A DNA stretch of 54,593 nt from a virus (Duplodnaviria; Caudoviricetes). The stretch is taken from positions 1 through 54,593 of IMG/VR virus record IMGVR_UViG_3300019360_000011. One strand, 5' to 3'. How positions within the stretch are numbered: the stretch's first letter is position 1; the number at the start of each line of letters is the position of its first letter. The notes under the pieces were generated by a model. That model ran no database searches. It was not told the origin of the DNA and was given only the letters and a program-made list of their open reading frames with translations. Both the position numbers and the translations under genes were made by a program. Positions 1-54,593 of this stretch are shown here, in pieces.

Positions 1-123
1 CCGTTCCCGGCGAGCAGCGTGGTCACCTCGAACGCGATCTGGTCGATGGTCCCGCCCTTGAACGGGGCCACGAACGGGAAGGCGCGCAGCGTGCCCGCCG
101 ATGGAGCCCCGGTCACGAGCGCG
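1..123. repeat. Terminal direct repeat, left copy (circular-assembly overlap)
   Basis: Bases 1-123 are identical to 54471-54593 and lie inside a CDS that reads through the junction. Confidence 0.95.
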
Positions 124-605
124 TCGGCCGAGTTCTCACCCGCGACGTAGAAGGACGAGATCCCGGATAGGAGGTTCGTGTGCTGAAAGCCCTGGAAGCT
201 CATCCCACGGAAGTCGTAACCGCGTGACTGCCGCTCGTTGCCGGAGCTGTCGATGCACTTCCAGCCGAGCCCGTCCTGATAGACCAGCACGTCGCCAGGC
301 TGCAAGGAGAATGCGTTGAGCGGGAACTCCGAGGCGCTCACGTCGAGCTTGATCGTGATCGTGTGGGCCACCGTGTCCGAGTTGTAGATGTTGATGAACT
401 GGATCCGGCGCTTGAGGTTCGCTCCCGGAGCGGCCAGGAGCGTCGTGGTGCCCGTGGCCGTGAGGCTGAACTGGAAGCCTCCCCAGTCTACCACAGCCAT
501 GCTGGTGTCCAGCTCGACCCACGATCCGTTGATGTAGATCGGGTTCCCTGCGGTAGAGAAGTTCTGGAACTCCAGCGACTTCGTCGTGGCGTCGAGAACG
601 AGCAT
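1..605 (-). CDS. Head-region fibre/spike protein, 5' part; wraps the junction and ends at 54098 (about 325 aa)
   Basis: ATG at 605 (MLVLDATTKSLEF...) is open to base 1 and continues in frame into 54098..54586; N-terminal domain is paralogous to 610..1350; not in the ORF track. Confidence 0.8.
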   Translation of the reverse strand, partial: MLVLDATTKSLEFQNFSTAGNPIYINGSWVELDTSMAVVDWGGFQFSLTATGTTTLLAAPGANLKRRIQFINIYNSDTVAHTITIKLDVSASEFPLNAFSLQPGDVLVYQDGLGWKCIDSSGNERQSRGYDFRGMSFQGFQHTNLLSGISSFYVAGENSADALVTGAPSAGTLRAFPFVAPFKGGTIDQIAFEVTTLLAGN

Positions 606-609
606 GATC

Positions 610-1350
610 TTAGATCCTCAGGGCGACGCGAGCCATGACCTTGGCAGCACTAAGACCGGTCGGAGCCGCCCACGCTCCGTCCGCCCGAAGGAAATTGCTG
701 ACCCCTCCGCCGCTCGCGGGTGCGAGACCCTTGAGAAGCGAGGTGAAGACGTCCAGTAGGGCCGTAGCCTGAGTCCCCGTCAGGTCCTCGGGGTCTCCTG
801 TCGCGGCAGTGACCCGACCCTTGAAGGTCGACGTCGCGACGTTCGCGAGCTTCGCGTTGGTCACGCCGTCGTCGAGCAGCGACAGCGTTCGATCAGCCGA
901 CAGGTCACCACCACCAGCGAGCGGTGCGGTAGTGTTGATCGTCCGAGTCCCGGGGATCCCTCCGGTCTGCTTCAGGTTTCCGGCAGAGTCAAAGACCCGC
1001 CATCCCTCACCGTCGGCGTACTGGAGCTGGTCACCCGGAGCGATCGTGAACCGAGCCAGCATGAACTCGACCGCAGAGTCGTCCAGGATCACCTGGATCT
1101 GGTGCGAGACGGAGTCGAGGTTTATGACGGTGATGAGTCCGACCTTGTTGATCTGCCCGGCCGCCGGGACCGGCACCATCTCGACCGACGTGACACCGTT
1201 CGTGTTCCCGCGCGTCCCGAGAGCGTCGATGAAGTCCTGGGTCGATACGTTGATCCGGATGTAAGACGCGTTCCAGACTGCCTCGAGCGTGGAGATCGCC
1301 TCTCCGAGCTTGACCGTGAGCTTCTTCGTGGTCGCGTCGAGTAGGATCAC
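610..1350 (-). CDS. Fibre-like virion protein
   Basis: Start moved to GTG 1350 (GTGA overlap); fibre-type segments TTAPLAGGGDLSADRTL, VTNAKLANV, NFLRADGAW. Confidence 0.7.
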   Translation of the reverse strand: MILLDATTKKLTVKLGEAISTLEAVWNASYIRINVSTQDFIDALGTRGNTNGVTSVEMVPVPAAGQINKVGLITVINLDSVSHQIQVILDDSAVEFMLARFTIAPGDQLQYADGEGWRVFDSAGNLKQTGGIPGTRTINTTAPLAGGGDLSADRTLSLLDDGVTNAKLANVATSTFKGRVTAATGDPEDLTGTQATALLDVFTSLLKGLAPASGGGVSNFLRADGAWAAPTGLSAAKVMARVALRI

Positions 1351-1712
1351 GCACACCTCAGCGCTTGCTTGACCAGCATCTTCTTCATCGTGAGCCCGCC
1401 ACTCCCACCACCAGCGGCCCACTTGACGCCGAGCGTCTGTGCAGAGTCGGCCGTCAGGACGTCTCCATCCGAGCCCACCGGCAGACGTGCGGTGTCGAGC
1501 CCGTCGTGCGTGAGCAGATCACCCTTGGTCGTGAGCCCGACTCCGGTGCCTCCGGCCGTGTTGATCCACTCAAGCCCGTCGCAGTAGCGCAGCTGTCCAC
1601 CGACGAGAATCACGCGGTTCAGATACTCTGGGCCAGGCTCCGGCTCCTCTCCGAGCGCGTACGCCGGGATGGCCGCGACCCCGAGCCGGACCGGCCGCTT
1701 GAAGATCGGCAC
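1347..1712 (-). CDS. Fibre-like virion protein
   Basis: LTTKGDLLT...RLPVGSDGDVLTADSAQTLGVKW is a typical phage fibre repeat; coupled to both neighbours. Confidence 0.7.
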   Translation of the reverse strand: MPIFKRPVRLGVAAIPAYALGEEPEPGPEYLNRVILVGGQLRYCDGLEWINTAGGTGVGLTTKGDLLTHDGLDTARLPVGSDGDVLTADSAQTLGVKWAAGGGSGGLTMKKMLVKQALRCA

Positions 1713-3019
1713 TAGCCTCTGCCTCTCGGGACGAACAGATCCTCGTAGCAGTCACAGTGCGGGTGCGCGGGCGGAGCCTCGATCTCTCGTCCATCGGGCA
1801 GCTCCCAGACCCCGAAGAGCCCGATCGAGGTTCCGACCATCTCGTCGCAGATCACGGGGCAGCTGTCGCCTCGAGGATGCCACACCCTCTCGACGTTGCT
1901 CGGCAGGTCTTCCGCGCGCCAGATCTCGAGCTGCGCCAGACTCCGCGCACGCCGGAGCTCAAAGGAGACGATCGACTGGGCGCGCGCGAGCAGCAGTCGG
2001 CGCTCGTAGCGGTCGGCCCAGCCTCGGACCTGCGAGTCGGTCAGACCGTTCCTCGGCACACGAACCGAGAGCAGCCCGTTCTCCACCGTCGTGCCGCCCT
2101 GTGCTCCCCGCAGACGAGCGACAAAGTTGGCGATCGCCTCGTCCTGCGCGGTGTTCGGCTCCAGCTGCCGCGCGATCCGCCCCGCCAGGATCGACTCGCT
2201 CTGGCCGGTCACGAGGCCACCGGCGATCATCCCTCGGAACACGTCGCGCTGCGCCTCGCTGAGGTCCGCGAGCTCGAGACCGTTGCGACGCACCCAGCGC
2301 GCGGCGATCGGGTCGACCTCGACGCGAGAGGACCGACGCGCGACGCGCCACTCGCTCATGTCACGGAGGGTGACGCCTTGAGCGCCACGCGCGCAGGGAG
2401 CTACCTCTATCTTGATGCCACGATCCTCCAGGTCATCGATCTCTTCCTGCGTGACAGGGAACGTCGGACGGCCCTTGCTCTCGACACCATGCTTGCACTC
2501 CGGCAGATGGATCACCGCACGGAAGTTCACACCTGTCATCACGACACCGATGGCACCCTTCGGGATGGCGAGGTCGCCTACCTCGCCAGGACGACCACGA
2601 TGCCCGTGGTTCCCTGAGCCAGACCCGCCCAGCAGCCGCAGCCCGTCCACGATCGCGTGCTGGAGATCCGTCGAGCTCTCGAAGACGTCCAGGCCGTCGA
2701 TCACGATCGCGAGAGCGCTCGCGCGCTCGGACGTCGGGGCCACTCCTCCGAGCGAGTTGACGTCAGCGAAGACTCGATGGATGTCGTCGTCAGACGTGGC
2801 GTGGATCTCGAGACGCCCGATGTCGGTGACTAGCTTCTCCCATCGCCGCTGACGCCGGTCCTCGCGGTCTCCGCCCGGAGAGCTGCCGCCGATCTCGCCG
2901 GGCCTGCCGGCGTGCCCGAAGTTGCCGGAGCCTGGCCCACCCGCGACGCGAGGCTGCGCCGACAGGCGCGGAACGACCGCCCGGTAGCGCACCTCGGAGC
3001 GGAGAGCCCGATACCTCAT
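1712..3019 (-). CDS. MuF/SPP1 gp7-like head morphogenesis protein with N-terminal extensions
   Basis: Directly after portal; C-terminal C-x3-C and PPAHPHCDC motif. Confidence 0.8.
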   Translation of the reverse strand: MRYRALRSEVRYRAVVPRLSAQPRVAGGPGSGNFGHAGRPGEIGGSSPGGDREDRRQRRWEKLVTDIGRLEIHATSDDDIHRVFADVNSLGGVAPTSERASALAIVIDGLDVFESSTDLQHAIVDGLRLLGGSGSGNHGHRGRPGEVGDLAIPKGAIGVVMTGVNFRAVIHLPECKHGVESKGRPTFPVTQEEIDDLEDRGIKIEVAPCARGAQGVTLRDMSEWRVARRSSRVEVDPIAARWVRRNGLELADLSEAQRDVFRGMIAGGLVTGQSESILAGRIARQLEPNTAQDEAIANFVARLRGAQGGTTVENGLLSVRVPRNGLTDSQVRGWADRYERRLLLARAQSIVSFELRRARSLAQLEIWRAEDLPSNVERVWHPRGDSCPVICDEMVGTSIGLFGVWELPDGREIEAPPAHPHCDCYEDLFVPRGRG

Positions 3020-4464
3020 CCCGCGCTCTGCTCCCCTGGCGCGGTCCCGTCGGCTCCGACCTGCGTCGGGTCAGCGTCCTCCGGCAGAGGCTTCAGCCCG
3101 CGCTCCTTGCGCACGGCGTTGATGCTCGCGATCTTGTCGGCCCGCTTCTTCTCGTCCTCCACCGCCTGCTTTCCCTCGAACTCCATCAGCTGCTCGGGAG
3201 AGAGCGGCTCGAGGCGCAGCACGCGGTCTCGGATCTCGGCGGGCAGCACCACCGGACCACCGGCTGACTTGCTCAGGCCGGACCAGTCCTTCGCGATGGT
3301 GGAGCGCTCGTTCTGGGTGAGCGACTCGATCTCCGGCCACCGCACCTCGTACTCGGTCGGAGCCGGCAGCGCACCGTGCTCGATCAGGGTGTTCACGAGG
3401 GGACGCACGATCATCGGCTCGGCGTAGTCGGAGCGGCGGTCCGTGACGCGCGTGTCCCAGTTCTCGCGGTCCTGCGTGCTCGCCAGCTCGCCACGCTCGC
3501 TGCCCATCAGGATCCGCTTCGGGATCCCCGTGCTGCCGGAGACGAGCCCGAGCAGCCCGTCGAGCTGGTTCGCGAAGTTCGACACGTCGCTGCCGAGCGG
3601 CGTCACCTCCATGCCGCGCGTCAGCATGGTGCGGCGCATCTGATGGACGAACTCGTCCATCTGCTCCTTCGTCTTCTGGACGTCCGGCTCCGACATCTCG
3701 ACGTCCTTCTCGAGGTTGAACAGCAGGCCCTGGTGGACGCGCAGCCAGAAAGCCTCGCTGCCACCGCCGCTCACCTTCTCGAGGTCGTCGAGGAAGTTCC
3801 ACACCGGAGCGAGGCGCGCGTCCCCGAACACCCGATCGTCCAGCGTGTCCTCCGCGACGTGGATGAGCCGCGTCCAGTGCACGCGGACGCTGAACGCCTT
3901 CTGCTTCATCGCCCCGCTGATCGCGCGTCGCGAGAGCGTGTACATCGTCGGGAGCCCGAATCGCGCGTTCTCGGGGTCCTCCTCGTACGTCGTGATCACC
4001 GCCTCGTCCTCGCCGTAAGCCTGGAGGTAGAGGACGTCCTCCTGCGAGGACATCTGCTGAAGCTCCTCGCTCAGATTGCCTGGCGCTCCGATCAGCAGCA
4101 CCGCGTAGCGTCCGAGCCCGACGAGGACGTCCAGCCGCGAGAGCGCGGCCCACACGCCGATGCGGTCGTTCAGCGCGACCCACGCCTCCTCGAACGGCGT
4201 GCTGACCTGGGGATCCTGGTCCTCCACCAGCTCGGCTCCACCGCGCCACGTCGCCTCGGGGTACGCGCGCGCCACGCGACGCGCGATGCCGTTGCGCTCG
4301 TAGCGCGAGCGGAAGTCCGTCGGGCGCAGCACGCGCTGGTACCCGAGCGCCTCGTACAGGTCCCGCTTGCCGCCGAACGTGATGCCCGCGCGGCTCGCTA
4401 GCCCAGCACGGCTGATGATGTCGCTCAACACCCGGAGCGGGGCCATCTGGAACAGCTTCGCCAT
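3016..4464 (-). CDS. Portal protein (DUF1073-like)
   Basis: Follows TerL; 482 aa; YERNGIARR, VHWTRLIH and TGIPKRILMGSERGELASTQD motifs. Confidence 0.85.
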   Translation of the reverse strand: MAKLFQMAPLRVLSDIISRAGLASRAGITFGGKRDLYEALGYQRVLRPTDFRSRYERNGIARRVARAYPEATWRGGAELVEDQDPQVSTPFEEAWVALNDRIGVWAALSRLDVLVGLGRYAVLLIGAPGNLSEELQQMSSQEDVLYLQAYGEDEAVITTYEEDPENARFGLPTMYTLSRRAISGAMKQKAFSVRVHWTRLIHVAEDTLDDRVFGDARLAPVWNFLDDLEKVSGGGSEAFWLRVHQGLLFNLEKDVEMSEPDVQKTKEQMDEFVHQMRRTMLTRGMEVTPLGSDVSNFANQLDGLLGLVSGSTGIPKRILMGSERGELASTQDRENWDTRVTDRRSDYAEPMIVRPLVNTLIEHGALPAPTEYEVRWPEIESLTQNERSTIAKDWSGLSKSAGGPVVLPAEIRDRVLRLEPLSPEQLMEFEGKQAVEDEKKRADKIASINAVRKERGLKPLPEDADPTQVGADGTAPGEQSAG

Positions 4465-5798
4465 CAGAGTGCTCCTCCGACGATCCTCGAGCGACGCGTC
4501 TCCTCGATCGCGTACCGAAGCGCGTCGATCAGGTGGTTGCTCTCGTCGACGAGGATCGGCATCACGACGCCGCTCAGCTGGTCGACCTTATAAGAGTAGT
4601 ACGTCAGCTCGTTGATGAGGTTCTTGCAGCGCGGATGAACGATGATGTCGTAACTCTGGAGGAACGCGATGCCCTCCTCCACGCTGTTCGCTCCCTTGAT
4701 CGAGGGACGCATCCGGCGATACCCGTGGCGCTGGAGGTGGCTGATCGTCTCCGGCCGCGCGCTGTCCGCCGTGACCACCTCCCCACGCGCGACGCCGTGC
4801 CCGGGGCGACGACAGTGCGTCGGCGCCACGTCGCAGCTTCCCTCACACGTGAGCCCGTCGAAGAAGTGCGGCGTGTTCTCGATGTCGAGCCCAACGCGAT
4901 AGCGCTCGTAGTCGACGCACAGCGTCCGACTGTCCTTGAAGAAGCAACGCACCATCGTGGTCGGGTCCGTCGCGAAGCCCCAGTCCGACCCGTACAGGAA
5001 ACGCTTGCTCTCCGACACGAACTCCTCGACGCGCCAGTTCTTGAAGACGCGCGCCTCGCTGATCTTGCGGTACTCACCCTCCCACACGTGCGCCTTCTTG
5101 TCCGGGTCACGACGCTCGTCCCACGCGATCTCGTCCTTCATCTCCTGCGGGAGATACGGATTGTCGCGCCACGACGTGCGCACCGAGATCGCGGACGGGG
5201 GCGGGACATCTCCGCGGAAGAACTCGTCGATCGGGTCGGTCGGGTCGATCGGGTTCCACGAGGCCCAGATCTCGCTGCCCTCCTTACGGATCGTGGGACG
5301 CAGGAGGTCCAGGCTACGCCGAGAGAGGCTCTGCGCCTCCTCGACCCACGCGACGTCGTAGCCTTCCAGCGACTTCAGCGAGTCGGCGGTGTGGTCCTGC
5401 ATGCCCTGGAAGATGATGACTCCCCCGCTGCCGTTGACGCTCGACTGGATCGACGTGTTGAGAGTCCTGAAGCGACCGCGATAGCCCATCGCGACGATCT
5501 TGTCCTCGATGAGCCGCTTCACCGACTGCTCCAGGGAGCGCTGGATCTCGCGGACGCACACGACGCGCAGAGATGGCTGCTCGACACAGCGTCGCACGAG
5601 GTACTCCGCGAAGAAGTGACTCTTCGCCCCGCCCCGACCGCCGTACGCACCCTTATAGCGTGAGCGCGCCAGGAGCGGCTGGAACGCCGGCAGCACGCGC
5701 GTCGGCCACTCCGCCGCAGAGAGCTGGCGCTGACGAAACTCGTCGTAGCGTCGGTCGGCCACGTCGTCGAAGTCGAAGTCGAGGACGGCCGAGCTCAA
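4464..5798 (-). CDS. terL: Terminase large subunit, PBSX/SPP1-like
   Basis: GGRGGAKS Walker A, WVEEAQ Walker B, WNP, DWGF and NHLIDALRYA nuclease motifs. Confidence 0.95.
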   Translation of the reverse strand: MSSAVLDFDFDDVADRRYDEFRQRQLSAAEWPTRVLPAFQPLLARSRYKGAYGGRGGAKSHFFAEYLVRRCVEQPSLRVVCVREIQRSLEQSVKRLIEDKIVAMGYRGRFRTLNTSIQSSVNGSGGVIIFQGMQDHTADSLKSLEGYDVAWVEEAQSLSRRSLDLLRPTIRKEGSEIWASWNPIDPTDPIDEFFRGDVPPPSAISVRTSWRDNPYLPQEMKDEIAWDERRDPDKKAHVWEGEYRKISEARVFKNWRVEEFVSESKRFLYGSDWGFATDPTTMVRCFFKDSRTLCVDYERYRVGLDIENTPHFFDGLTCEGSCDVAPTHCRRPGHGVARGEVVTADSARPETISHLQRHGYRRMRPSIKGANSVEEGIAFLQSYDIIVHPRCKNLINELTYYSYKVDQLSGVVMPILVDESNHLIDALRYAIEETRRSRIVGGAL

Positions 5799-6298
5799 GG
5801 GGTCACCACCGTGGCCGAGACGTCTATGGGAGGTAGCGCAGACGCGCTCTGCGCGGCGACGAGACGGTTGCGCGCCAGCTCGCGGATCTTGAAGAGCTCC
5901 TCCGACTCCTCAGGAGTGAGGTACTCGATCCACGCGCTGCGTCCGTCGTCCACGCTCACGCTGGCCTTCATCCCCATCTGCGGCGTCCGATCGAGCAGCG
6001 CGATCAGCGCCCGGATCTTGGTCTCGTCGTTCCTCGGCATCCCGCGACCGCAGAGCACGCACGGGTCTTCCTCCGGAGAGTCCTTCGTGAACTCCTCGAG
6101 ACGCTCGGAGAACGCGAGAGCGTTCGCCTCCAGCCACTTCAGTGCCTCTCGTGTGGTGCTCCTCGGTCCGCCCGGGACTGCGCGTCGCGGATCGAAGCCC
6201 GGACGGAAGAGATGCGCGGGTCTCGCTGACTGGTTGCTGTCTGGAGGCACACTCGGTCCGTCCTCGCGCACTGGCGTCGTCGTCGGACCAACGTTCAT
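5795..6298 (-). CDS. Putative terminase small subunit
   Basis: Overlaps TerL start; FRPGFDPRR N-terminal motif; assignment mainly positional. Confidence 0.55.
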   Translation of the reverse strand: MNVGPTTTPVREDGPSVPPDSNQSARPAHLFRPGFDPRRAVPGGPRSTTREALKWLEANALAFSERLEEFTKDSPEEDPCVLCGRGMPRNDETKIRALIALLDRTPQMGMKASVSVDDGRSAWIEYLTPEESEELFKIRELARNRLVAAQSASALPPIDVSATVVTP

Positions 6299-6476
6299 CT
6301 CGGGGACGAATGGTACGCCGAACGTTTGCCCGATGTAAAGGAAAATATTCCGACGACTCCTAAGTCATACCCACCCTACTGGAGTTAGGACCGGCCACCC
6401 ACCTGAAAGCAGGAGTACTCGTGTGCGCCCTTTAATGAAGACGCGCGCGGGCGCGCGCGGGGGGGGACCAAACCTC

Positions 6477-6725
6477 GGCGGCATTGGGCGGTAAAGACTC
6501 GATAGAGGACGCCACCCATTACCGCCGAGTCGGCGGCATTGGGCGGCATTGGGGAACCTCGGCGGTATTGGGGAAACCCGAGGTTTTCTCGTTACCACCC
6601 TCATTTCATCCTCTATCGAGTCTTTACCGCCCAATGCCGCCCAATGCCGCCCAATACCGCCGAACCATACCACATCCCTAACTCACTCATACTATTAGTA
6701 TAGAACCAATACCGCCCAATGCCGC
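6477..6725. repeat. Iteron/inverted-repeat array, putative replication origin
   Basis: Nine copies of CCAATRCCGC (four on -, five on +); perfect 33-bp inverted repeat 6477-6509/6609-6641; AT-rich patch near 6680-6705; directly downstream of the helicase. Confidence 0.7.
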
Positions 6726-6795
6726 CGAGCTATCTACACGGGACCCCGCCGCGCACACCCCCATCACGGGGCGTAACCGGGGACCCTGTCGTGAG

Positions 6796-8028
6796 TTACA
6801 GCTCTTCGGTGGGCTCCGGTCCGAGCTCTGTCTGGACCTCGACACCGGGTCTCGCCCAGATCGCGCGGGGTGGAAATCCTGTCGACATGCGCGACAGGCC
6901 GAGCGCCTTGCGGGCTCGCTCGACAAGACGCTCGCTGTGGTGCGCCTTCTTCGCAGCGTCTTTTATGTCGCTGGACCAAGCCCACCCGCTCTTCGTCTTC
7001 TCCATGAAGGACCGCAACCACTCTACTGCGTCGTTCGTCTTACCGGCGTTATTCGTAGCCACGTCATAGACCACATCGTTGATGGAGATCTCGCTCACCC
7101 CTTGCCACACGACGCGAGAGGTCCGCAATGCAAAGCCAGTCCCATTCACCTCAGTGCCCTCGATCGTGAAGAGCATCGTGGGTGAGTCATCACCGCTCAG
7201 TCCGGTGTTATTCTTCGGGACGCCGAGCAATCGTTGCTTGGGATTGTTCGGGTCACGTACGACGTACTGGACCGCACGTGATGTCGCTACGAACGCTCGG
7301 CTGCCCATCACGGTGGTCAGTGGGTCGCTGGCGTTGCTCTTGTTCACATGGATAACGCCGATGGTGGTCACGCTTGAGTCCTGGCTCAACTTCGCTATCG
7401 GCTCCAGTCCCTGGCGCACGGTCTGATCCTTGTGGCTGTCCAGCCTGCTACTCAGCCGCGACATGAGCGGATCAAGCAGCATCGCCACAGCGCGGGTCTC
7501 TTCCACCTTAGCCTGGATCTGTTTGATGTCGTCGGGTAGACTGAGGGTGAACTCGCCGATCTCCTCGACGTGCACGGTCGCCTTATAGACTAAGCCGAGA
7601 TCTGCTCCTGCTGCCATCAAGCGCGGAACCACCGTCTTAGGCCAGCTGTCCTCTGTCGCGACGATGATGACCGCGCGCGGTTCGCCGAAGAAGTGCCCGT
7701 GTAGCTGGCCTCGTGTTACGCGGGCGAGAAGCTCGTATCCGAGCGTGGACTTTCCCTCGTTCTCGCGCCCGGCGATCAGCGTCAACTCCCCGAGGGGGAT
7801 GCGTCCGATAGGCTGATCCCCAAAGTGCCGATGGAAACGTGGCGGGGGTGTCTCCTCCCAGAACCACAACGTCTGTTCGGGCCGGATCGAGTCGGCTCGG
7901 GTGAGTACCACCTTCCGCGCGGCGCTCTCCTCCTCACGCACCTGGCGTTCGGCGAGCTTATCGATGCGGCGGCTGACGATGCGCTCTTTCAGCTTCTTAG
8001 TGAGAGTAGAGTCCTCGACCTTTACCAC
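6796..8028 (-). CDS. RepA-like (AAA_25-type) replicative helicase
   Basis: GRENEGKST Walker A, LLDP Walker B, IHVNK, MGSRAF, KNN motifs. Confidence 0.85.
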   Translation of the reverse strand: MVKVEDSTLTKKLKERIVSRRIDKLAERQVREEESAARKVVLTRADSIRPEQTLWFWEETPPPRFHRHFGDQPIGRIPLGELTLIAGRENEGKSTLGYELLARVTRGQLHGHFFGEPRAVIIVATEDSWPKTVVPRLMAAGADLGLVYKATVHVEEIGEFTLSLPDDIKQIQAKVEETRAVAMLLDPLMSRLSSRLDSHKDQTVRQGLEPIAKLSQDSSVTTIGVIHVNKSNASDPLTTVMGSRAFVATSRAVQYVVRDPNNPKQRLLGVPKNNTGLSGDDSPTMLFTIEGTEVNGTGFALRTSRVVWQGVSEISINDVVYDVATNNAGKTNDAVEWLRSFMEKTKSGWAWSSDIKDAAKKAHHSERLVERARKALGLSRMSTGFPPRAIWARPGVEVQTELGPEPTEEL

Positions 8029-8915
8029 TTGACACCCCGCATGAGCCTGTCCACGATGCTGTCGTCCACGAGGGTGTCGAGCACCTCGCTGTTGATCTCG
8101 CCGACGCCGAGTGCCCTCCCGATCGCCCGGCGATGGTCACGGTCGCCAGGGGCGTAGGCACAGCCGTAGCGTCCGTCGTTGCCTAAGAAGGCGTTGTCGC
8201 GGTGGCGGTCGTGTCCCTCCTCGTGGCAGCGCGGGCACTGGAACTTGGCGCCCTTGGAGCGGCGACGGTGGCCCGGCTGGCGCCGAGCGCGCTCGTGCAT
8301 CTCCGCCGGGGTGGGTCCGCCCCAGGGCTCCTCCTCGGGGTGTCCCTCGGTAGACTCTGGGATCCAGGCGGGTCGCGCCTCGGTGGTGAGGTGCTCGAGC
8401 CACGCGGGTGGTAATACGTAGGCAGGCAGCAGCGGGTCGCCGATCCAGCGGTAGTGGCCTCCGGCGGGCACCCCGCGCTTCTCGCTCCCTGGGTACGGGG
8501 ACGGCGGCAGGAGCACCTGCTGCCTCGGGCCGCGGATCACGTCGCCCACCCGCTCGTCGCCTAACGCGAGCCGAGAGCTCAGGCTCACCTCGGGACGATG
8601 GAAATAGGCGTGCGTGCCGCCGCTCGGGCTCGTGCTGGTCAGGGGGATCGGGCCGAGCAGTGAGCAGAGGGTCTCGAGCGACCCGACGACGTCGAAGTCG
8701 AGCACTACGAGGCCGCTGGTGTAGACGTCTAGCCCGACGCCTCCTCCGCGCGACAGGTGGTTCCTGACTGCTCTGGGGTCAGAGGTCGAGCACTCCTCCC
8801 AGGTCCGGCCCGAGAGCAGCCTCTTGGTCCCCGGCTCCAGGAGGACCGCCGTCCAGTGTCGGTTCCGAATCGCGTCGAGAGTGGTGGCTAGGTCGTTCTC
8901 TGCCTGTGTCTTCAT
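8022..8915 (-). CDS. Bifunctional DNA primase/polymerase (prim-pol) with C-terminal Zn-binding region
   Basis: LVVLDFD, SPSGGTHAYF, VLLPPS motifs; CPRC...C. Confidence 0.85.
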   Translation of the reverse strand: MKTQAENDLATTLDAIRNRHWTAVLLEPGTKRLLSGRTWEECSTSDPRAVRNHLSRGGGVGLDVYTSGLVVLDFDVVGSLETLCSLLGPIPLTSTSPSGGTHAYFHRPEVSLSSRLALGDERVGDVIRGPRQQVLLPPSPYPGSEKRGVPAGGHYRWIGDPLLPAYVLPPAWLEHLTTEARPAWIPESTEGHPEEEPWGGPTPAEMHERARRQPGHRRRSKGAKFQCPRCHEEGHDRHRDNAFLGNDGRYGCAYAPGDRDHRRAIGRALGVGEINSEVLDTLVDDSIVDRLMRGVKW

Positions 8916-8924
8916 GAGACGTCC

Positions 8925-9143
8925 TCAGAAGAGGCGCAGCTGCGCGGGAGGAGCCGGTGGAGGGGTGGCAGGAGGCCTCTCCCTGTAGAGGGGCCCCTGT
9001 ACGTACACCCAGTCCCACAGCACTCGTCCACAGGGACAGACGCTACGGTCCGACACGAGCTGGCCAAGCCGGTACTCGTAGGCCAGAGACGCGATGACCA
9101 GCTCTCGGCACGACGGGCACCACTGTAGGGTCGTCTTAGGCAC
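8925..9143 (-). CDS. Small zinc-ribbon protein
   Basis: CPSC...CPCG. Confidence 0.5.
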   Translation of the reverse strand: MPKTTLQWCPSCRELVIASLAYEYRLGQLVSDRSVCPCGRVLWDWVYVQGPLYRERPPATPPPAPPAQLRLF

Positions 9144-9165
9144 CTAACTATCTCCCGAGTGGAAA

Positions 9166-9178
9166 ACTAAATTAAAGG
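9166..9178. promoter_or_regulatory. Operator-like box (one mismatch) upstream of the primase/helicase genes
   Basis: ACTAAATTAAAGG matches CCTAAATTAAAGG at 12 of 13 positions. Confidence 0.6.
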
Positions 9179-9365
9179 TTTGGAGCCGGGCCTCGGACTC
9201 CTAGGCGCTCCGTAGGGCTCCCGGCCGGGGGCCGGTCGGGGGAAGGGCTCGGCCGTAGGGCGCCGGCTCGGCTGGGACGGAGCCGTCCCGATCGCCGCCT
9301 CGGCGGGGGAGCCGCCGCTGCCCGACTATTGGAGCGCACCGCTACTGGTCGGCTGGATGGCTGTC

Positions 9366-10016
9366 TCATGCCGCTCCCCCCCACGCTGTCCGCATCGCGT
9401 CACGCTCTTCTCGCTGACCAGCGAGTCGATCCCAGTACTCTGGCGCTCCGAGGTACGGGGATGGTCCACGGTCGAGTCGCTCGAGGTGCCGCGTGTAGCG
9501 ACTCCTAGCGATGTTGCGTCGTGTCAGCGCGTCGGTAACGTACTGCGGTCGAGCGTCCTCTCGCGTCTTGTGGAGCTCCTCCTCGAGCCTCCAGGCAGCG
9601 AGCCGCATCGCGCAGAGGAGGGGATGACCAGGATGTGCGGCGACGTCGACGGACTCGAGCCACCTCTTGTGAGCCTCCTCGATGGGAGGGAAGGTGACCC
9701 GCCACGTGGCGCTGGTCGGAGGAGACAGAGGATGGAGATTGCTCTCGAAGCTGAACTCTCCTGGCAAGAACTGATGACGGTCAGGAATAAAGTCGAGCGG
9801 CGTCTCGACCACGATCCTCTCTGAGGAGAGCTTGACGACCTCGGTGATGAACACGAACGGGCAGTCGCAGTCCAGGCACCCCTCGCTGACGTATCCCTCC
9901 CCCGCCGTCGTGTCGTCGATCGCGTCTCGACCAGAGAGGTGTCTGGTCATCAGGTGTCGACAGGCCCCACATCGCAACAGGACGTCGTCCTCGTCAAGTA
10001 TCATCTCAGCAGCCAT
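9366..10016 (-). CDS. Hypothetical protein with Cys/His-rich N-terminus
   Basis: Start at MAAEM; CGACRH...H...C..CDC. Confidence 0.55.
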   Translation of the reverse strand: MAAEMILDEDDVLLRCGACRHLMTRHLSGRDAIDDTTAGEGYVSEGCLDCDCPFVFITEVVKLSSERIVVETPLDFIPDRHQFLPGEFSFESNLHPLSPPTSATWRVTFPPIEEAHKRWLESVDVAAHPGHPLLCAMRLAAWRLEEELHKTREDARPQYVTDALTRRNIARSRYTRHLERLDRGPSPYLGAPEYWDRLAGQREERDAMRTAWGGAA

Positions 10017-10054
10017 CGCTCTCGCGTTCCTCTCGTGGCAGGCGGGTCCAGTAG

Positions 10055-10383
10055 TCACGCGCCCTGTGCCCGGCTGGGGCATATGCGCTCATGCACGATT
10101 GGGAAATCGTCCCCGTGGGCCGCGTCGCCGTCTCGCAGGATCTCGTGGTGGTACATCCTGAAGTGGCACATCTCGTGGCGGGCGATGTAAGACTCGTCCT
10201 GCCTGCCGCAGCGAGAGACGTCGACGTTCACGATAAGGCGCGTCCGAAGCTGCCCGGCGATCGGGCGAGCGACCGCCTGAGCACACCGGTCGCTGACGAA
10301 GGAGGCTGGCTCGATCGTAGGGGTGTCCATCCCCATCACCCTGCCCAGAAGCGCAGGGCGACAGCGAGACGGTCGAGGCTCAA
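10055..10383 (-). CDS. Small SprT-like HExxH metallopeptidase, probably frameshifted near 10340
   Basis: IARHEMCH...HGDDF; upstream TTG ORF MSLDRLAVALRFWAG joins by a one-base shift. Confidence 0.5.
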
Positions 10384-10631
10384 CTGATCTTCTCGATTAG
10401 AGCCGTGAGCTCGGCGATCATGAGGCGCAGCTCTTCGGGGCCTCCGATCACCCACTGGTCGCAGGAGTGCGGGAGGTAGGCGCACGGGACCGGTGTCGGT
10501 CGGCCCTCCTCGTCCATCACCGCATACGGTGCGGTAGTGTGCTCTGGGTCATGGAAACACACTTCACCGTTGTCTGCCTCGGCGCAGACGCCTGGGACGT
10601 ACAGCTTCGCGTCGTCCTTCTCGTAGCTCAT
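10380..10631 (-). CDS. Hypothetical protein
   Basis: ATG 10631 with GGAG RBS; same strand as operon. Confidence 0.55.
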   Translation of the reverse strand: MSYEKDDAKLYVPGVCAEADNGEVCFHDPEHTTAPYAVMDEEGRPTPVPCAYLPHSCDQWVIGGPEELRLMIAELTALIEKIS

Positions 10632-10648
10632 GGCTCCACCCTTTCGTC

Positions 10649-10855
10649 TTAGACGATGAACCATCCTCCTCGGAAGTCGAGACGCCCCTCGCGGACGGCG
10701 TCCTGGATCCCCTGAGGTACCGGCTCACCCGGGCACTCCGTCGTGAGGGTCCTCTCGGCACCACCGCAGATGGCGCAGCAGAAGAGACCGCCGTCGCAGG
10801 TCGGGCAGCTGTCGAGCTGGCAGTCGACGTGTCGAACGCGGACGTGCTCTCTCAC
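10649..10855 (-). CDS. Cys-rich hypothetical protein
   Basis: CPTCDGGLFCCAICGGAE..LTTECPG; GTGA overlap. Confidence 0.55.
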   Translation of the reverse strand: MREHVRVRHVDCQLDSCPTCDGGLFCCAICGGAERTLTTECPGEPVPQGIQDAVREGRLDFRGGWFIV

Positions 10856-11013
10856 GACGTGACCTCTTTGAGTCGACCCATCTTCTGCTCGCACCTGCCT
10901 GGTCCGTGCTGGGCCCACATGTACGTGATCTTGCCGATCTCGTCGCGATAGGCGATGGGACGCCCGCAGCGCTCACAGTAGTCGATCGGCTTCTGCTTAG
11001 TGACCTTCATCAT
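10852..11013 (-). CDS. Small zinc-binding hypothetical protein
   Basis: CERCG...H...C; ATGA overlap. Confidence 0.5.
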   Translation of the reverse strand: MMKVTKQKPIDYCERCGRPIAYRDEIGKITYMWAQHGPGRCEQKMGRLKEVTS

Positions 11014-11162
11014 CTTCTCTCGTCCTCTGAACGTGGAAAACCGTAACCAAGGTTGGCCCCGGCCATGAGCGCGCACCAGAAGGCCCAGTAGGCGTGGCCC
11101 TCAGACAGGTCCAAGATGCCGAGAGCGATCCAGACCGCCAGGATCGCCTCTCTTGGTCTCAC
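11010..11162 (-). CDS. Small membrane protein
   Basis: Two hydrophobic segments; GTGA overlap. Confidence 0.45.
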   Translation of the reverse strand: MRPREAILAVWIALGILDLSEGHAYWAFWCALMAGANLGYGFPRSEDERR

Positions 11163-11341
11163 GATACCTTCTTGATCGGGTTCTGCGCGAGAGAGCGGAG
11201 CAGCTTCAACGTGAGGTCTTGGATGTACCCCTGTGCGCTCTCGTGCGTCGGGAAGCCAGCCACGCTCATGCTGCTGTTCCCCTCGGTGTCGAAGACCACC
11301 ACGGCGAAACCGTCGCCGTCCGGCATGATGCTGAACCTCAT
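11159..11341 (-). CDS. Hypothetical protein
   Basis: ATGA overlap and GGAG RBS. Confidence 0.5.
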   Translation of the reverse strand: MRFSIMPDGDGFAVVVFDTEGNSSMSVAGFPTHESAQGYIQDLTLKLLRSLAQNPIKKVS

Positions 11342-11682
11342 GGCTTCTCCTCTCCCTGCTGCCCACAGATACGACGCTCGAAGAGCATCTTGGCCTTCCA
11401 CTCGGCCTCGTTCAGGAGGCTCATGTTGCTCGGGACGTCACAGCCGCCACAGGCCAGCGGCACGATGTGGTCGACGTACCAGCCGCTCGGCTGGGCTTTC
11501 AGTCCGAGCCCACGTAGGAAGAGCCGCTTCCTGGACTCGCTCCTGACGAGCGTGCCGTGCACGTCACGGACGCGGCACGTCACGTCGGGAGTCGCCATCC
11601 CTGCCGGCCAGCGGCGAGCCGGCAGGTTGATGACGCGGAGCTCGAGAGCGGCTTGGAAAAGAAGCGCCGTGGCGGTCAGCAT
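11338..11682 (-). CDS. HNH endonuclease
   Basis: VDHIVPLACGGCDVPSNM. Confidence 0.75.
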   Translation of the reverse strand: MLTATALLFQAALELRVINLPARRWPAGMATPDVTCRVRDVHGTLVRSESRKRLFLRGLGLKAQPSGWYVDHIVPLACGGCDVPSNMSLLNEAEWKAKMLFERRICGQQGEEKP

Positions 11683-11861
11683 ACCAGCTCCTTCTCGGGG
11701 ACGACCTTGATGCCAGTCATGTCGATCCCCTCCTCGTCGATGACGTGGTCGTAGCCAGCCTCGACCAGCTTTCGATGGATCTCATCGAAGGCAGGAGCCG
11801 AGAGCTCCAGCTCCACGACCGTGTATGTCGATCTCACGCGGGGTCGTATCGGTTGAGCCAT
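11676..11861 (-). CDS. Hypothetical protein
   Basis: GGAGG RBS, fills operon gap. Confidence 0.55.
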   Translation of the reverse strand: MAQPIRPRVRSTYTVVELELSAPAFDEIHRKLVEAGYDHVIDEEGIDMTGIKVVPEKELVC

Positions 11862-11862
11862 G

Positions 11863-12519
11863 TCACACCTCCGTCGCGATGCAGGCCTCTCCGCCGGCGT
11901 CGATCAGCGCCTCCAGGTCTTGGTACGGGAGATAGGCTCGACCACCGATGCCCCAGCTCGTGCCCCAGCTGTTCTGGATGAGAGCCAGGCCACGAGCGTC
12001 GTCGTAGCCGATGAGGAGGTAGGCGTGGCCGCCGACCACCCGGCCGGACCGATGGATATCGTTGCCAGCGTCCGGCTTGAGCATCCCCTCGTACCAGTCC
12101 GTCCCGAGGACCAGCGGCCCGACCAGGCCGCAGGCGTCGAGAGCGTCGTTGACGTTGAACGCCCACCGGTACGTCGCGACGACGCTGACCGACTTCTTGA
12201 GGTAGACCGCTCCGCCGCGAACGGTCGTCCCGTCGTACGCCTCGCCGGGGATCCCGTCGACCTTCTGCGCCTCGGCGTAGATCGTGCTGGGCGCGATGGC
12301 GGCACCGCGGACTCGCGGCTCACTGCGAAGGAAGTGCTTCCAGGAGAAGCCGACGCAGTGCGGCTTGGCGCCCTGGTTCAGCCGCTCCGACATCGGCAGG
12401 TACCAGGTCCGGCGCTTCGGGCGGATCGGCGCGCCGAGGAGCGCAGCGTGCGAGCGGACCAGGTAGTCGTGGTCTCTCGGGTCGGGGTTCATGATACGAC
12501 CGAAGCTCGGCTGTCTCAT
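11863..12519 (-). CDS. Papain-like C1 cysteine peptidase
   Basis: NQG..PHCVGF, GGHAY, QNSWG catalytic motifs. Confidence 0.85.
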   Translation of the reverse strand: MRQPSFGRIMNPDPRDHDYLVRSHAALLGAPIRPKRRTWYLPMSERLNQGAKPHCVGFSWKHFLRSEPRVRGAAIAPSTIYAEAQKVDGIPGEAYDGTTVRGGAVYLKKSVSVVATYRWAFNVNDALDACGLVGPLVLGTDWYEGMLKPDAGNDIHRSGRVVGGHAYLLIGYDDARGLALIQNSWGTSWGIGGRAYLPYQDLEALIDAGGEACIATEV

Positions 12520-12531
12520 CTCTCATCCCTC

Positions 12532-12774
12532 CTACTGAACACTCTTGACGTTGGTGCGAGTGACGGTGTAGTTCTCTGTGTTAGCGAGGTTGATTATCGC
12601 GTTAAGGATGATCTCTACTGGGTCTTTGTCCTGAGCTATCGCGTTCAACGCGAGCCAGACCGCGATGCCGTGCAGCATGGGCGCGTCGACCGAGTAGCCG
12701 AGCTCAGAGAGCGCGGCAGTGATGGTGTGCTGCACCGTCTCGAAGCGCTTCTGCTCGGCGTCTGTGAATGGCAT
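12532..12774 (-). CDS. Hypothetical protein
   Basis: AGGAGG RBS. Confidence 0.6.
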   Translation of the reverse strand: MPFTDAEQKRFETVQHTITAALSELGYSVDAPMLHGIAVWLALNAIAQDKDPVEIILNAIINLANTENYTVTRTNVKSVQ

Positions 12775-12793
12775 TGAGTTCGTGCCTCCTATG

Positions 12794-12825
12794 CTGCCCT
12801 CCGGAGATGGAAAACCGGAGGGCAG
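12794..12825. terminator. Hairpin, possible terminator or processing site
   Basis: 11-bp stem CTGCCCTCCGG/CCGGAGGGCAG, 10-nt loop, no U-tract. Confidence 0.4.
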
Positions 12826-12840
12826 AGAACGAGGCGCGGT

Positions 12841-13800
12841 CTAGTTGTGGTGCTTACGAGGACACTCGCATGCTTCACTCTCGACTCGCGTGTCTCTCGA
12901 CTTCTCACGAGTCTCCTGTGTGCATGAGTTGGTCTCGTTCACGACTGTCGTGACGATGCGGGTACGTGAGCAGGACGGAGGCGGGTGGCCCCACCAGCTT
13001 GCAGTGACGTTCGTGGAGCACTCGCCCCACTCACCGTCGGTGACAATCGGTTCGCCGGAGACCCAGGTCGGCTCGGCGCACGCGCTGCGCTTCGTACAGA
13101 GGAACTGCCCTGTCTCCTCGTCGAAGACGCGTATGAAGGGCTGCTGGCTCTCGTCGAGAGGGATCGTGCGCTGATAACCCTCGATGTTGTCGCATAGGTC
13201 GCAGGCTGGGAGCTCGGAAGGAACGGTCGAGGCCCCGTCGGGGATCTCGATCGGGACGACCCGACACTCGGGAGGCGGGATCTTACGAGGAGGCTTCCGG
13301 CACCCGGCGATCTCGAGGTTGCCGACCCCGAAGAGGTACGCGGCCGGACCACCGTTGTTCTCCAGGAGCCCGTTGTCGAGTCGCAGCTCTGCCTCGACGT
13401 AACAGTGGTCGTAGCCGACGTCCACCGTGAGCGTCCCGGTGTCCTTCGGACCGAGTCGGAACGAGCCCGCCTTTCCGATGTGGGTCTGAGGGGTGGAGTT
13501 CTTGTCGAATATTGTCAGCCAGAAGTCTCTGGCGTCTCCCTGAGCGATCTCGTGGTCCCAGGGGTTCTTGGCGACGACCGTGACGCGCGTCCCCTCGACA
13601 GTGAAGGTCACAGCGTGGGTCTTGAACCAGATGCGGTCGTCGTTCGAGATGTCGGACGCGGTCAGCGTGGACGACTGAACAGCGGTGCTGCTGGGCTTGG
13701 AAATCTCTGACGGCAACGTCGGAGACTCGGAACTGCGTGCGCACGCCCAGATCGTCGCGGTCGCGATCGCCAGGACGCTTACGAACCTCTTCAGTCTCAC
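12841..13800 (-). CDS. Putative Cys-rich lipoprotein
   Basis: MRLKR + hydrophobic stretch + IWAC lipobox-like motif; S/P/T linker; WGECS...CSRTR C-terminus. Confidence 0.6.
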   Translation of the reverse strand: MRLKRFVSVLAIATATIWACARSSESPTLPSEISKPSSTAVQSSTLTASDISNDDRIWFKTHAVTFTVEGTRVTVVAKNPWDHEIAQGDARDFWLTIFDKNSTPQTHIGKAGSFRLGPKDTGTLTVDVGYDHCYVEAELRLDNGLLENNGGPAAYLFGVGNLEIAGCRKPPRKIPPPECRVVPIEIPDGASTVPSELPACDLCDNIEGYQRTIPLDESQQPFIRVFDEETGQFLCTKRSACAEPTWVSGEPIVTDGEWGECSTNVTASWWGHPPPSCSRTRIVTTVVNETNSCTQETREKSRDTRVESEACECPRKHHN

Positions 13801-13979
13801 TGGTTCTTCTCCATGTCTACTCCAGGCTTAGCCTCTCCCGCTAGGGCGGCATCGATGATCTTGATCAGACGTACGCAGCGACGATGGACACTCCTACGAA
13901 GAACGGCACGATCGCGAGTGCAGCGACGGTTCGTGGCGATGATGCGCTCGTGAGAGCGCAGGACGCAGAGCTTAGGCAC
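13797..13979 (-). CDS. Hypothetical protein
   Basis: Overlaps both neighbours. Confidence 0.4.
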   Translation of the reverse strand: MPKLCVLRSHERIIATNRRCTRDRAVLRRSVHRRCVRLIKIIDAALAGEAKPGVDMEKNQ

Positions 13980-14235
13980 GTTTCCTCGCGGCGTCCTTGA
14001 AGTACAGCATCTGAGGACGAGTCTCGGTCAGCGGTCGCTTCGGCCGAGACCCGTCGATGATCCTCTGTCTGAGCTCGGCCGTGTAGCGCCGACCGAACTC
14101 GTCGAGGTCGAGAGTCGGATCACCACGGAGTGACGTCTCCTCGACGTGGCGTACATGAGCTGGGTCGACACGGAGGTCGTACCGTGCTCCCAGCATCTCG
14201 TCCACGTGTTCGAACAGCGTCCTTATCGTTCCCAT
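13972..14235 (-). CDS. Hypothetical protein
   Basis: ATG 14235 with GAGGAGG RBS. Confidence 0.55.
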   Translation of the reverse strand: MGTIRTLFEHVDEMLGARYDLRVDPAHVRHVEETSLRGDPTLDLDEFGRRYTAELRQRIIDGSRPKRPLTETRPQMLYFKDAARKRA

Positions 14236-14248
14236 GTGACCTCCTCTG

Positions 14249-14809
14249 TTATTCCGTGAGCTGTGGGAGACCTGACCAGACACCGTCGTACTTGTCTGAC
14301 CGGAACGTACAGAAGTCGAAGATGTCGTCAGGTGACGCGGCGTACGCCGGGACACCAAAGTCGTACCCGGCGGTGCCGTAAGCCTCGGCGACGAGTCGGC
14401 TGCAGACGGCACGATGGCTAGGCCCAGCGAAGAGCCGTCGTGCGACGTTCTTGCCGGCGAATAGCTTCGTGTCCGTGAGCTGCGCGAAGAGCTGTGGGTA
14501 CCCGTATCGCTCTCCGATGCGACGGTAGGCTGCGTTCACGATCGTGGACAAGACGGTCTCGGAGATGTTCTTGGGACGAAAGGCGTAGCACATGTCTCGA
14601 GAGTGGAAATCGCTGAGAGCCCCATACCGAACCACGCTGTCTGACTCCACGATCCGCGCGAAGGCAGGGTGGCCGCCGCTGTGAACGATGATCGCGTGGT
14701 TGACGAGCGACCTCTCCTCGCCCGGTGAGGTCTGTCCCCACCGGACGAGTCGCGCGAACCGACTGTTCCCGCTCGAGAGAACGATGTCTCCCGCCTTGAG
14801 GAGCTTCAC
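14249..14809 (-). CDS. Permuted papain-like NlpC/P60 (YiiX/YebB-like) amidase/peptidase
   Basis: LKAGDIVL, NHAII, G.RYG, AVCSRLVAEAY, SPDD; His precedes Cys. Confidence 0.8.
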   Translation of the reverse strand: MKLLKAGDIVLSSGNSRFARLVRWGQTSPGEERSLVNHAIIVHSGGHPAFARIVESDSVVRYGALSDFHSRDMCYAFRPKNISETVLSTIVNAAYRRIGERYGYPQLFAQLTDTKLFAGKNVARRLFAGPSHRAVCSRLVAEAYGTAGYDFGVPAYAASPDDIFDFCTFRSDKYDGVWSGLPQLTE

Positions 14810-15528
14810 ATCTCGGCGGAGGGAGTCGCCTCCGCCTCGGGATCGGTCGCGTAGTCGACTCTCTTCTCCTTCCAGGAGTCGAAGACCTGCTGAGCAAAGT
14901 CGTAGAGCGCCTTGTCCTGGACGAAGCCCGCCTGGCGGACTGACCACCCGAACCAGGTCCCTTCGTCGTTCTTGTTCTGGACCGGGGTGAGCTGGTACAC
15001 GCAGGCGAAGAGCGGCACGGGCTTCATGCGGATCAGGCTGTTCAGCCGCATCGCGGTCTTGATCCCGGTGCTCTTGAAGGAGAGAGCGATCGGCTCCCGT
15101 TCCGGGAGCTTCAAGACCACGTAATCGTAGAACTTCGTGGCTACGGGTTTCACCCGATCTCCGTCGGGACCGTCGGTCCACTGGGCTCGCGGGTCGTTGG
15201 CCGGGACGTTGGCGTCGACGATCTCACGATCCTCTCCGAACTCCACGTGACGGGGCGGGTCGGCTCTCACGATGAGGACGTCGATCGGGGTCTTCCCGTA
15301 GATCTGTCCGGTGAGGTCGTTGAACCCGTCACCGAGCTTCAGGCCGTCGATGTACAGAGGATCGGTCTCGATCATCTGCGGACTGAGGCCCTGAGCGAGG
15401 CTGAGCCGAGGAGGTCTGATGTCGTCTTTCCCGATGTGCTCGGTCCCGCGCGTGTCACCAGACGTGATGAAATCCGGCATCTCCATCATCGACGTCTCGG
15501 TCTTCTTTACCATCTCTTGCTTACCCAT
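14806..15528 (-). CDS. Probable ssDNA-binding protein
   Basis: PRLSLAQGLSPQ, KNDEGTWFGW, acidic C-terminal tail; replication context. Confidence 0.55.
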   Translation of the reverse strand: MGKQEMVKKTETSMMEMPDFITSGDTRGTEHIGKDDIRPPRLSLAQGLSPQMIETDPLYIDGLKLGDGFNDLTGQIYGKTPIDVLIVRADPPRHVEFGEDREIVDANVPANDPRAQWTDGPDGDRVKPVATKFYDYVVLKLPEREPIALSFKSTGIKTAMRLNSLIRMKPVPLFACVYQLTPVQNKNDEGTWFGWSVRQAGFVQDKALYDFAQQVFDSWKEKRVDYATDPEAEATPSAEM

Positions 15529-15532
15529 GACG

Positions 15533-16009
15533 TTACTTCCTCCAGACCGCCTTGTTCTTGAAGAAGACCTCGACGCCAGGCGGTGCGTCGTGTCCTGCCA
15601 AGAGCCGCTCCTTCACGAGCGACTGCGTGGCGCTGGGCCAGAGGTGCATCGCGTGCTCCATGCCTTCTGAGACGCACCACTGACGATAAGCTTCTTTGTC
15701 TGCGATACTCGCGTACGGCTCCGGCTGGAGAGCGACGCTCCCTCCGTCTGCCATGTCCAGCTTCCTGAGACCCTCAGCCTCGTAGCTGTCTTCCATGAGC
15801 TGGACGAGAGCCTCGAGCTCTAGGTTGATCGGAGAGAGGCTCTCCTCGATCTGTTCTTTACTGGCACGAAGCATGGTGTAACGTCGTGCCAGAGCAGCGG
15901 CGGTCTTCTCCTCGATCTCGGCCTTCTTCAGGTCGATACGCGACTGGTAATCGGTCTGCTCACGAGGGAGCCGCGCCAGAGTGTCCATCACCCGATCGTA
16001 CTTGCCCAT
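15533..16009 (-). CDS. Conserved phage replication-region protein (coiled coil)
   Basis: Between helicase and SSB; VKERL..G...PPGV C-terminus. Confidence 0.6.
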   Translation of the reverse strand: MGKYDRVMDTLARLPREQTDYQSRIDLKKAEIEEKTAAALARRYTMLRASKEQIEESLSPINLELEALVQLMEDSYEAEGLRKLDMADGGSVALQPEPYASIADKEAYRQWCVSEGMEHAMHLWPSATQSLVKERLLAGHDAPPGVEVFFKNKAVWRK

Positions 16010-17629
16010 TCAGCGAATCTCCTTGACCCAGTCGCCGACGATCGAGTCGACGAGCTCCCTCTTCTCACGAAGAGACTTCACGACGATGTGGTCAACGGTT
16101 CGTTGACCCGAAGGCCCCTCGGCGATGACGTCGACGTGCTGGACCGGCCGTGTTTGACCGCCCATACGAATGCGTGCCTCGCTCTGGAGCCGATCTCGCA
16201 GGAAGACGCTGTTCGAGACGTACACCGCGAGGCTCGCCGCAGAGCAGTTGATCGACATGGCTCCGGTGCTGACAGTCCCGATAAGGAAGGCTGGGCGACC
16301 CGCTGACGTCGTCTCCGGGTGCAAGAGCCTGAGCGCCTCGGTGCGCTCGACTCTGTTCTGTCCTCCGTAGAGCTTGGCGATGTCGGCTCGGATGAAGCGC
16401 GTGTTACCTAACATGGTGGTAAAGAGACGCTCCAGCTCATGCCGGAAGCGACACCAGATGACCGCCTTGAGGTCAGGCTCTTCCTCTAGACGCTCGGCGA
16501 GCCAGTCGACGACCAGATCGGTCTTCTCACGACCGAGGTCTCGAGGCTCCTCTCGATATTCGGCGATCCCAGAACCACCGCAGACCTTACACTCCACGTC
16601 GTTCATTAGCGGCGTACCGTTGCACCCAGGACACGTCTCCTCGGTCACGAGCCCGGCGAAGAACCCAGAGGTCATCTGAGCGAGCCGTATGAGGCGCACT
16701 CCGGTCTGTGCTGCGGTGAGGACCGTCTGGCTGTCGGCCCAGGTCACGAACTCGTCACGGAGCTCTCGATACTTCGCCCAGGTCTTGTCGCCGAGCGTGG
16801 CCGTGATGGTAATCGGGGGGAGGACCGGCGGGAGCTTCGCTAGGTGCTCAGGGCGACGAAGGACGTACGGAGCGATACGACGCTTGAGCTCCTCGAGGTT
16901 CCTCCAGCGTGAGACCGTGAAGTAGCGTCGTCCAGTCCTGTGGTTCTGGTGCTGCTCAAGGACTCCAAAGCGAGCACGGAAGTGGGTGATGAACGAGACA
17001 CCAAGTATCCCCGGGTCCATGATGAGACACTGGCTGAAGGCATCCTCCGGCGAGTGGTCCAGCGGCGTTCCGTTCAGCAGCCACACCCAGCTGCAGGACT
17101 GGCGTAGGAATAGGCAGGCCCGTGTCTGCTGGCTCTTAGAGCCCTTCACCGCGCTGCTCTCGTCGAGCACGAGAACTGTACGCGGCCCAGCGATCATCTT
17201 GAACTGGATCCGCGTCGGTGACCGATCGGTCTTGTCGTTGTTACGGAGATACTCGTAGTTCGTGACGAACCACTGGAGCGCATCAGGTCCTTTCGGGCCT
17301 CTGACCCAGGTACGGTCCTTCTGGTGCACCACAGTGACGTCGATGGGGACGTCGTCCCAGCTGTGCTTTCTGATCTCTCCGAACTCTGGGTCAGCCCATA
17401 CCGACTTGCCGGCTCCAGTCGTCGCTACGAGGACTCGATCGATCTCCCCACGAGCGTGAAGGACATGAGCCGCATCGATCACCTGTTTCGTCTTCCCCAT
17501 CCTCATCGAGTCGCCGAGCATGAGACAGCCGGGGAGCGTACGGCCACGCTCGGGGTTCACGCGAGACGTGAGCTCCTCGACGCCCTCGATCTGATGAGGC
17601 ATCGGCTCCGTCTTCCATGGAAAAGTCAA
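16010..17629 (-). CDS. SNF2-like SF2 helicase
   Basis: DSMRMGKT, TNYE, LDESS, LNGTP, QSEARIRMGGQ. Confidence 0.9.
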   Translation of the reverse strand: MTFPWKTEPMPHQIEGVEELTSRVNPERGRTLPGCLMLGDSMRMGKTKQVIDAAHVLHARGEIDRVLVATTGAGKSVWADPEFGEIRKHSWDDVPIDVTVVHQKDRTWVRGPKGPDALQWFVTNYEYLRNNDKTDRSPTRIQFKMIAGPRTVLVLDESSAVKGSKSQQTRACLFLRQSCSWVWLLNGTPLDHSPEDAFSQCLIMDPGILGVSFITHFRARFGVLEQHQNHRTGRRYFTVSRWRNLEELKRRIAPYVLRRPEHLAKLPPVLPPITITATLGDKTWAKYRELRDEFVTWADSQTVLTAAQTGVRLIRLAQMTSGFFAGLVTEETCPGCNGTPLMNDVECKVCGGSGIAEYREEPRDLGREKTDLVVDWLAERLEEEPDLKAVIWCRFRHELERLFTTMLGNTRFIRADIAKLYGGQNRVERTEALRLLHPETTSAGRPAFLIGTVSTGAMSINCSAASLAVYVSNSVFLRDRLQSEARIRMGGQTRPVQHVDVIAEGPSGQRTVDHIVVKSLREKRELVDSIVGDWVKEIR

Positions 17630-17808
17630 GACGTCTTCTCCTCGTAGAGCTTCGTGAGGATCGTGCGTTGACGTTCGCTGAGCCTTGATAGGTCACGCGC
17701 TGAGAGGCTCTCGATGAAGTTCTGTTCCCAGTCGGTAAAGCGGACCCGCCCAGCCTCCATGAGGGTCATGAGCTCGCCGAGCTGGTATCGCTCTGTGTCT
17801 CCACTCAT
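17626..17808 (-). CDS. Hypothetical protein
   Basis: TDWEQNFIESL...LSERQ motif common in phage proteins; ATGA overlaps. Confidence 0.6.
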   Translation of the reverse strand: MSGDTERYQLGELMTLMEAGRVRFTDWEQNFIESLSARDLSRLSERQRTILTKLYEEKTS

Positions 17809-18575
17809 CGCTTCTTCCTCTTCTCCTGCTCGGTTCGTACAGCCGCCTTGACGCTCGGCGTAAAGTCGCCGCGCATGAGCCAGTCGAGGTACCCGTCATC
17901 ACACTGAGAGAGCGGCTTGCCGATGTTCTTCTGGCCGAAGTTGACTACCGGCTCTCCGTGCTTGTAGATCAGCTTAGAGTCGGGGTCGATCGCCCCGTCA
18001 GCGGGCTCCTCGAAGTATGTGCGATAGAGCTCTTCCATGCTGTCCGAGAGACCGTAGCGCTCGCGCTGTGCCTGGATCACGCGGAGCGTCATGCGTACGT
18101 CAGCCATCGCGTCGTGGGCACCCTCGTGCTTCTCGCCGAGGTAGAACTGCGCTGCCGCCGTGAGATTCCTCGGCTCGTGACGGTTGAAGATTCGGTATCC
18201 GTCCAGGATACGACCGTTTAGATACTGCTCGGGACGACCACCGACGCGTCTGAACTCACTGGCGAGCACGTCCAGGTCGAAACGCACGTTGTACCCACAG
18301 AAGTCACACCCTTTCAGTCCGCTGGCGAGCTTCGTAACGAGCATCTCGAAGGTCGGAGCGTCTGCGACCATAGCGTCGGTCACGCCATGGATCGCCGTGA
18401 CCTCAGGAGCGATGGGAATCCCCGGGTTGACCAGAGTCTGCCACTCCGTCGTGCTGCTGTTGGGGTACATCTTGACTACTGCGATCTGGACGATACGGTC
18501 AGTCTTTCGACTCGGCCCGGTGGTCTCGAGGTCCAGACCGACCAGAGGACAGTTCAGGTCAAGACCGAGATTCAT
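17805..18575 (-). CDS. DEDDh 3'-5' exonuclease (Pol III epsilon/ExoX-like)
   Basis: DLETTG, GYNVRFD, HDAMAD, C-terminal FGQKNIG...YLDW. Confidence 0.9.
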   Translation of the reverse strand: MNLGLDLNCPLVGLDLETTGPSRKTDRIVQIAVVKMYPNSSTTEWQTLVNPGIPIAPEVTAIHGVTDAMVADAPTFEMLVTKLASGLKGCDFCGYNVRFDLDVLASEFRRVGGRPEQYLNGRILDGYRIFNRHEPRNLTAAAQFYLGEKHEGAHDAMADVRMTLRVIQAQRERYGLSDSMEELYRTYFEEPADGAIDPDSKLIYKHGEPVVNFGQKNIGKPLSQCDDGYLDWLMRGDFTPSVKAAVRTEQEKRKKR

Positions 18576-18931
18576 CGCCGCATCGCCTCTACGATAGCTT
18601 GGACCAGCTCGCTAAGATAGAGGAAGACGTAGTTCTCAGCAGGCTTGTCATTCTGCGACAGCATCATCCATATCTGGCCGCTGGCTCCGAACTTGATCAT
18701 CCCGGAGTAGCCGACACGCCCGAGACGGCCGATAGTGAGCGCCTGAATCCCACGAGTCTTTCCACCAAAAGCCTTGAGCTCCAGCCAGAACGTTCTGCCG
18801 TGCCAGGTGACGCTGATGTCCGGTATCCCGGCGGTCATCACGTCTTCGTGCCGAAAGACGACAGAACCCGGCATCGCCTGGCGTAGCGCCTTGGCCAGCT
18901 GAGCCTGGAGCGTCTTCTCGTTCTTCTTCAT
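18572..18931 (-). CDS. PD-(D/E)xK nuclease (VRR-NUC/resolvase-like)
   Basis: NEK, AGIPDI, WLELK, Q. Confidence 0.75.
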   Translation of the reverse strand: MKKNEKTLQAQLAKALRQAMPGSVVFRHEDVMTAGIPDISVTWHGRTFWLELKAFGGKTRGIQALTIGRLGRVGYSGMIKFGASGQIWMMLSQNDKPAENYVFLYLSELVQAIVEAMRR

Positions 18932-19215
18932 CGAGACGCGGCGAGACGGTCCATCTTCATCTGCTCGGCCGCGTCGATCACCTCGTCGAGAAGTCCGGTC
19001 TCGAGACGACGGATCTCTCGGTCGATGTACCAGCGCGCTTTCTTGAGGTCCTCCAGGACCGGAGCGTCGCTCTTCTTCCCGAGACGCCACAGATACTTGG
19101 TGGCAGAGTAGATGAAGGCGTTCTCGACCCACCCGAGCGCCTCGGCGACCTTGACGTGCTCGAACTGACTGGTCGCGCCTCCGTAGTGCAGCGGGTGGTC
19201 GACTCGTTGGGTCAT
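18928..19215 (-). CDS. DUF3310-like protein
   Basis: VDHPLHY, KYLWR.GKK, EDLKKARWY. Confidence 0.85.
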   Translation of the reverse strand: MTQRVDHPLHYGGATSQFEHVKVAEALGWVENAFIYSATKYLWRLGKKSDAPVLEDLKKARWYIDREIRRLETGLLDEVIDAAEQMKMDRLAASR

Positions 19216-20210
19216 AGCGTGCTCCTCGTCTCTTGGAAATGATACTTGCGGCGTCGCTCTAGCCACTCGATGCTCGCACGACACCAGTCCGCCTTCTCGT
19301 GCGTCCTGAGACTGCTGACGATGTCGTCGATCGGGTCTCCCACCCGGTATCGCCGGTGAGCGTCGAGAGTTGCTCGGAACACCTCAGCACCTCTCGGCAC
19401 AGGTTGATCAGAATGCGGTCCGTAGATCGCCTCTCGACACAGGCTGTGGATGCTGAGATGGAGCTCGTCCTTCATCGGGGTAGGACGGACCAGATGTTCG
19501 TACGGGTTTGGATCGCGGAGAGACAGATCCCACAGGTTGGCGATCGTCTTGGTGTACGCATGATAGTTGACGCTCACCTGGGTATATGTGCCGACCTCAC
19601 ACCCGATGAGGCAGGCTACGTACTCCTGCATCATGGAGAAGTGTACGAGGTTGGCGCCGTAGGCACCCCAGACGATGTCGTTGCTACGGCAGAACACGAC
19701 CATGTCCAGACGACCAGCGATGTCTCGCTGGAGAGTCGCGGTGAGGTTGCACGGGACGTCTTTCCCCCACCGTGCCCGGTCCAGATCGTTCGCTGCGTCC
19801 CACATCTGCAGCACCGACCGACGGTCGTCCGGGTTATGACGGAGCCGCCAGGCGATGCGAGACAGCTGGTCCAGACCGAAGTGTGCCCGCCACCGCTTTC
19901 CGTAAGCACCGTGGAGGGTCACCCCATCGTCGCTGTACTCGCGCATCTGCTTGACGTAGCTCAGCAGCGGCGCGAGATCATCTCTGCCGGAGAGCATCCA
20001 GAGAGCCTCGTAGAGGTGGAAAAACGGATTGGCGTCCCTCTCCGGCCAGAAGATGACGCGCTCGATCGGGCAGCTGTAGACCGTCGTCACCGGCCCAGGG
20101 GCCAGAACGACCTCACCGTTGCGACTCGTGCGGTACTGCCCGCATGACCGGAGGAGGTTCACACCAGCGGCCAGGGCCTCGTGTCCGTTTCGTACGCTAA
20201 GGACCTTCAC
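19212..20210 (-). CDS. Thymidylate synthase homologue, probable dUMP hydroxymethylase
   Basis: DANPFF, DVPCN (catalytic Cys), RSND, GANLVHFS (Asn at the dUMP-specificity position), NYHAY; context of hypermodification genes. Confidence 0.85.
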   Translation of the reverse strand: MKVLSVRNGHEALAAGVNLLRSCGQYRTSRNGEVVLAPGPVTTVYSCPIERVIFWPERDANPFFHLYEALWMLSGRDDLAPLLSYVKQMREYSDDGVTLHGAYGKRWRAHFGLDQLSRIAWRLRHNPDDRRSVLQMWDAANDLDRARWGKDVPCNLTATLQRDIAGRLDMVVFCRSNDIVWGAYGANLVHFSMMQEYVACLIGCEVGTYTQVSVNYHAYTKTIANLWDLSLRDPNPYEHLVRPTPMKDELHLSIHSLCREAIYGPHSDQPVPRGAEVFRATLDAHRRYRVGDPIDDIVSSLRTHEKADWCRASIEWLERRRKYHFQETRSTL

Positions 20211-20602
20211 AGGTAGACCTCGCCCTGGTATCGCAGGGCCGTGACGAGCCTCTCGACATGGCTCTTGGTCTTTGAAGACATGATGATCTCGTCTCCACGG
20301 AGTAGCGTCGAGAGCGACTGAGCCCGGTTGAAACCAGCCATCTTGGCGAGCTCCTCTCTCGTGAGACGTGAGCCCAGTATCGCTGTCCTGAACGTCTCGG
20401 TCAGCTTGACACGAGGATCGATCTTTCGTCCCTGCCCACGGCGATTCCCGTGGTGCCCGTTCTTCAGCTTGAAGTGCTTGGAGAGAGCTGACTGGACGAT
20501 GAGAGACAGAGAGGCTCCACGACGATTCGCCTCTTTGTCTAGCGCGTTGCGGAGCGACCTGGTGATGAAGGCTCCAAGAAAGACGTCCCGCCGCTCGCTC
20601 AA
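20207..20602 (-). CDS. Transcription regulator, ribbon-helix-helix plus HTH
   Basis: N-terminal Arc/CopG-like beta-helix-helix; C-terminal LTREELAKMAG..AQSLSTLLRG HTH. Confidence 0.6.
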   Translation of the reverse strand: MSERRDVFLGAFITRSLRNALDKEANRRGASLSLIVQSALSKHFKLKNGHHGNRRGQGRKIDPRVKLTETFRTAILGSRLTREELAKMAGFNRAQSLSTLLRGDEIIMSSKTKSHVERLVTALRYQGEVYL

Positions 20603-21426
20603 GGGTATCTCCTCTTCAGACGGTCTCCTCTCAGTGCGCGCTCGTACTTGTCAAACTCGCAGGCCCAGTGCTCGACCTCTCGCATCTCCCAGTGCCGCCA
20701 GGCAGCTGGCCAGTAGAGCGTATCTCGACTATAGGCGAGCAGGGTCTGCATCAGGTCGAGCATCTCGGCCTGCCCGGAGGCTGAGCCGTAGTGGAAATGG
20801 TTCGGGTCATCGCGCAGCACTCTCCCGAGCCCGCGCGCGCATCCCGGGCCTGCCGCAGCCCACGTCATTCGGTCTTCGGCGTCCGCCAGAACAGGAGTCC
20901 AGCGCAGGTCAGAGACGACCTCGTAGGCCATGAAGGACCCGAAGCACTGCAAGGCCTGTAGCTCCCGCCAAGACTCCCTGAGACTGGAACCGATCTCGAG
21001 CTTCGGGATCAGACGCCGTGCCTTACCGAGGCACTGCAAGATCCCATCCAGCTTGTTCATCCCCCACGGGGAGTTGATGATGTAGGCTCCGGTCGTCAGT
21101 GGCCTGACGTCCTTGAGCCGCTTACGAACCACGTGTGTGTCCCAGGTACCAGAGACGAGAAAGTCTCTGATCAGCTGCCCGGTCTCGATCCTGTTGAACC
21201 ATCGGAACGCGACCGTGGAGAAGACCGCGGTCTCTCTCGTCAGATGAGATCTCACGTTCTCACGGAACCAGACCGTCGTCTTGTCGTCTTCTCGATGAAC
21301 GTTACAGAACCGCCAGGCAGAGAGGATGGGGTCGGTCGTCCACGGGACGTCCTCTCCCGCGAACCGTCGGAGCTTCATCCGGTATCTCTCGCGAGCGGTC
21401 GCGAAGAATCGGTCGATCAGGACCAC
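20599..21426 (-). CDS. aGPT-Pplase1-type protein (5-hmdU DNA kinase helical domain)
   Basis: ER...PWTTDPIL..WRFCNVHREDD, FRWFN, FMAYEVVSDL, GPG..RGL, EHWACEFDKY. Confidence 0.85.
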   Translation of the reverse strand: MVLIDRFFATARERYRMKLRRFAGEDVPWTTDPILSAWRFCNVHREDDKTTVWFRENVRSHLTRETAVFSTVAFRWFNRIETGQLIRDFLVSGTWDTHVVRKRLKDVRPLTTGAYIINSPWGMNKLDGILQCLGKARRLIPKLEIGSSLRESWRELQALQCFGSFMAYEVVSDLRWTPVLADAEDRMTWAAAGPGCARGLGRVLRDDPNHFHYGSASGQAEMLDLMQTLLAYSRDTLYWPAAWRHWEMREVEHWACEFDKYERALRGDRLKRRYP

Positions 21427-21980
21427 CCGAGTGCTCCCAGAGCGCGCACCGCCGCGAGGTCACGGTCTTGAAACTTCTCGACGGCCACGTTGTTCGTACG
21501 CAGGTGCTCGGCGTTCCTCAGGGTATCGCGCGCGCGGCCGATGGTATTCTTCGGGTTGAGCGGACGTGTGTCACCACGCGCCTCACGTCGCGCACGAATC
21601 CCCTCGAGACACATCTCGATCGGCACGTCCAGGACGATGATGAGTGTTGGAAATCTGGCGGCAGCGGCTGCCGCTCGTCTCCAGTCGCTCTGGACCAGCG
21701 CGCCACCCTCGTAGATGACGTCGTACCCACGCTCGGCGGCTCCGTTCACCTGAGCATAGATGTCGTCGATCCGGTCGATCGTGTCGGCGCCACCGCAGCG
21801 TGTCTCGTAGTGCCCGACGACCCAGAGGTTCGGGCCACCGTCGGCACGGTAACACGTGTAACCGTAGGGCTGCTTGCGGCCGGGCGTCATGGCCGGATCG
21901 CGCTCGGCGTAGCGTTCCATGACCTTACGGACGATCGTGGACTTGCCTGAGCCAAAGGTACCGCGAGGGTTGACGATCAT
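21417..21980 (-). CDS. P-loop nucleotide kinase of hypermodification clusters
   Basis: RGTFGSGKST, GHYETRCGGADTI, YEG, C...IRARR. Confidence 0.8.
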   Translation of the reverse strand: MIVNPRGTFGSGKSTIVRKVMERYAERDPAMTPGRKQPYGYTCYRADGGPNLWVVGHYETRCGGADTIDRIDDIYAQVNGAAERGYDVIYEGGALVQSDWRRAAAAAARFPTLIIVLDVPIEMCLEGIRARREARGDTRPLNPKNTIGRARDTLRNAEHLRTNNVAVEKFQDRDLAAVRALGALGWS

Positions 21981-21994
21981 TTGACGAGGCCTCT

Positions 21995-22023
21995 CTTATA
22001 CCTAATTTTAAGGTCAAAGTAAA
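21995..22023 (-). promoter_or_regulatory. Sigma70-like promoter with operator box in its spacer
   Basis: TTTACT-17bp-TATAAG; box CCTAATTTTAAGG at 22001-22013. Confidence 0.7.
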
Positions 22024-22631
22024 GTGTTTTTTGGAGTGTAGATCACGCCACCACCGTTCTGCGTAGCGTCGAGCGTATCGACGAGCTGGTTGAAGCGCGC
22101 TAAGAAGAGATCCTCCGCCTCTGACCAGTCCATCTTGGCCCTCCATCCTGTCTCGGCGAAGACGCGTCCTAGAACTTCTTCCTCCTCCAACGAGACAGGA
22201 GGATACCCCGGAACGCCGAGACCTGCCGTATCGAAGGCATTGTGGTACTCGTAGCGGACCATTGTCTTGTCCCCGTGCTCGACGCCAGGGTCGAGCGCGA
22301 CAGGACACCCGAATCGGGCGTAGATCTGCCGCTGGAGGTCGTCTTCTACCCGGCGATAGAACTCCATCTCCGGGACGCTCTTCAGCCACTTCGTCATGTC
22401 GCCGACGTATGCCTCAGCCGCATCGTGGAGGAGGCCCTGGAGCGGCGGCACGCCGGGGAGAAGAGAGACCCCGACGGAGTGCTGGGCGACGCTGATCGGC
22501 CACCGGCTGTGCCCGGCGAACCGATTGCACAGCGCGAGCGCATGGGCGATGTCAGTGATGACGATGTCGTCGAGCGTCATCGCCGTCGGGTCCACCCGAC
22601 GACCCGAGTGTGTCGTGATGAACGGCTTCAC
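22014..22631 (-). CDS. HD-domain 5'-deoxynucleotidase (YfbR-like)
   Basis: DIAHAL...RFAGH, SVAQHS, LLHDAAEAY.GD. Confidence 0.85.
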   Translation of the reverse strand: MKPFITTHSGRRVDPTAMTLDDIVITDIAHALALCNRFAGHSRWPISVAQHSVGVSLLPGVPPLQGLLHDAAEAYVGDMTKWLKSVPEMEFYRRVEDDLQRQIYARFGCPVALDPGVEHGDKTMVRYEYHNAFDTAGLGVPGYPPVSLEEEEVLGRVFAETGWRAKMDWSEAEDLFLARFNQLVDTLDATQNGGGVIYTPKNTLL

Positions 22632-23074
22632 GGTACCTCCTCGAGAAGGAACTGCTCAAATGCCTTGTTCTTCAGGAGTTGATGGCCTCGAGCCTCTCGA
22701 GCCACGATGATGAGATCCTTCGGTGACTGACCAGTATGGTACATCAGGGCCAGGACACCGATCAGCGCGCTCCGGTTCCACCCGCTGTCACAGTGGACCA
22801 AGACCGCGTGATACGGGAGTCGACTCGCGACATCCTTAGCGATCGTCCTCACGAGGAATCGATCCATCTTGTTCCCAGAGTCGTGGAGCGGGACGTGACG
22901 ATACTCGATGCCGACAGTCCTGCAGCCTCCAGCCAGAATGGGGTCGTTGATCAGCGCCACGTTCACGACCATCTGGATCTGTCGCTCAGCGAGAGCAGCG
23001 AGTACTCGCTCCGTGTCGATGTGCCTGGTGTGCGGCCGGATGAAGAGTCGGGGATGTAGCGCGTAGAAGTTCAT
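22628..23074 (-). CDS. Dual-specificity/tyrosine-phosphatase-like protein
   Basis: VLVHCDSGWNRS (CX5R) and upstream PLHD acid loop. Confidence 0.85.
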   Translation of the reverse strand: MNFYALHPRLFIRPHTRHIDTERVLAALAERQIQMVVNVALINDPILAGGCRTVGIEYRHVPLHDSGNKMDRFLVRTIAKDVASRLPYHAVLVHCDSGWNRSALIGVLALMYHTGQSPKDLIIVAREARGHQLLKNKAFEQFLLEEVP

Positions 23075-24066
23075 GGCGTCCCTCGCTTGACAGGGTTGGA
23101 AAAGTCGGTGGTGGCTCTGTAGTCGTAGAGCCCGTCGGACCAGGTGTAACCATGAGCCGAGAGGACTCGACCCAGGTTCTTCAGCCTCTCGCTCGGATCC
23201 CAGCCCTGTATCTCTCCGAGAGCCCAGACCGGAGAGAGCAGAGGACGGACACGCATGTGATCCGTACGGCGTTCTCCCCAGTACTCGGCGACCGTTCGCT
23301 CGTAGGCGAGCTCGCTGTCGAGAGAACGCCCAGGGAACTGACGCTTCGTGCTGAAGCTGGTCTTGTACTCGCAGAGGAGGACCTCCAGCTCGAAGTAAGA
23401 CATCTCTGGGTACATCGCCTTGAGGATACCGGCCCGCTCGTTGGCAAAGTATAGAGCAGACGGAGAGTCGTCATGCACGTCGTAAGACGCGACGTCTGAG
23501 CCGAAGATCAGGTTGAGCCCAGCACGAGGACTCCATCCGCCCTTCGGTCTGATGTCTCTCACAGGTGCAGAAGCCAGCCCAAGACGATACCAGATCTCGC
23601 AGAGCTTGGTCGCCGCGTAACGCCCGACGTGAGGGAGCCGCATGGCGAAGCGCCAGAGCTCATCGAATGACATCCGGTGCATCTCTCCCGACATTGCGGC
23701 GTCAGTCGTCGGGTCAACCCCGTCACAATAGTCGAGGAAGCGATCTCCGTGCGTCGGGTCCAGCCCAACAGTCTTGCGTTCTCGTCTGAACCGGATACCA
23801 TCCCAGTGCTCCCGGACCCACGCGTGGAGCTCAGAAGGACGAGGTGGGGTTGGAAACCGTGTCCAGATGGCCTCGGCGGACGGGACGTTGTACACGCCGA
23901 CGTATAGCGCGGCGCGCCAGACCTTCTCGACGAGCGGGAGGTCTTTGCAGAGGTAGACCACCGCACGCATGTGCGGATCTGGACCACCAGTCAAGCGCTC
24001 GTAGTGACAGAACTCATTGAAGAACTTGAGATGGTTCACCACACCATCCTCGAGAATTTTCGTCAT
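23071..24066 (-). CDS. aGPT-Pplase2-type amino acid:DNA transferase
   Basis: TGGPDP, RRERK, VGRY, ELEVLLCEYK, FPG motifs; ATGA-coupled to the polymerase. Confidence 0.7.
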   Translation of the reverse strand: MTKILEDGVVNHLKFFNEFCHYERLTGGPDPHMRAVVYLCKDLPLVEKVWRAALYVGVYNVPSAEAIWTRFPTPPRPSELHAWVREHWDGIRFRRERKTVGLDPTHGDRFLDYCDGVDPTTDAAMSGEMHRMSFDELWRFAMRLPHVGRYAATKLCEIWYRLGLASAPVRDIRPKGGWSPRAGLNLIFGSDVASYDVHDDSPSALYFANERAGILKAMYPEMSYFELEVLLCEYKTSFSTKRQFPGRSLDSELAYERTVAEYWGERRTDHMRVRPLLSPVWALGEIQGWDPSERLKNLGRVLSAHGYTWSDGLYDYRATTDFSNPVKRGTP

Positions 24067-25895
24067 GCTGCTTTCGCCTCCTGCCAATTCTCTCCGACGC
24101 CGACCGCCCAGAGGAGCGGCACGACGGTCTTCAAGACCTGTGTGTTCAAGATCTCCTCGACCATCCGTGCTGCCTCACGATCAGGCACATCCCCGTTGAC
24201 CTCATCGTGGACGAGGAAGCGAAGCTTGAACCCGGTCTTCTTCCTCGCTCGGTGCAGCATCAGAGCCTTCGTCTTCATCTCGTCGGCGGCAGAACCCTGG
24301 ACGACGCCGTTGAGCGCGGCGTAGGTCGGCATCCCCGGTGGAAATCGGCGACGACGACCGAGCTTCGTCTTCACGTAACCCCGGGACTCTGCCAGGCTCG
24401 AGGTGTACCGGAGGAGGCGCTCCGCCTCGGGGAAGGCGCGGTCGTACACCGCGATGAACCTCTTAGCCTCGCTCTCCCTCAAACCGAGCATCCGAGCGAT
24501 CTTCTTGAGCTGCGCTCCGTAGATCTTCGCGAAGTTCGTGTCTTTCGTCTTCTCCCTGGTGACGCTCGGGAAGATTGGCTTGATCATCTCGTTCATCACG
24601 ATGTTATGGAAATCCGTCCTCGGGTCACGAGCGTATGCCGCCAGGACCTTTGGAGGCTTAGCGTAGTCGGCGAAGAGACGATACTCGATCTGCTCGGCAT
24701 CGGCCGACAACCAGAGTCCCTCACCGGGGACGAAGAGCTCCCGAACGATATAGCCTTGGAGCTCCGTGTCGTTCCCTACCGACTGGAGCTGCTTCTTGCC
24801 AGCCACCTGCTGGATGTTGACGCCTTCGTCCGGGTCCGTCCCGAAGGAGCTGCTGGAGTATCGCCCGCTGCGTGTTCCGCCCTCATCGTCTATCGGCATC
24901 TGATGGAGGCTGTAACGCAGGATCCCGTTTCGGCGTAGCTCCTCCCGATACCTCACTAGAAACTTGCTTCGCAGGCTGGCCAGCGATCGGGCGCGGTTCA
25001 CGAGGTTGACGACCGGGTGGTCGACCTCGCGCATACGCGCGCGACTGAAGGAGATCTTCCCCACCTCTTCCGGGTCGTCGCTGATCGGAGGTGGCAGCTG
25101 TAGGTGCTCGAAGAGACGGATCATGTCAGGACGAGAACGCACGTTGATGTTTAGACCGGTCAGTCGATGGATCTCCCAGAGGGTTGCGACGTAGTCCTGC
25201 TCTGAGCGTGTGAGCCAGAGGTCGAGCTTCTCCTCGTTCAATGGAGCGCCGTTCCTCATCATGTCACAGGTCACGTAGACCAGCTCGTCCTCAAGCTCTC
25301 GGACTGCCTCGAGACCCTCCTGCTGCATGACCGGGCGAAACTTCGCCAAGAGCTCCACACAGAGGAGCGTGTCGCGACGTGCGTACTCAGCCACGTCTGC
25401 AGCATGGTAGTCCCGCATCCGACTCTTGTTCAACCCGACGTCGAGCTTCCCGTAACCGAGATAGTGCTTGGAGACAGCGTCGAGACTCGTCCGTGTCCGA
25501 GTGTCGTCAATCAGAGCAGCGTGGTTCCCGACGTCCATCAGTCGGCAGCCCTGTGCCTCTAGGTCGATGCCCCAGGCATAGGCCATGTTGACGTCAAAGG
25601 GGAGGTTGAACCCGATGACAGTCTTGTCACGCAGCTCCTGTCGCATCCATCGCTTGATGGAGCTCTCGTCAAGATTTCCACCAGCGTGTCCAGTCGGTAG
25701 ATACCAGCTTCGTCCATCGGCAGTGGCGACAGCGACCCCGACGGGGAGGTCTCCGCCCCACCACCGAAGACCGGTGGTCTCTAGGTCAAGATAGACCTCT
25801 GAGACTCCGGAGAGGTCCGGCGGGCTCTGAGGACGCCAGTCGCCGGGGTCGGTGGCCGGGGCGATCTCGAAGAGGCTACGCTGGGCGGGCGGCAC
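24063..25895 (-). CDS. polA: Family A DNA polymerase with 3'-5' exonuclease
   Basis: DLETTG, FN..FD, YA..D exonuclease motifs; SGRYSS; DAEQIEYR, REKTKDTNFAKIYG and VHDE motifs A-C. Confidence 0.95.
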   Translation of the reverse strand: MPPAQRSLFEIAPATDPGDWRPQSPPDLSGVSEVYLDLETTGLRWWGGDLPVGVAVATADGRSWYLPTGHAGGNLDESSIKRWMRQELRDKTVIGFNLPFDVNMAYAWGIDLEAQGCRLMDVGNHAALIDDTRTRTSLDAVSKHYLGYGKLDVGLNKSRMRDYHAADVAEYARRDTLLCVELLAKFRPVMQQEGLEAVRELEDELVYVTCDMMRNGAPLNEEKLDLWLTRSEQDYVATLWEIHRLTGLNINVRSRPDMIRLFEHLQLPPPISDDPEEVGKISFSRARMREVDHPVVNLVNRARSLASLRSKFLVRYREELRRNGILRYSLHQMPIDDEGGTRSGRYSSSSFGTDPDEGVNIQQVAGKKQLQSVGNDTELQGYIVRELFVPGEGLWLSADAEQIEYRLFADYAKPPKVLAAYARDPRTDFHNIVMNEMIKPIFPSVTREKTKDTNFAKIYGAQLKKIARMLGLRESEAKRFIAVYDRAFPEAERLLRYTSSLAESRGYVKTKLGRRRRFPPGMPTYAALNGVVQGSAADEMKTKALMLHRARKKTGFKLRFLVHDEVNGDVPDREAARMVEEILNTQVLKTVVPLLWAVGVGENWQEAKAA

Positions 25896-25899
25896 AGGC

Positions 25900-25933
25900 C
25901 CTAAATTAAAGGTCAGACTGATGGAAAAGTAAA
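25900..25933 (-). promoter_or_regulatory. Sigma70-like polymerase promoter overlapped by operator box
   Basis: TTTACT-17bp-TTTAAT; box CCTAAATTAAAGG at 25900-25912. Confidence 0.65.
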
Positions 25934-25974
25934 GAAAAAAGTATGAGGCCCGGCGGTTAGGTCCGCCGGGCCTC
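25931..25974 (-). terminator. Rho-independent terminator
   Basis: 12-bp GC stem 25945-25956/25963-25974 followed on the minus strand by ATACTTTTTTCTTT. Confidence 0.8.
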
Positions 25975-26013
25975 TATCGACGAGGGGTTTAGGAACCCCC
26001 TGCCGAGCTGCGC

Positions 26014-26346
26014 CTACTTCCGGGGAGCCGGGATCGAGCGCACGTCGAACTCGTCCGGCCGAACCGCGCCGAACCGCGCGGGCTTGCCCCAACCCGCCGC
26101 GAGCTGCTTGTTGACCAGGGAGTCGATCGCGGACTTCGCGGCGGTCAGGTCGGTGTGGGTCTGGGTCACGCCACGCTTGCCGCGCGGACGCTTGCCGTCG
26201 GAGCCCTTCGCGGGCCGGTAGAAGACGTAGCTCTCGGTCTTGCCGTTCTTGGTCTTGGCCTGAAACTTGAGCTCGCTGCCGACGCCGTCCACCAGCCGCG
26301 CGCTGTACGAGTCCGACGCCTTCTTGGCCTTCTCTTCCTTCGCCAT
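26014..26346 (-). CDS. Basic WGR-like protein
   Basis: Beta-meander, G.TQTH, helix ending AAGW; paralogue of 28172..28597. Confidence 0.55.
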   Translation of the reverse strand: MAKEEKAKKASDSYSARLVDGVGSELKFQAKTKNGKTESYVFYRPAKGSDGKRPRGKRGVTQTHTDLTAAKSAIDSLVNKQLAAGWGKPARFGAVRPDEFDVRSIPAPRK

Positions 26347-26653
26347 TGGCTTACCTCGTCTGTCCTTAGCGGTCGACGGTCATCGCCGACCCAACACCAC
26401 TAGGCTACCTCATCTCTCGCCAGGCGCAAAGGAGTTTCTTCCGAGCTCGGAGGACGACCGAGGTCCTCCCGCCCGCGCGTGGGTCGACACGGCCGGGCGT
26501 CGTCGCGGTGGCCCAAAACCCGACTCCCAGCTCCCTCCAGGCGGAGTCGTACGGCCAGAGACGAGGGTAGTGTCTGGGCCGACTAGCGCCAGGAGCGCCT
26601 GGACGATTTGGCCGGTAAGTCGTTGACAGCCATGTAGATAAAAAATAACGAGG

Positions 26654-26700
26654 GGCGTCGGTTTTTCCCTTGCCTCCTACCTTTAATTTAGGTATGATGA
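26654..26700 (+). promoter_or_regulatory. Early promoter, copy 1
   Basis: TTGCCT-17bp-TATGAT; box CCTTTAATTTAGG at 26680-26692; near-identical to 28781-28826. Confidence 0.85.
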
Positions 26701-26721
26701 TACCAGGAGGCAAGAGAAGAG

Positions 26722-26991
26722 ATGCACCGCTATCACGTGACGTACACGAGGCTCGACACAGGTCGAGGGATGATCCAGACCTACAAGACGCTAGTCGGAG
26801 CGACGAAGCGTGCCGCGCAGCTACACCCGGCAACCGGCGTCAAGGTCTGGGACTCGAAGGCGGAGATCGGACATCGACGCGTGACGATCTTCGGGGACTG
26901 GATCGACCCGACTCGCAGTCAAGAAGACCCCGACCACCTCCGTGAGGAAGACGTCTTTCGTGGTCTCAGTGATGAGGAGGAAGCTCAGTGA
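26722..26991 (+). CDS. Hypothetical early protein
   Basis: AGGAGG RBS downstream of promoter. Confidence 0.65.
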   Translation: MHRYHVTYTRLDTGRGMIQTYKTLVGATKRAAQLHPATGVKVWDSKAEIGHRRVTIFGDWIDPTRSQEDPDHLREEDVFRGLSDEEEAQ

Positions 26992-27733
26992 CCGACGAGA
27001 AGATCCTCGAGAAGCTGGCCAAGATCAAGCGCCACGAGATGTCGGCGCGCAAGATCGGCTCTCTGGAAGAGGCCGAGGCATTCGCGATGATGCTACAGAA
27101 GCTCCTCACGCAGTACAAAAACTGGCGATGTCCGACGTGGACTACGCTCAGCACGAGAAACAGGAACCGATCGGCGAACACCGCGTCGAGTGGGAGGACG
27201 TGCGGGTCCGTCAGACGCGAGTCCAGTGGATCGAGCGCCTCGCTTACGTCATTGGCCGCGCACACTTCTCTCGTTTCCTGGTGTACCCGCGCTCTTCCAA
27301 CATCACGTTCATCGGGCGCGAGGCTGACGCGAAGATCGCCGGGTATCTCCTGGTCGTCCTGGTCCGGACCCTGGAACAGCTCTCTCACGACGCAGCATAT
27401 CGTGGCGGGAACAAGGGCGAGCGCGGGTACGGTTATCGCCAGGCGTTCATCGACGGCTTTGTCAAGCGACTCGCCGAGCGTTTCGAGGAAGAGCGTCGAG
27501 CGGCTCAGGCCTCGTCTTCCACCACGCTCGTTCGTCTCCAACACGCTCTGGTCAGAGTGGACGAGCACATGAAGATGTACAGCAAGAAGGCGTCGAGTCT
27601 TCAGGGCCGAGAGACGAAGAATCAAGAAGCGTACGACGACGGCCGCGCTGCCGCGAACAAGGTTCAGCTGCGTGCGAACGCTCTCGAGCACGACGGTCAG
27701 TCTGTGACCAAGGCGATTGGAGGTGGACGATGA
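26988..27733 (+). CDS. DUF2786-like protein split by a frameshift at 27117-27121
   Basis: KILEKLAK...EAEAF...KLLTQYK continues as LAMSDV...FIGRE...AFIDGF...AYDDG in the -1 frame. Confidence 0.7.
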
Positions 27734-27846
27734 GGAAGTGCACCCTGTGTGGAAAACCGGTCCGGCGGCTCAAGGTCTTCGACGACTTCTGGGCGTGGGT
27801 CCATGCCTCCCCGGCTGGGCACGTCGCTGAGGTGAAGAACGCATGA
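27730..27846 (+). CDS. Small Zn-binding protein (38 aa)
   Basis: MRKCTLCGK...WVH...H; ATGA overlaps at both ends. Confidence 0.55.
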   Translation: MRKCTLCGKPVRRLKVFDDFWAWVHASPAGHVAEVKNA

Positions 27847-28175
27847 CCCGTAGACCCGGCCGAAAGAAGCTCCCGCGTCTAACGCGCATGCTCTCTGGTA
27901 CCATGCGCCAGACCAATGCCGACGTGAAGGCGGGTCGTCTCGACCCCGAACGGCTGGTCACCCTACGCTCGGCGATGGCAAAGGTCGAGCAGGCTCACGA
28001 GCTGCTGGCCTCCGCCTCGCGTGAGATGTCAGCCATGAACGACCCGATCGGACAGCGGCCGTCGACATACCAGGTGCTACTGGGCCGACTCATCCTGCGA
28101 GCGGGCGACGTCGGATACTGGCGTGACACGGTGGAGCGTCTGCTCGATCGAATCGACAAGAAGGAGGAGCGATGA
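27843..28175 (+). CDS. Hypothetical protein
   Basis: ATGA-coupled. Confidence 0.6.
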   Translation: MTRRPGRKKLPRLTRMLSGTMRQTNADVKAGRLDPERLVTLRSAMAKVEQAHELLASASREMSAMNDPIGQRPSTYQVLLGRLILRAGDVGYWRDTVERLLDRIDKKEER

Positions 28176-28597
28176 ACCGAGAGATCCGCATGGAAGACGG
28201 ATTCCAAAATCGGCTGACGCTGTGCATGGAGAAGTCCAACAGCGGATGGAAGGTCTACGCGCGTCATAGCAAGATCGGGAGAGGCGCGACGACGATGCAC
28301 CGTGAAGAGCAAGGAGCCACACGCGCTCTCGCGGCTCTTGCTCTCGCGGCTCGTGGAGCAGGGTGGGAGCTTCGGGTCGAGTGCCGACAGACCGTCAACG
28401 ACCCCGCCCGCATGACCATCGACGAGAACGGCGAGCGTGTCTTCTACGACCGACACACCGGAGCGCCGTTCAGAGACGAGAGCGCTCTCCGGCCGAGCAC
28501 CGCCAGCCCGATCGTCTGGAGCTCCCTCGTCCCCGCCGGGCGCCCGGCCGACGAGTTCGGGGCGGGGTCTCTCCCCGCCCCACTGAGCCGCCCGTGA
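28172..28597 (+). CDS. WGR-like protein, paralogue of 26014..26346
   Basis: Shared R..DG....L, RG.T..H, AGW and DEF...S.PAP motifs. Confidence 0.55.
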   Translation: MNREIRMEDGFQNRLTLCMEKSNSGWKVYARHSKIGRGATTMHREEQGATRALAALALAARGAGWELRVECRQTVNDPARMTIDENGERVFYDRHTGAPFRDESALRPSTASPIVWSSLVPAGRPADEFGAGSLPAPLSRP

Positions 28598-28780
28598 GCG
28601 CCTCCCCAGCGATCGCTGGCGCGCCTAGTCTAGGGACGAACCGCCCGGTACCTCGGTCGGGCGCGGCGGGGAAGACCCTGGGAGTCGGGTCTAAGCTGAT
28701 GGTTACACTAGAGTTACGCGAGATGCCCGGCCGAGGTCATCGTAGGCGCAGGAGTTACGCCGATTGTAAAATCTTCGGTC

Positions 28781-28826
28781 GGCGTCGGTTTTTCCTTGCC
28801 TCCTACCTTTAATTTAGGTACGATGA
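28781..28826 (+). promoter_or_regulatory. Early promoter, copy 2
   Basis: TTGCCT-17bp-TACGAT; box at 28806-28818. Confidence 0.85.
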
Positions 28827-28830
28827 GCTC

Positions 28831-29109
28831 ATGAGATGCACGCGCTGCGGTCGATCGTCAGAGAGTCAGGTCTGCGTTCTCTGTACGGCCCACATGAGCC
28901 AAGCTGCTCTCGAGAAGATCATCGAGCTGGCCGAAGCGGCCATCGCTGCGCAGGCGATGACCGGCTCGATGCGTCGCATCTGCTGCGTGTGCCGAGCCGA
29001 GTTCGGCACAACGCCGTGTATCCCGGCGATGGATGGGCAGGTAACGCACGGGCTCTGCGGCGACGCGTGCGCCGAGATGATGGTCACGAACAAGGAAGGA
29101 GTGCAGTGA
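28831..29109 (+). CDS. Cys-rich Zn-binding protein
   Basis: CTRC..CVLC, CCVC...HGLC..C. Confidence 0.6.
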   Translation: MRCTRCGRSSESQVCVLCTAHMSQAALEKIIELAEAAIAAQAMTGSMRRICCVCRAEFGTTPCIPAMDGQVTHGLCGDACAEMMVTNKEGVQ

Positions 29110-29318
29110 TGGCGAACACAGAGTGGGTGGCTCCGGGCCGAGGCGCGACGGTCACAGAGTTGTTGGTCAAGCTCGGGCGTTACGGCGGTGGCGAGAACGG
29201 TGGTCTCCAGACCGAGCTCGCGATCGTCCGTCCCGACGACGCGCTCGCGCCGTACGACCGAGTGCGGGCCGTCGAGGCGCTTCGCCGCGTGGGCGTCCAT
29301 GTCGAGGACGGCCGATGA
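29109..29318 (+). CDS. Hypothetical protein
   Basis: AAGGAG RBS, coupled. Confidence 0.55.
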   Translation: MANTEWVAPGRGATVTELLVKLGRYGGGENGGLQTELAIVRPDDALAPYDRVRAVEALRRVGVHVEDGR

Positions 29319-29548
29319 GCACCCGCGTCCAGCGACTCAAGGTCCTGTCTCACACAGTCAACCCGTACCCTGGCGGATGGGTCGTGAAGAGCGGCACCTC
29401 TGGCGAGACGTATCTGGTCGTCCCTCTCCCTACGGGTGGTGCCAGCTGCTCGTGCCCGTACGGACAGAATCGCCCGGCTCCTCACGCCTGCTCTCACGTG
29501 GAGGCGGTCATCGGCTACGTCGAGCGGCTGAAGGAGGGAGACGCGTGA
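29315..29548 (+). CDS. SWIM zinc-finger protein
   Basis: Y.V...CSCP...CSH. Confidence 0.7.
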   Translation: MSTRVQRLKVLSHTVNPYPGGWVVKSGTSGETYLVVPLPTGGASCSCPYGQNRPAPHACSHVEAVIGYVERLKEGDA

Positions 29549-32021
29549 AGAACCCCGACACGACCGTCGCGTTCCGTCCGACCCTGACCTCTGACCAGCG
29601 CTTCGCGACGATCAGCCTCTGGCTGAGCCTGGCCGAGATGTGGGAGACGCTCGGCGAGCCAGAACGGGCTGGCTACTGGCGCGAGATGGCCGAGAGAGCC
29701 GGGTGGCGCTCAGGATTCGATCTCACGAAGGAGGACGCATGACCGAACGGATGGAGGTCCTCGACCGATACGAGACACAGATAACCCATGCCCTGTACCT
29801 CCTCGCTGAGGCACGTCACACGCTCGCCAAGGCGGGTATCGAAGAGGGCGACGTGACGACCTACGAGATGACCCAGCTCGCCAGTGAGCAGATCACCAAG
29901 ATGGTCGAGGCCCTACAGGCGGAGTACCGGGTCATACACCAAGAACTGAACTCGCTCCGCAGCGAGTTCTTCACAGAGGAGTGAAGATGCGCAGACCAAA
30001 GGACGGCGACGTGGTCCGAGTGAACGCGGAGATCTTGATGCAGTGGGTCGAGGGAGACCGCAGCGTCGGGATCGACGACGGGATGCTGCCGATAGCGATC
30101 TTCATCGGCGGTCGCGACTACGTGGTCGACTACGAGCCCGGATGCAAGCTGGTACTCACGGTCGCGGCCATGGAGCAGCTCCAAGGACGAGCCTACGACC
30201 AGCTCACAGAAGAGGGAGAATGAACATGATCGAGCAGGCCACCGACGCGCTGTACGTAGCCAACCCCAGACGGACGCTGCGCTACGTCTCTCACAAGATC
30301 CAATTCGCGAAGAACCGCCCCGACGTCGACTTCCTGATCTGGCACGAGTACGACGACCACGGCAACCACCGGATGCGTAGCCTCTACGGCCCAGGTCCCT
30401 GGGCCAGCTACAGCGAGCCGGCAGTCCTCGTCATCAAGGAGCTCGGGAAGATCTTCGCCGCATACACCGAGTACATCGGTGAGGGTATCAACGAGGTCCG
30501 TCAACTGGAGGTAGCCAGATGACCACGACCCGCGTCCGGACCCTCGGCTGCGGCTGCTACTACGGCGAGCGCGTGGTGATGTGCCCGACCCACCAGCCCG
30601 ACGTCTCGGCGGCAGCTCCTCGCTTCAAGATCACGGAGGCCCGACTGATCGAGCTGTCTCGTCGACTCGTCGGTCTCATGACCGAGAAGAACCGACCGAC
30701 ACAGGCCGAGATCCTCATCAACCTCAAGGCGTTCATGGAGGAGGGGTCATGACGCGCGTCAACCTAATCAGTCGACGCGCCTACTGGCAGTCTTATGCTC
30801 TCTACTGGGTCGGCGCTATCCGCTTCTGGGCGAATCGTAGAGACGATACCATTAGTCTCAGGAGAGCAGTGCATGAGTACGCTATGAGCCTCGAGAGGAT
30901 AAAGGAGTTCACGTTCGGTGGAGACCCAGGAACTCCGATGGGCCAGAGCTCGATGACCTGGGAGGAGAGAGAGAGAGATGGCGATGACGCTCCGGGAGCA
31001 TGACCCCGAGTCGACCGTCCCGCCACCACGAGACTGGGAGGTCCGCGTGGAGACGCTGGCTAGCGACCTAGCGTGGATCACGAGGCTCGCCCCGAGGATG
31101 CTGTTTCTCATCGCTGACGGCTCCCCAGACGCCGCAGCAGGCATGGCTCGGTCGATAGCCAGCCTGGGCCACGAGGTCCAGAGACTGGAGAGCCAACCGT
31201 GAGCCGACGACCACGCGACGTCAGGCAGATGGGCCTCTTCGACGAGATCCCCGCACCGATGAGCGAGCTCCCAGCACCGATGATGGAGAAGCCAAGCGAG
31301 GCTCCGCCGAGCCGTTGGCTGGACTTCTTCTGGCGCGAGCCGGCACCAGGCGGCAGTCAGATCGATGATCTGGTCTTCCAGGTCCGTCGTGATCTAGCTG
31401 CTCTGGAAGACGGTCCCGACGAGTTCCTGACCGAGCGAGTCGCGAGCTACCGCGCACTGATCCGACGTCTGATGGCCAGAGGAGAGGTCTAACCAATGAG
31501 GATGAGATACGACGACCCGCTAGCGGCCGCTACCGGGATAACGGTCGGGCTCCTGACCTCGGCGGTCTGGTGGGGCGCGCTCATCCTCGGAGGGTGGCCA
31601 CGGGTGATCGCGGTCGGGACACTCGTCGTCACGCCGCTCTTCTACGGGCTGCTCCGTGTGGTCGCGAGACCGAGATGAGCGCGGCGACCAGACGTCTGTG
31701 GTCCACGCGTCGTCGATGCCCGTACTGTCGCTGCTGGATCATACAGTGCGCGACGGAAGAGGTCGAGTTCTTGAGACAGGCTCTCGCGAGACAGAAGAGG
31801 AGGCAGAGATGAGCGAGCTGACCAGGTGCGACCACTGCTCCCTCGAGCAGATCAAGTATCGGGCCAGGATGGAGGGTCGTATCATCACTCTCCGACCTGG
31901 CGGCATCGGCACGAACGTGTTCGCACACTTCCCGGCCACCATCATCCCGCCTGACGCGACCACGGAGCACCCGAACTTCGTCGCTTCGATGATGAGCATC
32001 GGGAAGAGGTGCGGATGCTGA
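29545..32021 (+). other. Run of about 11 small translationally coupled hypothetical CDSs (starts 29545, 29739, 29981, 30220, 30519, 30749, 30978, 31199, 31496, 31675, 31809)
   Basis: Successive ATGA/GTGA overlaps, most with GGAG-type RBS; no recognisable domains; 31496..31678 is hydrophobic. Confidence 0.6.
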
Positions 32022-32411
32022 GACGAGCCTTTCTCGCAGTCATCCCGTTCTACCCTCGCACGCTCCCGTTCTCTGAGCCGCCCTGGACACTGCACGTGAT
32101 CACGTTCTACTGTTCCGTGTGACTGGTGCTGTGGCGTGTGGCGCACGGAGAACGGACAGCGCGTCGAGCTCATCCGCCCGGCCACCGGGCTAACCTCGCG
32201 TGGTCGGCCACCCGTAGAGGGACATACGGTCGCCGTGGACCCCTCGATCTGGTCGTACGGGACCAAGATCGAGATCGAGGGTCTCGGGACTCGAGTCGCC
32301 GGGGACTGCGGCGGAGACGTGCGCGGATTTCATCTCGACGTGTTCGTAACGAGTCACGAGCGCGCGGCGGCTCTCGGTCGACGCGAGCGGAGAGCAAGGA
32401 GAGTCAGATGA
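32015..32411 (+). CDS. 3D-domain (MltA-like) protein with a one-base insertion near 32114
   Basis: AVDP, GTKIEIEG, AGDCGG, LDVF; removing one T restores ITFYCPCDWCCG. Confidence 0.75.
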
Positions 32412-32887
32412 GACGAATGGGGCCACCAAGAAGGATGGTAATCGTCGGAGAGGGACCGAGCCCGCGCTTCTACGAGGCTCCGACCGTACACGCGCTGTAC
32501 GGCGGGCCGGCCAGTCGTCTCGGGCTCGCGGCCGACTGGTGTCGAACAGGAGACAGTCATAAGAAGGCATATCAGGAACTCCTCCGACACGCCTGGCTGC
32601 TCAACGTCTGCCGAGGACCTTGGGTAAAGGAAGAGGCGGTGACGAGAGCCGCGTCGATCCGGGCGCAGTTTCGCGACGGCGTCTTCGTCCTCCTCGGACG
32701 CCGGGTCGCGTCGGCGTTCCGACACCCATACCCGACTTATCGGCTGGTCACCGACGGGGTCAAGGCAGCAGTCGTCGTGCCGCACCCGAGCGGCCTGAAC
32801 CGGGTATGGAATGACCCCAAGACCTGGGAGAAGACCGGCAGGACGCTGCGCGAGGCATACCAGCTCAGCCTACACGGGTGGTCTTAG
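32408..32887 (+). CDS. Uracil-DNA glycosylase superfamily protein
   Basis: IVGEGP, LLN, VLLGRRVA, PHPSGLNRVWN. Confidence 0.7.
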   Translation: MRRMGPPRRMVIVGEGPSPRFYEAPTVHALYGGPASRLGLAADWCRTGDSHKKAYQELLRHAWLLNVCRGPWVKEEAVTRAASIRAQFRDGVFVLLGRRVASAFRHPYPTYRLVTDGVKAAVVVPHPSGLNRVWNDPKTWEKTGRTLREAYQLSLHGWS

Positions 32888-32905
32888 GTCTCAAGGAGGG
32901 GAGAG

Positions 32906-33073
32906 ATGACGAAGAGTGAGAAGCTCGTCTTGCTAGTAGCAGCCGCACTCGTCTCAGCATTGAACGGTGCGGTCGCCGAGGGTGTTGGGTGGAGCCCGTT
33001 GCCAGTCGCAACGGCGACGATGGCCTACGTCTTACTCGTGATGTGGGCCTGTCAGTGGTACTGTCGAAGATGA
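32906..33073 (+). CDS. Small two-TM membrane protein (55 aa)
   Basis: AAGGAGG RBS; MTKSEKLVLLVAAALV...; below the ORF-track cutoff. Confidence 0.6.
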   Translation: MTKSEKLVLLVAAALVSALNGAVAEGVGWSPLPVATATMAYVLLVMWACQWYCRR

Positions 33074-33104
33074 GCGCGTAGCCTCACGACTGGCTACGCG
33101 CTCA
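33071..33104. terminator. Probable bidirectional terminator between convergent operons
   Basis: Perfect 13-bp stem TGAGCGCGTAGCC/GGCTACGCGCTCA with 8-nt loop. Confidence 0.7.
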
Positions 33105-33110
33105 CGGCTC

Positions 33111-33311
33111 TTACTCCCCGTTCCAGTGCTTCATCATGTTCAGCCCGGCCGCGAACATCGCCGTCAACAGCGGCACGCTCGCGACGATCAACGGACTGTC
33201 CTGGATCACCTTCTGAAACTCCGGCGAGCTCAACGCCGGGATGACGCCGGACGCCACGACGACCAGAAACGTCTTCAGAGCCTTCATGACCGTCTTCTTC
33301 GGATCGTACAT
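33111..33311 (-). CDS. Putative holin
   Basis: 66 aa, two TM segments, end of lysis cassette. Confidence 0.55.
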   Translation of the reverse strand: MYDPKKTVMKALKTFLVVVASGVIPALSSPEFQKVIQDSPLIVASVPLLTAMFAAGLNMMKHWNGE

Positions 33312-33598
33312 CAGTCTCCTCCGTTCTCGTCTTTGAAGTCGTAACCGGGGATGTCTGCGATCTCGATCTTCAACTCCCGCGCGACGATCCGAACGGTCGC
33401 GTAGAGCGTCATCGCGTAGTTGTTGAGATAGTGGAAACGTTTGTTCATCCGTCTGACACCGACGCTCAAGTCCTTCACGTCTTTCTCGAGCTCGTGAATC
33501 GCCCGCAGCGTCTGTCCGACCGACTTCATGTGGAGCAACAGCGCTCCACCTGCCGTCAGGACGACCGCGACAACCGCGTCGAGATGCTCAGCGGGCAT
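33311..33598 (-). CDS. TM plus coiled-coil protein (lysis region)
   Basis: N-terminal TM then heptad-like region. Confidence 0.55.
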   Translation of the reverse strand: MPAEHLDAVVAVVLTAGGALLLHMKSVGQTLRAIHELEKDVKDLSVGVRRMNKRFHYLNNYAMTLYATVRIVARELKIEIADIPGYDFKDENGGD

Positions 33599-33917
33599 CG
33601 GGAGCCGCTGCCTGAGGCTCTTCAGGCACAGCGAAGTCGCCGTGCTGGTACTTCCACCGCCGATCGGTCAGCTGCGCCCAGTTTCGCAGCATGCGGTTCT
33701 CTTCCTTCAGCTCCTCGATGTCCTTCTCCATCGCCTTCACCGTGGCCTTCATCGAGGAGACGTCTGACACGAACGTCATCACCTGCGGTCCGAACGTCGC
33801 GAGAGCCGTCGCCAGAGCCGTCGCGCTGATACCGGTCGCGACGACCGCTTTCCTGCGGCTCCCGTTACCACCCGGCGGGATTGTCTCCTCTCCCGGACCG
33901 AGGTTGAGGTAGCTCAT
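33588..33917 (-). CDS. TM plus coiled-coil protein (i-spanin-like topology)
   Basis: TM then MKATVKAMEKDIEELKEEN. Confidence 0.55.
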   Translation of the reverse strand: MSYLNLGPGEETIPPGGNGSRRKAVVATGISATALATALATFGPQVMTFVSDVSSMKATVKAMEKDIEELKEENRMLRNWAQLTDRRWKYQHGDFAVPEEPQAAAPDAR

Positions 33918-34660
33918 CAGTTCTTCCCCCAGCTCACTCCCGACATGGCCCTGACGATGTTCACACGCTGGCCAGTCTGATTTGCCTCGAGGCCCCCGAT
34001 GAAGTCGATCATGAGCGTGACCCCGAAGTCTCCGACGCCGAACAGTCGGATCATACCGCTCGCCTGGACGGCCATCGTCCAGCCGTACCCGAGCCGCTCG
34101 TCTGGACCGACACCGACCTTGAAGCGTCCGCCGCTCGCCCCTCGGTCCAAGAAGTAGACCCCGAAAGACGCCCAGAGCGGTGCGCTGGTCGCCGGACGCA
34201 TCGCTACCTCGGGGAAACGAGAGGCAAATCCACCCTCCACGAACGTCGAGGCAGCGAGCCTCGGGATAGGCTTGTAACGAACGAGGAACGCGACCTCGGC
34301 AGCGTTGAAGGTCGACACGTCATTCAGCCGTAGCTCACTGTCTGGGAGCGCGGTGAGGTCGGCGACCACATGCGCGTGTAGGGCACGCTTGTGCCCGGCG
34401 AGCTGCCAGTCGACGAAGATACGAGCGAACGGCTCGACGACCGTCTTCTGCTGCCCGAGGACGGTCATCCCGCCAGCCACCACCGCGACGTCCGGCGGTG
34501 GCATCGGCTCGTCGACCGGCTCCGGAGCAACAGGCGGGATGACGTCGTGATGCACGAGTGGCTCGGCAGCCGTCGGCTCTTCCTGGGGAAAAGCTGAGAT
34601 CCCCAGGAAGAGCACGATCAACAGGAGCACGAATCCGACTCGAGTCTTCATGCTTCCCAT
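33917..34660 (-). CDS. Secreted protein, possible outer-membrane beta-barrel
   Basis: Signal peptide, Pro-rich linker, amphipathic strands, ends SGVSWGKN. Confidence 0.5.
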   Translation of the reverse strand: MGSMKTRVGFVLLLIVLFLGISAFPQEEPTAAEPLVHHDVIPPVAPEPVDEPMPPPDVAVVAGGMTVLGQQKTVVEPFARIFVDWQLAGHKRALHAHVVADLTALPDSELRLNDVSTFNAAEVAFLVRYKPIPRLAASTFVEGGFASRFPEVAMRPATSAPLWASFGVYFLDRGASGGRFKVGVGPDERLGYGWTMAVQASGMIRLFGVGDFGVTLMIDFIGGLEANQTGQRVNIVRAMSGVSWGKN

Positions 34661-34670
34661 GACTCCCTCC

Positions 34671-35141
34671 TCACTGACAGGTGACGTTCGCGGACCCTGT
34701 CACGAAGAGACCGGAAGAGACGTCTTTGACCGAGACCGCCAGCACGCAGTTCCCGGCCGCTTTGCACTCGAGGTTCGGCCCGTTGTAACTCCCGGTGTCA
34801 CCACGGAGAGCGCAGATCGAAGAAGGAGACGCCGACCACTGGATCGGCGACGACTCGTTACAGGTGTCCGGCCGGGTCGGCTTCGGCGTGGCGTCGAGGT
34901 CAGCGAAGACGCTGGTCGAGACCGCCAGCGACGATGGGGCCAGGACGTTCACGCTGCTGATGGCCGCGCACGCACCGGTCGGTGCCGGAGACGCCGTCGC
35001 GCCTCCCTGGATGTTGTTGTTCGTGTTCGTGTTCGAGATGTTGATGTCGCCCGGCTTGGTCGGCGTGTCGTTCTGGCACGCCACGAACCCGAGCGAGAAC
35101 ACGAGAGCGAGAGCGAGACGAACGAGCGAAGTGATCTTCAT
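34671..35141 (-). CDS. Lipoprotein with Ig-like domain
   Basis: FVAC lipobox, N/T-rich linker, beta-rich domain. Confidence 0.65.
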   Translation of the reverse strand: MKITSLVRLALALVFSLGFVACQNDTPTKPGDINISNTNTNNNIQGGATASPAPTGACAAISSVNVLAPSSLAVSTSVFADLDATPKPTRPDTCNESSPIQWSASPSSICALRGDTGSYNGPNLECKAAGNCVLAVSVKDVSSGLFVTGSANVTCQ

Positions 35142-35602
35142 ACGACCTCCTTACCAGTTTCGATTATCTGTGCGTGTCGCTCCCAGCGCTTCGTCGTCTG
35201 GGAGTACGCTTTTGACGACCTGATCCCTGCGGCAGCGGCAGGCCAGTCGGCCAGCTGCATCGCAGCGAGGGTGCTCTTGAACGTGAAGAGGCCTCCGACA
35301 CCGAGCTGAAACGCCATGCTGATCACGACATTGAGTCGCGGGGTGTCGAGGCTGAGGAGCCACGCCCCACGTGCGCGGATGCCCTCCTTCTTGAGGAGGA
35401 TGTCGTCCTCGAGCAGACGAAGGACCTCCTCGTCGGTGAGTGGAAATGTGGAGATGTAGCTGGGGAGTCGACCACCCTTCCTACGGTCGATCAGGTGTCC
35501 GACTCCGATCGTCCAGAAGCCGAGCGAGTCGACGTACGGAAAGTTCCGCCAGCCTTCGTCGTCGATGAGCTTCTTCGCCAGTGGGTCATTCTTGCTTAGC
35601 AT
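35138..35602 (-). CDS. Endolysin, T4-type/GH24 lysozyme
   Basis: DEG....YVDSLGFWTIGVGH (E-x8-D-x5-T), MAFQLG. Confidence 0.9.
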   Translation of the reverse strand: MLSKNDPLAKKLIDDEGWRNFPYVDSLGFWTIGVGHLIDRRKGGRLPSYISTFPLTDEEVLRLLEDDILLKKEGIRARGAWLLSLDTPRLNVVISMAFQLGVGGLFTFKSTLAAMQLADWPAAAAGIRSSKAYSQTTKRWERHAQIIETGKEVV

Positions 35603-35603
35603 C

Positions 35604-35936
35604 TCAGCTCCTCGCTTCCAGCAGGTGAGACGGGAATTCCGCGCCGAGAAACTCGCACGCGCGACGAACGTTCTTGAACACCTCGGGCTTCCACGACGTG
35701 TTCGCCAGACAGTCGAGCGCGTGAATCTGTTCGGCCTCGGTGATCTCGACCTCGCACTCTCGGATCAGCACCCGAGCGCCGAGAGGCTGTGCCTTCGAGA
35801 TCTTCGCTAGCTTCACGAAGAGCAGGTGATGTGCCAGCGTCTGTGGAGCTGACAGGCGCAGTCGATGCTTGGACAGCCCCATCCAGATGAACTGGAAAGC
35901 CTCGTACGCCCGATCATCGTCGAAGGTCAGTCTCAT
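35604..35936 (-). CDS. Hypothetical protein
   Basis: Start moved to ATG 35936 (ATGA overlap). Confidence 0.55.
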   Translation of the reverse strand: MRLTFDDDRAYEAFQFIWMGLSKHRLRLSAPQTLAHHLLFVKLAKISKAQPLGARVLIRECEVEITEAEQIHALDCLANTSWKPEVFKNVRRACEFLGAEFPSHLLEARS

Positions 35937-36544
35937 GCCGCCGTCCCGAACTCGATGGAGTAGTAGAGCTGAGTGAGGTTCGTCCCGGCCGCGCTGTCCT
36001 GGAGCGTGGTCTTCAGAGCGACCGTCCCAGAGAGTGTCGCGTTTACCGGAGCACCGGTGTCCCAGACGGTCCCCAGACGCGGGACAGTCCCGGGAGTCGC
36101 AGTGTTCAAGCCGAGTGTCACCGCGCCGTGGATCGTCCGAGCCGACTGCGTCGCGGCTCCTGTCCTGACGATATTCGCCTCGCCCTGCCAGATGCCGCTC
36201 GCGACGGTGAACGTCGTCGTGAGGATAGACGCACCGTTCCAGTAGAGACGGAACGTTCTCGTCGAGGCCCCGGCCGCTGTCTTCCCCCACCAGCGGAGCT
36301 TGAGCTGCATGCCGTTCGTCGCGAGCGTCCCAGCGGGCAACGTGTAGGTCGACGCGTCGGTCTCGGCTGTCCCCGAGCCAGTCCTCGCTGTGGCGTCCAT
36401 GTGGAGCATCGTGAGCAAGAGACCGGCGTCTGAGATGCGTGTCTTCAGAACGTTCAGCGCGTCACGCAGCTGCTCGTTCATCTGGTCTGCAGTCACGGTC
36501 TCCCCGGGATTCCAAGTTCTGGGTCCGCCACTCGGCCAAGGCAT
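35933..36544 (-). CDS. Minor tail/fibre protein
   Basis: PRTW..GE.VTA..MN.QLRD N-terminal anchor; beta-sandwich C-terminus. Confidence 0.7.
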   Translation of the reverse strand: MPWPSGGPRTWNPGETVTADQMNEQLRDALNVLKTRISDAGLLLTMLHMDATARTGSGTAETDASTYTLPAGTLATNGMQLKLRWWGKTAAGASTRTFRLYWNGASILTTTFTVASGIWQGEANIVRTGAATQSARTIHGAVTLGLNTATPGTVPRLGTVWDTGAPVNATLSGTVALKTTLQDSAAGTNLTQLYYSIEFGTAA

Positions 36545-36548
36545 TCCT

Positions 36549-37106
36549 CTACCCCTCTCTCATCACAGACCCAACCTCAACGTGAATCCCGTGTCCTTTG
36601 ATAATCCTCTTCGGCGTCGGGAGACCCGCAGCTCGACAGGCGTAGCCTAGATCGAGATGATACGAGTACAGCACCAGACGCGACGTGATCGACATCAGAA
36701 CCTGGCACATCCAGGCCCTGTTCATCGGAGACAGACGCTCGATCCGCTCCGGCGCGGTCAAGACTGCGTCGAACGCCATCCACTCCGGGTTCCCCCAGTT
36801 GATCTCCTCGATGGCGATGTTGTAGAACCACACGTCCGGATGTCGGTCCGCCCCGCGCATGATCTTCCCGCGATCACGGTCGACTCCGAGGACGCGCATG
36901 ATTCTCGGGCGTGCCAAGACCCGCCGGAGCAGAGCTCCATCCGCGCACCCGAGCTCTAAGACTCGACCGGTCGTCTGGCCGAGCCCGAGCGCTACGAGCT
37001 GGTGCGCGGCGTTCATAGCATCCGGACTCACGAACCCGTTGTCCACGTGCGAAGGCGGATCAGGCAGCGCCGTGACACCCTCGGTCACCCAGATCTCTTC
37101 GGTCAT
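36549..37106 (-). CDS. Class I SAM-dependent methyltransferase
   Basis: RVLELGCADGALL, GVD, FD motifs. Confidence 0.75.
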   Translation of the reverse strand: MTEEIWVTEGVTALPDPPSHVDNGFVSPDAMNAAHQLVALGLGQTTGRVLELGCADGALLRRVLARPRIMRVLGVDRDRGKIMRGADRHPDVWFYNIAIEEINWGNPEWMAFDAVLTAPERIERLSPMNRAWMCQVLMSITSRLVLYSYHLDLGYACRAAGLPTPKRIIKGHGIHVEVGSVMREG

Positions 37107-37747
37107 GAGACCACTCTCTCGGCGTCAGCCTCATCGATGTAGTGGATGTCAGGGTTCTCTGACGATAACCCCACGTCAGAGATCTCGATCCAGATGGATC
37201 CGGGCAGCCCTGGAGACCCAGCGGCTACCAGCGTCCCGGTAAGAGCGACTTCGATGTAGAACCCTCGGGAGATATATCTTAGTGTCGTTCCTTCCACCCA
37301 CATCGATCCGATGAGAGACCCAACTGGCGCTGCACCCATCGACGTTCCGATGTATGTGCGAAACGTCATTATTGGTCCGCCGAAAGTCCTGAGCCACCAG
37401 ACCTGGATGCCGCTGGTCACAGGAGAAGGATTTGGCATCTGGATGACGCCGTGTCTCTCGCTGCCAGGATACACGATGCCGTTGTCTCTTGCTCCCACAC
37501 GAACTCGAGCGTTCCCACCGCTAAAGTCGTTCTTCATGTTCCAAGCATTGGACGTATTGAAGTCGTTGATCCCCGTGATCGTCGAGGCATCAAGACTCGC
37601 GAAGTACGTCGAGGTCAAGGCGTGGATCTTCCCAGCGTCGTTCCTAGAGAACTTGATCACCTCCATGTTGTCGCGGATCTGCTGGTTCAGATCCGTCTCG
37701 TCATAGATGACGCTGGCGACCCACGTGATCGGAGTGGTCCAGGCCAT
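37103..37747 (-). CDS. Minor tail protein
   Basis: MAWTTPITW...NQQIRDNM; paralogue of 37954..38232. Confidence 0.7.
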   Translation of the reverse strand: MAWTTPITWVASVIYDETDLNQQIRDNMEVIKFSRNDAGKIHALTSTYFASLDASTITGINDFNTSNAWNMKNDFSGGNARVRVGARDNGIVYPGSERHGVIQMPNPSPVTSGIQVWWLRTFGGPIMTFRTYIGTSMGAAPVGSLIGSMWVEGTTLRYISRGFYIEVALTGTLVAAGSPGLPGSIWIEISDVGLSSENPDIHYIDEADAERVVS

Positions 37748-37957
37748 CTACTCAAACTCCATGCACTGAGTCAGCAGGTGAGGCTGCTGCACGGCGCAGC
37801 GACCGGCATGGTGAACCACCAGATCGCTGTCTCCGACGAACAGGACAGTCGACTGCCCAGGAAATACCGGCTCGTGTCGACAGTCACACGGTCTCCGGAG
37901 CTCCAAGACGCCCAGCATATCTGGGATACCTCCCCACGTCCCTGCGCCATCTCTCAT
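37748..37957 (-). CDS. Small Cys/His protein
   Basis: ATGA overlap; fills gap. Confidence 0.45.
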   Translation of the reverse strand: MRDGAGTWGGIPDMLGVLELRRPCDCRHEPVFPGQSTVLFVGDSDLVVHHAGRCAVQQPHLLTQCMEFE

Positions 37958-38232
37958 GTCGCCCACTTATTCGCGCCGACAGGAAGCCGAATCGCCCCAG
38001 CTGAGAAGTCGTTCTTCTCTGTCCAAGTGTTAACGGTATCGGGCCGCGGAATTCCTGTCAACGCCGAGCCATCTAGCGAAGCGAAGTACGTCGAGTTGAT
38101 GGCCTGGATCTTTCCGGTCGCCGTGACGATGGCGAACGCCAGGACGTTCATGTTGTCCCGGATCTGCGCGTTGAAGTCCACCGCCTTCACCAGCTGGTCG
38201 GCAGTCCATGTGACCGGCGTTGTCCAAGCCAT
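37954..38232 (-). CDS. Minor tail protein
   Basis: MAWTTPVTW...NAQIRDNM. Confidence 0.7.
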   Translation of the reverse strand: MAWTTPVTWTADQLVKAVDFNAQIRDNMNVLAFAIVTATGKIQAINSTYFASLDGSALTGIPRPDTVNTWTEKNDFSAGAIRLPVGANKWAT

Positions 38233-40538
38233 TATGCGAGCCTCGTGTCTTCGTCCATGATAGAAGTTCCGAGCAGCCAGAAACGATTGAAGAGTCCGTA
38301 AGCGAGCTTCGTAGTCTCTCCCAGCTGGGACTGAGTCGGGCTGTTGAGAATCCAGTACTGGCTCAGGTCAGCCGGCACTACCGTCCACTCGCACATCAGC
38401 ACGCCTTCAGGATCGACACTCTGTCTGATCCCGTTGATGAAGAAGTCTCCGTCGATCCCGGTGACCGAGTCTTGGATGGTAATCCGGTCTGAAGGCTCGC
38501 GCAGGATCGCCTGGCGCATGAAGAAGTCGGAGCCTGATGCGATGAATCCGATCTTCGTCGGGACCGTGAACTGCGTCTTGTTCTGCTCGAGCAAGAAGAA
38601 CGCTGCGTTCTGAGCCACACGAGCATCCGACTGGTACGGCATGTTGAAGTTCAGGACATGCTCGCCGACCTCGTCTTGGCTATCTGTGTCCTCAGCCTCG
38701 GCCACTACCTCAGCCTCATCGTAGATCCCGAGCCCACGGATCTGGAAGTATGTGAGGTACCCGTCTGACGGACCGTTGTTCGTCACGATCACGTCCGCGG
38801 TGTTCCCGCCAAAGGTGATGCTGACCGAGATCTGGCTCGTCAGGTTGACGCCGGTCCCGTCCTGTAACGAGTTGAACAGGAAGTCTGTGACCGCCTCCGG
38901 CACGACCTGAGCGACCGAACCGATCCGTGCCTGTCGTTGATTCGGGTCCTTGTACGGGCACTGGATCGGATACGCGGTGCTCTTCGGGATCAGCGGGATC
39001 TCCTCGAGCGTGAAGATCGTCGTCCCGACGGTTCCTGCTCCAGTCGGCGTGTACGGCAGCGTGATCCCATACTTCACAGACAGATACGACTCGACGTTCT
39101 TTCTCTGCGCCTCCGTGAGGACCACGTTGTAGACGATGATCTCGGCGATGTCTCCCTGCCAGTTGGCACCAGCGGTGTTCCCGACTCTCGCCGTCTGAGT
39201 CAACGCAGTCGTGTTGCCAGACGGCGTGCTCACCAGGGAGATGTCCCGAGTGTCCGACAGTCCTGCGTAGATGCTCCCAGCCGAGTGCATCGCTGTCTGG
39301 ATGTAAGGAACAACCACTGACCCCAACGCGTCTACCTGGTCAGAAGACCCGTCGTTGTTCACCGTCCTCGCGAGTGTGCTGCCAGACGCCATCACGGCGA
39401 CCTGCGGAGTCGCGTTGTTACCGCCGAACGTGGCCAGAGTACCGGCCGCGATGCTCTTCGAGCAGACGACGAAGATGGTAAAGGCGTTGTTAGCCAGATA
39501 GTTGACGAGGTCAAGGCTCCCGTTGAGCTGGTCGTTCGCTCCGTCAAACCGGAGCACCGGCTGCCCGCCCATGATGCCGGTCCGGAAGAGGGGACGCGCT
39601 CCGCCTGCCGCTGTGAACGTGCCCGACCCGAGCGTCGGAGTCCAGGTGCCGACCGGGAGTCCATCCCCGATGCCCGTGATCGCGTCCGCCTCCAGCCAGA
39701 GCGTTATCCCCGCCACGTCGGAGGGGATGAACGGCCCAGCCGCCTGGTCCACGCGTCTCGGGTGGACCTTCACCTGGACACGGTTGATCACGTCGAGCCG
39801 CTGACGATCGGCGGCCAGCGCGTTGACGCTGTCGAAGGTCGCAACCGAGACGAGGTTCGTACCTCGCGCTCTTCGATCCTCGAAGACAAGCGTCCCGCCC
39901 TGTACTGCGTCTCCTTTCACGTAGATGAAGCCGAGCTCGCTGTTCGCCAGCTTCTGAAACTCGGACAGCACCGACACGCCAAAGTCGCGAGCCTGGTCGA
40001 GAGCAAACGCATACGACTCCATGCCAAAGCCGATCTGTGTCGCCGCGGGCTGCTTCACGACGTTCGCGACGATCGTCGCGAAGAGCTGGTCACTCCTCTG
40101 GTTCAACTGGACGGCGAGACCCCGTAACGTGGCGGTCATCGCCTCGTCCATCCAGTCCACGCAGCTAACAAAGACACGACGGTCTCGAAGGATCCCAGGC
40201 AGCGGCTTGATTGAGTCGATCACACCGCGCCACTTGAAGTACGGCGCCATGTCGGCGTACTCGAGCCGCAGGCGGACAGACGTCCCGAGTCCAAAACCCG
40301 CGCGGACATTCGAGTGCCCTGGCGAGTAGTATCCGAGCAGTCCGGCACTGTTGTACTCCGAGTTGTCCAGGGCAAAGGTCAGCGTCCCGACCCCGGCGAC
40401 TCGATCTCTCGGCGTGTGCCCATCGATCCCATAGCGGTAGTCGATCGAGATCGGCTGGACGACGTCCTCGAGAACGGTCCACCCATTCCCAGGGCCGCTC
40501 AGCTCGGCCTCGACGTAGATGGAAAAGAAGTCGGACAC
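38232..40538 (-). CDS. Tail tip/baseplate hub protein with inserted LamG-like domain
   Basis: Follows TMP; LWLEAD...GDIAEIIVYN...YLSVKYGI jelly-roll insert. Confidence 0.75.
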   Translation of the reverse strand: MSDFFSIYVEAELSGPGNGWTVLEDVVQPISIDYRYGIDGHTPRDRVAGVGTLTFALDNSEYNSAGLLGYYSPGHSNVRAGFGLGTSVRLRLEYADMAPYFKWRGVIDSIKPLPGILRDRRVFVSCVDWMDEAMTATLRGLAVQLNQRSDQLFATIVANVVKQPAATQIGFGMESYAFALDQARDFGVSVLSEFQKLANSELGFIYVKGDAVQGGTLVFEDRRARGTNLVSVATFDSVNALAADRQRLDVINRVQVKVHPRRVDQAAGPFIPSDVAGITLWLEADAITGIGDGLPVGTWTPTLGSGTFTAAGGARPLFRTGIMGGQPVLRFDGANDQLNGSLDLVNYLANNAFTIFVVCSKSIAAGTLATFGGNNATPQVAVMASGSTLARTVNNDGSSDQVDALGSVVVPYIQTAMHSAGSIYAGLSDTRDISLVSTPSGNTTALTQTARVGNTAGANWQGDIAEIIVYNVVLTEAQRKNVESYLSVKYGITLPYTPTGAGTVGTTIFTLEEIPLIPKSTAYPIQCPYKDPNQRQARIGSVAQVVPEAVTDFLFNSLQDGTGVNLTSQISVSITFGGNTADVIVTNNGPSDGYLTYFQIRGLGIYDEAEVVAEAEDTDSQDEVGEHVLNFNMPYQSDARVAQNAAFFLLEQNKTQFTVPTKIGFIASGSDFFMRQAILREPSDRITIQDSVTGIDGDFFINGIRQSVDPEGVLMCEWTVVPADLSQYWILNSPTQSQLGETTKLAYGLFNRFWLLGTSIMDEDTRLA

Positions 40539-43379
40539 TCAGCCGCTCATCGACAACGCTTCACGCATGGCGCGAGACATCATCCCGGGGAGGTTCAGCA
40601 TGAGCCCTTCCATCTGACCAGCACTAGAGTCACGGATCGCTCCGATCTGCGCCTCTGTAAAGACACCCTCCCTCCCGTGCAGCGTCGCGAGCGTGCCGCT
40701 ACCGAAGTCTCGGATACCACCCGAGCCGTGCTGGAAGCTGTCTCCATGGTCTCCCGGCCCACCACTGGGGGGCGTCGTCGTCGGTGCACCACCGCCTCCG
40801 GTGTTCACATTCACGTTGACGTTGACCTTAGCATTGTTGAACTCGTCGATCATCTTCTGAACGGCGTTTGGAACAGTTCCTCCGAACAGCTTGACCAGTT
40901 CGCCGGTCGCTGCTAGCATCGCTTCTTGGACCTCGACGAGCCGCTTCATCGGGTCTTCAAGACTAACAAACAGGCCGGCCGCTTCAGCGTCATCGACCAG
41001 CTTCTGCGTATGAGCGTCAAGCTCGACCCCGCTGTTTTCTGCGGCCATCTTCAGGTTAAAAAGATCCTGTGCAGTCAACGCGAGCGCTTGTCCGTAAGGC
41101 ACCCCAGCATCGAGCATCGTCTGGATTGCATTGTTCATGTCCATCGACATTCGAGTGGCGATGTCTTGCGTGAACAACCCAAACGAGGCCAGTGCTTGAG
41201 CAGTCTGTCCGATCCCGGTGACAAAATTCAACAGCTGCTCGTTAGCCGCAGCGAAGTTCGCGAGCTGAAGCAACGGCTCAGCCACAGTCGGGTCATCAAC
41301 CCGGCTCGGATCCAATGAAAGAGCGTCAAGAGCCGGTTTCATGGCAGCCAGCGCATCAACCGTCGACATGCCTGAGGCACGAAGCGCCTCAAACATCCCA
41401 GCAACGTAGATCCCTGCGTTCTGGATGCTAGTGAATTCGCTACTCAGCTCCATCAACGGCTGACCAAATTCATCCTCGATCTGGTTCCCAGCCTTGTCCA
41501 AGACTGGCTTCAGCATCGCGCCGAGCATCTTATTGATGCCCTCTGTCCCGACGTTGGCAAGCTCCTTCCGAGCGTCTTTCCAGTCATCAAACATGTCAGA
41601 GAACGACTTGACAGCTTCGTCCTGCTTCTTCTTGAGCTCAGCAGCCTTCTTCTTACTGTCACCAAAGAGCCCACCGAAGATCCCGACGATGCCGCCAATT
41701 GCGGCTCCGATCGCGGTTCCGTCAGGTCCAAAGAGAGAACCCACCGAAGCACCGGTCATGACGCCACCAGCAGCTCCCTGGACCGCAGCCCCTGCCGTGC
41801 CGCCGATCATCCCGCCGATCTGGCCGGCTGCTCCAGCGATAGCGCCAATCTTTCCGAGCGTTCCCATCTTCTCCCAGTCGCGGAACGACTCGGTAATGTT
41901 GCCAACAACGTCCAAGACGTCTCCAAAACCACCGCCGAGAACATCAGCAAGGAGTGCGATCCCTTGAAGACCAGTTGACCACCGTTCGGTCTCCATCCGC
42001 AGACGTTCCGCTTTCTGTGCCGCTGTCTCCACATACGGGACAACGCTCTTCGCCCCGTCTTTAGCCCCGGCCCAGGCGATCTTCATGTTCCAGACAGCAT
42101 TGGCCATGTCATCGGCAGAGACCTTAACCGTCCCAAACTCGTCTGAGAAACTGCCAACAGCCTTGAGAGCAGCGTCAAACATCCCCGGGAGCTGTTCTTT
42201 CATCTGAGACTCGAGGATGTTTGTTCCAAGCGCACGAGACGCAGCTTCTTCGATCTTGGAAAAAGCCTCTTCTGCTTGTCGTCTAATCTCAACGTACTGA
42301 AGAGCTATCCGCTTCTGCTGCTCTTCAAACTTCTTCGCAGCTGCCTCTGCTTCTGCCCACTCCTTCTTATGTTCCTTCGCTGCGATCTCTGAGTCTCGTC
42401 GAAACTTCTCAAACGGGTCGAAATCGCCAACGTCGGGCTCTGGGAACCCCTTTCCGAGGCCAAACGGGTCACCCTTGTAGTTCATGAAGTCTTCCATCTT
42501 GAGCTTCTCGAGAGTACGAGCGAGGTTCGAGAAGAACCCAAGAGAACTCATGTCGATCCCCGTGGCGAAGAGGTCCCAGAATTTTGAGAAGGCTCCTTGA
42601 TTCTCTTTGATGAAACCGGCCACCCGGCCGATAGCCTCGGCGATGTTGTTTATCGAGCTCGTAAAGGCGGGACTCTGAGCGACTGTCGCTGAGATCTGGT
42701 TATGAAACCCGTCCCACGCGATCCCGATACGATCTACAGAGTCGTCGAGCTCAGACAACGCCTTTACAGCGTTGTCCGATAACACCGCCCCAAGATTTTG
42801 CGCTCGCCCTGAAGCGCCATCTAGAGCCTCAATCAACGGAAGAAGATTCTTGGCCCCACCCCGCCCAAAGATGTCTGTCAACGCGGCGACGCGTTCGGTG
42901 TGGCTTCCGAGCTCCGTGATCTTATCGATCACCAGCTGAAACGCTGCTTCTTGACTGTCCATCGACGCGAGGAGTGCTGCGTCTAGTCCCCACTTCTGGA
43001 GAGCTTTAGAATTGGTCTCCAGGGCCTTCTCAAACTTCACGATCGCCGACTCGATCGCTCCAATGCCAACGCCCGACTCTTCTGCCGCGACCTTCAAAAC
43101 CTGGAGCTGTGTAACCGAGAAACTGGTCCGAGAGGCCATGTTCTCGATATGCTCTGCCGCTTTCGCACTCTCAGACACCATGGCAGCAAATCCTTGAACG
43201 GCATCAAGAGCAGCGCTACCAAGTTCGAGGAGACCTCCAGATCCCCCGGCGGCCATGCTCCCCATCGAGGTAAGCTGCGACCCGAGGTTCTCTGACTCCT
43301 GTGCGACCTGCTGGAGGACCTTTGATGCGTTGTCCTCAGCCTCAATCGTTCCTCGGATCGTCCCGGCGTCTACAGCCAT
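40539..43379 (-). CDS. Tape measure protein
   Basis: 946 aa, Ala/Gly-rich helical, after tail chaperones; C-terminal LHGREGV. Confidence 0.9.
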   Translation of the reverse strand: MAVDAGTIRGTIEAEDNASKVLQQVAQESENLGSQLTSMGSMAAGGSGGLLELGSAALDAVQGFAAMVSESAKAAEHIENMASRTSFSVTQLQVLKVAAEESGVGIGAIESAIVKFEKALETNSKALQKWGLDAALLASMDSQEAAFQLVIDKITELGSHTERVAALTDIFGRGGAKNLLPLIEALDGASGRAQNLGAVLSDNAVKALSELDDSVDRIGIAWDGFHNQISATVAQSPAFTSSINNIAEAIGRVAGFIKENQGAFSKFWDLFATGIDMSSLGFFSNLARTLEKLKMEDFMNYKGDPFGLGKGFPEPDVGDFDPFEKFRRDSEIAAKEHKKEWAEAEAAAKKFEEQQKRIALQYVEIRRQAEEAFSKIEEAASRALGTNILESQMKEQLPGMFDAALKAVGSFSDEFGTVKVSADDMANAVWNMKIAWAGAKDGAKSVVPYVETAAQKAERLRMETERWSTGLQGIALLADVLGGGFGDVLDVVGNITESFRDWEKMGTLGKIGAIAGAAGQIGGMIGGTAGAAVQGAAGGVMTGASVGSLFGPDGTAIGAAIGGIVGIFGGLFGDSKKKAAELKKKQDEAVKSFSDMFDDWKDARKELANVGTEGINKMLGAMLKPVLDKAGNQIEDEFGQPLMELSSEFTSIQNAGIYVAGMFEALRASGMSTVDALAAMKPALDALSLDPSRVDDPTVAEPLLQLANFAAANEQLLNFVTGIGQTAQALASFGLFTQDIATRMSMDMNNAIQTMLDAGVPYGQALALTAQDLFNLKMAAENSGVELDAHTQKLVDDAEAAGLFVSLEDPMKRLVEVQEAMLAATGELVKLFGGTVPNAVQKMIDEFNNAKVNVNVNVNTGGGGAPTTTPPSGGPGDHGDSFQHGSGGIRDFGSGTLATLHGREGVFTEAQIGAIRDSSAGQMEGLMLNLPGMMSRAMREALSMSG

Positions 43380-43382
43380 GTC

Positions 43383-43770
43383 CTACCTCTTCTTCCGCTG
43401 ACCGCGAGTGTCAGTGGATGAAAAAGATGCGGCCAAGCTCTTTCCGAGCGCCTTCATCTGCTGCCACGTCTTCCCAGGAGCACGTCCGACCTTCGTCGAG
43501 TCACCGAACTGGAGCAAGAAGTCCGACAGCTTGAACGGAGTGCGACGCTTCTTCCGGTCACGGTGGATATTCGCGAGAGCCGCGACGATCTGCGCGGATC
43601 GGATGTCGGCTCTCTCCTCGTCGAAAGGCTCCAGCTCAGAGAAGGCCTCCCACTCGAGGAACTGTCTCCACGTGATCTGCCCCAGCATCGCATCAACATT
43701 CACCCAGCCTAGCTTGGCAGCTAACCGATAGGCGAGACGGCGGGCGTCGCCTCGCTTGATGCGCTTTTTG
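43383..43770 (-). CDS. Tail assembly chaperone extension (gpGT-like, -1 frame)
   Basis: -1 frame reads KRIKRGDARRLAYRLAAKLGWVNVDAML...EWEAF..LEPF. Confidence 0.8.
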
Positions 43771-44125
43771 CATCGCTGACTTCGTCCTTCCCGAGACCGT
43801 TGAGCCGAAGCGCAGCCTTCTGGAGACGGAAGATCGTCTTGAGGCTCTTCTTCCTCAGCTCCGGGATGTCCTCCTCGAGCAGCATAGGGGTTCCGTCCTC
43901 GTTCACCGCGGACATCATGAGGATCCGGATCGCGGCGTTGTCGTCTCCCTTCTTCACTCCCTCGGAGAACTTGATCGCCTCAGCCGCCGTCAGCGTCCGA
44001 AGACGAACGACCCCGCCCCACTCCGGCACTTCCACGTCTTCGGTCTGCTGGTCGACGACCGAGAGAATCGCGTTCCGCGTGAGCAGCGCTCTCTTGGTCG
44101 GGCTCATCTCTTTCTTCTGTGCCAT
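43721..44125 (-). CDS. Tail assembly chaperone (gpG-like)
   Basis: V.VPEWGG.V.LR.LT, AVNEDG. Confidence 0.85.
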   Translation of the reverse strand: MAQKKEMSPTKRALLTRNAILSVVDQQTEDVEVPEWGGVVRLRTLTAAEAIKFSEGVKKGDDNAAIRILMMSAVNEDGTPMLLEEDIPELRKKSLKTIFRLQKAALRLNGLGKDEVSDAKSASSEATPAVSPIG

Positions 44126-44180
44126 TTGCTTACCCTCCTTGCTTGATGCTTGCAGTTGCGTGGGTACAAAACGAACCGAG

Positions 44181-44636
44181 TTACGGGGCCTCTTCGAAGA
44201 CGTGTCCGCCGGTGGGCCGGATCGTGACGTCCGCCGAGAGCCGATCGTCGACCGGAGCGTCGGGCTCGAAGTTGATCACGAAGCCGGAGAAGATCCACGT
44301 GCTGCCGTCCGGATAGGTGATCCGGTAGATGTCACGGCTGCCGTCGTACCACTTCTTCTGGAGACCGGTGTCACCGTCGTGCGAAGCATCCGTCGGCACG
44401 AAGTTCAGATTCATCTGAAGCTCGCCATGCCGCCGGATACCGACGATGTACCGATCGTCTTGCTGGTTGTGCGTCGTCGTCTCGATCGGATTGCGCATGA
44501 GACCGGGCGGTGTGAGATCCCCGAGCTCTGCGATGTCCACGAACGTGACGGATCCGCCCTGCGGTGCGGCATCCGGCCAGTTCGGGTCCGGGGAGACGGC
44601 GACGACCGTTCCCTGGGCCGAGATTCCGAAGGTCAT
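44181..44636 (-). CDS. Tail tube protein
   Basis: IETTTH, GIRRHGEL...NF, ITYPDG..W.FSGFV, V.IRPTG. Confidence 0.85.
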   Translation of the reverse strand: MTFGISAQGTVVAVSPDPNWPDAAPQGGSVTFVDIAELGDLTPPGLMRNPIETTTHNQQDDRYIVGIRRHGELQMNLNFVPTDASHDGDTGLQKKWYDGSRDIYRITYPDGSTWIFSGFVINFEPDAPVDDRLSADVTIRPTGGHVFEEAP

Positions 44637-44670
44637 GTCTTCATTCCTCCTTCTTTCCTCCTCACCGTCG

Positions 44671-45084
44671 TTATGGGACGACCTCTACGTTTCTGATCGA
44701 GAGCAGAGCCGTGTACGCCGCGTACGACATCGCTCTCCCGACCGCGCTATCGAGGGCACGAACCGCGATCTGGGCTGCTGGACGTCCGTACTTCGCTTGG
44801 AAAACCGGTGGATTGTGAACGCGCAGAGGCGCGGCACCTCCTGTCTCGATGACCGAGAGATAAGGACCGGGCCCATCGGGGATCACAGCCTGCGCCGTCG
44901 CGAAGATGTTCACGGCACGAGTGCCAACCCCAGCGTTCTCGAGGATCTTCACCAGCTCCTCGATGAACGTCCCGGAGACCTGCTTCATCGCGATGACGTT
45001 GAAGACAGTCTCTGACCGTCCAGCCTGATCCAGACCATTGTCGAACGGTTCCTGGATCGCGCCGATCTCGAGGTACCAGACCAT
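44671..45084 (-). CDS. Tail terminator-like protein, apparently circularly permuted
   Basis: Position before tube gene; GVGT..NIF, ETGG, P.AQIAVRA, QEPFD.GLD..GR...FN. Confidence 0.7.
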   Translation of the reverse strand: MVWYLEIGAIQEPFDNGLDQAGRSETVFNVIAMKQVSGTFIEELVKILENAGVGTRAVNIFATAQAVIPDGPGPYLSVIETGGAAPLRVHNPPVFQAKYGRPAAQIAVRALDSAVGRAMSYAAYTALLSIRNVEVVP

Positions 45085-45085
45085 G

Positions 45086-45511
45086 TCAGATGCGCTCCCA
45101 GTTCAACGTCTGCGCCCAGGTCCCGGCGAGGAGTGACGCCTCCTCTAGGAGAGGCCTCTCCAGATACTTCGGGCCGGTGCCTGCCTTCTTGAAGCGGACC
45201 GGATTCCCGGAAGCCTCCGCGATCTTCCAGCTCCGAGGACTCGAGGCCGAGAGATGCTCATGGATGGCGACAGCGTACGGGATCCCGGCTCCTCCGAAGA
45301 CCACCCGCTGCGCGTATCCCTTCTCTGACTTCTCGATCCGACCGCTGTCATGCAGGGTGCCCATGTCGTACGGGACGAGCTGCTGTGCCTTCTGCAGGAC
45401 TCGCTCACACGACTCTTCGACCGCATCGGGAATCTTCGCCTGTAGGCGGTCTCTGAACGCACGGATTCCTCCGGTCAGAGTGTCGTTCGTACGGATGTAG
45501 AACTTGATCAC
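45086..45511 (-). CDS. HK97 gp10-like tail-completion/neck protein
   Basis: AQQLVPYDMGTLHDSG, YAVAIHE, KYLERP. Confidence 0.8.
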   Translation of the reverse strand: MIKFYIRTNDTLTGGIRAFRDRLQAKIPDAVEESCERVLQKAQQLVPYDMGTLHDSGRIEKSEKGYAQRVVFGGAGIPYAVAIHEHLSASSPRSWKIAEASGNPVRFKKAGTGPKYLERPLLEEASLLAGTWAQTLNWERI

Positions 45512-46701
45512 GCGGTGACAACCTCCGGTGAGACTCCCAGCTTCTTAGGAGTGAGCACGCTCTTCACGACGTCAGCGAACCGTTCACCGATGTTCTTCCA
45601 GCGGTATCGCTCCTGGAGAACGAGCTCGAGCCCCGCCCCGGCCAGACGCTCACGCTCAGCCTTGTCGGAGTACAGGTGATTCAACGCTGCGACCGTCATC
45701 CCACGATCGGGGACGCCACCGATGACGTTGATGTCGTTCGGCGTGCACGAGACGCTCGAGCACTCGACGAGCCACGCAGCAGTCGCCGCCCACTCCCCGA
45801 GAGCCGACCAGTCCGGGACGATCTGCGGAACCCCGCACGCCATCCCCTCCATATGCGTCAGGCCCCAGCCTTCTCCCTGCGTCGTCGAGAGCATGACGTC
45901 GAACGCGCTGTACATCTCGGCGAGAGCGCGTTCTTCGACTCCAAGACCCATCTCCGGAGAAGAGATGATGAGCCGATTGGAAATCTTGAGGTACCGGCCA
46001 AGCTGCTCGAGGTCGTACCCAGCGTCACCAGTCGGACCGACGTGGAGGAAGAGATATGCATCCCGGACGTCGTGAGTCCGGACCCACTCCGCGAAGTAGA
46101 CCAGCGCAAGGTCCAAGCGCTTCCTCGGCTGGTTCCGACCGACGACACCGACGATGAACGCGTCTCTCAACGCGCCGAGCCGCAGTCGATCACGGACCTC
46201 TGATCGTCGATACGGCTTGTACACGTCGAGGTCGACGCCGAGCGGGATCACGTTCGCCTCTCCGGTGAACCCACCCTGCCGAGCTTGAAAGAGCCCGAAG
46301 TCCGTCCAGAAGACTGCGTTCGCGAGACCGTTCAGGCCAGCGCCTCGACAGTTGAGCCCGTCCACGGCCACCGACGCGACCGCAGGCGTGTTCCCGATCC
46401 TCTTCACGTACTCTGGGATGTTCCACGGATCGTTCGTCACGCACACGACGTCGGGTCTCAGCCGCTCGACGAGCTCTTTCGTCCGCTTCAACCCAAAGGC
46501 GTCACCGCCAGCATACCCGTAGCACGGGTACACCGGCACCTTCAACTTGTGCGGGTCTCCGAGGTAGTTCAGCGCGAGAACGTGCACGTCCCATCCCGCT
46601 GCGACGAGCCCGTCGACATAGGCGTGATTCAACCTCGCGAAGCCAGACGAGACGACTGCATCCCCGATCAACAGTACACGATGTTTGCCAGTGGTGTTCA
46701 C
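45508..46701 (-). CDS. GT-B (GT4-like) glycosyltransferase
   Basis: SGFAR, IPLGVD, GRNQPRK, GEGWGL..MEGMACGVP. Confidence 0.9.
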   Translation of the reverse strand: MNTTGKHRVLLIGDAVVSSGFARLNHAYVDGLVAAGWDVHVLALNYLGDPHKLKVPVYPCYGYAGGDAFGLKRTKELVERLRPDVVCVTNDPWNIPEYVKRIGNTPAVASVAVDGLNCRGAGLNGLANAVFWTDFGLFQARQGGFTGEANVIPLGVDLDVYKPYRRSEVRDRLRLGALRDAFIVGVVGRNQPRKRLDLALVYFAEWVRTHDVRDAYLFLHVGPTGDAGYDLEQLGRYLKISNRLIISSPEMGLGVEERALAEMYSAFDVMLSTTQGEGWGLTHMEGMACGVPQIVPDWSALGEWAATAAWLVECSSVSCTPNDINVIGGVPDRGMTVAALNHLYSDKAERERLAGAGLELVLQERYRWKNIGERFADVVKSVLTPKKLGVSPEVVTA

Positions 46702-47555
46702 GACAAGATCTCCTTCCAGAATCCTTCTGCGATCGTCTTCCAGTCAAATCGACGAAGAACGATCTCTCGCTCCGCCTCGGTGACTGCGTACCACGGGCCA
46801 CTCAAGATCGGCAAGAGCTGCTCCACGAGAGCTGATCCAGAGCACTCTTCGACGAAGACCGCGTGTCCTGCGTACCACTGCTTCATGTCAGAGCGGCTGA
46901 ACACGATCGGACGAGCTCCACACGCGAGTCCCTCCAAGACCGGGAGCTCAAAGCCTTCGACGTAACGCAGCCCAGAGACCCATCGCGCTCGTCCATACTC
47001 CTTAGCCAGAGATGCATCAGAGATCCCGAGCGCCGCGCGCCATCGCGGTGATGGACGCCACTTTGCTCCCGCAACAGCCGCTGGACCGAGATGAAAGACC
47101 TTCATGCGGAGATGATCAGCCGCTAGAGCGACCTCTTCGATCGCCTCAGCACCAGGACCGGTCAAGAACCCACTCGTCACGACCCCGTCACGGTCAGCAC
47201 CGTTTCCCTTGAAGACGTCTCCGTCAACCCCGAGCGGAGCGTGGTAGAAACGGCCGTGGACCGGGAGGTCTCCGTAGTAGCTCCAGACTAGACGAGCTCC
47301 CTGCCAGAAGCTCTGCCAGTCTTGGACTTCTCGCGCTGGGTTCGTCTTCCAGCAGTACTGGATCACCGCGTAGCTCTTCGTGCGCACCAGAGAGCGCGGG
47401 TACCCACCGATCACGTGGCAGATCTGCAGATCAGCGTCACCCGGATCATTCGCGATCGTGACAGTCGGAGGCGCGTAGCGCCTCAACGCGTCGCCAACCC
47501 GACGCATCGCTCGACTCACCGATGCACCAGGGAGCGGATCAACGTAGGCTCTCAC
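46698..47555 (-). CDS. GT-B glycosyltransferase
   Basis: PLGVD, EGFELPVLEGLACG, FDW. Confidence 0.85.
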   Translation of the reverse strand: MRAYVDPLPGASVSRAMRRVGDALRRYAPPTVTIANDPGDADLQICHVIGGYPRSLVRTKSYAVIQYCWKTNPAREVQDWQSFWQGARLVWSYYGDLPVHGRFYHAPLGVDGDVFKGNGADRDGVVTSGFLTGPGAEAIEEVALAADHLRMKVFHLGPAAVAGAKWRPSPRWRAALGISDASLAKEYGRARWVSGLRYVEGFELPVLEGLACGARPIVFSRSDMKQWYAGHAVFVEECSGSALVEQLLPILSGPWYAVTEAEREIVLRRFDWKTIAEGFWKEILS

Positions 47556-48250
47556 GCTGGGTGCCTCACCGCGAGCTGTGTCGCGACCGCGATGTTAAAC
47601 CCGACCATCCTGGCGTGTCGACACCAGCCGACCAGAGCCTCGTCTCGGCAGCCGCGCACCCGCTGGATGACCTCCCACCGCATCGCTAGACAGCTCCCGA
47701 CGCTGTCGAGCTCGAGATACGGGAGCCCGTTGATCGCGTGACAAAACGGTGGAAATGGTCCGAAGCGTCCTCCCTTGTATCGGAACGCCCAGACGTCGTA
47801 GAAATTCGCCCCGGCGAAGATCATCGGAGCGATGATGTCGATCCCATGCCGTCGCTCGGCCGCGATGTCGACCAGCGCACCGATAGTCATCGGGTCCCAG
47901 ATCAGGTCGCTCTCGACGTGTACGATCACGTCGTACTCCGGTCCGTCGGCGATCGCTCGAAAAGCGGTGTCGAGAACCTCTGACATCACCGCGAGTCTGA
48001 TCGGGTGCTCGACTGAACCGAGCTGCGGCTTCCCGGTGTTGGCGGTGACCAGCCGTGTCAGCGTTCCGAACTCGCGCGACATCTTGATGATCCTGTGCGG
48101 CGTGTCGTCACGTGAGTCGCCCTCAGTCGCCTGAGCATGGATCAGGTGGCCCGAACCGACATGCCTCTGCAGCATGCTGATCTGCGAGAACCACCTTCGA
48201 ATCTGTTGATCACCGGTGTCTCGGAAAGCAGAGGAGATGAGAATCTTCAC
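47552..48250 (-). CDS. GT-A fold glycosyltransferase (GT2/Anp1-like)
   Basis: EGDSRDDT, VESD (DxD-like), FYDVWAFR, LDSVGSC. Confidence 0.75.
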   Translation of the reverse strand: MKILISSAFRDTGDQQIRRWFSQISMLQRHVGSGHLIHAQATEGDSRDDTPHRIIKMSREFGTLTRLVTANTGKPQLGSVEHPIRLAVMSEVLDTAFRAIADGPEYDVIVHVESDLIWDPMTIGALVDIAAERRHGIDIIAPMIFAGANFYDVWAFRYKGGRFGPFPPFCHAINGLPYLELDSVGSCLAMRWEVIQRVRGCRDEALVGWCRHARMVGFNIAVATQLAVRHPA

Positions 48251-48732
48251 GAGACCTCACCGATCTTCCTGGCCGGGACACCGGCCCAGATCTCACGAGC
48301 GGGGACATCCTTCGTCACGACGGCACCAGCTCCGATCCGAGCACGCTCTCCGACATGGACCCCAGGCATCACGATCGCCCCGGCGAACAGGATCGCGTTC
48401 TTACGGATAACGACTCTCTTCTTCTCGACCAGCTGCTGGTCTTGAGGCGCAGAAGCGCTACAGCTCTCTCCCTCAGGCTTGTTTGAGCCGCTGATGATCT
48501 TCGCCCCGCTCGCCATCGCTGCCCCATCCTCAATGATGGTCTCTCCTCCTCCGATGTTCACGTGACAGAAGCTGGCGATGTGGACGTTTCGCCCGATCGT
48601 GACCCCTTCGCCGCCCTCGATCTTCACGAAGGAGTCGACACGCGATCCGTCTCCGACCTTGACGACAGACGGACGAGTCACGACGATCGGCTGGTACCAA
48701 TCCACCTGCTCTCCCAGCTCGCCGATGATCAC
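48247..48732 (-). CDS. Hexapeptide-repeat acyltransferase
   Basis: IGRNVHI, IGAGAVVTKDVP, GVPARKI. Confidence 0.9.
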   Translation of the reverse strand: MIIGELGEQVDWYQPIVVTRPSVVKVGDGSRVDSFVKIEGGEGVTIGRNVHIASFCHVNIGGGETIIEDGAAMASGAKIISGSNKPEGESCSASAPQDQQLVEKKRVVIRKNAILFAGAIVMPGVHVGERARIGAGAVVTKDVPAREIWAGVPARKIGEVS

Positions 48733-49775
48733 GCCGCGACCTCCGTGAGCACGCTACTGAGCAGCGCGCAGACGCTCTCAACGTCCTTCGTGCCAATCTC
48801 GGCATGGAGCGGCAGGAGCAGTCCGTCTCGCGCGAGCTCCTCTGCGACGGGCATCCGCTCCCCGCCGCGATAGATCGGCTGCGTGTTCAACGCCGGGAAG
48901 ACCGGACGCGTCTCGATCTCGCCCTGACTGAAGAGAGCGTCAGCGACTCTCTGGCGGTCTGAGACCAAGATCGGCATCACCCATTCGACAGCATAAGCGC
49001 TCCGCCACTGGCTGCGTACGTCGAGGAGTCGAGAGTCATACTCAAACCGAACAGCTCGTCGAACGCGTAGCATGTCGTGCAGGCGCTCCAGCTGCGCGAG
49101 CCCGATAGCTGCCTGGAGATCGGTCATCCGATAGTTGAAGCCGAGCACGTCGTGAACGTATCGGCGTGCCGACTGACCCTGACCACGCAGCTTCTTCACG
49201 CGGTCGATCACCGACTCGTCATTCGAGAGTACGGCACCACCCTCTCCGCACGTGATGATCTTGTTTCCGTAGAACGACAAGACGGTCGCGTCCCCGTACA
49301 TCGGGACTCCGTGTGCCTCACACGCGTCTTGCAGCACCCAGGCCCGACTTGGAAATGCCTGACGTCGCCCTGCGGCCTGCGTCCCGTAGAGGTCGACCAG
49401 TATGACCCCAGCCGCGCGGTGCTGCTCAGCAGCCTCTAACGCAGCCTCCACCGGCAGCGTCCACGTCTTCGGATCGACGTCCACGAAGATCGGCGTCGCT
49501 CCACAGTACCTCACCGCGTTGGCCGTCGCGATGTACGAGCACGCAGGAACGATCACTCTCTGCCCAGGCTTCAGCCCGAGCGCGAGCAGTGCGAGGTGCA
49601 GCGCAGCGGTTCCTGAGGCCACCGTCACGGCCGCATAACCGAGCTGCTCGTTGCCGAGTCGCTTCTCAAACCTCTCGACGAACTCTCCCATCGACAGACG
49701 GGTGCTCCGAAGAACCTCAAGGAGATAACGCTTCTCGTTCCCTCGAAAGGACGGCTGTGCGATGTTAATCCTCAC
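48729..49775 (-). CDS. DegT/DnrJ/EryC1/StrS PLP aminotransferase (perosamine synthase-like)
   Basis: SGTAALHLAL, DACEAHG, SFYGNKIITCGEGG (PLP Lys), GFNYRM...AAIG. Confidence 0.92.
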   Translation of the reverse strand: MRINIAQPSFRGNEKRYLLEVLRSTRLSMGEFVERFEKRLGNEQLGYAAVTVASGTAALHLALLALGLKPGQRVIVPACSYIATANAVRYCGATPIFVDVDPKTWTLPVEAALEAAEQHRAAGVILVDLYGTQAAGRRQAFPSRAWVLQDACEAHGVPMYGDATVLSFYGNKIITCGEGGAVLSNDESVIDRVKKLRGQGQSARRYVHDVLGFNYRMTDLQAAIGLAQLERLHDMLRVRRAVRFEYDSRLLDVRSQWRSAYAVEWVMPILVSDRQRVADALFSQGEIETRPVFPALNTQPIYRGGERMPVAEELARDGLLLPLHAEIGTKDVESVCALLSSVLTEVAA

Positions 49776-50110
49776 GCGAAGTTTACCTGCTCGTGGTGCG
49801 CCCCATTCTCGTCCTGAAACTGCTCGACACTGATCACCGGAGGAAGCGGTGGCTTAAAGCGAACCGGAAGCGTGATCCGATGGTAGATCGTCGCTCCCGG
49901 CGTCCCAGCCAGAATGACCCGCAACGAAGAGACCCGCTCTTTTCCGGTCGAATCACGAACGACACGATTTCCGATCATGCAGTGTGCCCGAACGACGACC
50001 GTCGCTCCATAGGCCGTCGGATTACCCCTCATGTCAAAGCCTGTGGGAGCTTCCAGCGAGACGGTGTCAGAGAACAGGTCAATGAGCGCCGACACAATCT
50101 GCGCAGGCAC
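49772..50110 (-). CDS. Head closure protein
   Basis: Size, position, VRD..GKE.VS and DENG.HH motifs. Confidence 0.65.
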   Translation of the reverse strand: MPAQIVSALIDLFSDTVSLEAPTGFDMRGNPTAYGATVVVRAHCMIGNRVVRDSTGKERVSSLRVILAGTPGATIYHRITLPVRFKPPLPPVISVEQFQDENGAHHEQVNFA

Positions 50111-50111
50111 G

Positions 50112-50486
50112 TCAGAGCATCCTCAGCACATGGCTGTTCCCGCCAGCCTTCAGCAGCAACGCACAGCCACGTTCCTGCAAAGACTTCATGTACGCACGAT
50201 ACGCAGAGTCAGCCGAATCGTTGCTACCGTAGTCAATGCTCAGGTTCCCGACTGTCTTCGAGGTCACGGTCCCCGAGCCTCCGTCTTTATTCAAGATCAC
50301 GCCCGCGGCCATCGCGGCCGCGAGGTACTTGGTCCAGTTGCCGCTCCCGTTGATGCTTACCTGTTCGGCGATCAGTGCGTCGATCTCCTCGTCTTGAAGC
50401 ACAGCCGACGCAACGACACGGTCGCCCGACAGGAACCGGACCCAGTCCCTGTCGGTAGGAAGCGTCGGATCGTACGTGGCTGACAC
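50112..50486 (-). CDS. Head-tail adaptor
   Basis: D.VRFL.GD...LQDEEI...VG.LSI.Y. Confidence 0.75.
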   Translation of the reverse strand: MSATYDPTLPTDRDWVRFLSGDRVVASAVLQDEEIDALIAEQVSINGSGNWTKYLAAAMAAGVILNKDGGSGTVTSKTVGNLSIDYGSNDSADSAYRAYMKSLQERGCALLLKAGGNSHVLRML

Positions 50487-50497
50487 GTCTTACCTCC

Positions 50498-51532
50498 TTA
50501 CGGAACCGCGATGATCTCGACCACGCCGCTGCGACCGTCCGAGTCGGACCGGATCAGCGGGACATGGATCGAGAACGCCTTGAACTCGACACGGAACCCG
50601 CCCTGGATGTCCCACTGCACCGTCTGCAGCGGCTCACCCTCGACGAGCACGACCACGTCGGGCGTCGCCTGGACGACGATCACGCTGCCGCTCGGCAGCT
50701 GATCGGCGACGCGGATGCCGGCGACACGGTCGACCTCGAGGACCCGCTGCCGGATCGTCTTGTCGCTGTTCGCCTTGAAGTCCGACTCCAGCTTGGTGGA
50801 CGCGTCGCTCGGGACGTAGATCCAGTACGGGCCGGAGTTCATCCGATCCGCCTCGAGCGCCGTGATCGCGGCCAGAACGTCCGCGAGGATGTTCTCCCCC
50901 GTCACGGCCGGGACGTTCCACGGGTTCGTGACGAAGTTCGTGATGTTGCGGTCCGGGTGCGTGGTGTAGCCGTAGATCGGGAGCGATCCGAACATCGGCC
51001 CACCCTGGAACAGCATCTTCTCGACCTGCTCGGCCACGAGTCGGCCCGCCGTCCGGACCTGCGTGGTGTCGAGCGACTCGCCCCGCTCACGGGACGCCAT
51101 GAGCGTGCGCAGGTTGATGCCGAAGTCCTTGTGGGTGATCGGCAGAGGCAGCGAGTTCAAGTCAAACTCCTGCCGATCGTCTTCGGTCCGCGACATGCCG
51201 TCCAGAGACGTCTGGGCGGGCTCCATGTCGGTGATCTTCTCGTACTGGAAGACCGTCTTGCCCATCCCGTTGGCGACGGGCCTCGTGAGCCCGGCGGCCA
51301 TCAGATCCGCGACACCCCGCAGTCGGATCGTCCCCTCCTGCACGAGCGCCTCGTCGAAGTGGATCCACTCGTCCTTGCGGAGAGTGTCCGCGGTGCGCAG
51401 CTCCTTCGGCGTCATCGGGCGTCCCTCTTGCATCGCGCGCAAGAGACGCTCGCCGGCCCACCTGCCGGAGCTCCCGTTCCAGAACTTCGCCCCGCCATCG
51501 ACGTTCGCGGGTGCGTTCCTCGTTCTCGCCAT
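50498..51532 (-). CDS. Major capsid protein (HK97 fold, encapsulin/linocin-like branch)
   Basis: ATG 51532 with AAGGAAGGAG RBS; TLRKDEW..FD, PLPITHKDF, YGYTTHP; position. Confidence 0.85.
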   Translation of the reverse strand: MARTRNAPANVDGGAKFWNGSSGRWAGERLLRAMQEGRPMTPKELRTADTLRKDEWIHFDEALVQEGTIRLRGVADLMAAGLTRPVANGMGKTVFQYEKITDMEPAQTSLDGMSRTEDDRQEFDLNSLPLPITHKDFGINLRTLMASRERGESLDTTQVRTAGRLVAEQVEKMLFQGGPMFGSLPIYGYTTHPDRNITNFVTNPWNVPAVTGENILADVLAAITALEADRMNSGPYWIYVPSDASTKLESDFKANSDKTIRQRVLEVDRVAGIRVADQLPSGSVIVVQATPDVVVLVEGEPLQTVQWDIQGGFRVEFKAFSIHVPLIRSDSDGRSGVVEIIAVP

Positions 51533-51569
51533 CTTCGTTTCTCCTTCCTTACGGTGGCCCATGGGCCGG

Positions 51570-51989
51570 TTAGACGATCTCGACGCGGATGCGAGCGTCG
51601 GCCGAAGCGTTCACCGCCTCGAGAGCCCGCGCCATGCGGACCGTCGCGGTGACGCCCGTCGCGGTGAGCAGACCCGTGGTGTTGCTGGTCAGATACGCAC
51701 CCTTCGCGACGTTCTGGCCGGAAGCGAGCCACGCGTAGACCCGCTGACCGGGGTGAAACGCACCGACCTTGACCTTGTCTCCGACCGCGTACGCCACGTC
51801 GATGTCGTTCCCGAGCTCGTCGCGCTCCAGCGCGAAGTTCGGGGCGACGTTCGCCGCGTCGTCCGTGTTCCTCTGGACGCCGGTCGACGTGAGCTCGAGA
51901 AGATGCCCGGGCGTGATGGCCGCGAGCGCCGACTCCTCCTCGTTCACGACGGGCGGCAAGCCCAGCAGTCCGATCGTTCTCCTCGCCAT
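51570..51989 (-). CDS. Capsid decoration/cement protein
   Basis: AITPGHLL, G..L...G.L, ARALEAV; directly upstream of MCP. Confidence 0.75.
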   Translation of the reverse strand: MARRTIGLLGLPPVVNEEESALAAITPGHLLELTSTGVQRNTDDAANVAPNFALERDELGNDIDVAYAVGDKVKVGAFHPGQRVYAWLASGQNVAKGAYLTSNTTGLLTATGVTATVRMARALEAVNASADARIRVEIV

Positions 51990-52032
51990 CTCTTGATCTC
52001 CTTCCTTGATCTCTTGGAAAAACGCCTGTGAA

Positions 52033-54084
52033 CTACGACGCCTTCTCGATCCCTCGAGCGATCCGGATGGACCTCGACAGCGAGGGAGCGGCCGGGATCT
52101 CCTCCTCGGTGACGGACGACGCCGCGCGCGGGACGCCCGCGCCCGAGTAGTACTTCTTCGGAACGGACGCGGTGATCAGCTTGGTGATCTTCTCGAGGGA
52201 CTCGAGCGGCATGGCCTTGAGATCCGCCTCGCTGTACGCCTCCTGCTTGACGCCCGCGCACGCGGCGACCAGCTCCGCGTGACGAGCCGTATCCCTGGCC
52301 TTCTCGCGATCCAGGACGAGCTTCACGTCCGGGAACATCGACAGGAACTTCTGCCGCTGCTCTTCGGGGGTCGGCTCCGGGACCGGCTCCGGCTCCGTCG
52401 CCAGCGCCGTGAGACGCTCCTCGGACAGCTGCTCCAGGATCGGAGCGTCCGCCGCCGCGAAGCGGGACTTCTTCTGGGCCAGAATCTTCTGGACCAGCTC
52501 CTTCTTCGTCATGTCGTTCTCCTTCCCTGCGGGCGTTCCTTCCGTCTTGCCGCCACACCCGCAGTTGCCTGCGGCGGCACGCTCCTTCTTCCCTTCCACC
52601 ATCGCACGGGCCTCTTCCTCCGTGTCGTGGCACATCTCCTTCCCGTCGGCCGTCTTGTGGCAGTAGCGGCTACCCTTCTCGTACACGGCGCTCTTCTCAC
52701 CCTTCTTCTTGAAGGGCGGAGCCGCACCCGGGAAGGCCGCTGCGTTGACCGGCTCGAACCGGGTGATCTGCTGGACCTCCTCGCCACCCTCGACGTCGAG
52801 CTCCACGCCACCGGCATCCGTCATCCGGTAGTCGCAGCGGTGCAGCATCAACGCGCCCTCCGGAGCCGAAGCGTAGATCACCTTGTGCTCCTCGGGATAG
52901 TACGAGTCGACCCCGATGAAGCCCGGGACGGTGGCCATCAGCGCCTGGTGCAGTGCCGTGCGCAGCTCATCGGCCGTCTGGCCATAGTCCTCGAGGACCT
53001 TCGGGTCACTCGGGACGAAGCTCTCGAGGAGAGCCTTGAACTTCTCGAGGATCGTCATCGACTGTCCCTCCAGATTCTTGAAACCTTTCTGTGCGAGAGA
53101 GGACGTGCTCTCTTGATACGGCGTGCGCTGACCGGTGTCGATCGTGTAGATCAAATCGCGACCAGGCGTCTTCTCGATCTTCGTGATGCGCCCCGATCGG
53201 ACCTGGCTGTCTCCTGATGGCTTCCACTGGATGCGAGATCCGCGCTGCAACTTTAGCGCGCCGTCGTATCGCATATCGTAGGAAGCACCACCGTCTCTGG
53301 AGAAGTCACCCTTCTCGTCATCCCCCCCGCCTGTTCCTGGCGCGCTCCCACCGATCTGTCCCGGACGTCCAGCGTGACCGAAGTTCCCGCTTCCCTTCCC
53401 ACCCGCCGCGCGCAGTGCCCCGCAGCCCATCTCGATGCTGCACGCTCCGACCACTCCCTCCTCGAGGAAGGCGAGGTGGTCGGGGACGATGTCCTGCCAG
53501 ACCGCCTCGTAGCGCAGCCCGCCGTCCGCGCCGGGCTTCTGGTCTAGCGTCACGAACACTCCGACGCTGACCTCGGTCTGCTCCCCACGCTGGAGCGCGT
53601 CGAGAATCGACCCCGCCCCTGCGGAACGAGCGCGCTCGGGGTCGACATACGCGTCCATCTTCAGCTTTCCGCCGTCCACGCGCGCGTTGAAGATCGTCCC
53701 GATCCTGTGCTCCTCGAGCACGGTCGGCTCGTTTGCGCTGATCTGTCGGCCGTCTCGAGACGGGTGCCCGAACATGATCGGACGACCGTTCCAACCCTGT
53801 GGAGCCTGCTCGAGATCCTCGAGTCGGACCAGCTCCGGCTGGAGGGAGTTGTGCGCGTGGATCACTCCCGGCACGAGCGCGATCACCGGGACCACGATGT
53901 GCTCTCGCCCCTCGAAGATCGCGGTCCGCAGCAGGCCGCTCTGCAGGGCATGGAGCTCGCGGTGCTTGCTGGCCTCGATCGCTGCGAGCTGCCTCTTTGC
54001 GTCGGCCTCCGTCGCGTGACAGGCGATGCGCCGCTGGCCGCTCTTGTCGAAGACGCAGTAGCGTGAACCGACCTTCTTGATCAT
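52033..54084 (-). CDS. Prohead protease (DUF2213-like)/scaffold fusion
   Basis: WNGRP...HP, EVSVG, PDHLAFL...GACS...GCG; charged C-terminus; start at ATG 54084 with AGGAG RBS. Confidence 0.8.
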   Translation of the reverse strand: MIKKVGSRYCVFDKSGQRRIACHATEADAKRQLAAIEASKHRELHALQSGLLRTAIFEGREHIVVPVIALVPGVIHAHNSLQPELVRLEDLEQAPQGWNGRPIMFGHPSRDGRQISANEPTVLEEHRIGTIFNARVDGGKLKMDAYVDPERARSAGAGSILDALQRGEQTEVSVGVFVTLDQKPGADGGLRYEAVWQDIVPDHLAFLEEGVVGACSIEMGCGALRAAGGKGSGNFGHAGRPGQIGGSAPGTGGGDDEKGDFSRDGGASYDMRYDGALKLQRGSRIQWKPSGDSQVRSGRITKIEKTPGRDLIYTIDTGQRTPYQESTSSLAQKGFKNLEGQSMTILEKFKALLESFVPSDPKVLEDYGQTADELRTALHQALMATVPGFIGVDSYYPEEHKVIYASAPEGALMLHRCDYRMTDAGGVELDVEGGEEVQQITRFEPVNAAAFPGAAPPFKKKGEKSAVYEKGSRYCHKTADGKEMCHDTEEEARAMVEGKKERAAAGNCGCGGKTEGTPAGKENDMTKKELVQKILAQKKSRFAAADAPILEQLSEERLTALATEPEPVPEPTPEEQRQKFLSMFPDVKLVLDREKARDTARHAELVAACAGVKQEAYSEADLKAMPLESLEKITKLITASVPKKYYSGAGVPRAASSVTEEEIPAAPSLSRSIRIARGIEKAS

Positions 54085-54097
54085 GTCTGCCTCTCTC

Positions 54098-54593
54098 CTA
54101 TGTGAGACGATAGCCCAGGGCCGGGATCGGTACGGCGGTGATCGCCGCACCTCCCGATCCAAACGGTGAAGGAAGCGCGGCGAACGCGAAGGCGCGGGAG
54201 ATCCCCACCTGTGGGGCGGCTCCGAAGGTAGAAGGGACCCCGTGGATCGGCCACATGCCAGACAGCGGCAGGCACCGGAGCGTGGCCGCAGCGTCGGAGA
54301 GGTAGACGAGCCAGTAGAGCTGTCCAGGCGTGAGCGCCTGGGACAGCGCGAACGTCTTCACACCCGTCGTGCCGGTGCTGATGCTCCCCGAGTCCGAGAG
54401 CAGCGTAAACGGGTAGATGTCTCCGTCGTTGCCGGTGCTGGAACCACGATTGTTGTACAGGCCGATGCGACCGTTCCCGGCGAGCAGCGTGGTCACCTCG
54501 AACGCGATCTGGTCGATGGTCCCGCCCTTGAACGGGGCCACGAACGGGAAGGCGCGCAGCGTGCCCGCCGATGGAGCCCCGGTCACGAGCGCG
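54098..54593 (-). CDS. 3' part of the junction-spanning fibre/spike protein
   Basis: In frame with 1..605; beta-sandwich with RIGLY, LTPGQLYWL. Confidence 0.8.
   Translation of the reverse strand, partial: ALVTGAPSAGTLRAFPFVAPFKGGTIDQIAFEVTTLLAGNGRIGLYNNRGSSTGNDGDIYPFTLLSDSGSISTGTTGVKTFALSQALTPGQLYWLVYLSDAAATLRCLPLSGMWPIHGVPSTFGAAPQVGISRAFAFAALPSPFGSGGAAITAVPIPALGYRLT
54471..54593. repeat. Terminal direct repeat, right copy
   Basis: Identical to 1-123. Confidence 0.95.

Follow-up and report, generated by a model that had tools for sequence, protein, structure and literature searches.

What does a small cysteine phosphatase do between a DNA transferase and the putative nucleotide-modifying enzymes of a viral operon? 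The question is raised by the 54,593-bp IMG/VR virus record IMGVR_UViG_3300019360_000011 (hereafter the window, meaning the whole stretch of DNA analysed), which has direct terminal repeats and for which, terminal repeats notwithstanding, a completeness value of 75 is tabulated. The first-pass annotation of this DNA had described an intact HCDSGWNRS loop in the phosphatase, and ATGA and GTGA overlaps on both sides of its gene that couple it directly to the transferase; both observations were confirmed from the sequence. The operon comprises the following genes, given in the order of transcription.

24063..25895, minus strand: family A DNA polymerase with 3'-5' exonuclease (PolA); Pfam DNA_pol_A, 154.9 bits, and DNA_pol_A_exo1, 29.4 bits
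23071..24087, minus strand: divergent ADDT / aGPT-Pplase2-like DNA transferase; Pfam PF18724, 28.9 bits against a cut-off of 26.2; C239 invariant
22628..23074, minus strand: DSP (CX5R) cysteine phosphatase, 148 aa; ORF, motif, Pfam DSPc, AlphaFold2 model, DUSP fold and invariant residues
22014..22631, minus strand: HD-type phosphohydrolase, probably a dNMP 5'-nucleotidase shaping the nucleotide pool; phrog_318, E 8.9e-42
21417..21980, minus strand: P-loop kinase, putative catalytic part of a 5-hydroxymethyl-dU (5-hmdU) DNA kinase; Pfam AAA_33, 35.8 bits
20599..21426, minus strand: 5-hmdU DNA kinase helical domain (formerly aGPT-Pplase1); Pfam HMUDK_hel, 145.7 bits
20207..20602, minus strand: 131-aa protein of unknown function within the operon; single homologue, in relative L010
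19212..20210, minus strand: predicted ThyA-like pyrimidine hydroxymethylase, probably dUMP-specific; Pfam Thymidylat_synt, 72.8 bits

The aGPT-Pplases were reportedly named by Iyer et al. in 2013. The ATG of the phosphatase gene (23074-23072) overlaps the TGA of the upstream ADDT gene (23073-23071), and its own TGA (22630-22628) overlaps the GTG of the downstream HD gene (22631-22629). The true ADDT start is likely the ATG at 24066, which is preceded by GGAGG 10 nt upstream and forms another ATGA overlap, with the PolA stop. Given 4-nt overlaps at three junctions, PolA, ADDT, phosphatase and HD hydrolase would be translationally coupled, with PolA first. In tblastn searches, PolA is ~28% identical to proteins from phages of many different hosts, and due to this scatter no host can be inferred.

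The PHROG matched by the HD gene, phrog_318, is annotated as "deoxyribonucleoside 5' monophosphate phosphatase"; a Pfam scan of the same protein yielded no match, and its orthologues, 44-52% identical, are found in relatives L003, L010, and L004. The helical domain is encoded in the window by a separate gene, which overlaps the P-loop kinase gene by 10 nt; kinase orthologues in the relatives match HMUDK_HMUD1 or Ploopntkinase3, HMUDK_HMUD1 being reached only in the relatives and not in the window. The 131-aa protein has no match in Pfam, PHROG, or NCBIfam. The nearest solved relative of the ThyA-like protein is the CMP 5-hydroxymethylase MilA (75 bits); the window protein has Asn in place of the MilA Asp, which, by a base-specificity rule, would fit a uracil substrate.

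The phosphatase itself, a 148-aa ORF (22628-23074, minus strand), contains VLVHCDSGWNRSAL, and its P-loop reads H94-C95-D-S-G-W-N-R101-S102. A Pfam scan returns a single family, DSPc (PF00782), which scores 39.2 bits (cut-off 33.5; E 7.5e-10); in PHROG, family 10650, annotated as "dual specificity phosphatase," is matched with E 9.4e-10. With 25 sequences as input, AlphaFold2 gave a model of mean pLDDT 96.7, whose neighbors according to Foldseek are DUSP5/10/18/22/28 and Tk-PTP (TM 0.72-0.79, identity ~20-24%); a profile search against PDB sequences again produced generic DUSPs. Residues D65, C95, G98, N100, R101, R129, and N136 are invariant across 25 aligned relatives, D65 being, from its position 30 residues before the Cys, the putative general acid. 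CX5R[S/T/A] is kept in 54 of 55 distinct phosphatase domains, the 55th being cut by the end of its locus, and 48 of these 54 have an Asp 24-36 residues upstream of the Cys. A pseudo-phosphatase and a host-takeover factor were among the readings considered, and both were rejected in view of the conserved catalytic set together with the gene linkage described below. This is a real conserved gene, a chance motif being excluded, and its product looks like a catalytically competent, active hydrolase.

The substrate is indicated by neither fold nor sequence. The top 50 Foldseek and the top 60 PDB profile matches are all generic DUSPs or archaeal PTPs, with no affinity to inositol- or glucan-specific cysteine phosphatases (PTEN, myotubularin, Siw14, laforin, PTP-like phytase) among them; a search for longer homologues was dominated by eukaryotic DUSPs among the matches listed, and the Pfam scan was negative for membership in the inositol monophosphatase (IMPase) family. 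As judged by sequence and predicted fold, the protein belongs to the DSP family proper but to none of the known inositol- and glucan-specific subfamilies. That all matches are to generic DUSPs is an observation counted against the mechanism preferred below, as is the position of the window subclade, which forms a long branch in the phosphatase tree and has a P-loop reading DSGW, the other relatives having xAGR. Most of the proteins are basic (pI at least 8.6 in 19 of 25 sequences).

More information comes from the gene context. Viral contigs were scanned with ADDT alignments, and stop-to-stop ORFs were then scored with HMMs made here. All relatives are metagenomic contigs with mechanically called ORFs; the kinase, inositol-3-phosphate synthase (MIPS), rSAM, and HAD HMMs were built from the same loci that they later scored, and Pfam backed the ADDT, DSPc, kinase and other assignments on the submitted subset of loci. 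The ADDT-seeded set consists of 42 contigs including the window, or 34 clusters at 90% ADDT identity, with the phosphatase present in 33 clusters and the kinase in 32. An enlarged tree, where loci found via a MIPS scan were included, contains 52 ADDT clusters (here and below, the counts refer to clusters at 90% identity rather than to tree events) and splits at SH-aLRT 100 into a clade of 48 clusters and four canonical ADDTs (L112, L113, L115, L122), all of the latter without this DSP-type phosphatase. Directly downstream of the ADDT, the phosphatase is found in 47 of the 48 clade clusters, the exception being L064, a long branch in which the kinase is missing as well. The kinase is present in 47 of all 52 clusters, and the gene order ADDT-phosphatase-kinase is almost constant across the clade.

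The ADDTs of the linked clusters are 32-58% identical to that of the window. The PF18724 match of the window protein is marginal, and some clade members score at or below the Pfam cut-off; C239 is invariant in 17 ADDT sequences, the next residue being E or D. Separate trees of ADDTs and phosphatases for 17 lineages have well-supported groups in common, namely, (window, L010, L003, L004), (L017, L019, L028), and (L021, L022, L023). The first-pass annotation had made its reading depend on the pairing being found again near other such transferases; the linkage does recur, as seen from the co-occurrence in 47 of 48 clade clusters, the common tree groups and the gene fusions.

The association is also seen from the phosphatase side: searches seeded with the phosphatase retrieved three viral and three metagenome loci, all with an adjoining ADDT, and a fourth metagenome locus represented by a weak 38-residue match, while a scan of viral contigs with the single window phosphatase sequence gave no match. 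Among cultured phages, tblastn with the window ADDT against 50,697 phage records yielded no match, the L024 fusion produced weak matches to its ADDT part only, and the window phosphatase matched only DSPs of Gordonia phages in unrelated context. In one of the latter, Yvonnetastic, taken as a control, the DSP matches our phosphatase HMM, and no ADDT, kinase or MIPS is found within 4 kb; thus, the linkage belongs to this ADDT clade rather than to phage DSPs in general. A scan of 185,579 bacterial and archaeal species genomes with the ADDT alignment revealed no relative, so that the ADDT-phosphatase module is absent from the cultured phages and the bacterial and archaeal genomes searched.

In some relatives the two proteins are physically joined. 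A 503-aa ORF in two contigs comprises an ADDT (residues 3-333) and a phosphatase (351-486), and a 354-aa ORF in one contig combines the phosphatase with the P-loop kinase. When 1.84 billion representatives were searched exhaustively with a profile, 235 ADDT-clade proteins were retrieved at E<=1e-30, and the best 150 of the 235 (representatives at 50% identity) include 13 ADDT-phosphatase fusions, 136 ADDTs alone and one double ADDT, with CX5RS kept in all 13 fusions.

A second recurrent neighbor suggests what the phosphate-bearing compound might be. A gene of the Pfam Inos-1-P_synth family (MIPS; 116-126 bits) is located directly upstream of the ADDT in 32 of the 48 clade clusters. Three of these proteins submitted to NCBIfam matched TIGR03450, inositol-3-phosphate synthase, end to end over positions 1-355; their scores of 472-534 bits fall short of the equivalog cut-off of 638. 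MIPS (PF01658) has no match in the whole window record and none in the genome of a relative that is 100% complete, and we count these two absences against the preferred mechanism. In at least 11 evaluable clusters, the phosphatase occurs with no MIPS nearby, several other MIPS-less clusters not being evaluable as their contigs end at the ADDT; the phosphatase is therefore tied more tightly to the ADDT and kinase than to MIPS. Such a tie would fit any phosphatase substrate that these two enzymes produce, including 5-phosphomethyl-dU (5-PmdU), and is likewise noted as a point against the preferred reading.

Other accessory genes of the clade cassettes encode FkbM or other methyltransferases. A SPASM radical-SAM (rSAM) gene stands alongside MIPS in L042 and L045, and its homologue is found without MIPS in the sister lineages of the window, L003, L004, and L010. 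The only solved-structure sequence match of this rSAM is BtrN (E 5e-10), the aminocyclitol dehydrogenase of butirosin synthesis; the match spans only 80 residues, those of the auxiliary-cluster domain, which is a further observation against the preferred reading. L016 encodes an IolG-like oxidoreductase, whose best NCBIfam match, inositol 2-dehydrogenase, scores 107 bits, far below the cut-off, and a DegT aminotransferase. Taken together, the rSAM homologues, the BtrN match, and the L016 pair would extend the cyclitol theme to MIPS-less relatives, and we count this in favor of a cyclitol donor. Five clusters encode a TET/JBP oxygenase, and a ThyA-like gene was not detected in the stretches fetched for them.

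Two kinds of phosphatase are found among the MIPS-bearing cassettes. A MIPS-seeded scan yielded 224 viral relatives, and among the best 80 of these 224 loci, 34 have an ADDT and the DSP-type phosphatase, 26 have a mini-HAD in place of the latter, none has both, and 20 have neither, at least four of these 20 being cut by the contig end. The mini-HAD (116-148 aa, motifs DxDGV, TGR, K, EDD) is encoded within ~1 kb after MIPS. Pfam support for it is weak, its model has pLDDT 86, and its nearest folds are the T4 Pnkp 3'-phosphatase, lipin/Pah, and Nir2 LNS2 (TM 0.54-0.59, E 4e-4 to 1e-3). This position directly after MIPS is kept also where a cluster has no ADDT or kinase match, as in QueC-type ones; in L112, a canonical ADDT, kinase, MIPS, and mini-HAD occur together without the DSP-type phosphatase. 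This pattern looks like analogous displacement of one phosphatase by the other in MIPS cassettes, which we also count in favor.

The explanation that best accommodates these observations, and that we hold with moderate confidence, is that a separate clade of 5-hydroxymethyl-pyrimidine hypermodification systems, as yet without a cultured member, would have the phosphatase as its third core enzyme, alongside the ADDT and the P-loop DNA kinase. The role of the phosphatase, proposed here with evenly balanced confidence, may be to remove the phosphate of a phosphorylated cyclitol-type donor used by the ADDT of this clade, before or after transfer. According to this scheme, the ThyA-like hydroxymethylase would supply 5-hmdU for DNA; the kinase, consisting of the P-loop protein and the separate helical protein, would, as expected from their families, make 5-PmdU; and the ADDT would expel the phosphate via its conserved Cys and add a nucleophile, as in M6 and ViI. 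Judging by gene context, the nucleophile of this clade would be a phosphorylated polyol, which in most relatives would be D-myo-inositol-3-phosphate made by the phage MIPS, and the phosphatase would then strip the phosphate of the donor. For lack of a MIPS of its own, the window phage would draw on a host-made donor, which, given the DSGW loop and the long branch of the window subclade, may differ from the donor of the MIPS-bearing relatives. ADDTs with an O-nucleophile are on record, as ViI gp247 uses the serine hydroxyl (PMC8989533, the part available).

The removal of the phosphate probably follows transfer to DNA. This order is favored by four features: the phosphatase occurs throughout the clade, MIPS in only part of it; the phosphatase's fusion partners, ADDT and kinase, act on DNA, and none is MIPS; its gene follows that of the ADDT, whereas the mini-HAD follows MIPS; and the protein is mostly basic. 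The first-pass annotation had offered two mechanisms, dephosphorylation of unreacted 5-PmdU as an editing step, or removal of phosphate from a phosphorylated nucleophile installed by the transferase; the context appears to favor the second, due to the MIPS gene beside the ADDT in 32 of 48 clusters and the mutual exclusion of the DSP-type phosphatase and the mini-HAD. Tentatively, a more specific chemistry may be suggested: the ADDT would link a phosphorylated cyclitol (inositol-3-phosphate, phage- or host-made) via a ring hydroxyl to the uracil C5-methylene, and the phosphatase would act on DNA to yield a neutral 5-(inosityl-O-methyl)uracil, the cyclitol counterpart of base J, which in some lineages might be further O-methylated (FkbM), oxidized (BtrN-like rSAM, IolG-like oxidoreductase), or aminated (DegT).

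The phosphatase could instead act before transfer, converting free inositol-3-phosphate to myo-inositol in an IMPase-like manner, with the ADDT transferring the free polyol. This would agree with the lack of any other recognised phosphatase in the MIPS-bearing cassettes, and the mini-HAD, placed right after MIPS even in QueC-type loci without ADDT or kinase matches, fits the synthesis of free inositol; but MIPS-less phages keep the phosphatase in every case seen, though their hosts would provide the precursor and normally its phosphatase, the ADDT gene separates the phosphatase from MIPS, and the fusions involve DNA-acting partners and not MIPS. We consider this order of events rather unlikely.

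Clean-up, in which the phosphatase would revert unused 5-PmdU to 5-hmdU and thus spare the phage the packaging of a labile, negatively charged phospho-base, is in our view unlikely. According to the available part of PMC8989533, the characterised pathway has no known phosphomonoester other than 5-PmdU, and the presence of the phosphatase throughout the clade with or without MIPS, the location of its gene between those of the ADDT and kinase, and a pI suited to work near DNA are all consistent with such editing. However, the 13 fusions with the ADDT (best 150 of 235) and the one with the kinase would tether the enzyme to a domain whose substrate or product it destroys, and the exclusion of the DSP-type phosphatase and the mini-HAD (34, 26, and 0 of the best 80 of 224 MIPS loci) is left unexplained. 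Moreover, L112, with its canonical ADDT, kinase, MIPS, and mini-HAD, has no such phosphatase, nor do the characterised systems as far as covered by the same source, so that clean-up does not seem to be a general need. Finally, a role unrelated to the modification, as a protein phosphatase for host takeover or a nucleotide, DNA-end or pyrophosphate phosphatase merely sharing the operon, is highly improbable: DSPs do occur in cultured Gordonia phages without ADDT, kinase or MIPS within 4 kb, and the fold is that of generic protein DUSPs, but linkage in 47 of 48 clusters over ADDTs 32-58% identical to that of the window, common tree groups and recurrent fusion argue against it.

Removal of the phosphate from a transferred cyclitol donor is the preferred reading. 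If the inosityl chemistry tentatively suggested above is true, a cysteine phosphatase would for the first time be seen to act on a base adduct in DNA, and a DNA base to carry a cyclitol. The claim of the first-pass annotation that this phosphatase family is absent from the characterised thymidine-hypermodification enzymes fits the available part of PMC8989533, where "phosphatase" occurs once, in sample preparation, and "inositol," "DSP," and "tyrosine" do not occur. The toolbox known from the same part comprises kinase, ADDT, PLP, rSAM, flavin, and acetyltransferase enzymes, with no phosphatase and no cyclitol donor (PMC8989533). In the portions seen of PMC13326640 and of a 2023 glycosyltransferase preprint, "inositol" appears only where homologous enzymes bear it in their names, and any phosphatase mentioned is a reagent, a dCTP pyrophosphatase, or a HAD enzyme with arabinose phosphates as substrates. 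Our literature search retrieved, in the texts as far as available, no paper that connects ADDT systems with either a DSP-type phosphatase or the synthesis of inositol.

Thymidine hypermodification is a main phage route of escape from restriction. The ADDT clade described here is large and known only from metagenomes (235 representatives at E<=1e-30); its members come with a cysteine phosphatase, to which they are fused in a number of cases, and often with MIPS as well, which suggests that viral DNA modification includes a step not described before. The pairing defines a concrete set of three or four enzymes that could be reconstituted on 5-hmdU DNA in search of a new base, suggests a general "phosphate handle" logic of donor choice, and might provide a new enzyme for site-specific DNA derivatisation.

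Non-protein substrates are common to several CX5R enzymes, such as PTEN, myotubularins, laforin, and the RNA 5'-phosphatases BVP and PIR1. These enzymes provide a functional precedent, acting on inositol phosphates, glucans or nucleic-acid-borne phosphates, with no specific sequence or fold similarity to the phosphatase studied here. Among cysteine phosphatases, the Siw14/PFA-DSP enzymes are inositol pyrophosphatases (PMC10653929, PMC13573052, both as far as available). The closest likeness in structure is to atypical DUSPs (DUSP10, DUSP18, DUSP22, DUSP28, and the archaeal Tk-PTP), with which the window protein has in common the minimal fold of ~150 aa, HCX5RS, the Asp 30 residues upstream, and the C-terminal RP...N..F; it differs from them in its low identity (~20-24%), in being phage-borne and locked to DNA-modifying enzymes, and in the P-loop, DSGW in the window subclade and xAGR in the other relatives. 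A protein substrate is unlikely.

That 32 of 48 clusters combine MIPS with a gene for a phosphatase is reminiscent of inositol synthesis by MIPS and inositol monophosphatase, e.g., in mycobacteria (PMC2834668, the part available). The likeness is functional only, as the phosphatase of our clade is a Cys-based DSP, is encoded after a DNA transferase and occurs also without MIPS. Viral cassettes with MIPS and mini-HAD are similar in combining MIPS, a small phosphatase, an FkbM methyltransferase, and proteins of the aGPT-Pplase/HMUDK_hel type; they differ in that the mini-HAD has an unrelated fold, directly follows MIPS, and never co-occurs with the DSP-type phosphatase (0 of the best 80 of 224 loci).

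Four pairs of a 5-hmdU DNA kinase and an amino acid:DNA transferase (ADDT) have been characterised, according to the available part of PMC8989533: M6 gp54/gp51, ViI gp243/gp247, PhiW-14 gp37/gp109, and PaMx11 gp49/gp46. In the M6/ViI pathway, the kinase makes 5-PmdU and the ADDT swaps its phosphate for the nucleophile (same source). The window resembles these 5-hmdU kinase/ADDT systems in its predicted ThyA-like hydroxymethylase, its P-loop kinase with the HMUDK helical domain, its ADDT with a conserved Cys, and its location near replication genes, and, as judged by this gene content, represents a variant of their route to hypermodified thymidine. The clade is not accompanied by the PLP, flavin, and acetyltransferase tailoring genes described in the part of PMC8989533 available. 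In contrast to the characterised systems, its ADDTs form a deep separate clade at, just above or below the Pfam cut-off, and are paired with a cysteine phosphatase (47 of 48 clusters), often together with MIPS, FkbM methyltransferases, or a SPASM rSAM.

The putative 5-hmdU DNA kinase of the window (20599-21980) is split between two genes overlapping by 10 nt, one encoding the P-loop part and the other, the separate helical domain, and the same division is found in many relatives. Within the 48-cluster clade of the divergent aGPT-Pplase2-like DNA transferase (ADDT), a single member, the viral contig locus L064 (4989-5945), has neither the phosphatase nor the kinase within 5 kb; the ADDT of this locus lies on a long branch of the tree, and a homologue of the HD gene of the window is situated just upstream of it.

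Loci L017, L019, L028, L052, and L066 form one subclade, in which two genes, one for a ParB_N protein and the other for a TET/JBP dioxygenase, precede the ADDT–phosphatase–kinase module. No ThyA-like hydroxymethylase was found in the fetched stretches of these five loci, and thus, given the presence of the dioxygenase, the hydroxymethyl-pyrimidine would be made on DNA; it could be either 5hmC or 5hmU.

Further genes were noted at three single loci, namely:

L015, 9386-10477: C-5 cytosine DNA methyltransferase, within a cassette of inositol-3-phosphate synthase (MIPS), ADDT, phosphatase, and kinase genes that also holds a ThyA-like gene
L016, 8396-11291: GFO/IDH/MocA oxidoreductase, DegT aminotransferase, and methyltransferase, immediately 3' of the phosphatase
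L020, 9141-12515: DNA polymerase III alpha protein (1,124 aa) with a C-terminal uracil-DNA-glycosylase-superfamily domain (residues 973-1107), its gene immediately following a phosphatase–kinase fusion

The top NCBIfam match of the L016 oxidoreductase is inositol 2-dehydrogenase, scoring under the cut-off, and, taken together, the three L016 genes look like a set for aminocyclitol synthesis.

Elsewhere in the window, a sugar-type cassette (45508-49775, minus strand) is flanked by capsid and tail genes and comprises, along with two unassigned ORFs:

48729-49775, minus strand: DegT/DnrJ/EryC1 aminotransferase (270.7 bits)
48247-48732, minus strand: hexapeptide acyltransferase
45508-46701, minus strand: GT4 glycosyltransferase

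This cassette could serve virion glycosylation or, less likely, glycosylation of the modified base. The replication module (14806-16009 and 6796-8915), which includes proteins resembling gp34 and gp33 of Pam3 as well as a PrimPol adjoining a primase/polymerase-like protein, is ordinary, yet may be of use for placing the phage.

At L111, L117, and L130, and also at L099, each on another viral contig, MIPS, with or without the mini-HAD (a small phosphatase of unrelated fold), adjoins genes of 7-deazaguanine-type DNA modification, which encode QueC-like proteins, GTP cyclohydrolase I, and methyltransferases. Cyclitol decoration may extend beyond pyrimidines.

Follow-up and report, generated by a model that had tools for sequence, protein, structure and literature searches.

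What does a phage modify when it encodes an amino-sugar pathway and three glycosyltransferases among its head and tail genes? The question is raised by a viral record of 54.6 kb, analysed here over its whole length (the window), which looks complete and has direct terminal repeats. Five enzyme genes occupy positions 45508-49775 of its minus strand (Table 1), where a preliminary description of the DNA had placed them, and they are flanked by a head-tail connector gene and an HK97 gp10-like gene, the latter recognised through a weak Pfam match (19.7 bits against a cut-off of 21.4). All six junctions from the connector through to the gp10-like gene are 4-bp GTGA overlaps, most of them preceded by an SD-like GGAGG or GAGG; at one end the TGA of the connector overlaps the GTG of the aminotransferase gene, and at the other the GTG start of the gp10-like gene overlaps the stop codon of the last glycosyltransferase gene. 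On the evidence of the sequence, all five are read from the message of the structural genes, with translation coupled through GTGA restarts. No terminator-like site was found inside the gene string that holds the cassette, and the GC content of the cassette (0.61-0.62) is the same as that of the neighbouring genes. Given zero intergenic space and the lack of a terminator-like site in the string, it is very likely that the cassette is co-expressed with the structural genes. The preliminary description had proposed just such late expression, on the grounds of overlap chaining and a position between connector and gp10-like genes, and both of these features are present.

Table 1. Positions in the window of the cassette genes, their flanks and candidate acceptor proteins, with the basis of each assignment
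Feature	Position	Strand	Basis
DegT-family PLP aminotransferase, GDP-perosamine-synthase-like	48729..49775	-	348 aa; PF01041 and 3bn1 match
Hexapeptide (left-handed beta-helix) sugar N-acyltransferase	48247..48732	-	161 aa; PF00132
Predicted GT-A glycosyltransferase, phage-specific CAP59/Anp1-like family	47552..48250	-	232 aa; AlphaFold model and Foldseek
GTx, predicted compact GT4-like GT-B glycosyltransferase	46698..47555	-	285 aa; model, Foldseek, EX7E
GT4 glycosyltransferase, core gene of the system	45508..46701	-	397 aa; Pfam GT1/GT4 families, EX7E
Head-tail connector (head-completion), upstream flank	49772..50110	-	phrog_3881, E 5.3e-7
HK97 gp10-like tail-completion gene, downstream flank	45086..45511	-	PF04883, E 1.7e-3, below cut-off
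Tail tube protein, leading candidate acceptor	44181..44636	-	Phage_TTP_12, E 7.4e-13; phrog_158, E 7.8e-21
Major capsid protein, alternative candidate acceptor	50498-51562	-	DUF6260, phrog_771/264
Head decoration protein, alternative candidate acceptor	51570-51989	-	phrog_766

The first two enzymes form an amino-sugar pair. The 348-aa protein is a member of the PF01041 sugar aminotransferase family (DegT_DnrJ_EryC1; E 2.8e-80, 270.7 bits against a cut-off of 19.8, residues 12-339), and its best solved relative, as expected from the perosamine-synthase likeness noted earlier, is the Caulobacter perosamine synthetase 3bn1, matched end to end (E 4.6e-64, residues 2-343) with 219.7 bits against 168 for the second-best solved match. 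The PLP lysine is intact (K172, in a GNKIIT motif) and lies in FYGNKIITCGEGG, which aligns to FFGNKIITTGEGG of 3bn1. The NCBIfam model for LegC scores 231.9, under its cut-off of 420, and that for PseC is likewise under its cut-off, while homologues carry the JGI name perosamine synthetase, an automatic annotation. The 161-aa protein is a hexapeptide (LbH) acyltransferase (Hexapep, PF00132; E 8.9e-14, 50.9 bits against a cut-off of 27) whose nearest relatives are sugar N-acyltransferases: the closest solved structures are the 3vbi group, QdtC and WlbB-type enzymes (E 1e-13 to 3e-9), and the NeuD/PglB/VioB subfamily model gives E 3.9e-15, below its cut-off. GDP as the nucleotide carrier, and the identity of the acyl group, we infer from the best matches only. 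That no sugar dehydratase is encoded, as had been stated, agrees with a search for SDR dehydratases (PF16363, PF01370) in six frames of the whole record, which was empty. In this respect the cassette is unlike Mimivirus, which also encodes a dehydratase.

The remaining three enzymes are glycosyltransferases, all of them soluble (maximum KD19 no higher than 1.17; no transmembrane-like segment). The 232-aa protein has weak Pfam matches only (CAP59, 6.5e-4), and it is its AlphaFold model (pLDDT 94, pTM 0.91) that predicts a glycosyltransferase with a single Rossmann-like GT-A fold, matched by Foldseek to LH3, ColGalT1 and Mnn9 (E 8e-11, probability 1.00, TM 0.63-0.69) and further to MGS and WrtF. 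An acidic DxD-type motif, E113-S-D115, is invariant in 16/16 homologues, as is E43-G-D45. The family appears to be viral: viral contigs hold 101 relatives and the atlas clusters that contain it are 97-100% viral, the pattern used to search 185,579 species genomes recovered none, and tblastn against 50,697 GenBank phage records gave no match. For GTx, Pfam by itself gives a sub-threshold match (16.6 bits), and a model of pLDDT 95 points to a compact two-Rossmann GT-B protein of GT4 type, with Foldseek matches to methylmannose-polysaccharide mannosyltransferase, BshA, MshA and PglA. Its EX7E motif (E200..E208) is well kept among 50 sequences, E200 being at least 90% conserved and E208 invariant, consistent with a retaining GT4 enzyme. 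The GTx family comprises 477 representatives at E<=1e-3, some of them fused forms of about 700 aa, and has no tblastn match in the same 50,697 phage records. The 397-aa protein is a retaining GT-B glycosyltransferase of family GT4, as judged from Glyco_trans_1_4 (PF13692; E 3.6e-9, 37.4 bits against 27), Glycos_transf_1 (PF00534; E 6.7e-9, 35.9 bits against 26.4) and an EX7E motif (E277..E285) in which both glutamates are invariant in 46 sequences, along with R189 and K194. A profile of 46 sequences matches chlorovirus B736L (3oy2) over its full length at E 1.3e-31, the runner-up standing at 1e-10. Profile matches, models and catalytic motifs agree on the five enzymes and fold classes, one GT-A and two GT-B, that had been recognised from the translations.

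Taken together, the chances are about even that the cassette serves the late, cytoplasmic glycosylation of phage particle proteins, most probably tail-module proteins such as the tail tube, with a sugar of the N-acyl-perosamine type. The host would supply both GDP-mannose and, via its 4,6-dehydratase, GDP-4-keto-6-deoxymannose; the Per-like aminotransferase would form GDP-perosamine, which the small beta-helix acyltransferase would N-acylate, probably with an acetyl group. GT4, universal in the system and kin to the GDP-mannose-binding B736L, would begin the glycan on a structural protein, and GTx and the metal-dependent GT-A would lengthen it and add the amino sugar as a cap.

The synteny survey that the preliminary description had suggested shows how far this arrangement extends. 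When relatives were sampled through GT-A (80/101 loci kept), the full five-gene set recurred in window order in 19/80 loci, and GT-A, GTx and GT4 in that order in 28/80, with tail genes downstream in 25 of these 28. Distant phages whose capsids belong to unrelated families have GT-A in a structural module in 10/11 cases; one distant GT-A, in L074, sits among nucleotide-metabolism genes. Sampling through the tail-tube protein gave GT4 in all of the relatives that could be assessed (50/50), and in the capsid sampling this tail-tube type occurs in 32/34 GT4-positive against 0/16 GT4-negative loci, counts that ignore kinship and include many near-duplicate loci. The association persists even with the tail-tube gene at a distance of 5-8 kb, ahead of the capsid genes, and in some relatives (L130, L061) GT4 stands immediately before the tail-tube gene. 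The gp10-like gene beside GT4 is conserved in relatives, and the capsid type is found both with and without GT4. In relatives that lack the cassette its flanking genes adjoin directly; the first capsid search gave cassette genes in 0/6 loci, with a gap of 1.6 kb from MCP to gp10, and StAshley, a Brevundimonas phage and the nearest cultured relative by capsid, has no cassette. The idea of an inserted cassette needs correcting, in that this is no private insertion: GT4 is present in every assessable relative sampled through the tail tube. Methyl-, formyl- and sulfotransferases vary the cassette content between close relatives, and the late slot also takes unrelated genes, namely a muramidase (L017), an M15 peptidase (L011) and a GIY-YIG gene (L037). 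A large uncultured clade has GT4 as its core gene, with GT-A, GTx and the two amino-sugar genes added in modular fashion.

These comparative data, that is, GT-A in structural modules, the co-occurrence of GT4 with the tail tube and the separation from hydroxymethyl-pyrimidine genes, favour the particle as the target, as first proposed; the lack of an acceptor motif and of Che8-type homology does not. Because neither Ser/Thr-rich tails nor any other acceptor signature was found on the capsid, decoration and tail-tube proteins, virion glycosylation is a process that we infer. Lysis genes share the slot in L017 and L011, so the neck position is evidence of late expression and not of a virion target, and the association of GT4 with the tail tube may be plain linkage inside the tail module.

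It is unlikely, though the best of the alternatives, that the enzymes instead remodel a glycoconjugate of the host envelope (O-antigen, capsule or S-layer anchor) late in infection through host lipid-linked intermediates, whereby the phage would hide or remove the receptor that it uses itself, sparing its progeny from loss on debris or keeping superinfecting phages out. A Per-like DegT enzyme with an N-acyltransferase is classical Caulobacter O-antigen chemistry, in which Per (3bn1) and PerB (4ea7) carry out the same two steps, amination then N-acylation, and Per is the best solved relative here; the phage acyltransferase, in contrast, is a minimal beta-helix of 161 aa that matches PerB (6e-5) less well than the enzymes named above. 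The host of StAshley, cellular GTx relatives that lie together with GT2 enzymes and methyltransferases in polysaccharide-type clusters, and a Cytobacillus GTx directly after ManC and GDP-mannose dehydratase all point the same way. Among GT4 and GT-A enzymes, those that use lipid-linked sugars are often soluble peripheral proteins, and glycan diversification in relatives would suit any surface glycan. Against this, the window, unlike the Caulobacter system, holds no lipid-linked assembly machinery: no initiating phosphoglycosyl transferase, flippase or integrase was found among its scanned ORFs, and no polymerase, ligase or membrane component of the Gtr type. Seroconversion, where known, is a trait of lysogens, and no integrase or lysogeny module was seen. 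A Gtr-like seroconversion module, which like the cassette consists of phage-encoded sugar transferases, was considered and rejected, the three glycosyltransferases being free of transmembrane-like segments and the 68 scanned window ORFs of integrase and Gtr families. Moreover, in unrelated phages the genes of the system lie among those for morphogenesis and are conserved together with them (10/11 and 50/50, as above), and the GT-A family was missing from the species genomes searched with the pattern.

Less probable again is a cytoplasmic target outside the particle, whether a host or non-structural phage protein or a small molecule, with the neck slot merely permissive. The unrelated late genes admitted to the slot, the structural proteins without acceptor signature and the fact that B736L, the closest solved GT4 relative, has no known acceptor would all suit this reading, but a permissive slot cannot explain why GT-A and GT4 stand at different spots within structural modules of phages with unrelated capsids, nor why one tail-tube type is always accompanied by GT4.

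The preliminary description had named host LPS and DNA as other possible targets, and of these LPS keeps the low standing given above to the envelope, while DNA is largely excluded. Glycosylation of the phage's own hypermodified DNA is very improbable. In its favour, genes for a thymidylate-synthase-like enzyme, a 5-hmdU DNA kinase and an amino acid:DNA transferase lie at 19-24 kb of the window, the distant GT-A of L074 lies among nucleotide-metabolism genes, and phage glycosyltransferases that act on hydroxymethyl-pyrimidine DNA, such as those of the T-even phages, are well known. Against it, the cassette lies 21 kb from the DNA-modification genes within the morphogenesis string, the kinase (PF18723) occurs in only 2/9 cassette-bearing relatives searched and also in one that lacks the cassette, and the GT4 profile has no match to T4 DNA glucosyltransferases at E<=1e-3. 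A PF00303 thymidylate-synthase-family gene occurs in 0/5 cassette-bearing records, of which two have terminal repeats and the other three are rated at least 93% complete by CheckV. The cassette is uncoupled from the 5-hmdU genes and, unlike the T-even enzymes, occurs in genomes without a pyrimidine hydroxymethylase.

How would glycosylation of the particle compare with known systems? Virion glycosylation in the mycobacteriophages Che8, Corndog and Myrna was reportedly described by Freeman et al. in 2023. Precedent for phage-encoded enzymes that glycosylate capsid and tail tube is provided by these phages, in which glycosyltransferases encoded in tandem, in many cases accompanied by an O-methyltransferase, act on the subunits of capsid and tail tube (PMC12619734, PMC11600133, PMC12363180). 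Like the cassette, these systems place several phage-encoded enzymes in a row, and the sets differ between phage clusters. Homology of the Che8 type was rejected, since no sequence relation was detectable: tblastn of GT4, GT-A and GTx against the 50,697 phage records returned no mycobacteriophage. The cassette also differs in making its own amino sugar, in its place inside the neck/tail-completion region, in its carriers (high-GC uncultured siphophages, the nearest cultured capsid relative growing on Brevundimonas) and in the absence of C-terminal Ser/Thr acceptor tails.

A further parallel is Mimivirus, which puts an N-acetyl-4-amino-4,6-dideoxyhexose on its particle through a viosamine pathway (L136 aminotransferase; L142 N-acetyltransferase fused to a glycosyltransferase) that supplies its fibril glycans (PMC9614988). 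Virus-encoded DegT-type 4-aminotransferase, beta-helix N-acyltransferase (a trimeric N-acetyltransferase in Mimivirus) and linked glycosyltransferases are common to both, and the Mimivirus sugar is O-methylated, as is suggested for relatives within the cassette clade. Mimivirus, however, is a giant eukaryotic virus with a UDP-linked, gluco-configured sugar, whereas the cassette DegT best matches a manno-configured GDP-perosamine enzyme. The GT4 relative B736L of chlorovirus NY-2A, with A546L of PBCV-1 (3oy2/3oy7), is a soluble, metal-independent GT-B that binds GDP-mannose best; the NY-2A capsid glycans contain no mannose (PMC9614988), which counts against the reading preferred here. Unlike the cassette GT4, B736L comes from a eukaryotic algal virus and has no known link to tail genes.

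For the clade as a whole, it is possible, though somewhat short of an even chance, that these uncultured siphophages glycosylate their tail tube, and perhaps other particle proteins, by a modular, serotype-like system with lineage-specific add-ons and, as starter, a universal B736L-like GT4 shared with chloroviruses. GTx, the phage-only GT-A, methyl-, formyl- and sulfotransferases and an N-acyl perosamine-type branch that draws on the GDP-mannose pathway of the host would diversify the glycan. Since the versions found in relatives are shorter or tailored in other ways (O-methyl, N-formyl, sulfo), particles across the clade would bear variable glycans. If true, it would extend virion glycan systems beyond actinobacteriophages for the first time and provide the first case of a phage particle glycan based on an amino sugar that the phage itself makes.

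The window, a viral record that looks whole at 54,593 bases and is placed in the class with direct terminal repeats, carries the same 123 bases at both ends and has nearly all of its genes on the minus strand. Its late gene string opens the table below in transcription order, followed by the other features discussed here (L and G numbers denote loci and genomes of relatives sampled via GT-A, capsid, tail tube or GTx). DNA polymerase A and a primase-polymerase are also encoded, and no member of the integrase family was found among the 68 ORFs scanned. The preliminary description had placed five chained sugar genes in the neck operon, and this observation is real: families, folds, catalytic motifs and the GTGA chain were all recovered. 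All six junctions from the connector to the gp10-like gene are GTGA overlaps, mostly with GGAGG-like sites before them. A promoter and terminator scan of positions 38000-54593 gave a site count not above that of shuffled sequence, with no terminator-like site inside the gene string. In the 709-aa protein a DUF2213/head-maturation-protease-like match covers residues ~77-250 only, the remaining ~450 residues have no assignment, and the protein may be a protease-scaffold fusion.

Coordinates of features in the window and in sampled relatives
Feature	Coordinates	Strand	Remarks
Terminase	4464-5798		First in late string
Portal	3016-4464		After terminase
709-aa protease-containing protein	52033-54162	minus	Reached across record ends
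Decoration protein	51570-51989
Major capsid protein	50498-51562
phrog_1732 protein	50112-50486
Head-tail connector	49772-50110		Directly before five cassette genes
DegT aminotransferase	48729-49775		PF01041, E 2.8e-80
Hexapeptide protein, 161 aa	48247-48732
gp10-like gene	45086-45511		Directly after five cassette genes
Tail terminator	44671-45084
Tail tube	44181-44636
Chaperone and T proteins			Between tail tube and tape measure
Tape measure	40539-43379
SAM-methyltransferase-like gene	36549-37106	minus	Among distal tail and lysis genes
Thymidine-hypermodification set	19212-24087 (19-24 kb)	minus	Adjoins DNA polymerase A
Thymidylate-synthase-like gene	19212-20210	minus
5-hmdU DNA kinase	20599-21426	minus
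P-loop kinase-like gene	within 19212-24087	minus
Dual-specificity phosphatase	22628-23074	minus
Amino acid:DNA transferase	23071-24087	minus
Cellular GTx cluster	L098:5730-11558		Cytobacillus massiliigabonensis chromosome; DUF4214-bearing GT4 nearby
Sugar-type formyltransferase	L027:7658-8803		Inside cassette
Sugar-type formyltransferase	L043:8531-9259		Inside cassette
Sulfotransferase	L075:6609-7256		PF03567, E 5e-14; with two methyltransferases
N-acetylmuramidase (lysis-type)	L017:11538-12131		E 2.4e-54; between GTx and GT4
M15 peptidase (lysis-type)	L011:4989-5528		E 8.6e-14; between GTx and GT4
GT4 + GT-A fusion	L058:8609-10630
CAP59-like + GT4 fusion, 986 aa	L075:9038-11998
GT4 + GT2 fusion, 656 aa	L020:12320-14290
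Relocated or tandem tail-tube genes	L121:8557-9390; L138:8527-8868; L140:4337-4729; L150:8486-9348		Also in L114, L137, L146, L149

The aminotransferase (DegT) aligns end to end with the Caulobacter perosamine synthetase 3bn1 (E 4.6e-64), which scores ~50 bits above the next solved aminotransferase, and its PLP lysine is present (K172). The hexapeptide protein has solved sugar N-acyltransferases as its nearest relatives and is closer to these than to solved O-acetyltransferases of small molecules; the solved entries 3vbi and 3mqg are presumably AntD and WlbB. Pfam is clear for the 397-aa glycosyltransferase (GT4) only, and the other two were folded from alignments of their homologues. The 232-aa protein (GT-A) has a confident GT-A fold (model pLDDT 94), an invariant E113-S-D115 and best structural matches to LH3, ColGalT1, Mnn9, mannosylglycerate synthase and the fucosyltransferase WrtF. 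The 285-aa protein (GTx) is a compact GT-B of the GT4 type (model pLDDT 95), with structural matches that include methylmannose-polysaccharide mannosyltransferase, BshA, MshA, PglA and PimA, and it shares the EX7E motif with the 397-aa GT4. The absence of a sugar dehydratase, also claimed previously, is upheld, as no SDR dehydratase or epimerase occurs in any frame of the whole record.

The predicted sugar donors would derive from GDP-mannose. Among its solved relatives DegT comes closest to GDP-perosamine synthase, and perosamine synthetase is the automatic JGI name for its homologues. The GT4 profile matches B736L of chlorovirus NY-2A over its full length (E 1.3e-31; the top cellular enzyme reaches 1e-10), and B736L bound GDP-mannose best among the nucleotides tested (PMC9614988). 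In structure, GTx comes nearest to a GDP-mannose-dependent mannosyltransferase, and GT-A is similar to GDP-sugar enzymes, those of the Mnn9/CAP59/Anp1 type included. On the Cytobacillus massiliigabonensis chromosome the order is phosphomannose isomerase, GT4, GDP-mannose pyrophosphorylase, GDP-mannose 4,6-dehydratase, a GTx homologue and Methyltransf_24, a cluster that could make a methylated 6-deoxyhexose glycan for the surface or spore of a member of the Bacillota. The GDP-mannose link is in each case a best-match inference, and a LegC-family NCBIfam model scores DegT as high as Per does, although below its cut-off; both the carrier nucleotide and the substituent at C2 are therefore provisional.

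Viral contigs queried with GTx or GT-A as single sequences yielded no relatives; these were reached by alignments alone. Across 50,697 deposited phage genomes tblastn matched neither protein, blastn of positions 44000-51600 against GenBank phages gave no match, and the one GT-A alignment pattern run on 185,579 species genomes brought up no relative. The GTx alignment reached 10 cellular or MAG contigs, in which GTx stands without the other cassette genes; its family comprises 477 representatives when clustered at 50%, some of them fusions of ~700 aa, and atlas clusters around GT-A are 97-100% viral, including a fused GT-A/GT4 form of 633 aa. GT4 matches seven phage records at 23-34% identity, among them cyanophages S-CBS4 and S-EIVl, Tetrasphaera TJE1, Microcystis Mae-JY09 and Pontimonas phiPsal1. 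The S-CBS4 homologue is likewise placed among structural genes, accompanied by a methyltransferase and a further transferase; the neighbouring gp015, a ‘galactosyl transferase’, has no relationship to the GT-A of the window (BLASTP E 24). The literature search gave no paper combining S-CBS4 with glycosylation.

Particle glycans are reported to have been demonstrated so far for a handful of mycobacteriophages only, where they blunt antibody recognition (PMC12619734, PMC11600133, PMC12363180). The mycobacteriophage system is described in these papers as glycosylating capsid and tail tube, and a literature search, mainly of titles and abstracts, gave no case of phage capsid glycosylation outside this group. 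The cassette differs from the mycobacteriophage systems in enzyme families, amino-sugar branch, location and host range. Other likenesses are the mimivirus viosamine pathway, with an aminotransferase, a beta-helix N-acetyltransferase fused to a glycosyltransferase and a methylated sugar on the fibrils, and the chloroviruses, which glycosylate their capsid and whose B736L provides the sequence link to the phage GT4 (PMC9614988). A perosamine-type or neck-operon system in phages is not described in the mainly non-subscription literature searched, largely by titles and abstracts.

The view of the cassette as an insertion holds by comparison with some cassette-free relatives. Six loci were found by the capsid protein alone, and none carries any of the five genes (E<=1e-3). 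In L006 only 1.6 kb with three small ORFs separates the capsid gene from the gp10-like gene, and Brevundimonas phage StAshley, the nearest cultured phage by capsid (36% identity), lacks the cassette and has five small genes at the equivalent site. A private or recent gain did not stand up: recent horizontal insertion was rejected because the GC content of the cassette is like that of its neighbours and the cassette is clade-wide.

The GT-A alignment found 101 relatives among viral contigs, 80 of which were kept; counts from this sample are of contigs, not independent events, and include near-duplicates (e.g., L017/L018 and L027-L029). At least one of DegT, acyltransferase, GTx and GT4 lies within the locus in 74 of the 80, GT-A, GTx and GT4 follow the window's order in 28, and all five genes do so in 19. 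Recognisable tail genes lie downstream in 25 of the 28, with recognisable head genes upstream as well in 12; no tail genes were recognised in the available sequence of L027-L029 (tblastn E<=1e-4), of which L028 runs ~8 kb past GT4.

Sampling through the tail-tube alignment is blind to the cassette. It gave 143 relatives (80 kept), and 50 loci were assessable, having a gp10/terminator anchor preceded by at least 2 kb of sequence. Ahead of this anchor, 16 have GT4 only, 10 GTx and GT4, eight all five genes, five GT-A, GTx and GT4, five DegT and GT4, and two, themselves truncated upstream, the acyltransferase with all three glycosyltransferases; the four with none (L130-L133) have GT4 between the terminator and tail-tube genes. 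GT4 is present in all 50 loci and is therefore a core gene of the clade, to which the other four are accretions, and the window is the fullest form. Seventeen apparent GT4-negatives, counted upstream of the tail-tube gene, were an artefact of relocation of that gene and of early contig ends. In many relatives the tail-tube gene precedes the decoration and capsid genes, or two tandem paralogues stand directly before the sugar genes, an unusual mobility inside a conserved structural operon. The tail-tube proteins of the clade also vary by a loop of 10-17 residues after residue 15 (A3 columns ~15-35), present in the window, L013, L022, L031 and L032 and missing in others, with no obvious tracking of the full cassette.

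Relatives' cassettes hold further genes, among which no dehydratase was found. Methyltransf_24 methyltransferases occur in L016, L024, L025 and L076, and the formyltransferases and sulfotransferase of the table suggest that some lineages would have N-formylated or sulfated glycans. Because relatives' sugar cassettes include methyltransferases, the window's own SAM-methyltransferase-like gene, a weak match (Methyltransf_25, E 4e-4), might likewise tailor the glycan. A GT2 domain is added in L020 and a second GT-A copy in L016 and L027. The insertion of lysis-type genes in L017 and L011 marks the neck slot as a hotspot for late accessory genes, and an unrelated late gene, a GIY-YIG nuclease, lies inside the L037 cassette. 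Fused multi-domain transferases are called in L058, L075 and L020, where adjacent genes may have been merged by ORF calling in high-GC DNA; they agree with the ~700-aa GTx-family forms and the 633-aa viral atlas cluster.

The gene neighbourhood bears on the target. Among 11 distant loci, with 23-34% identity to the window's GT-A and different capsid families, 10 have GT-A no more than 5 kb from same-strand genes of the head, connector or tail; a GT4 usually accompanies it, and it is often found between capsid and tail-completion genes or beside the major tail gene. The exception is the low-GC contig L074, whose GT-A has genes for ribonucleotide reductase, thymidylate synthase and recombinase around it. 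The capsid-alignment search (232 relatives, 80 kept) supplied 50 loci with the junction covered. Of 34 with GT4, 32 have this tail-tube type (at least 35% identity) and two gave no hit or 29% identity, as did all 16 without GT4. Since the capsid type (48-67% identity) is found in both groups alike, GT4 travels with the tail module, not the head, and the association is kept where head genes separate the tail-tube gene from GT4. The tail module is the likelier target, although the association, from counts without phylogenetic correction, could reflect linkage alone; the terminator and gp10 genes of GT4-negative relatives are more divergent too.

Comparison of cassette-bearing with cassette-lacking relatives found no Ser/Thr-rich termini or acceptor tags on the capsid, decoration, tail-tube, connector, gp10-like or terminator proteins. 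A complex prediction for GT4 (46-row alignment) and tail tube (19-row alignment), run without controls, gave a score of 0.02 that speaks neither for nor against binding. Virion glycosylation, proposed in the preliminary description, stays the best available reading, of a system more general than reported, and is unproven. We give roughly even chances to glycosylation of particle proteins by the cassette; against it, the same slot also hosts lysis genes. Remodelling of the host envelope we consider rather unlikely; the three glycosyltransferases have no transmembrane-like segments, and no lipid-linked assembly genes are present with the cassette. Some other cytoplasmic target seems quite improbable. 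DNA is unlikely as the target, to the point of deserving very little credence: the 5-hmdU kinase family occurs in two of nine cassette-bearing relatives searched (G001 and G003) and also in G005, which lacks the cassette, a thymidylate-synthase-family gene is absent from five cassette-bearing records (two with terminal repeats, three rated at least 93% complete) in a search positive for 10 of 14 control genomes, and the GT4 profile does not reach the T4 DNA glucosyltransferases at E<=1e-3. Without a hydroxymethyl-pyrimidine we know of no acceptor base.

If particle proteins are indeed the target, environmental phages would widely share a modular capacity for glycosylating their particles; one viral collection holds 101 relatives by GT-A, 143 by tail tube and 232 by capsid. 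Phage and chlorovirus glycosyltransferases would be linked, and glycoengineering would gain new soluble enzymes for glycosylating proteins, along with a compact pathway in which two enzymes yield an N-acyl amino sugar. The diversity of the glycans would then resemble that of bacterial O-antigens and would matter for the stability and adhesion of virions, for receptor recognition and for escape from recognition by host or grazer.
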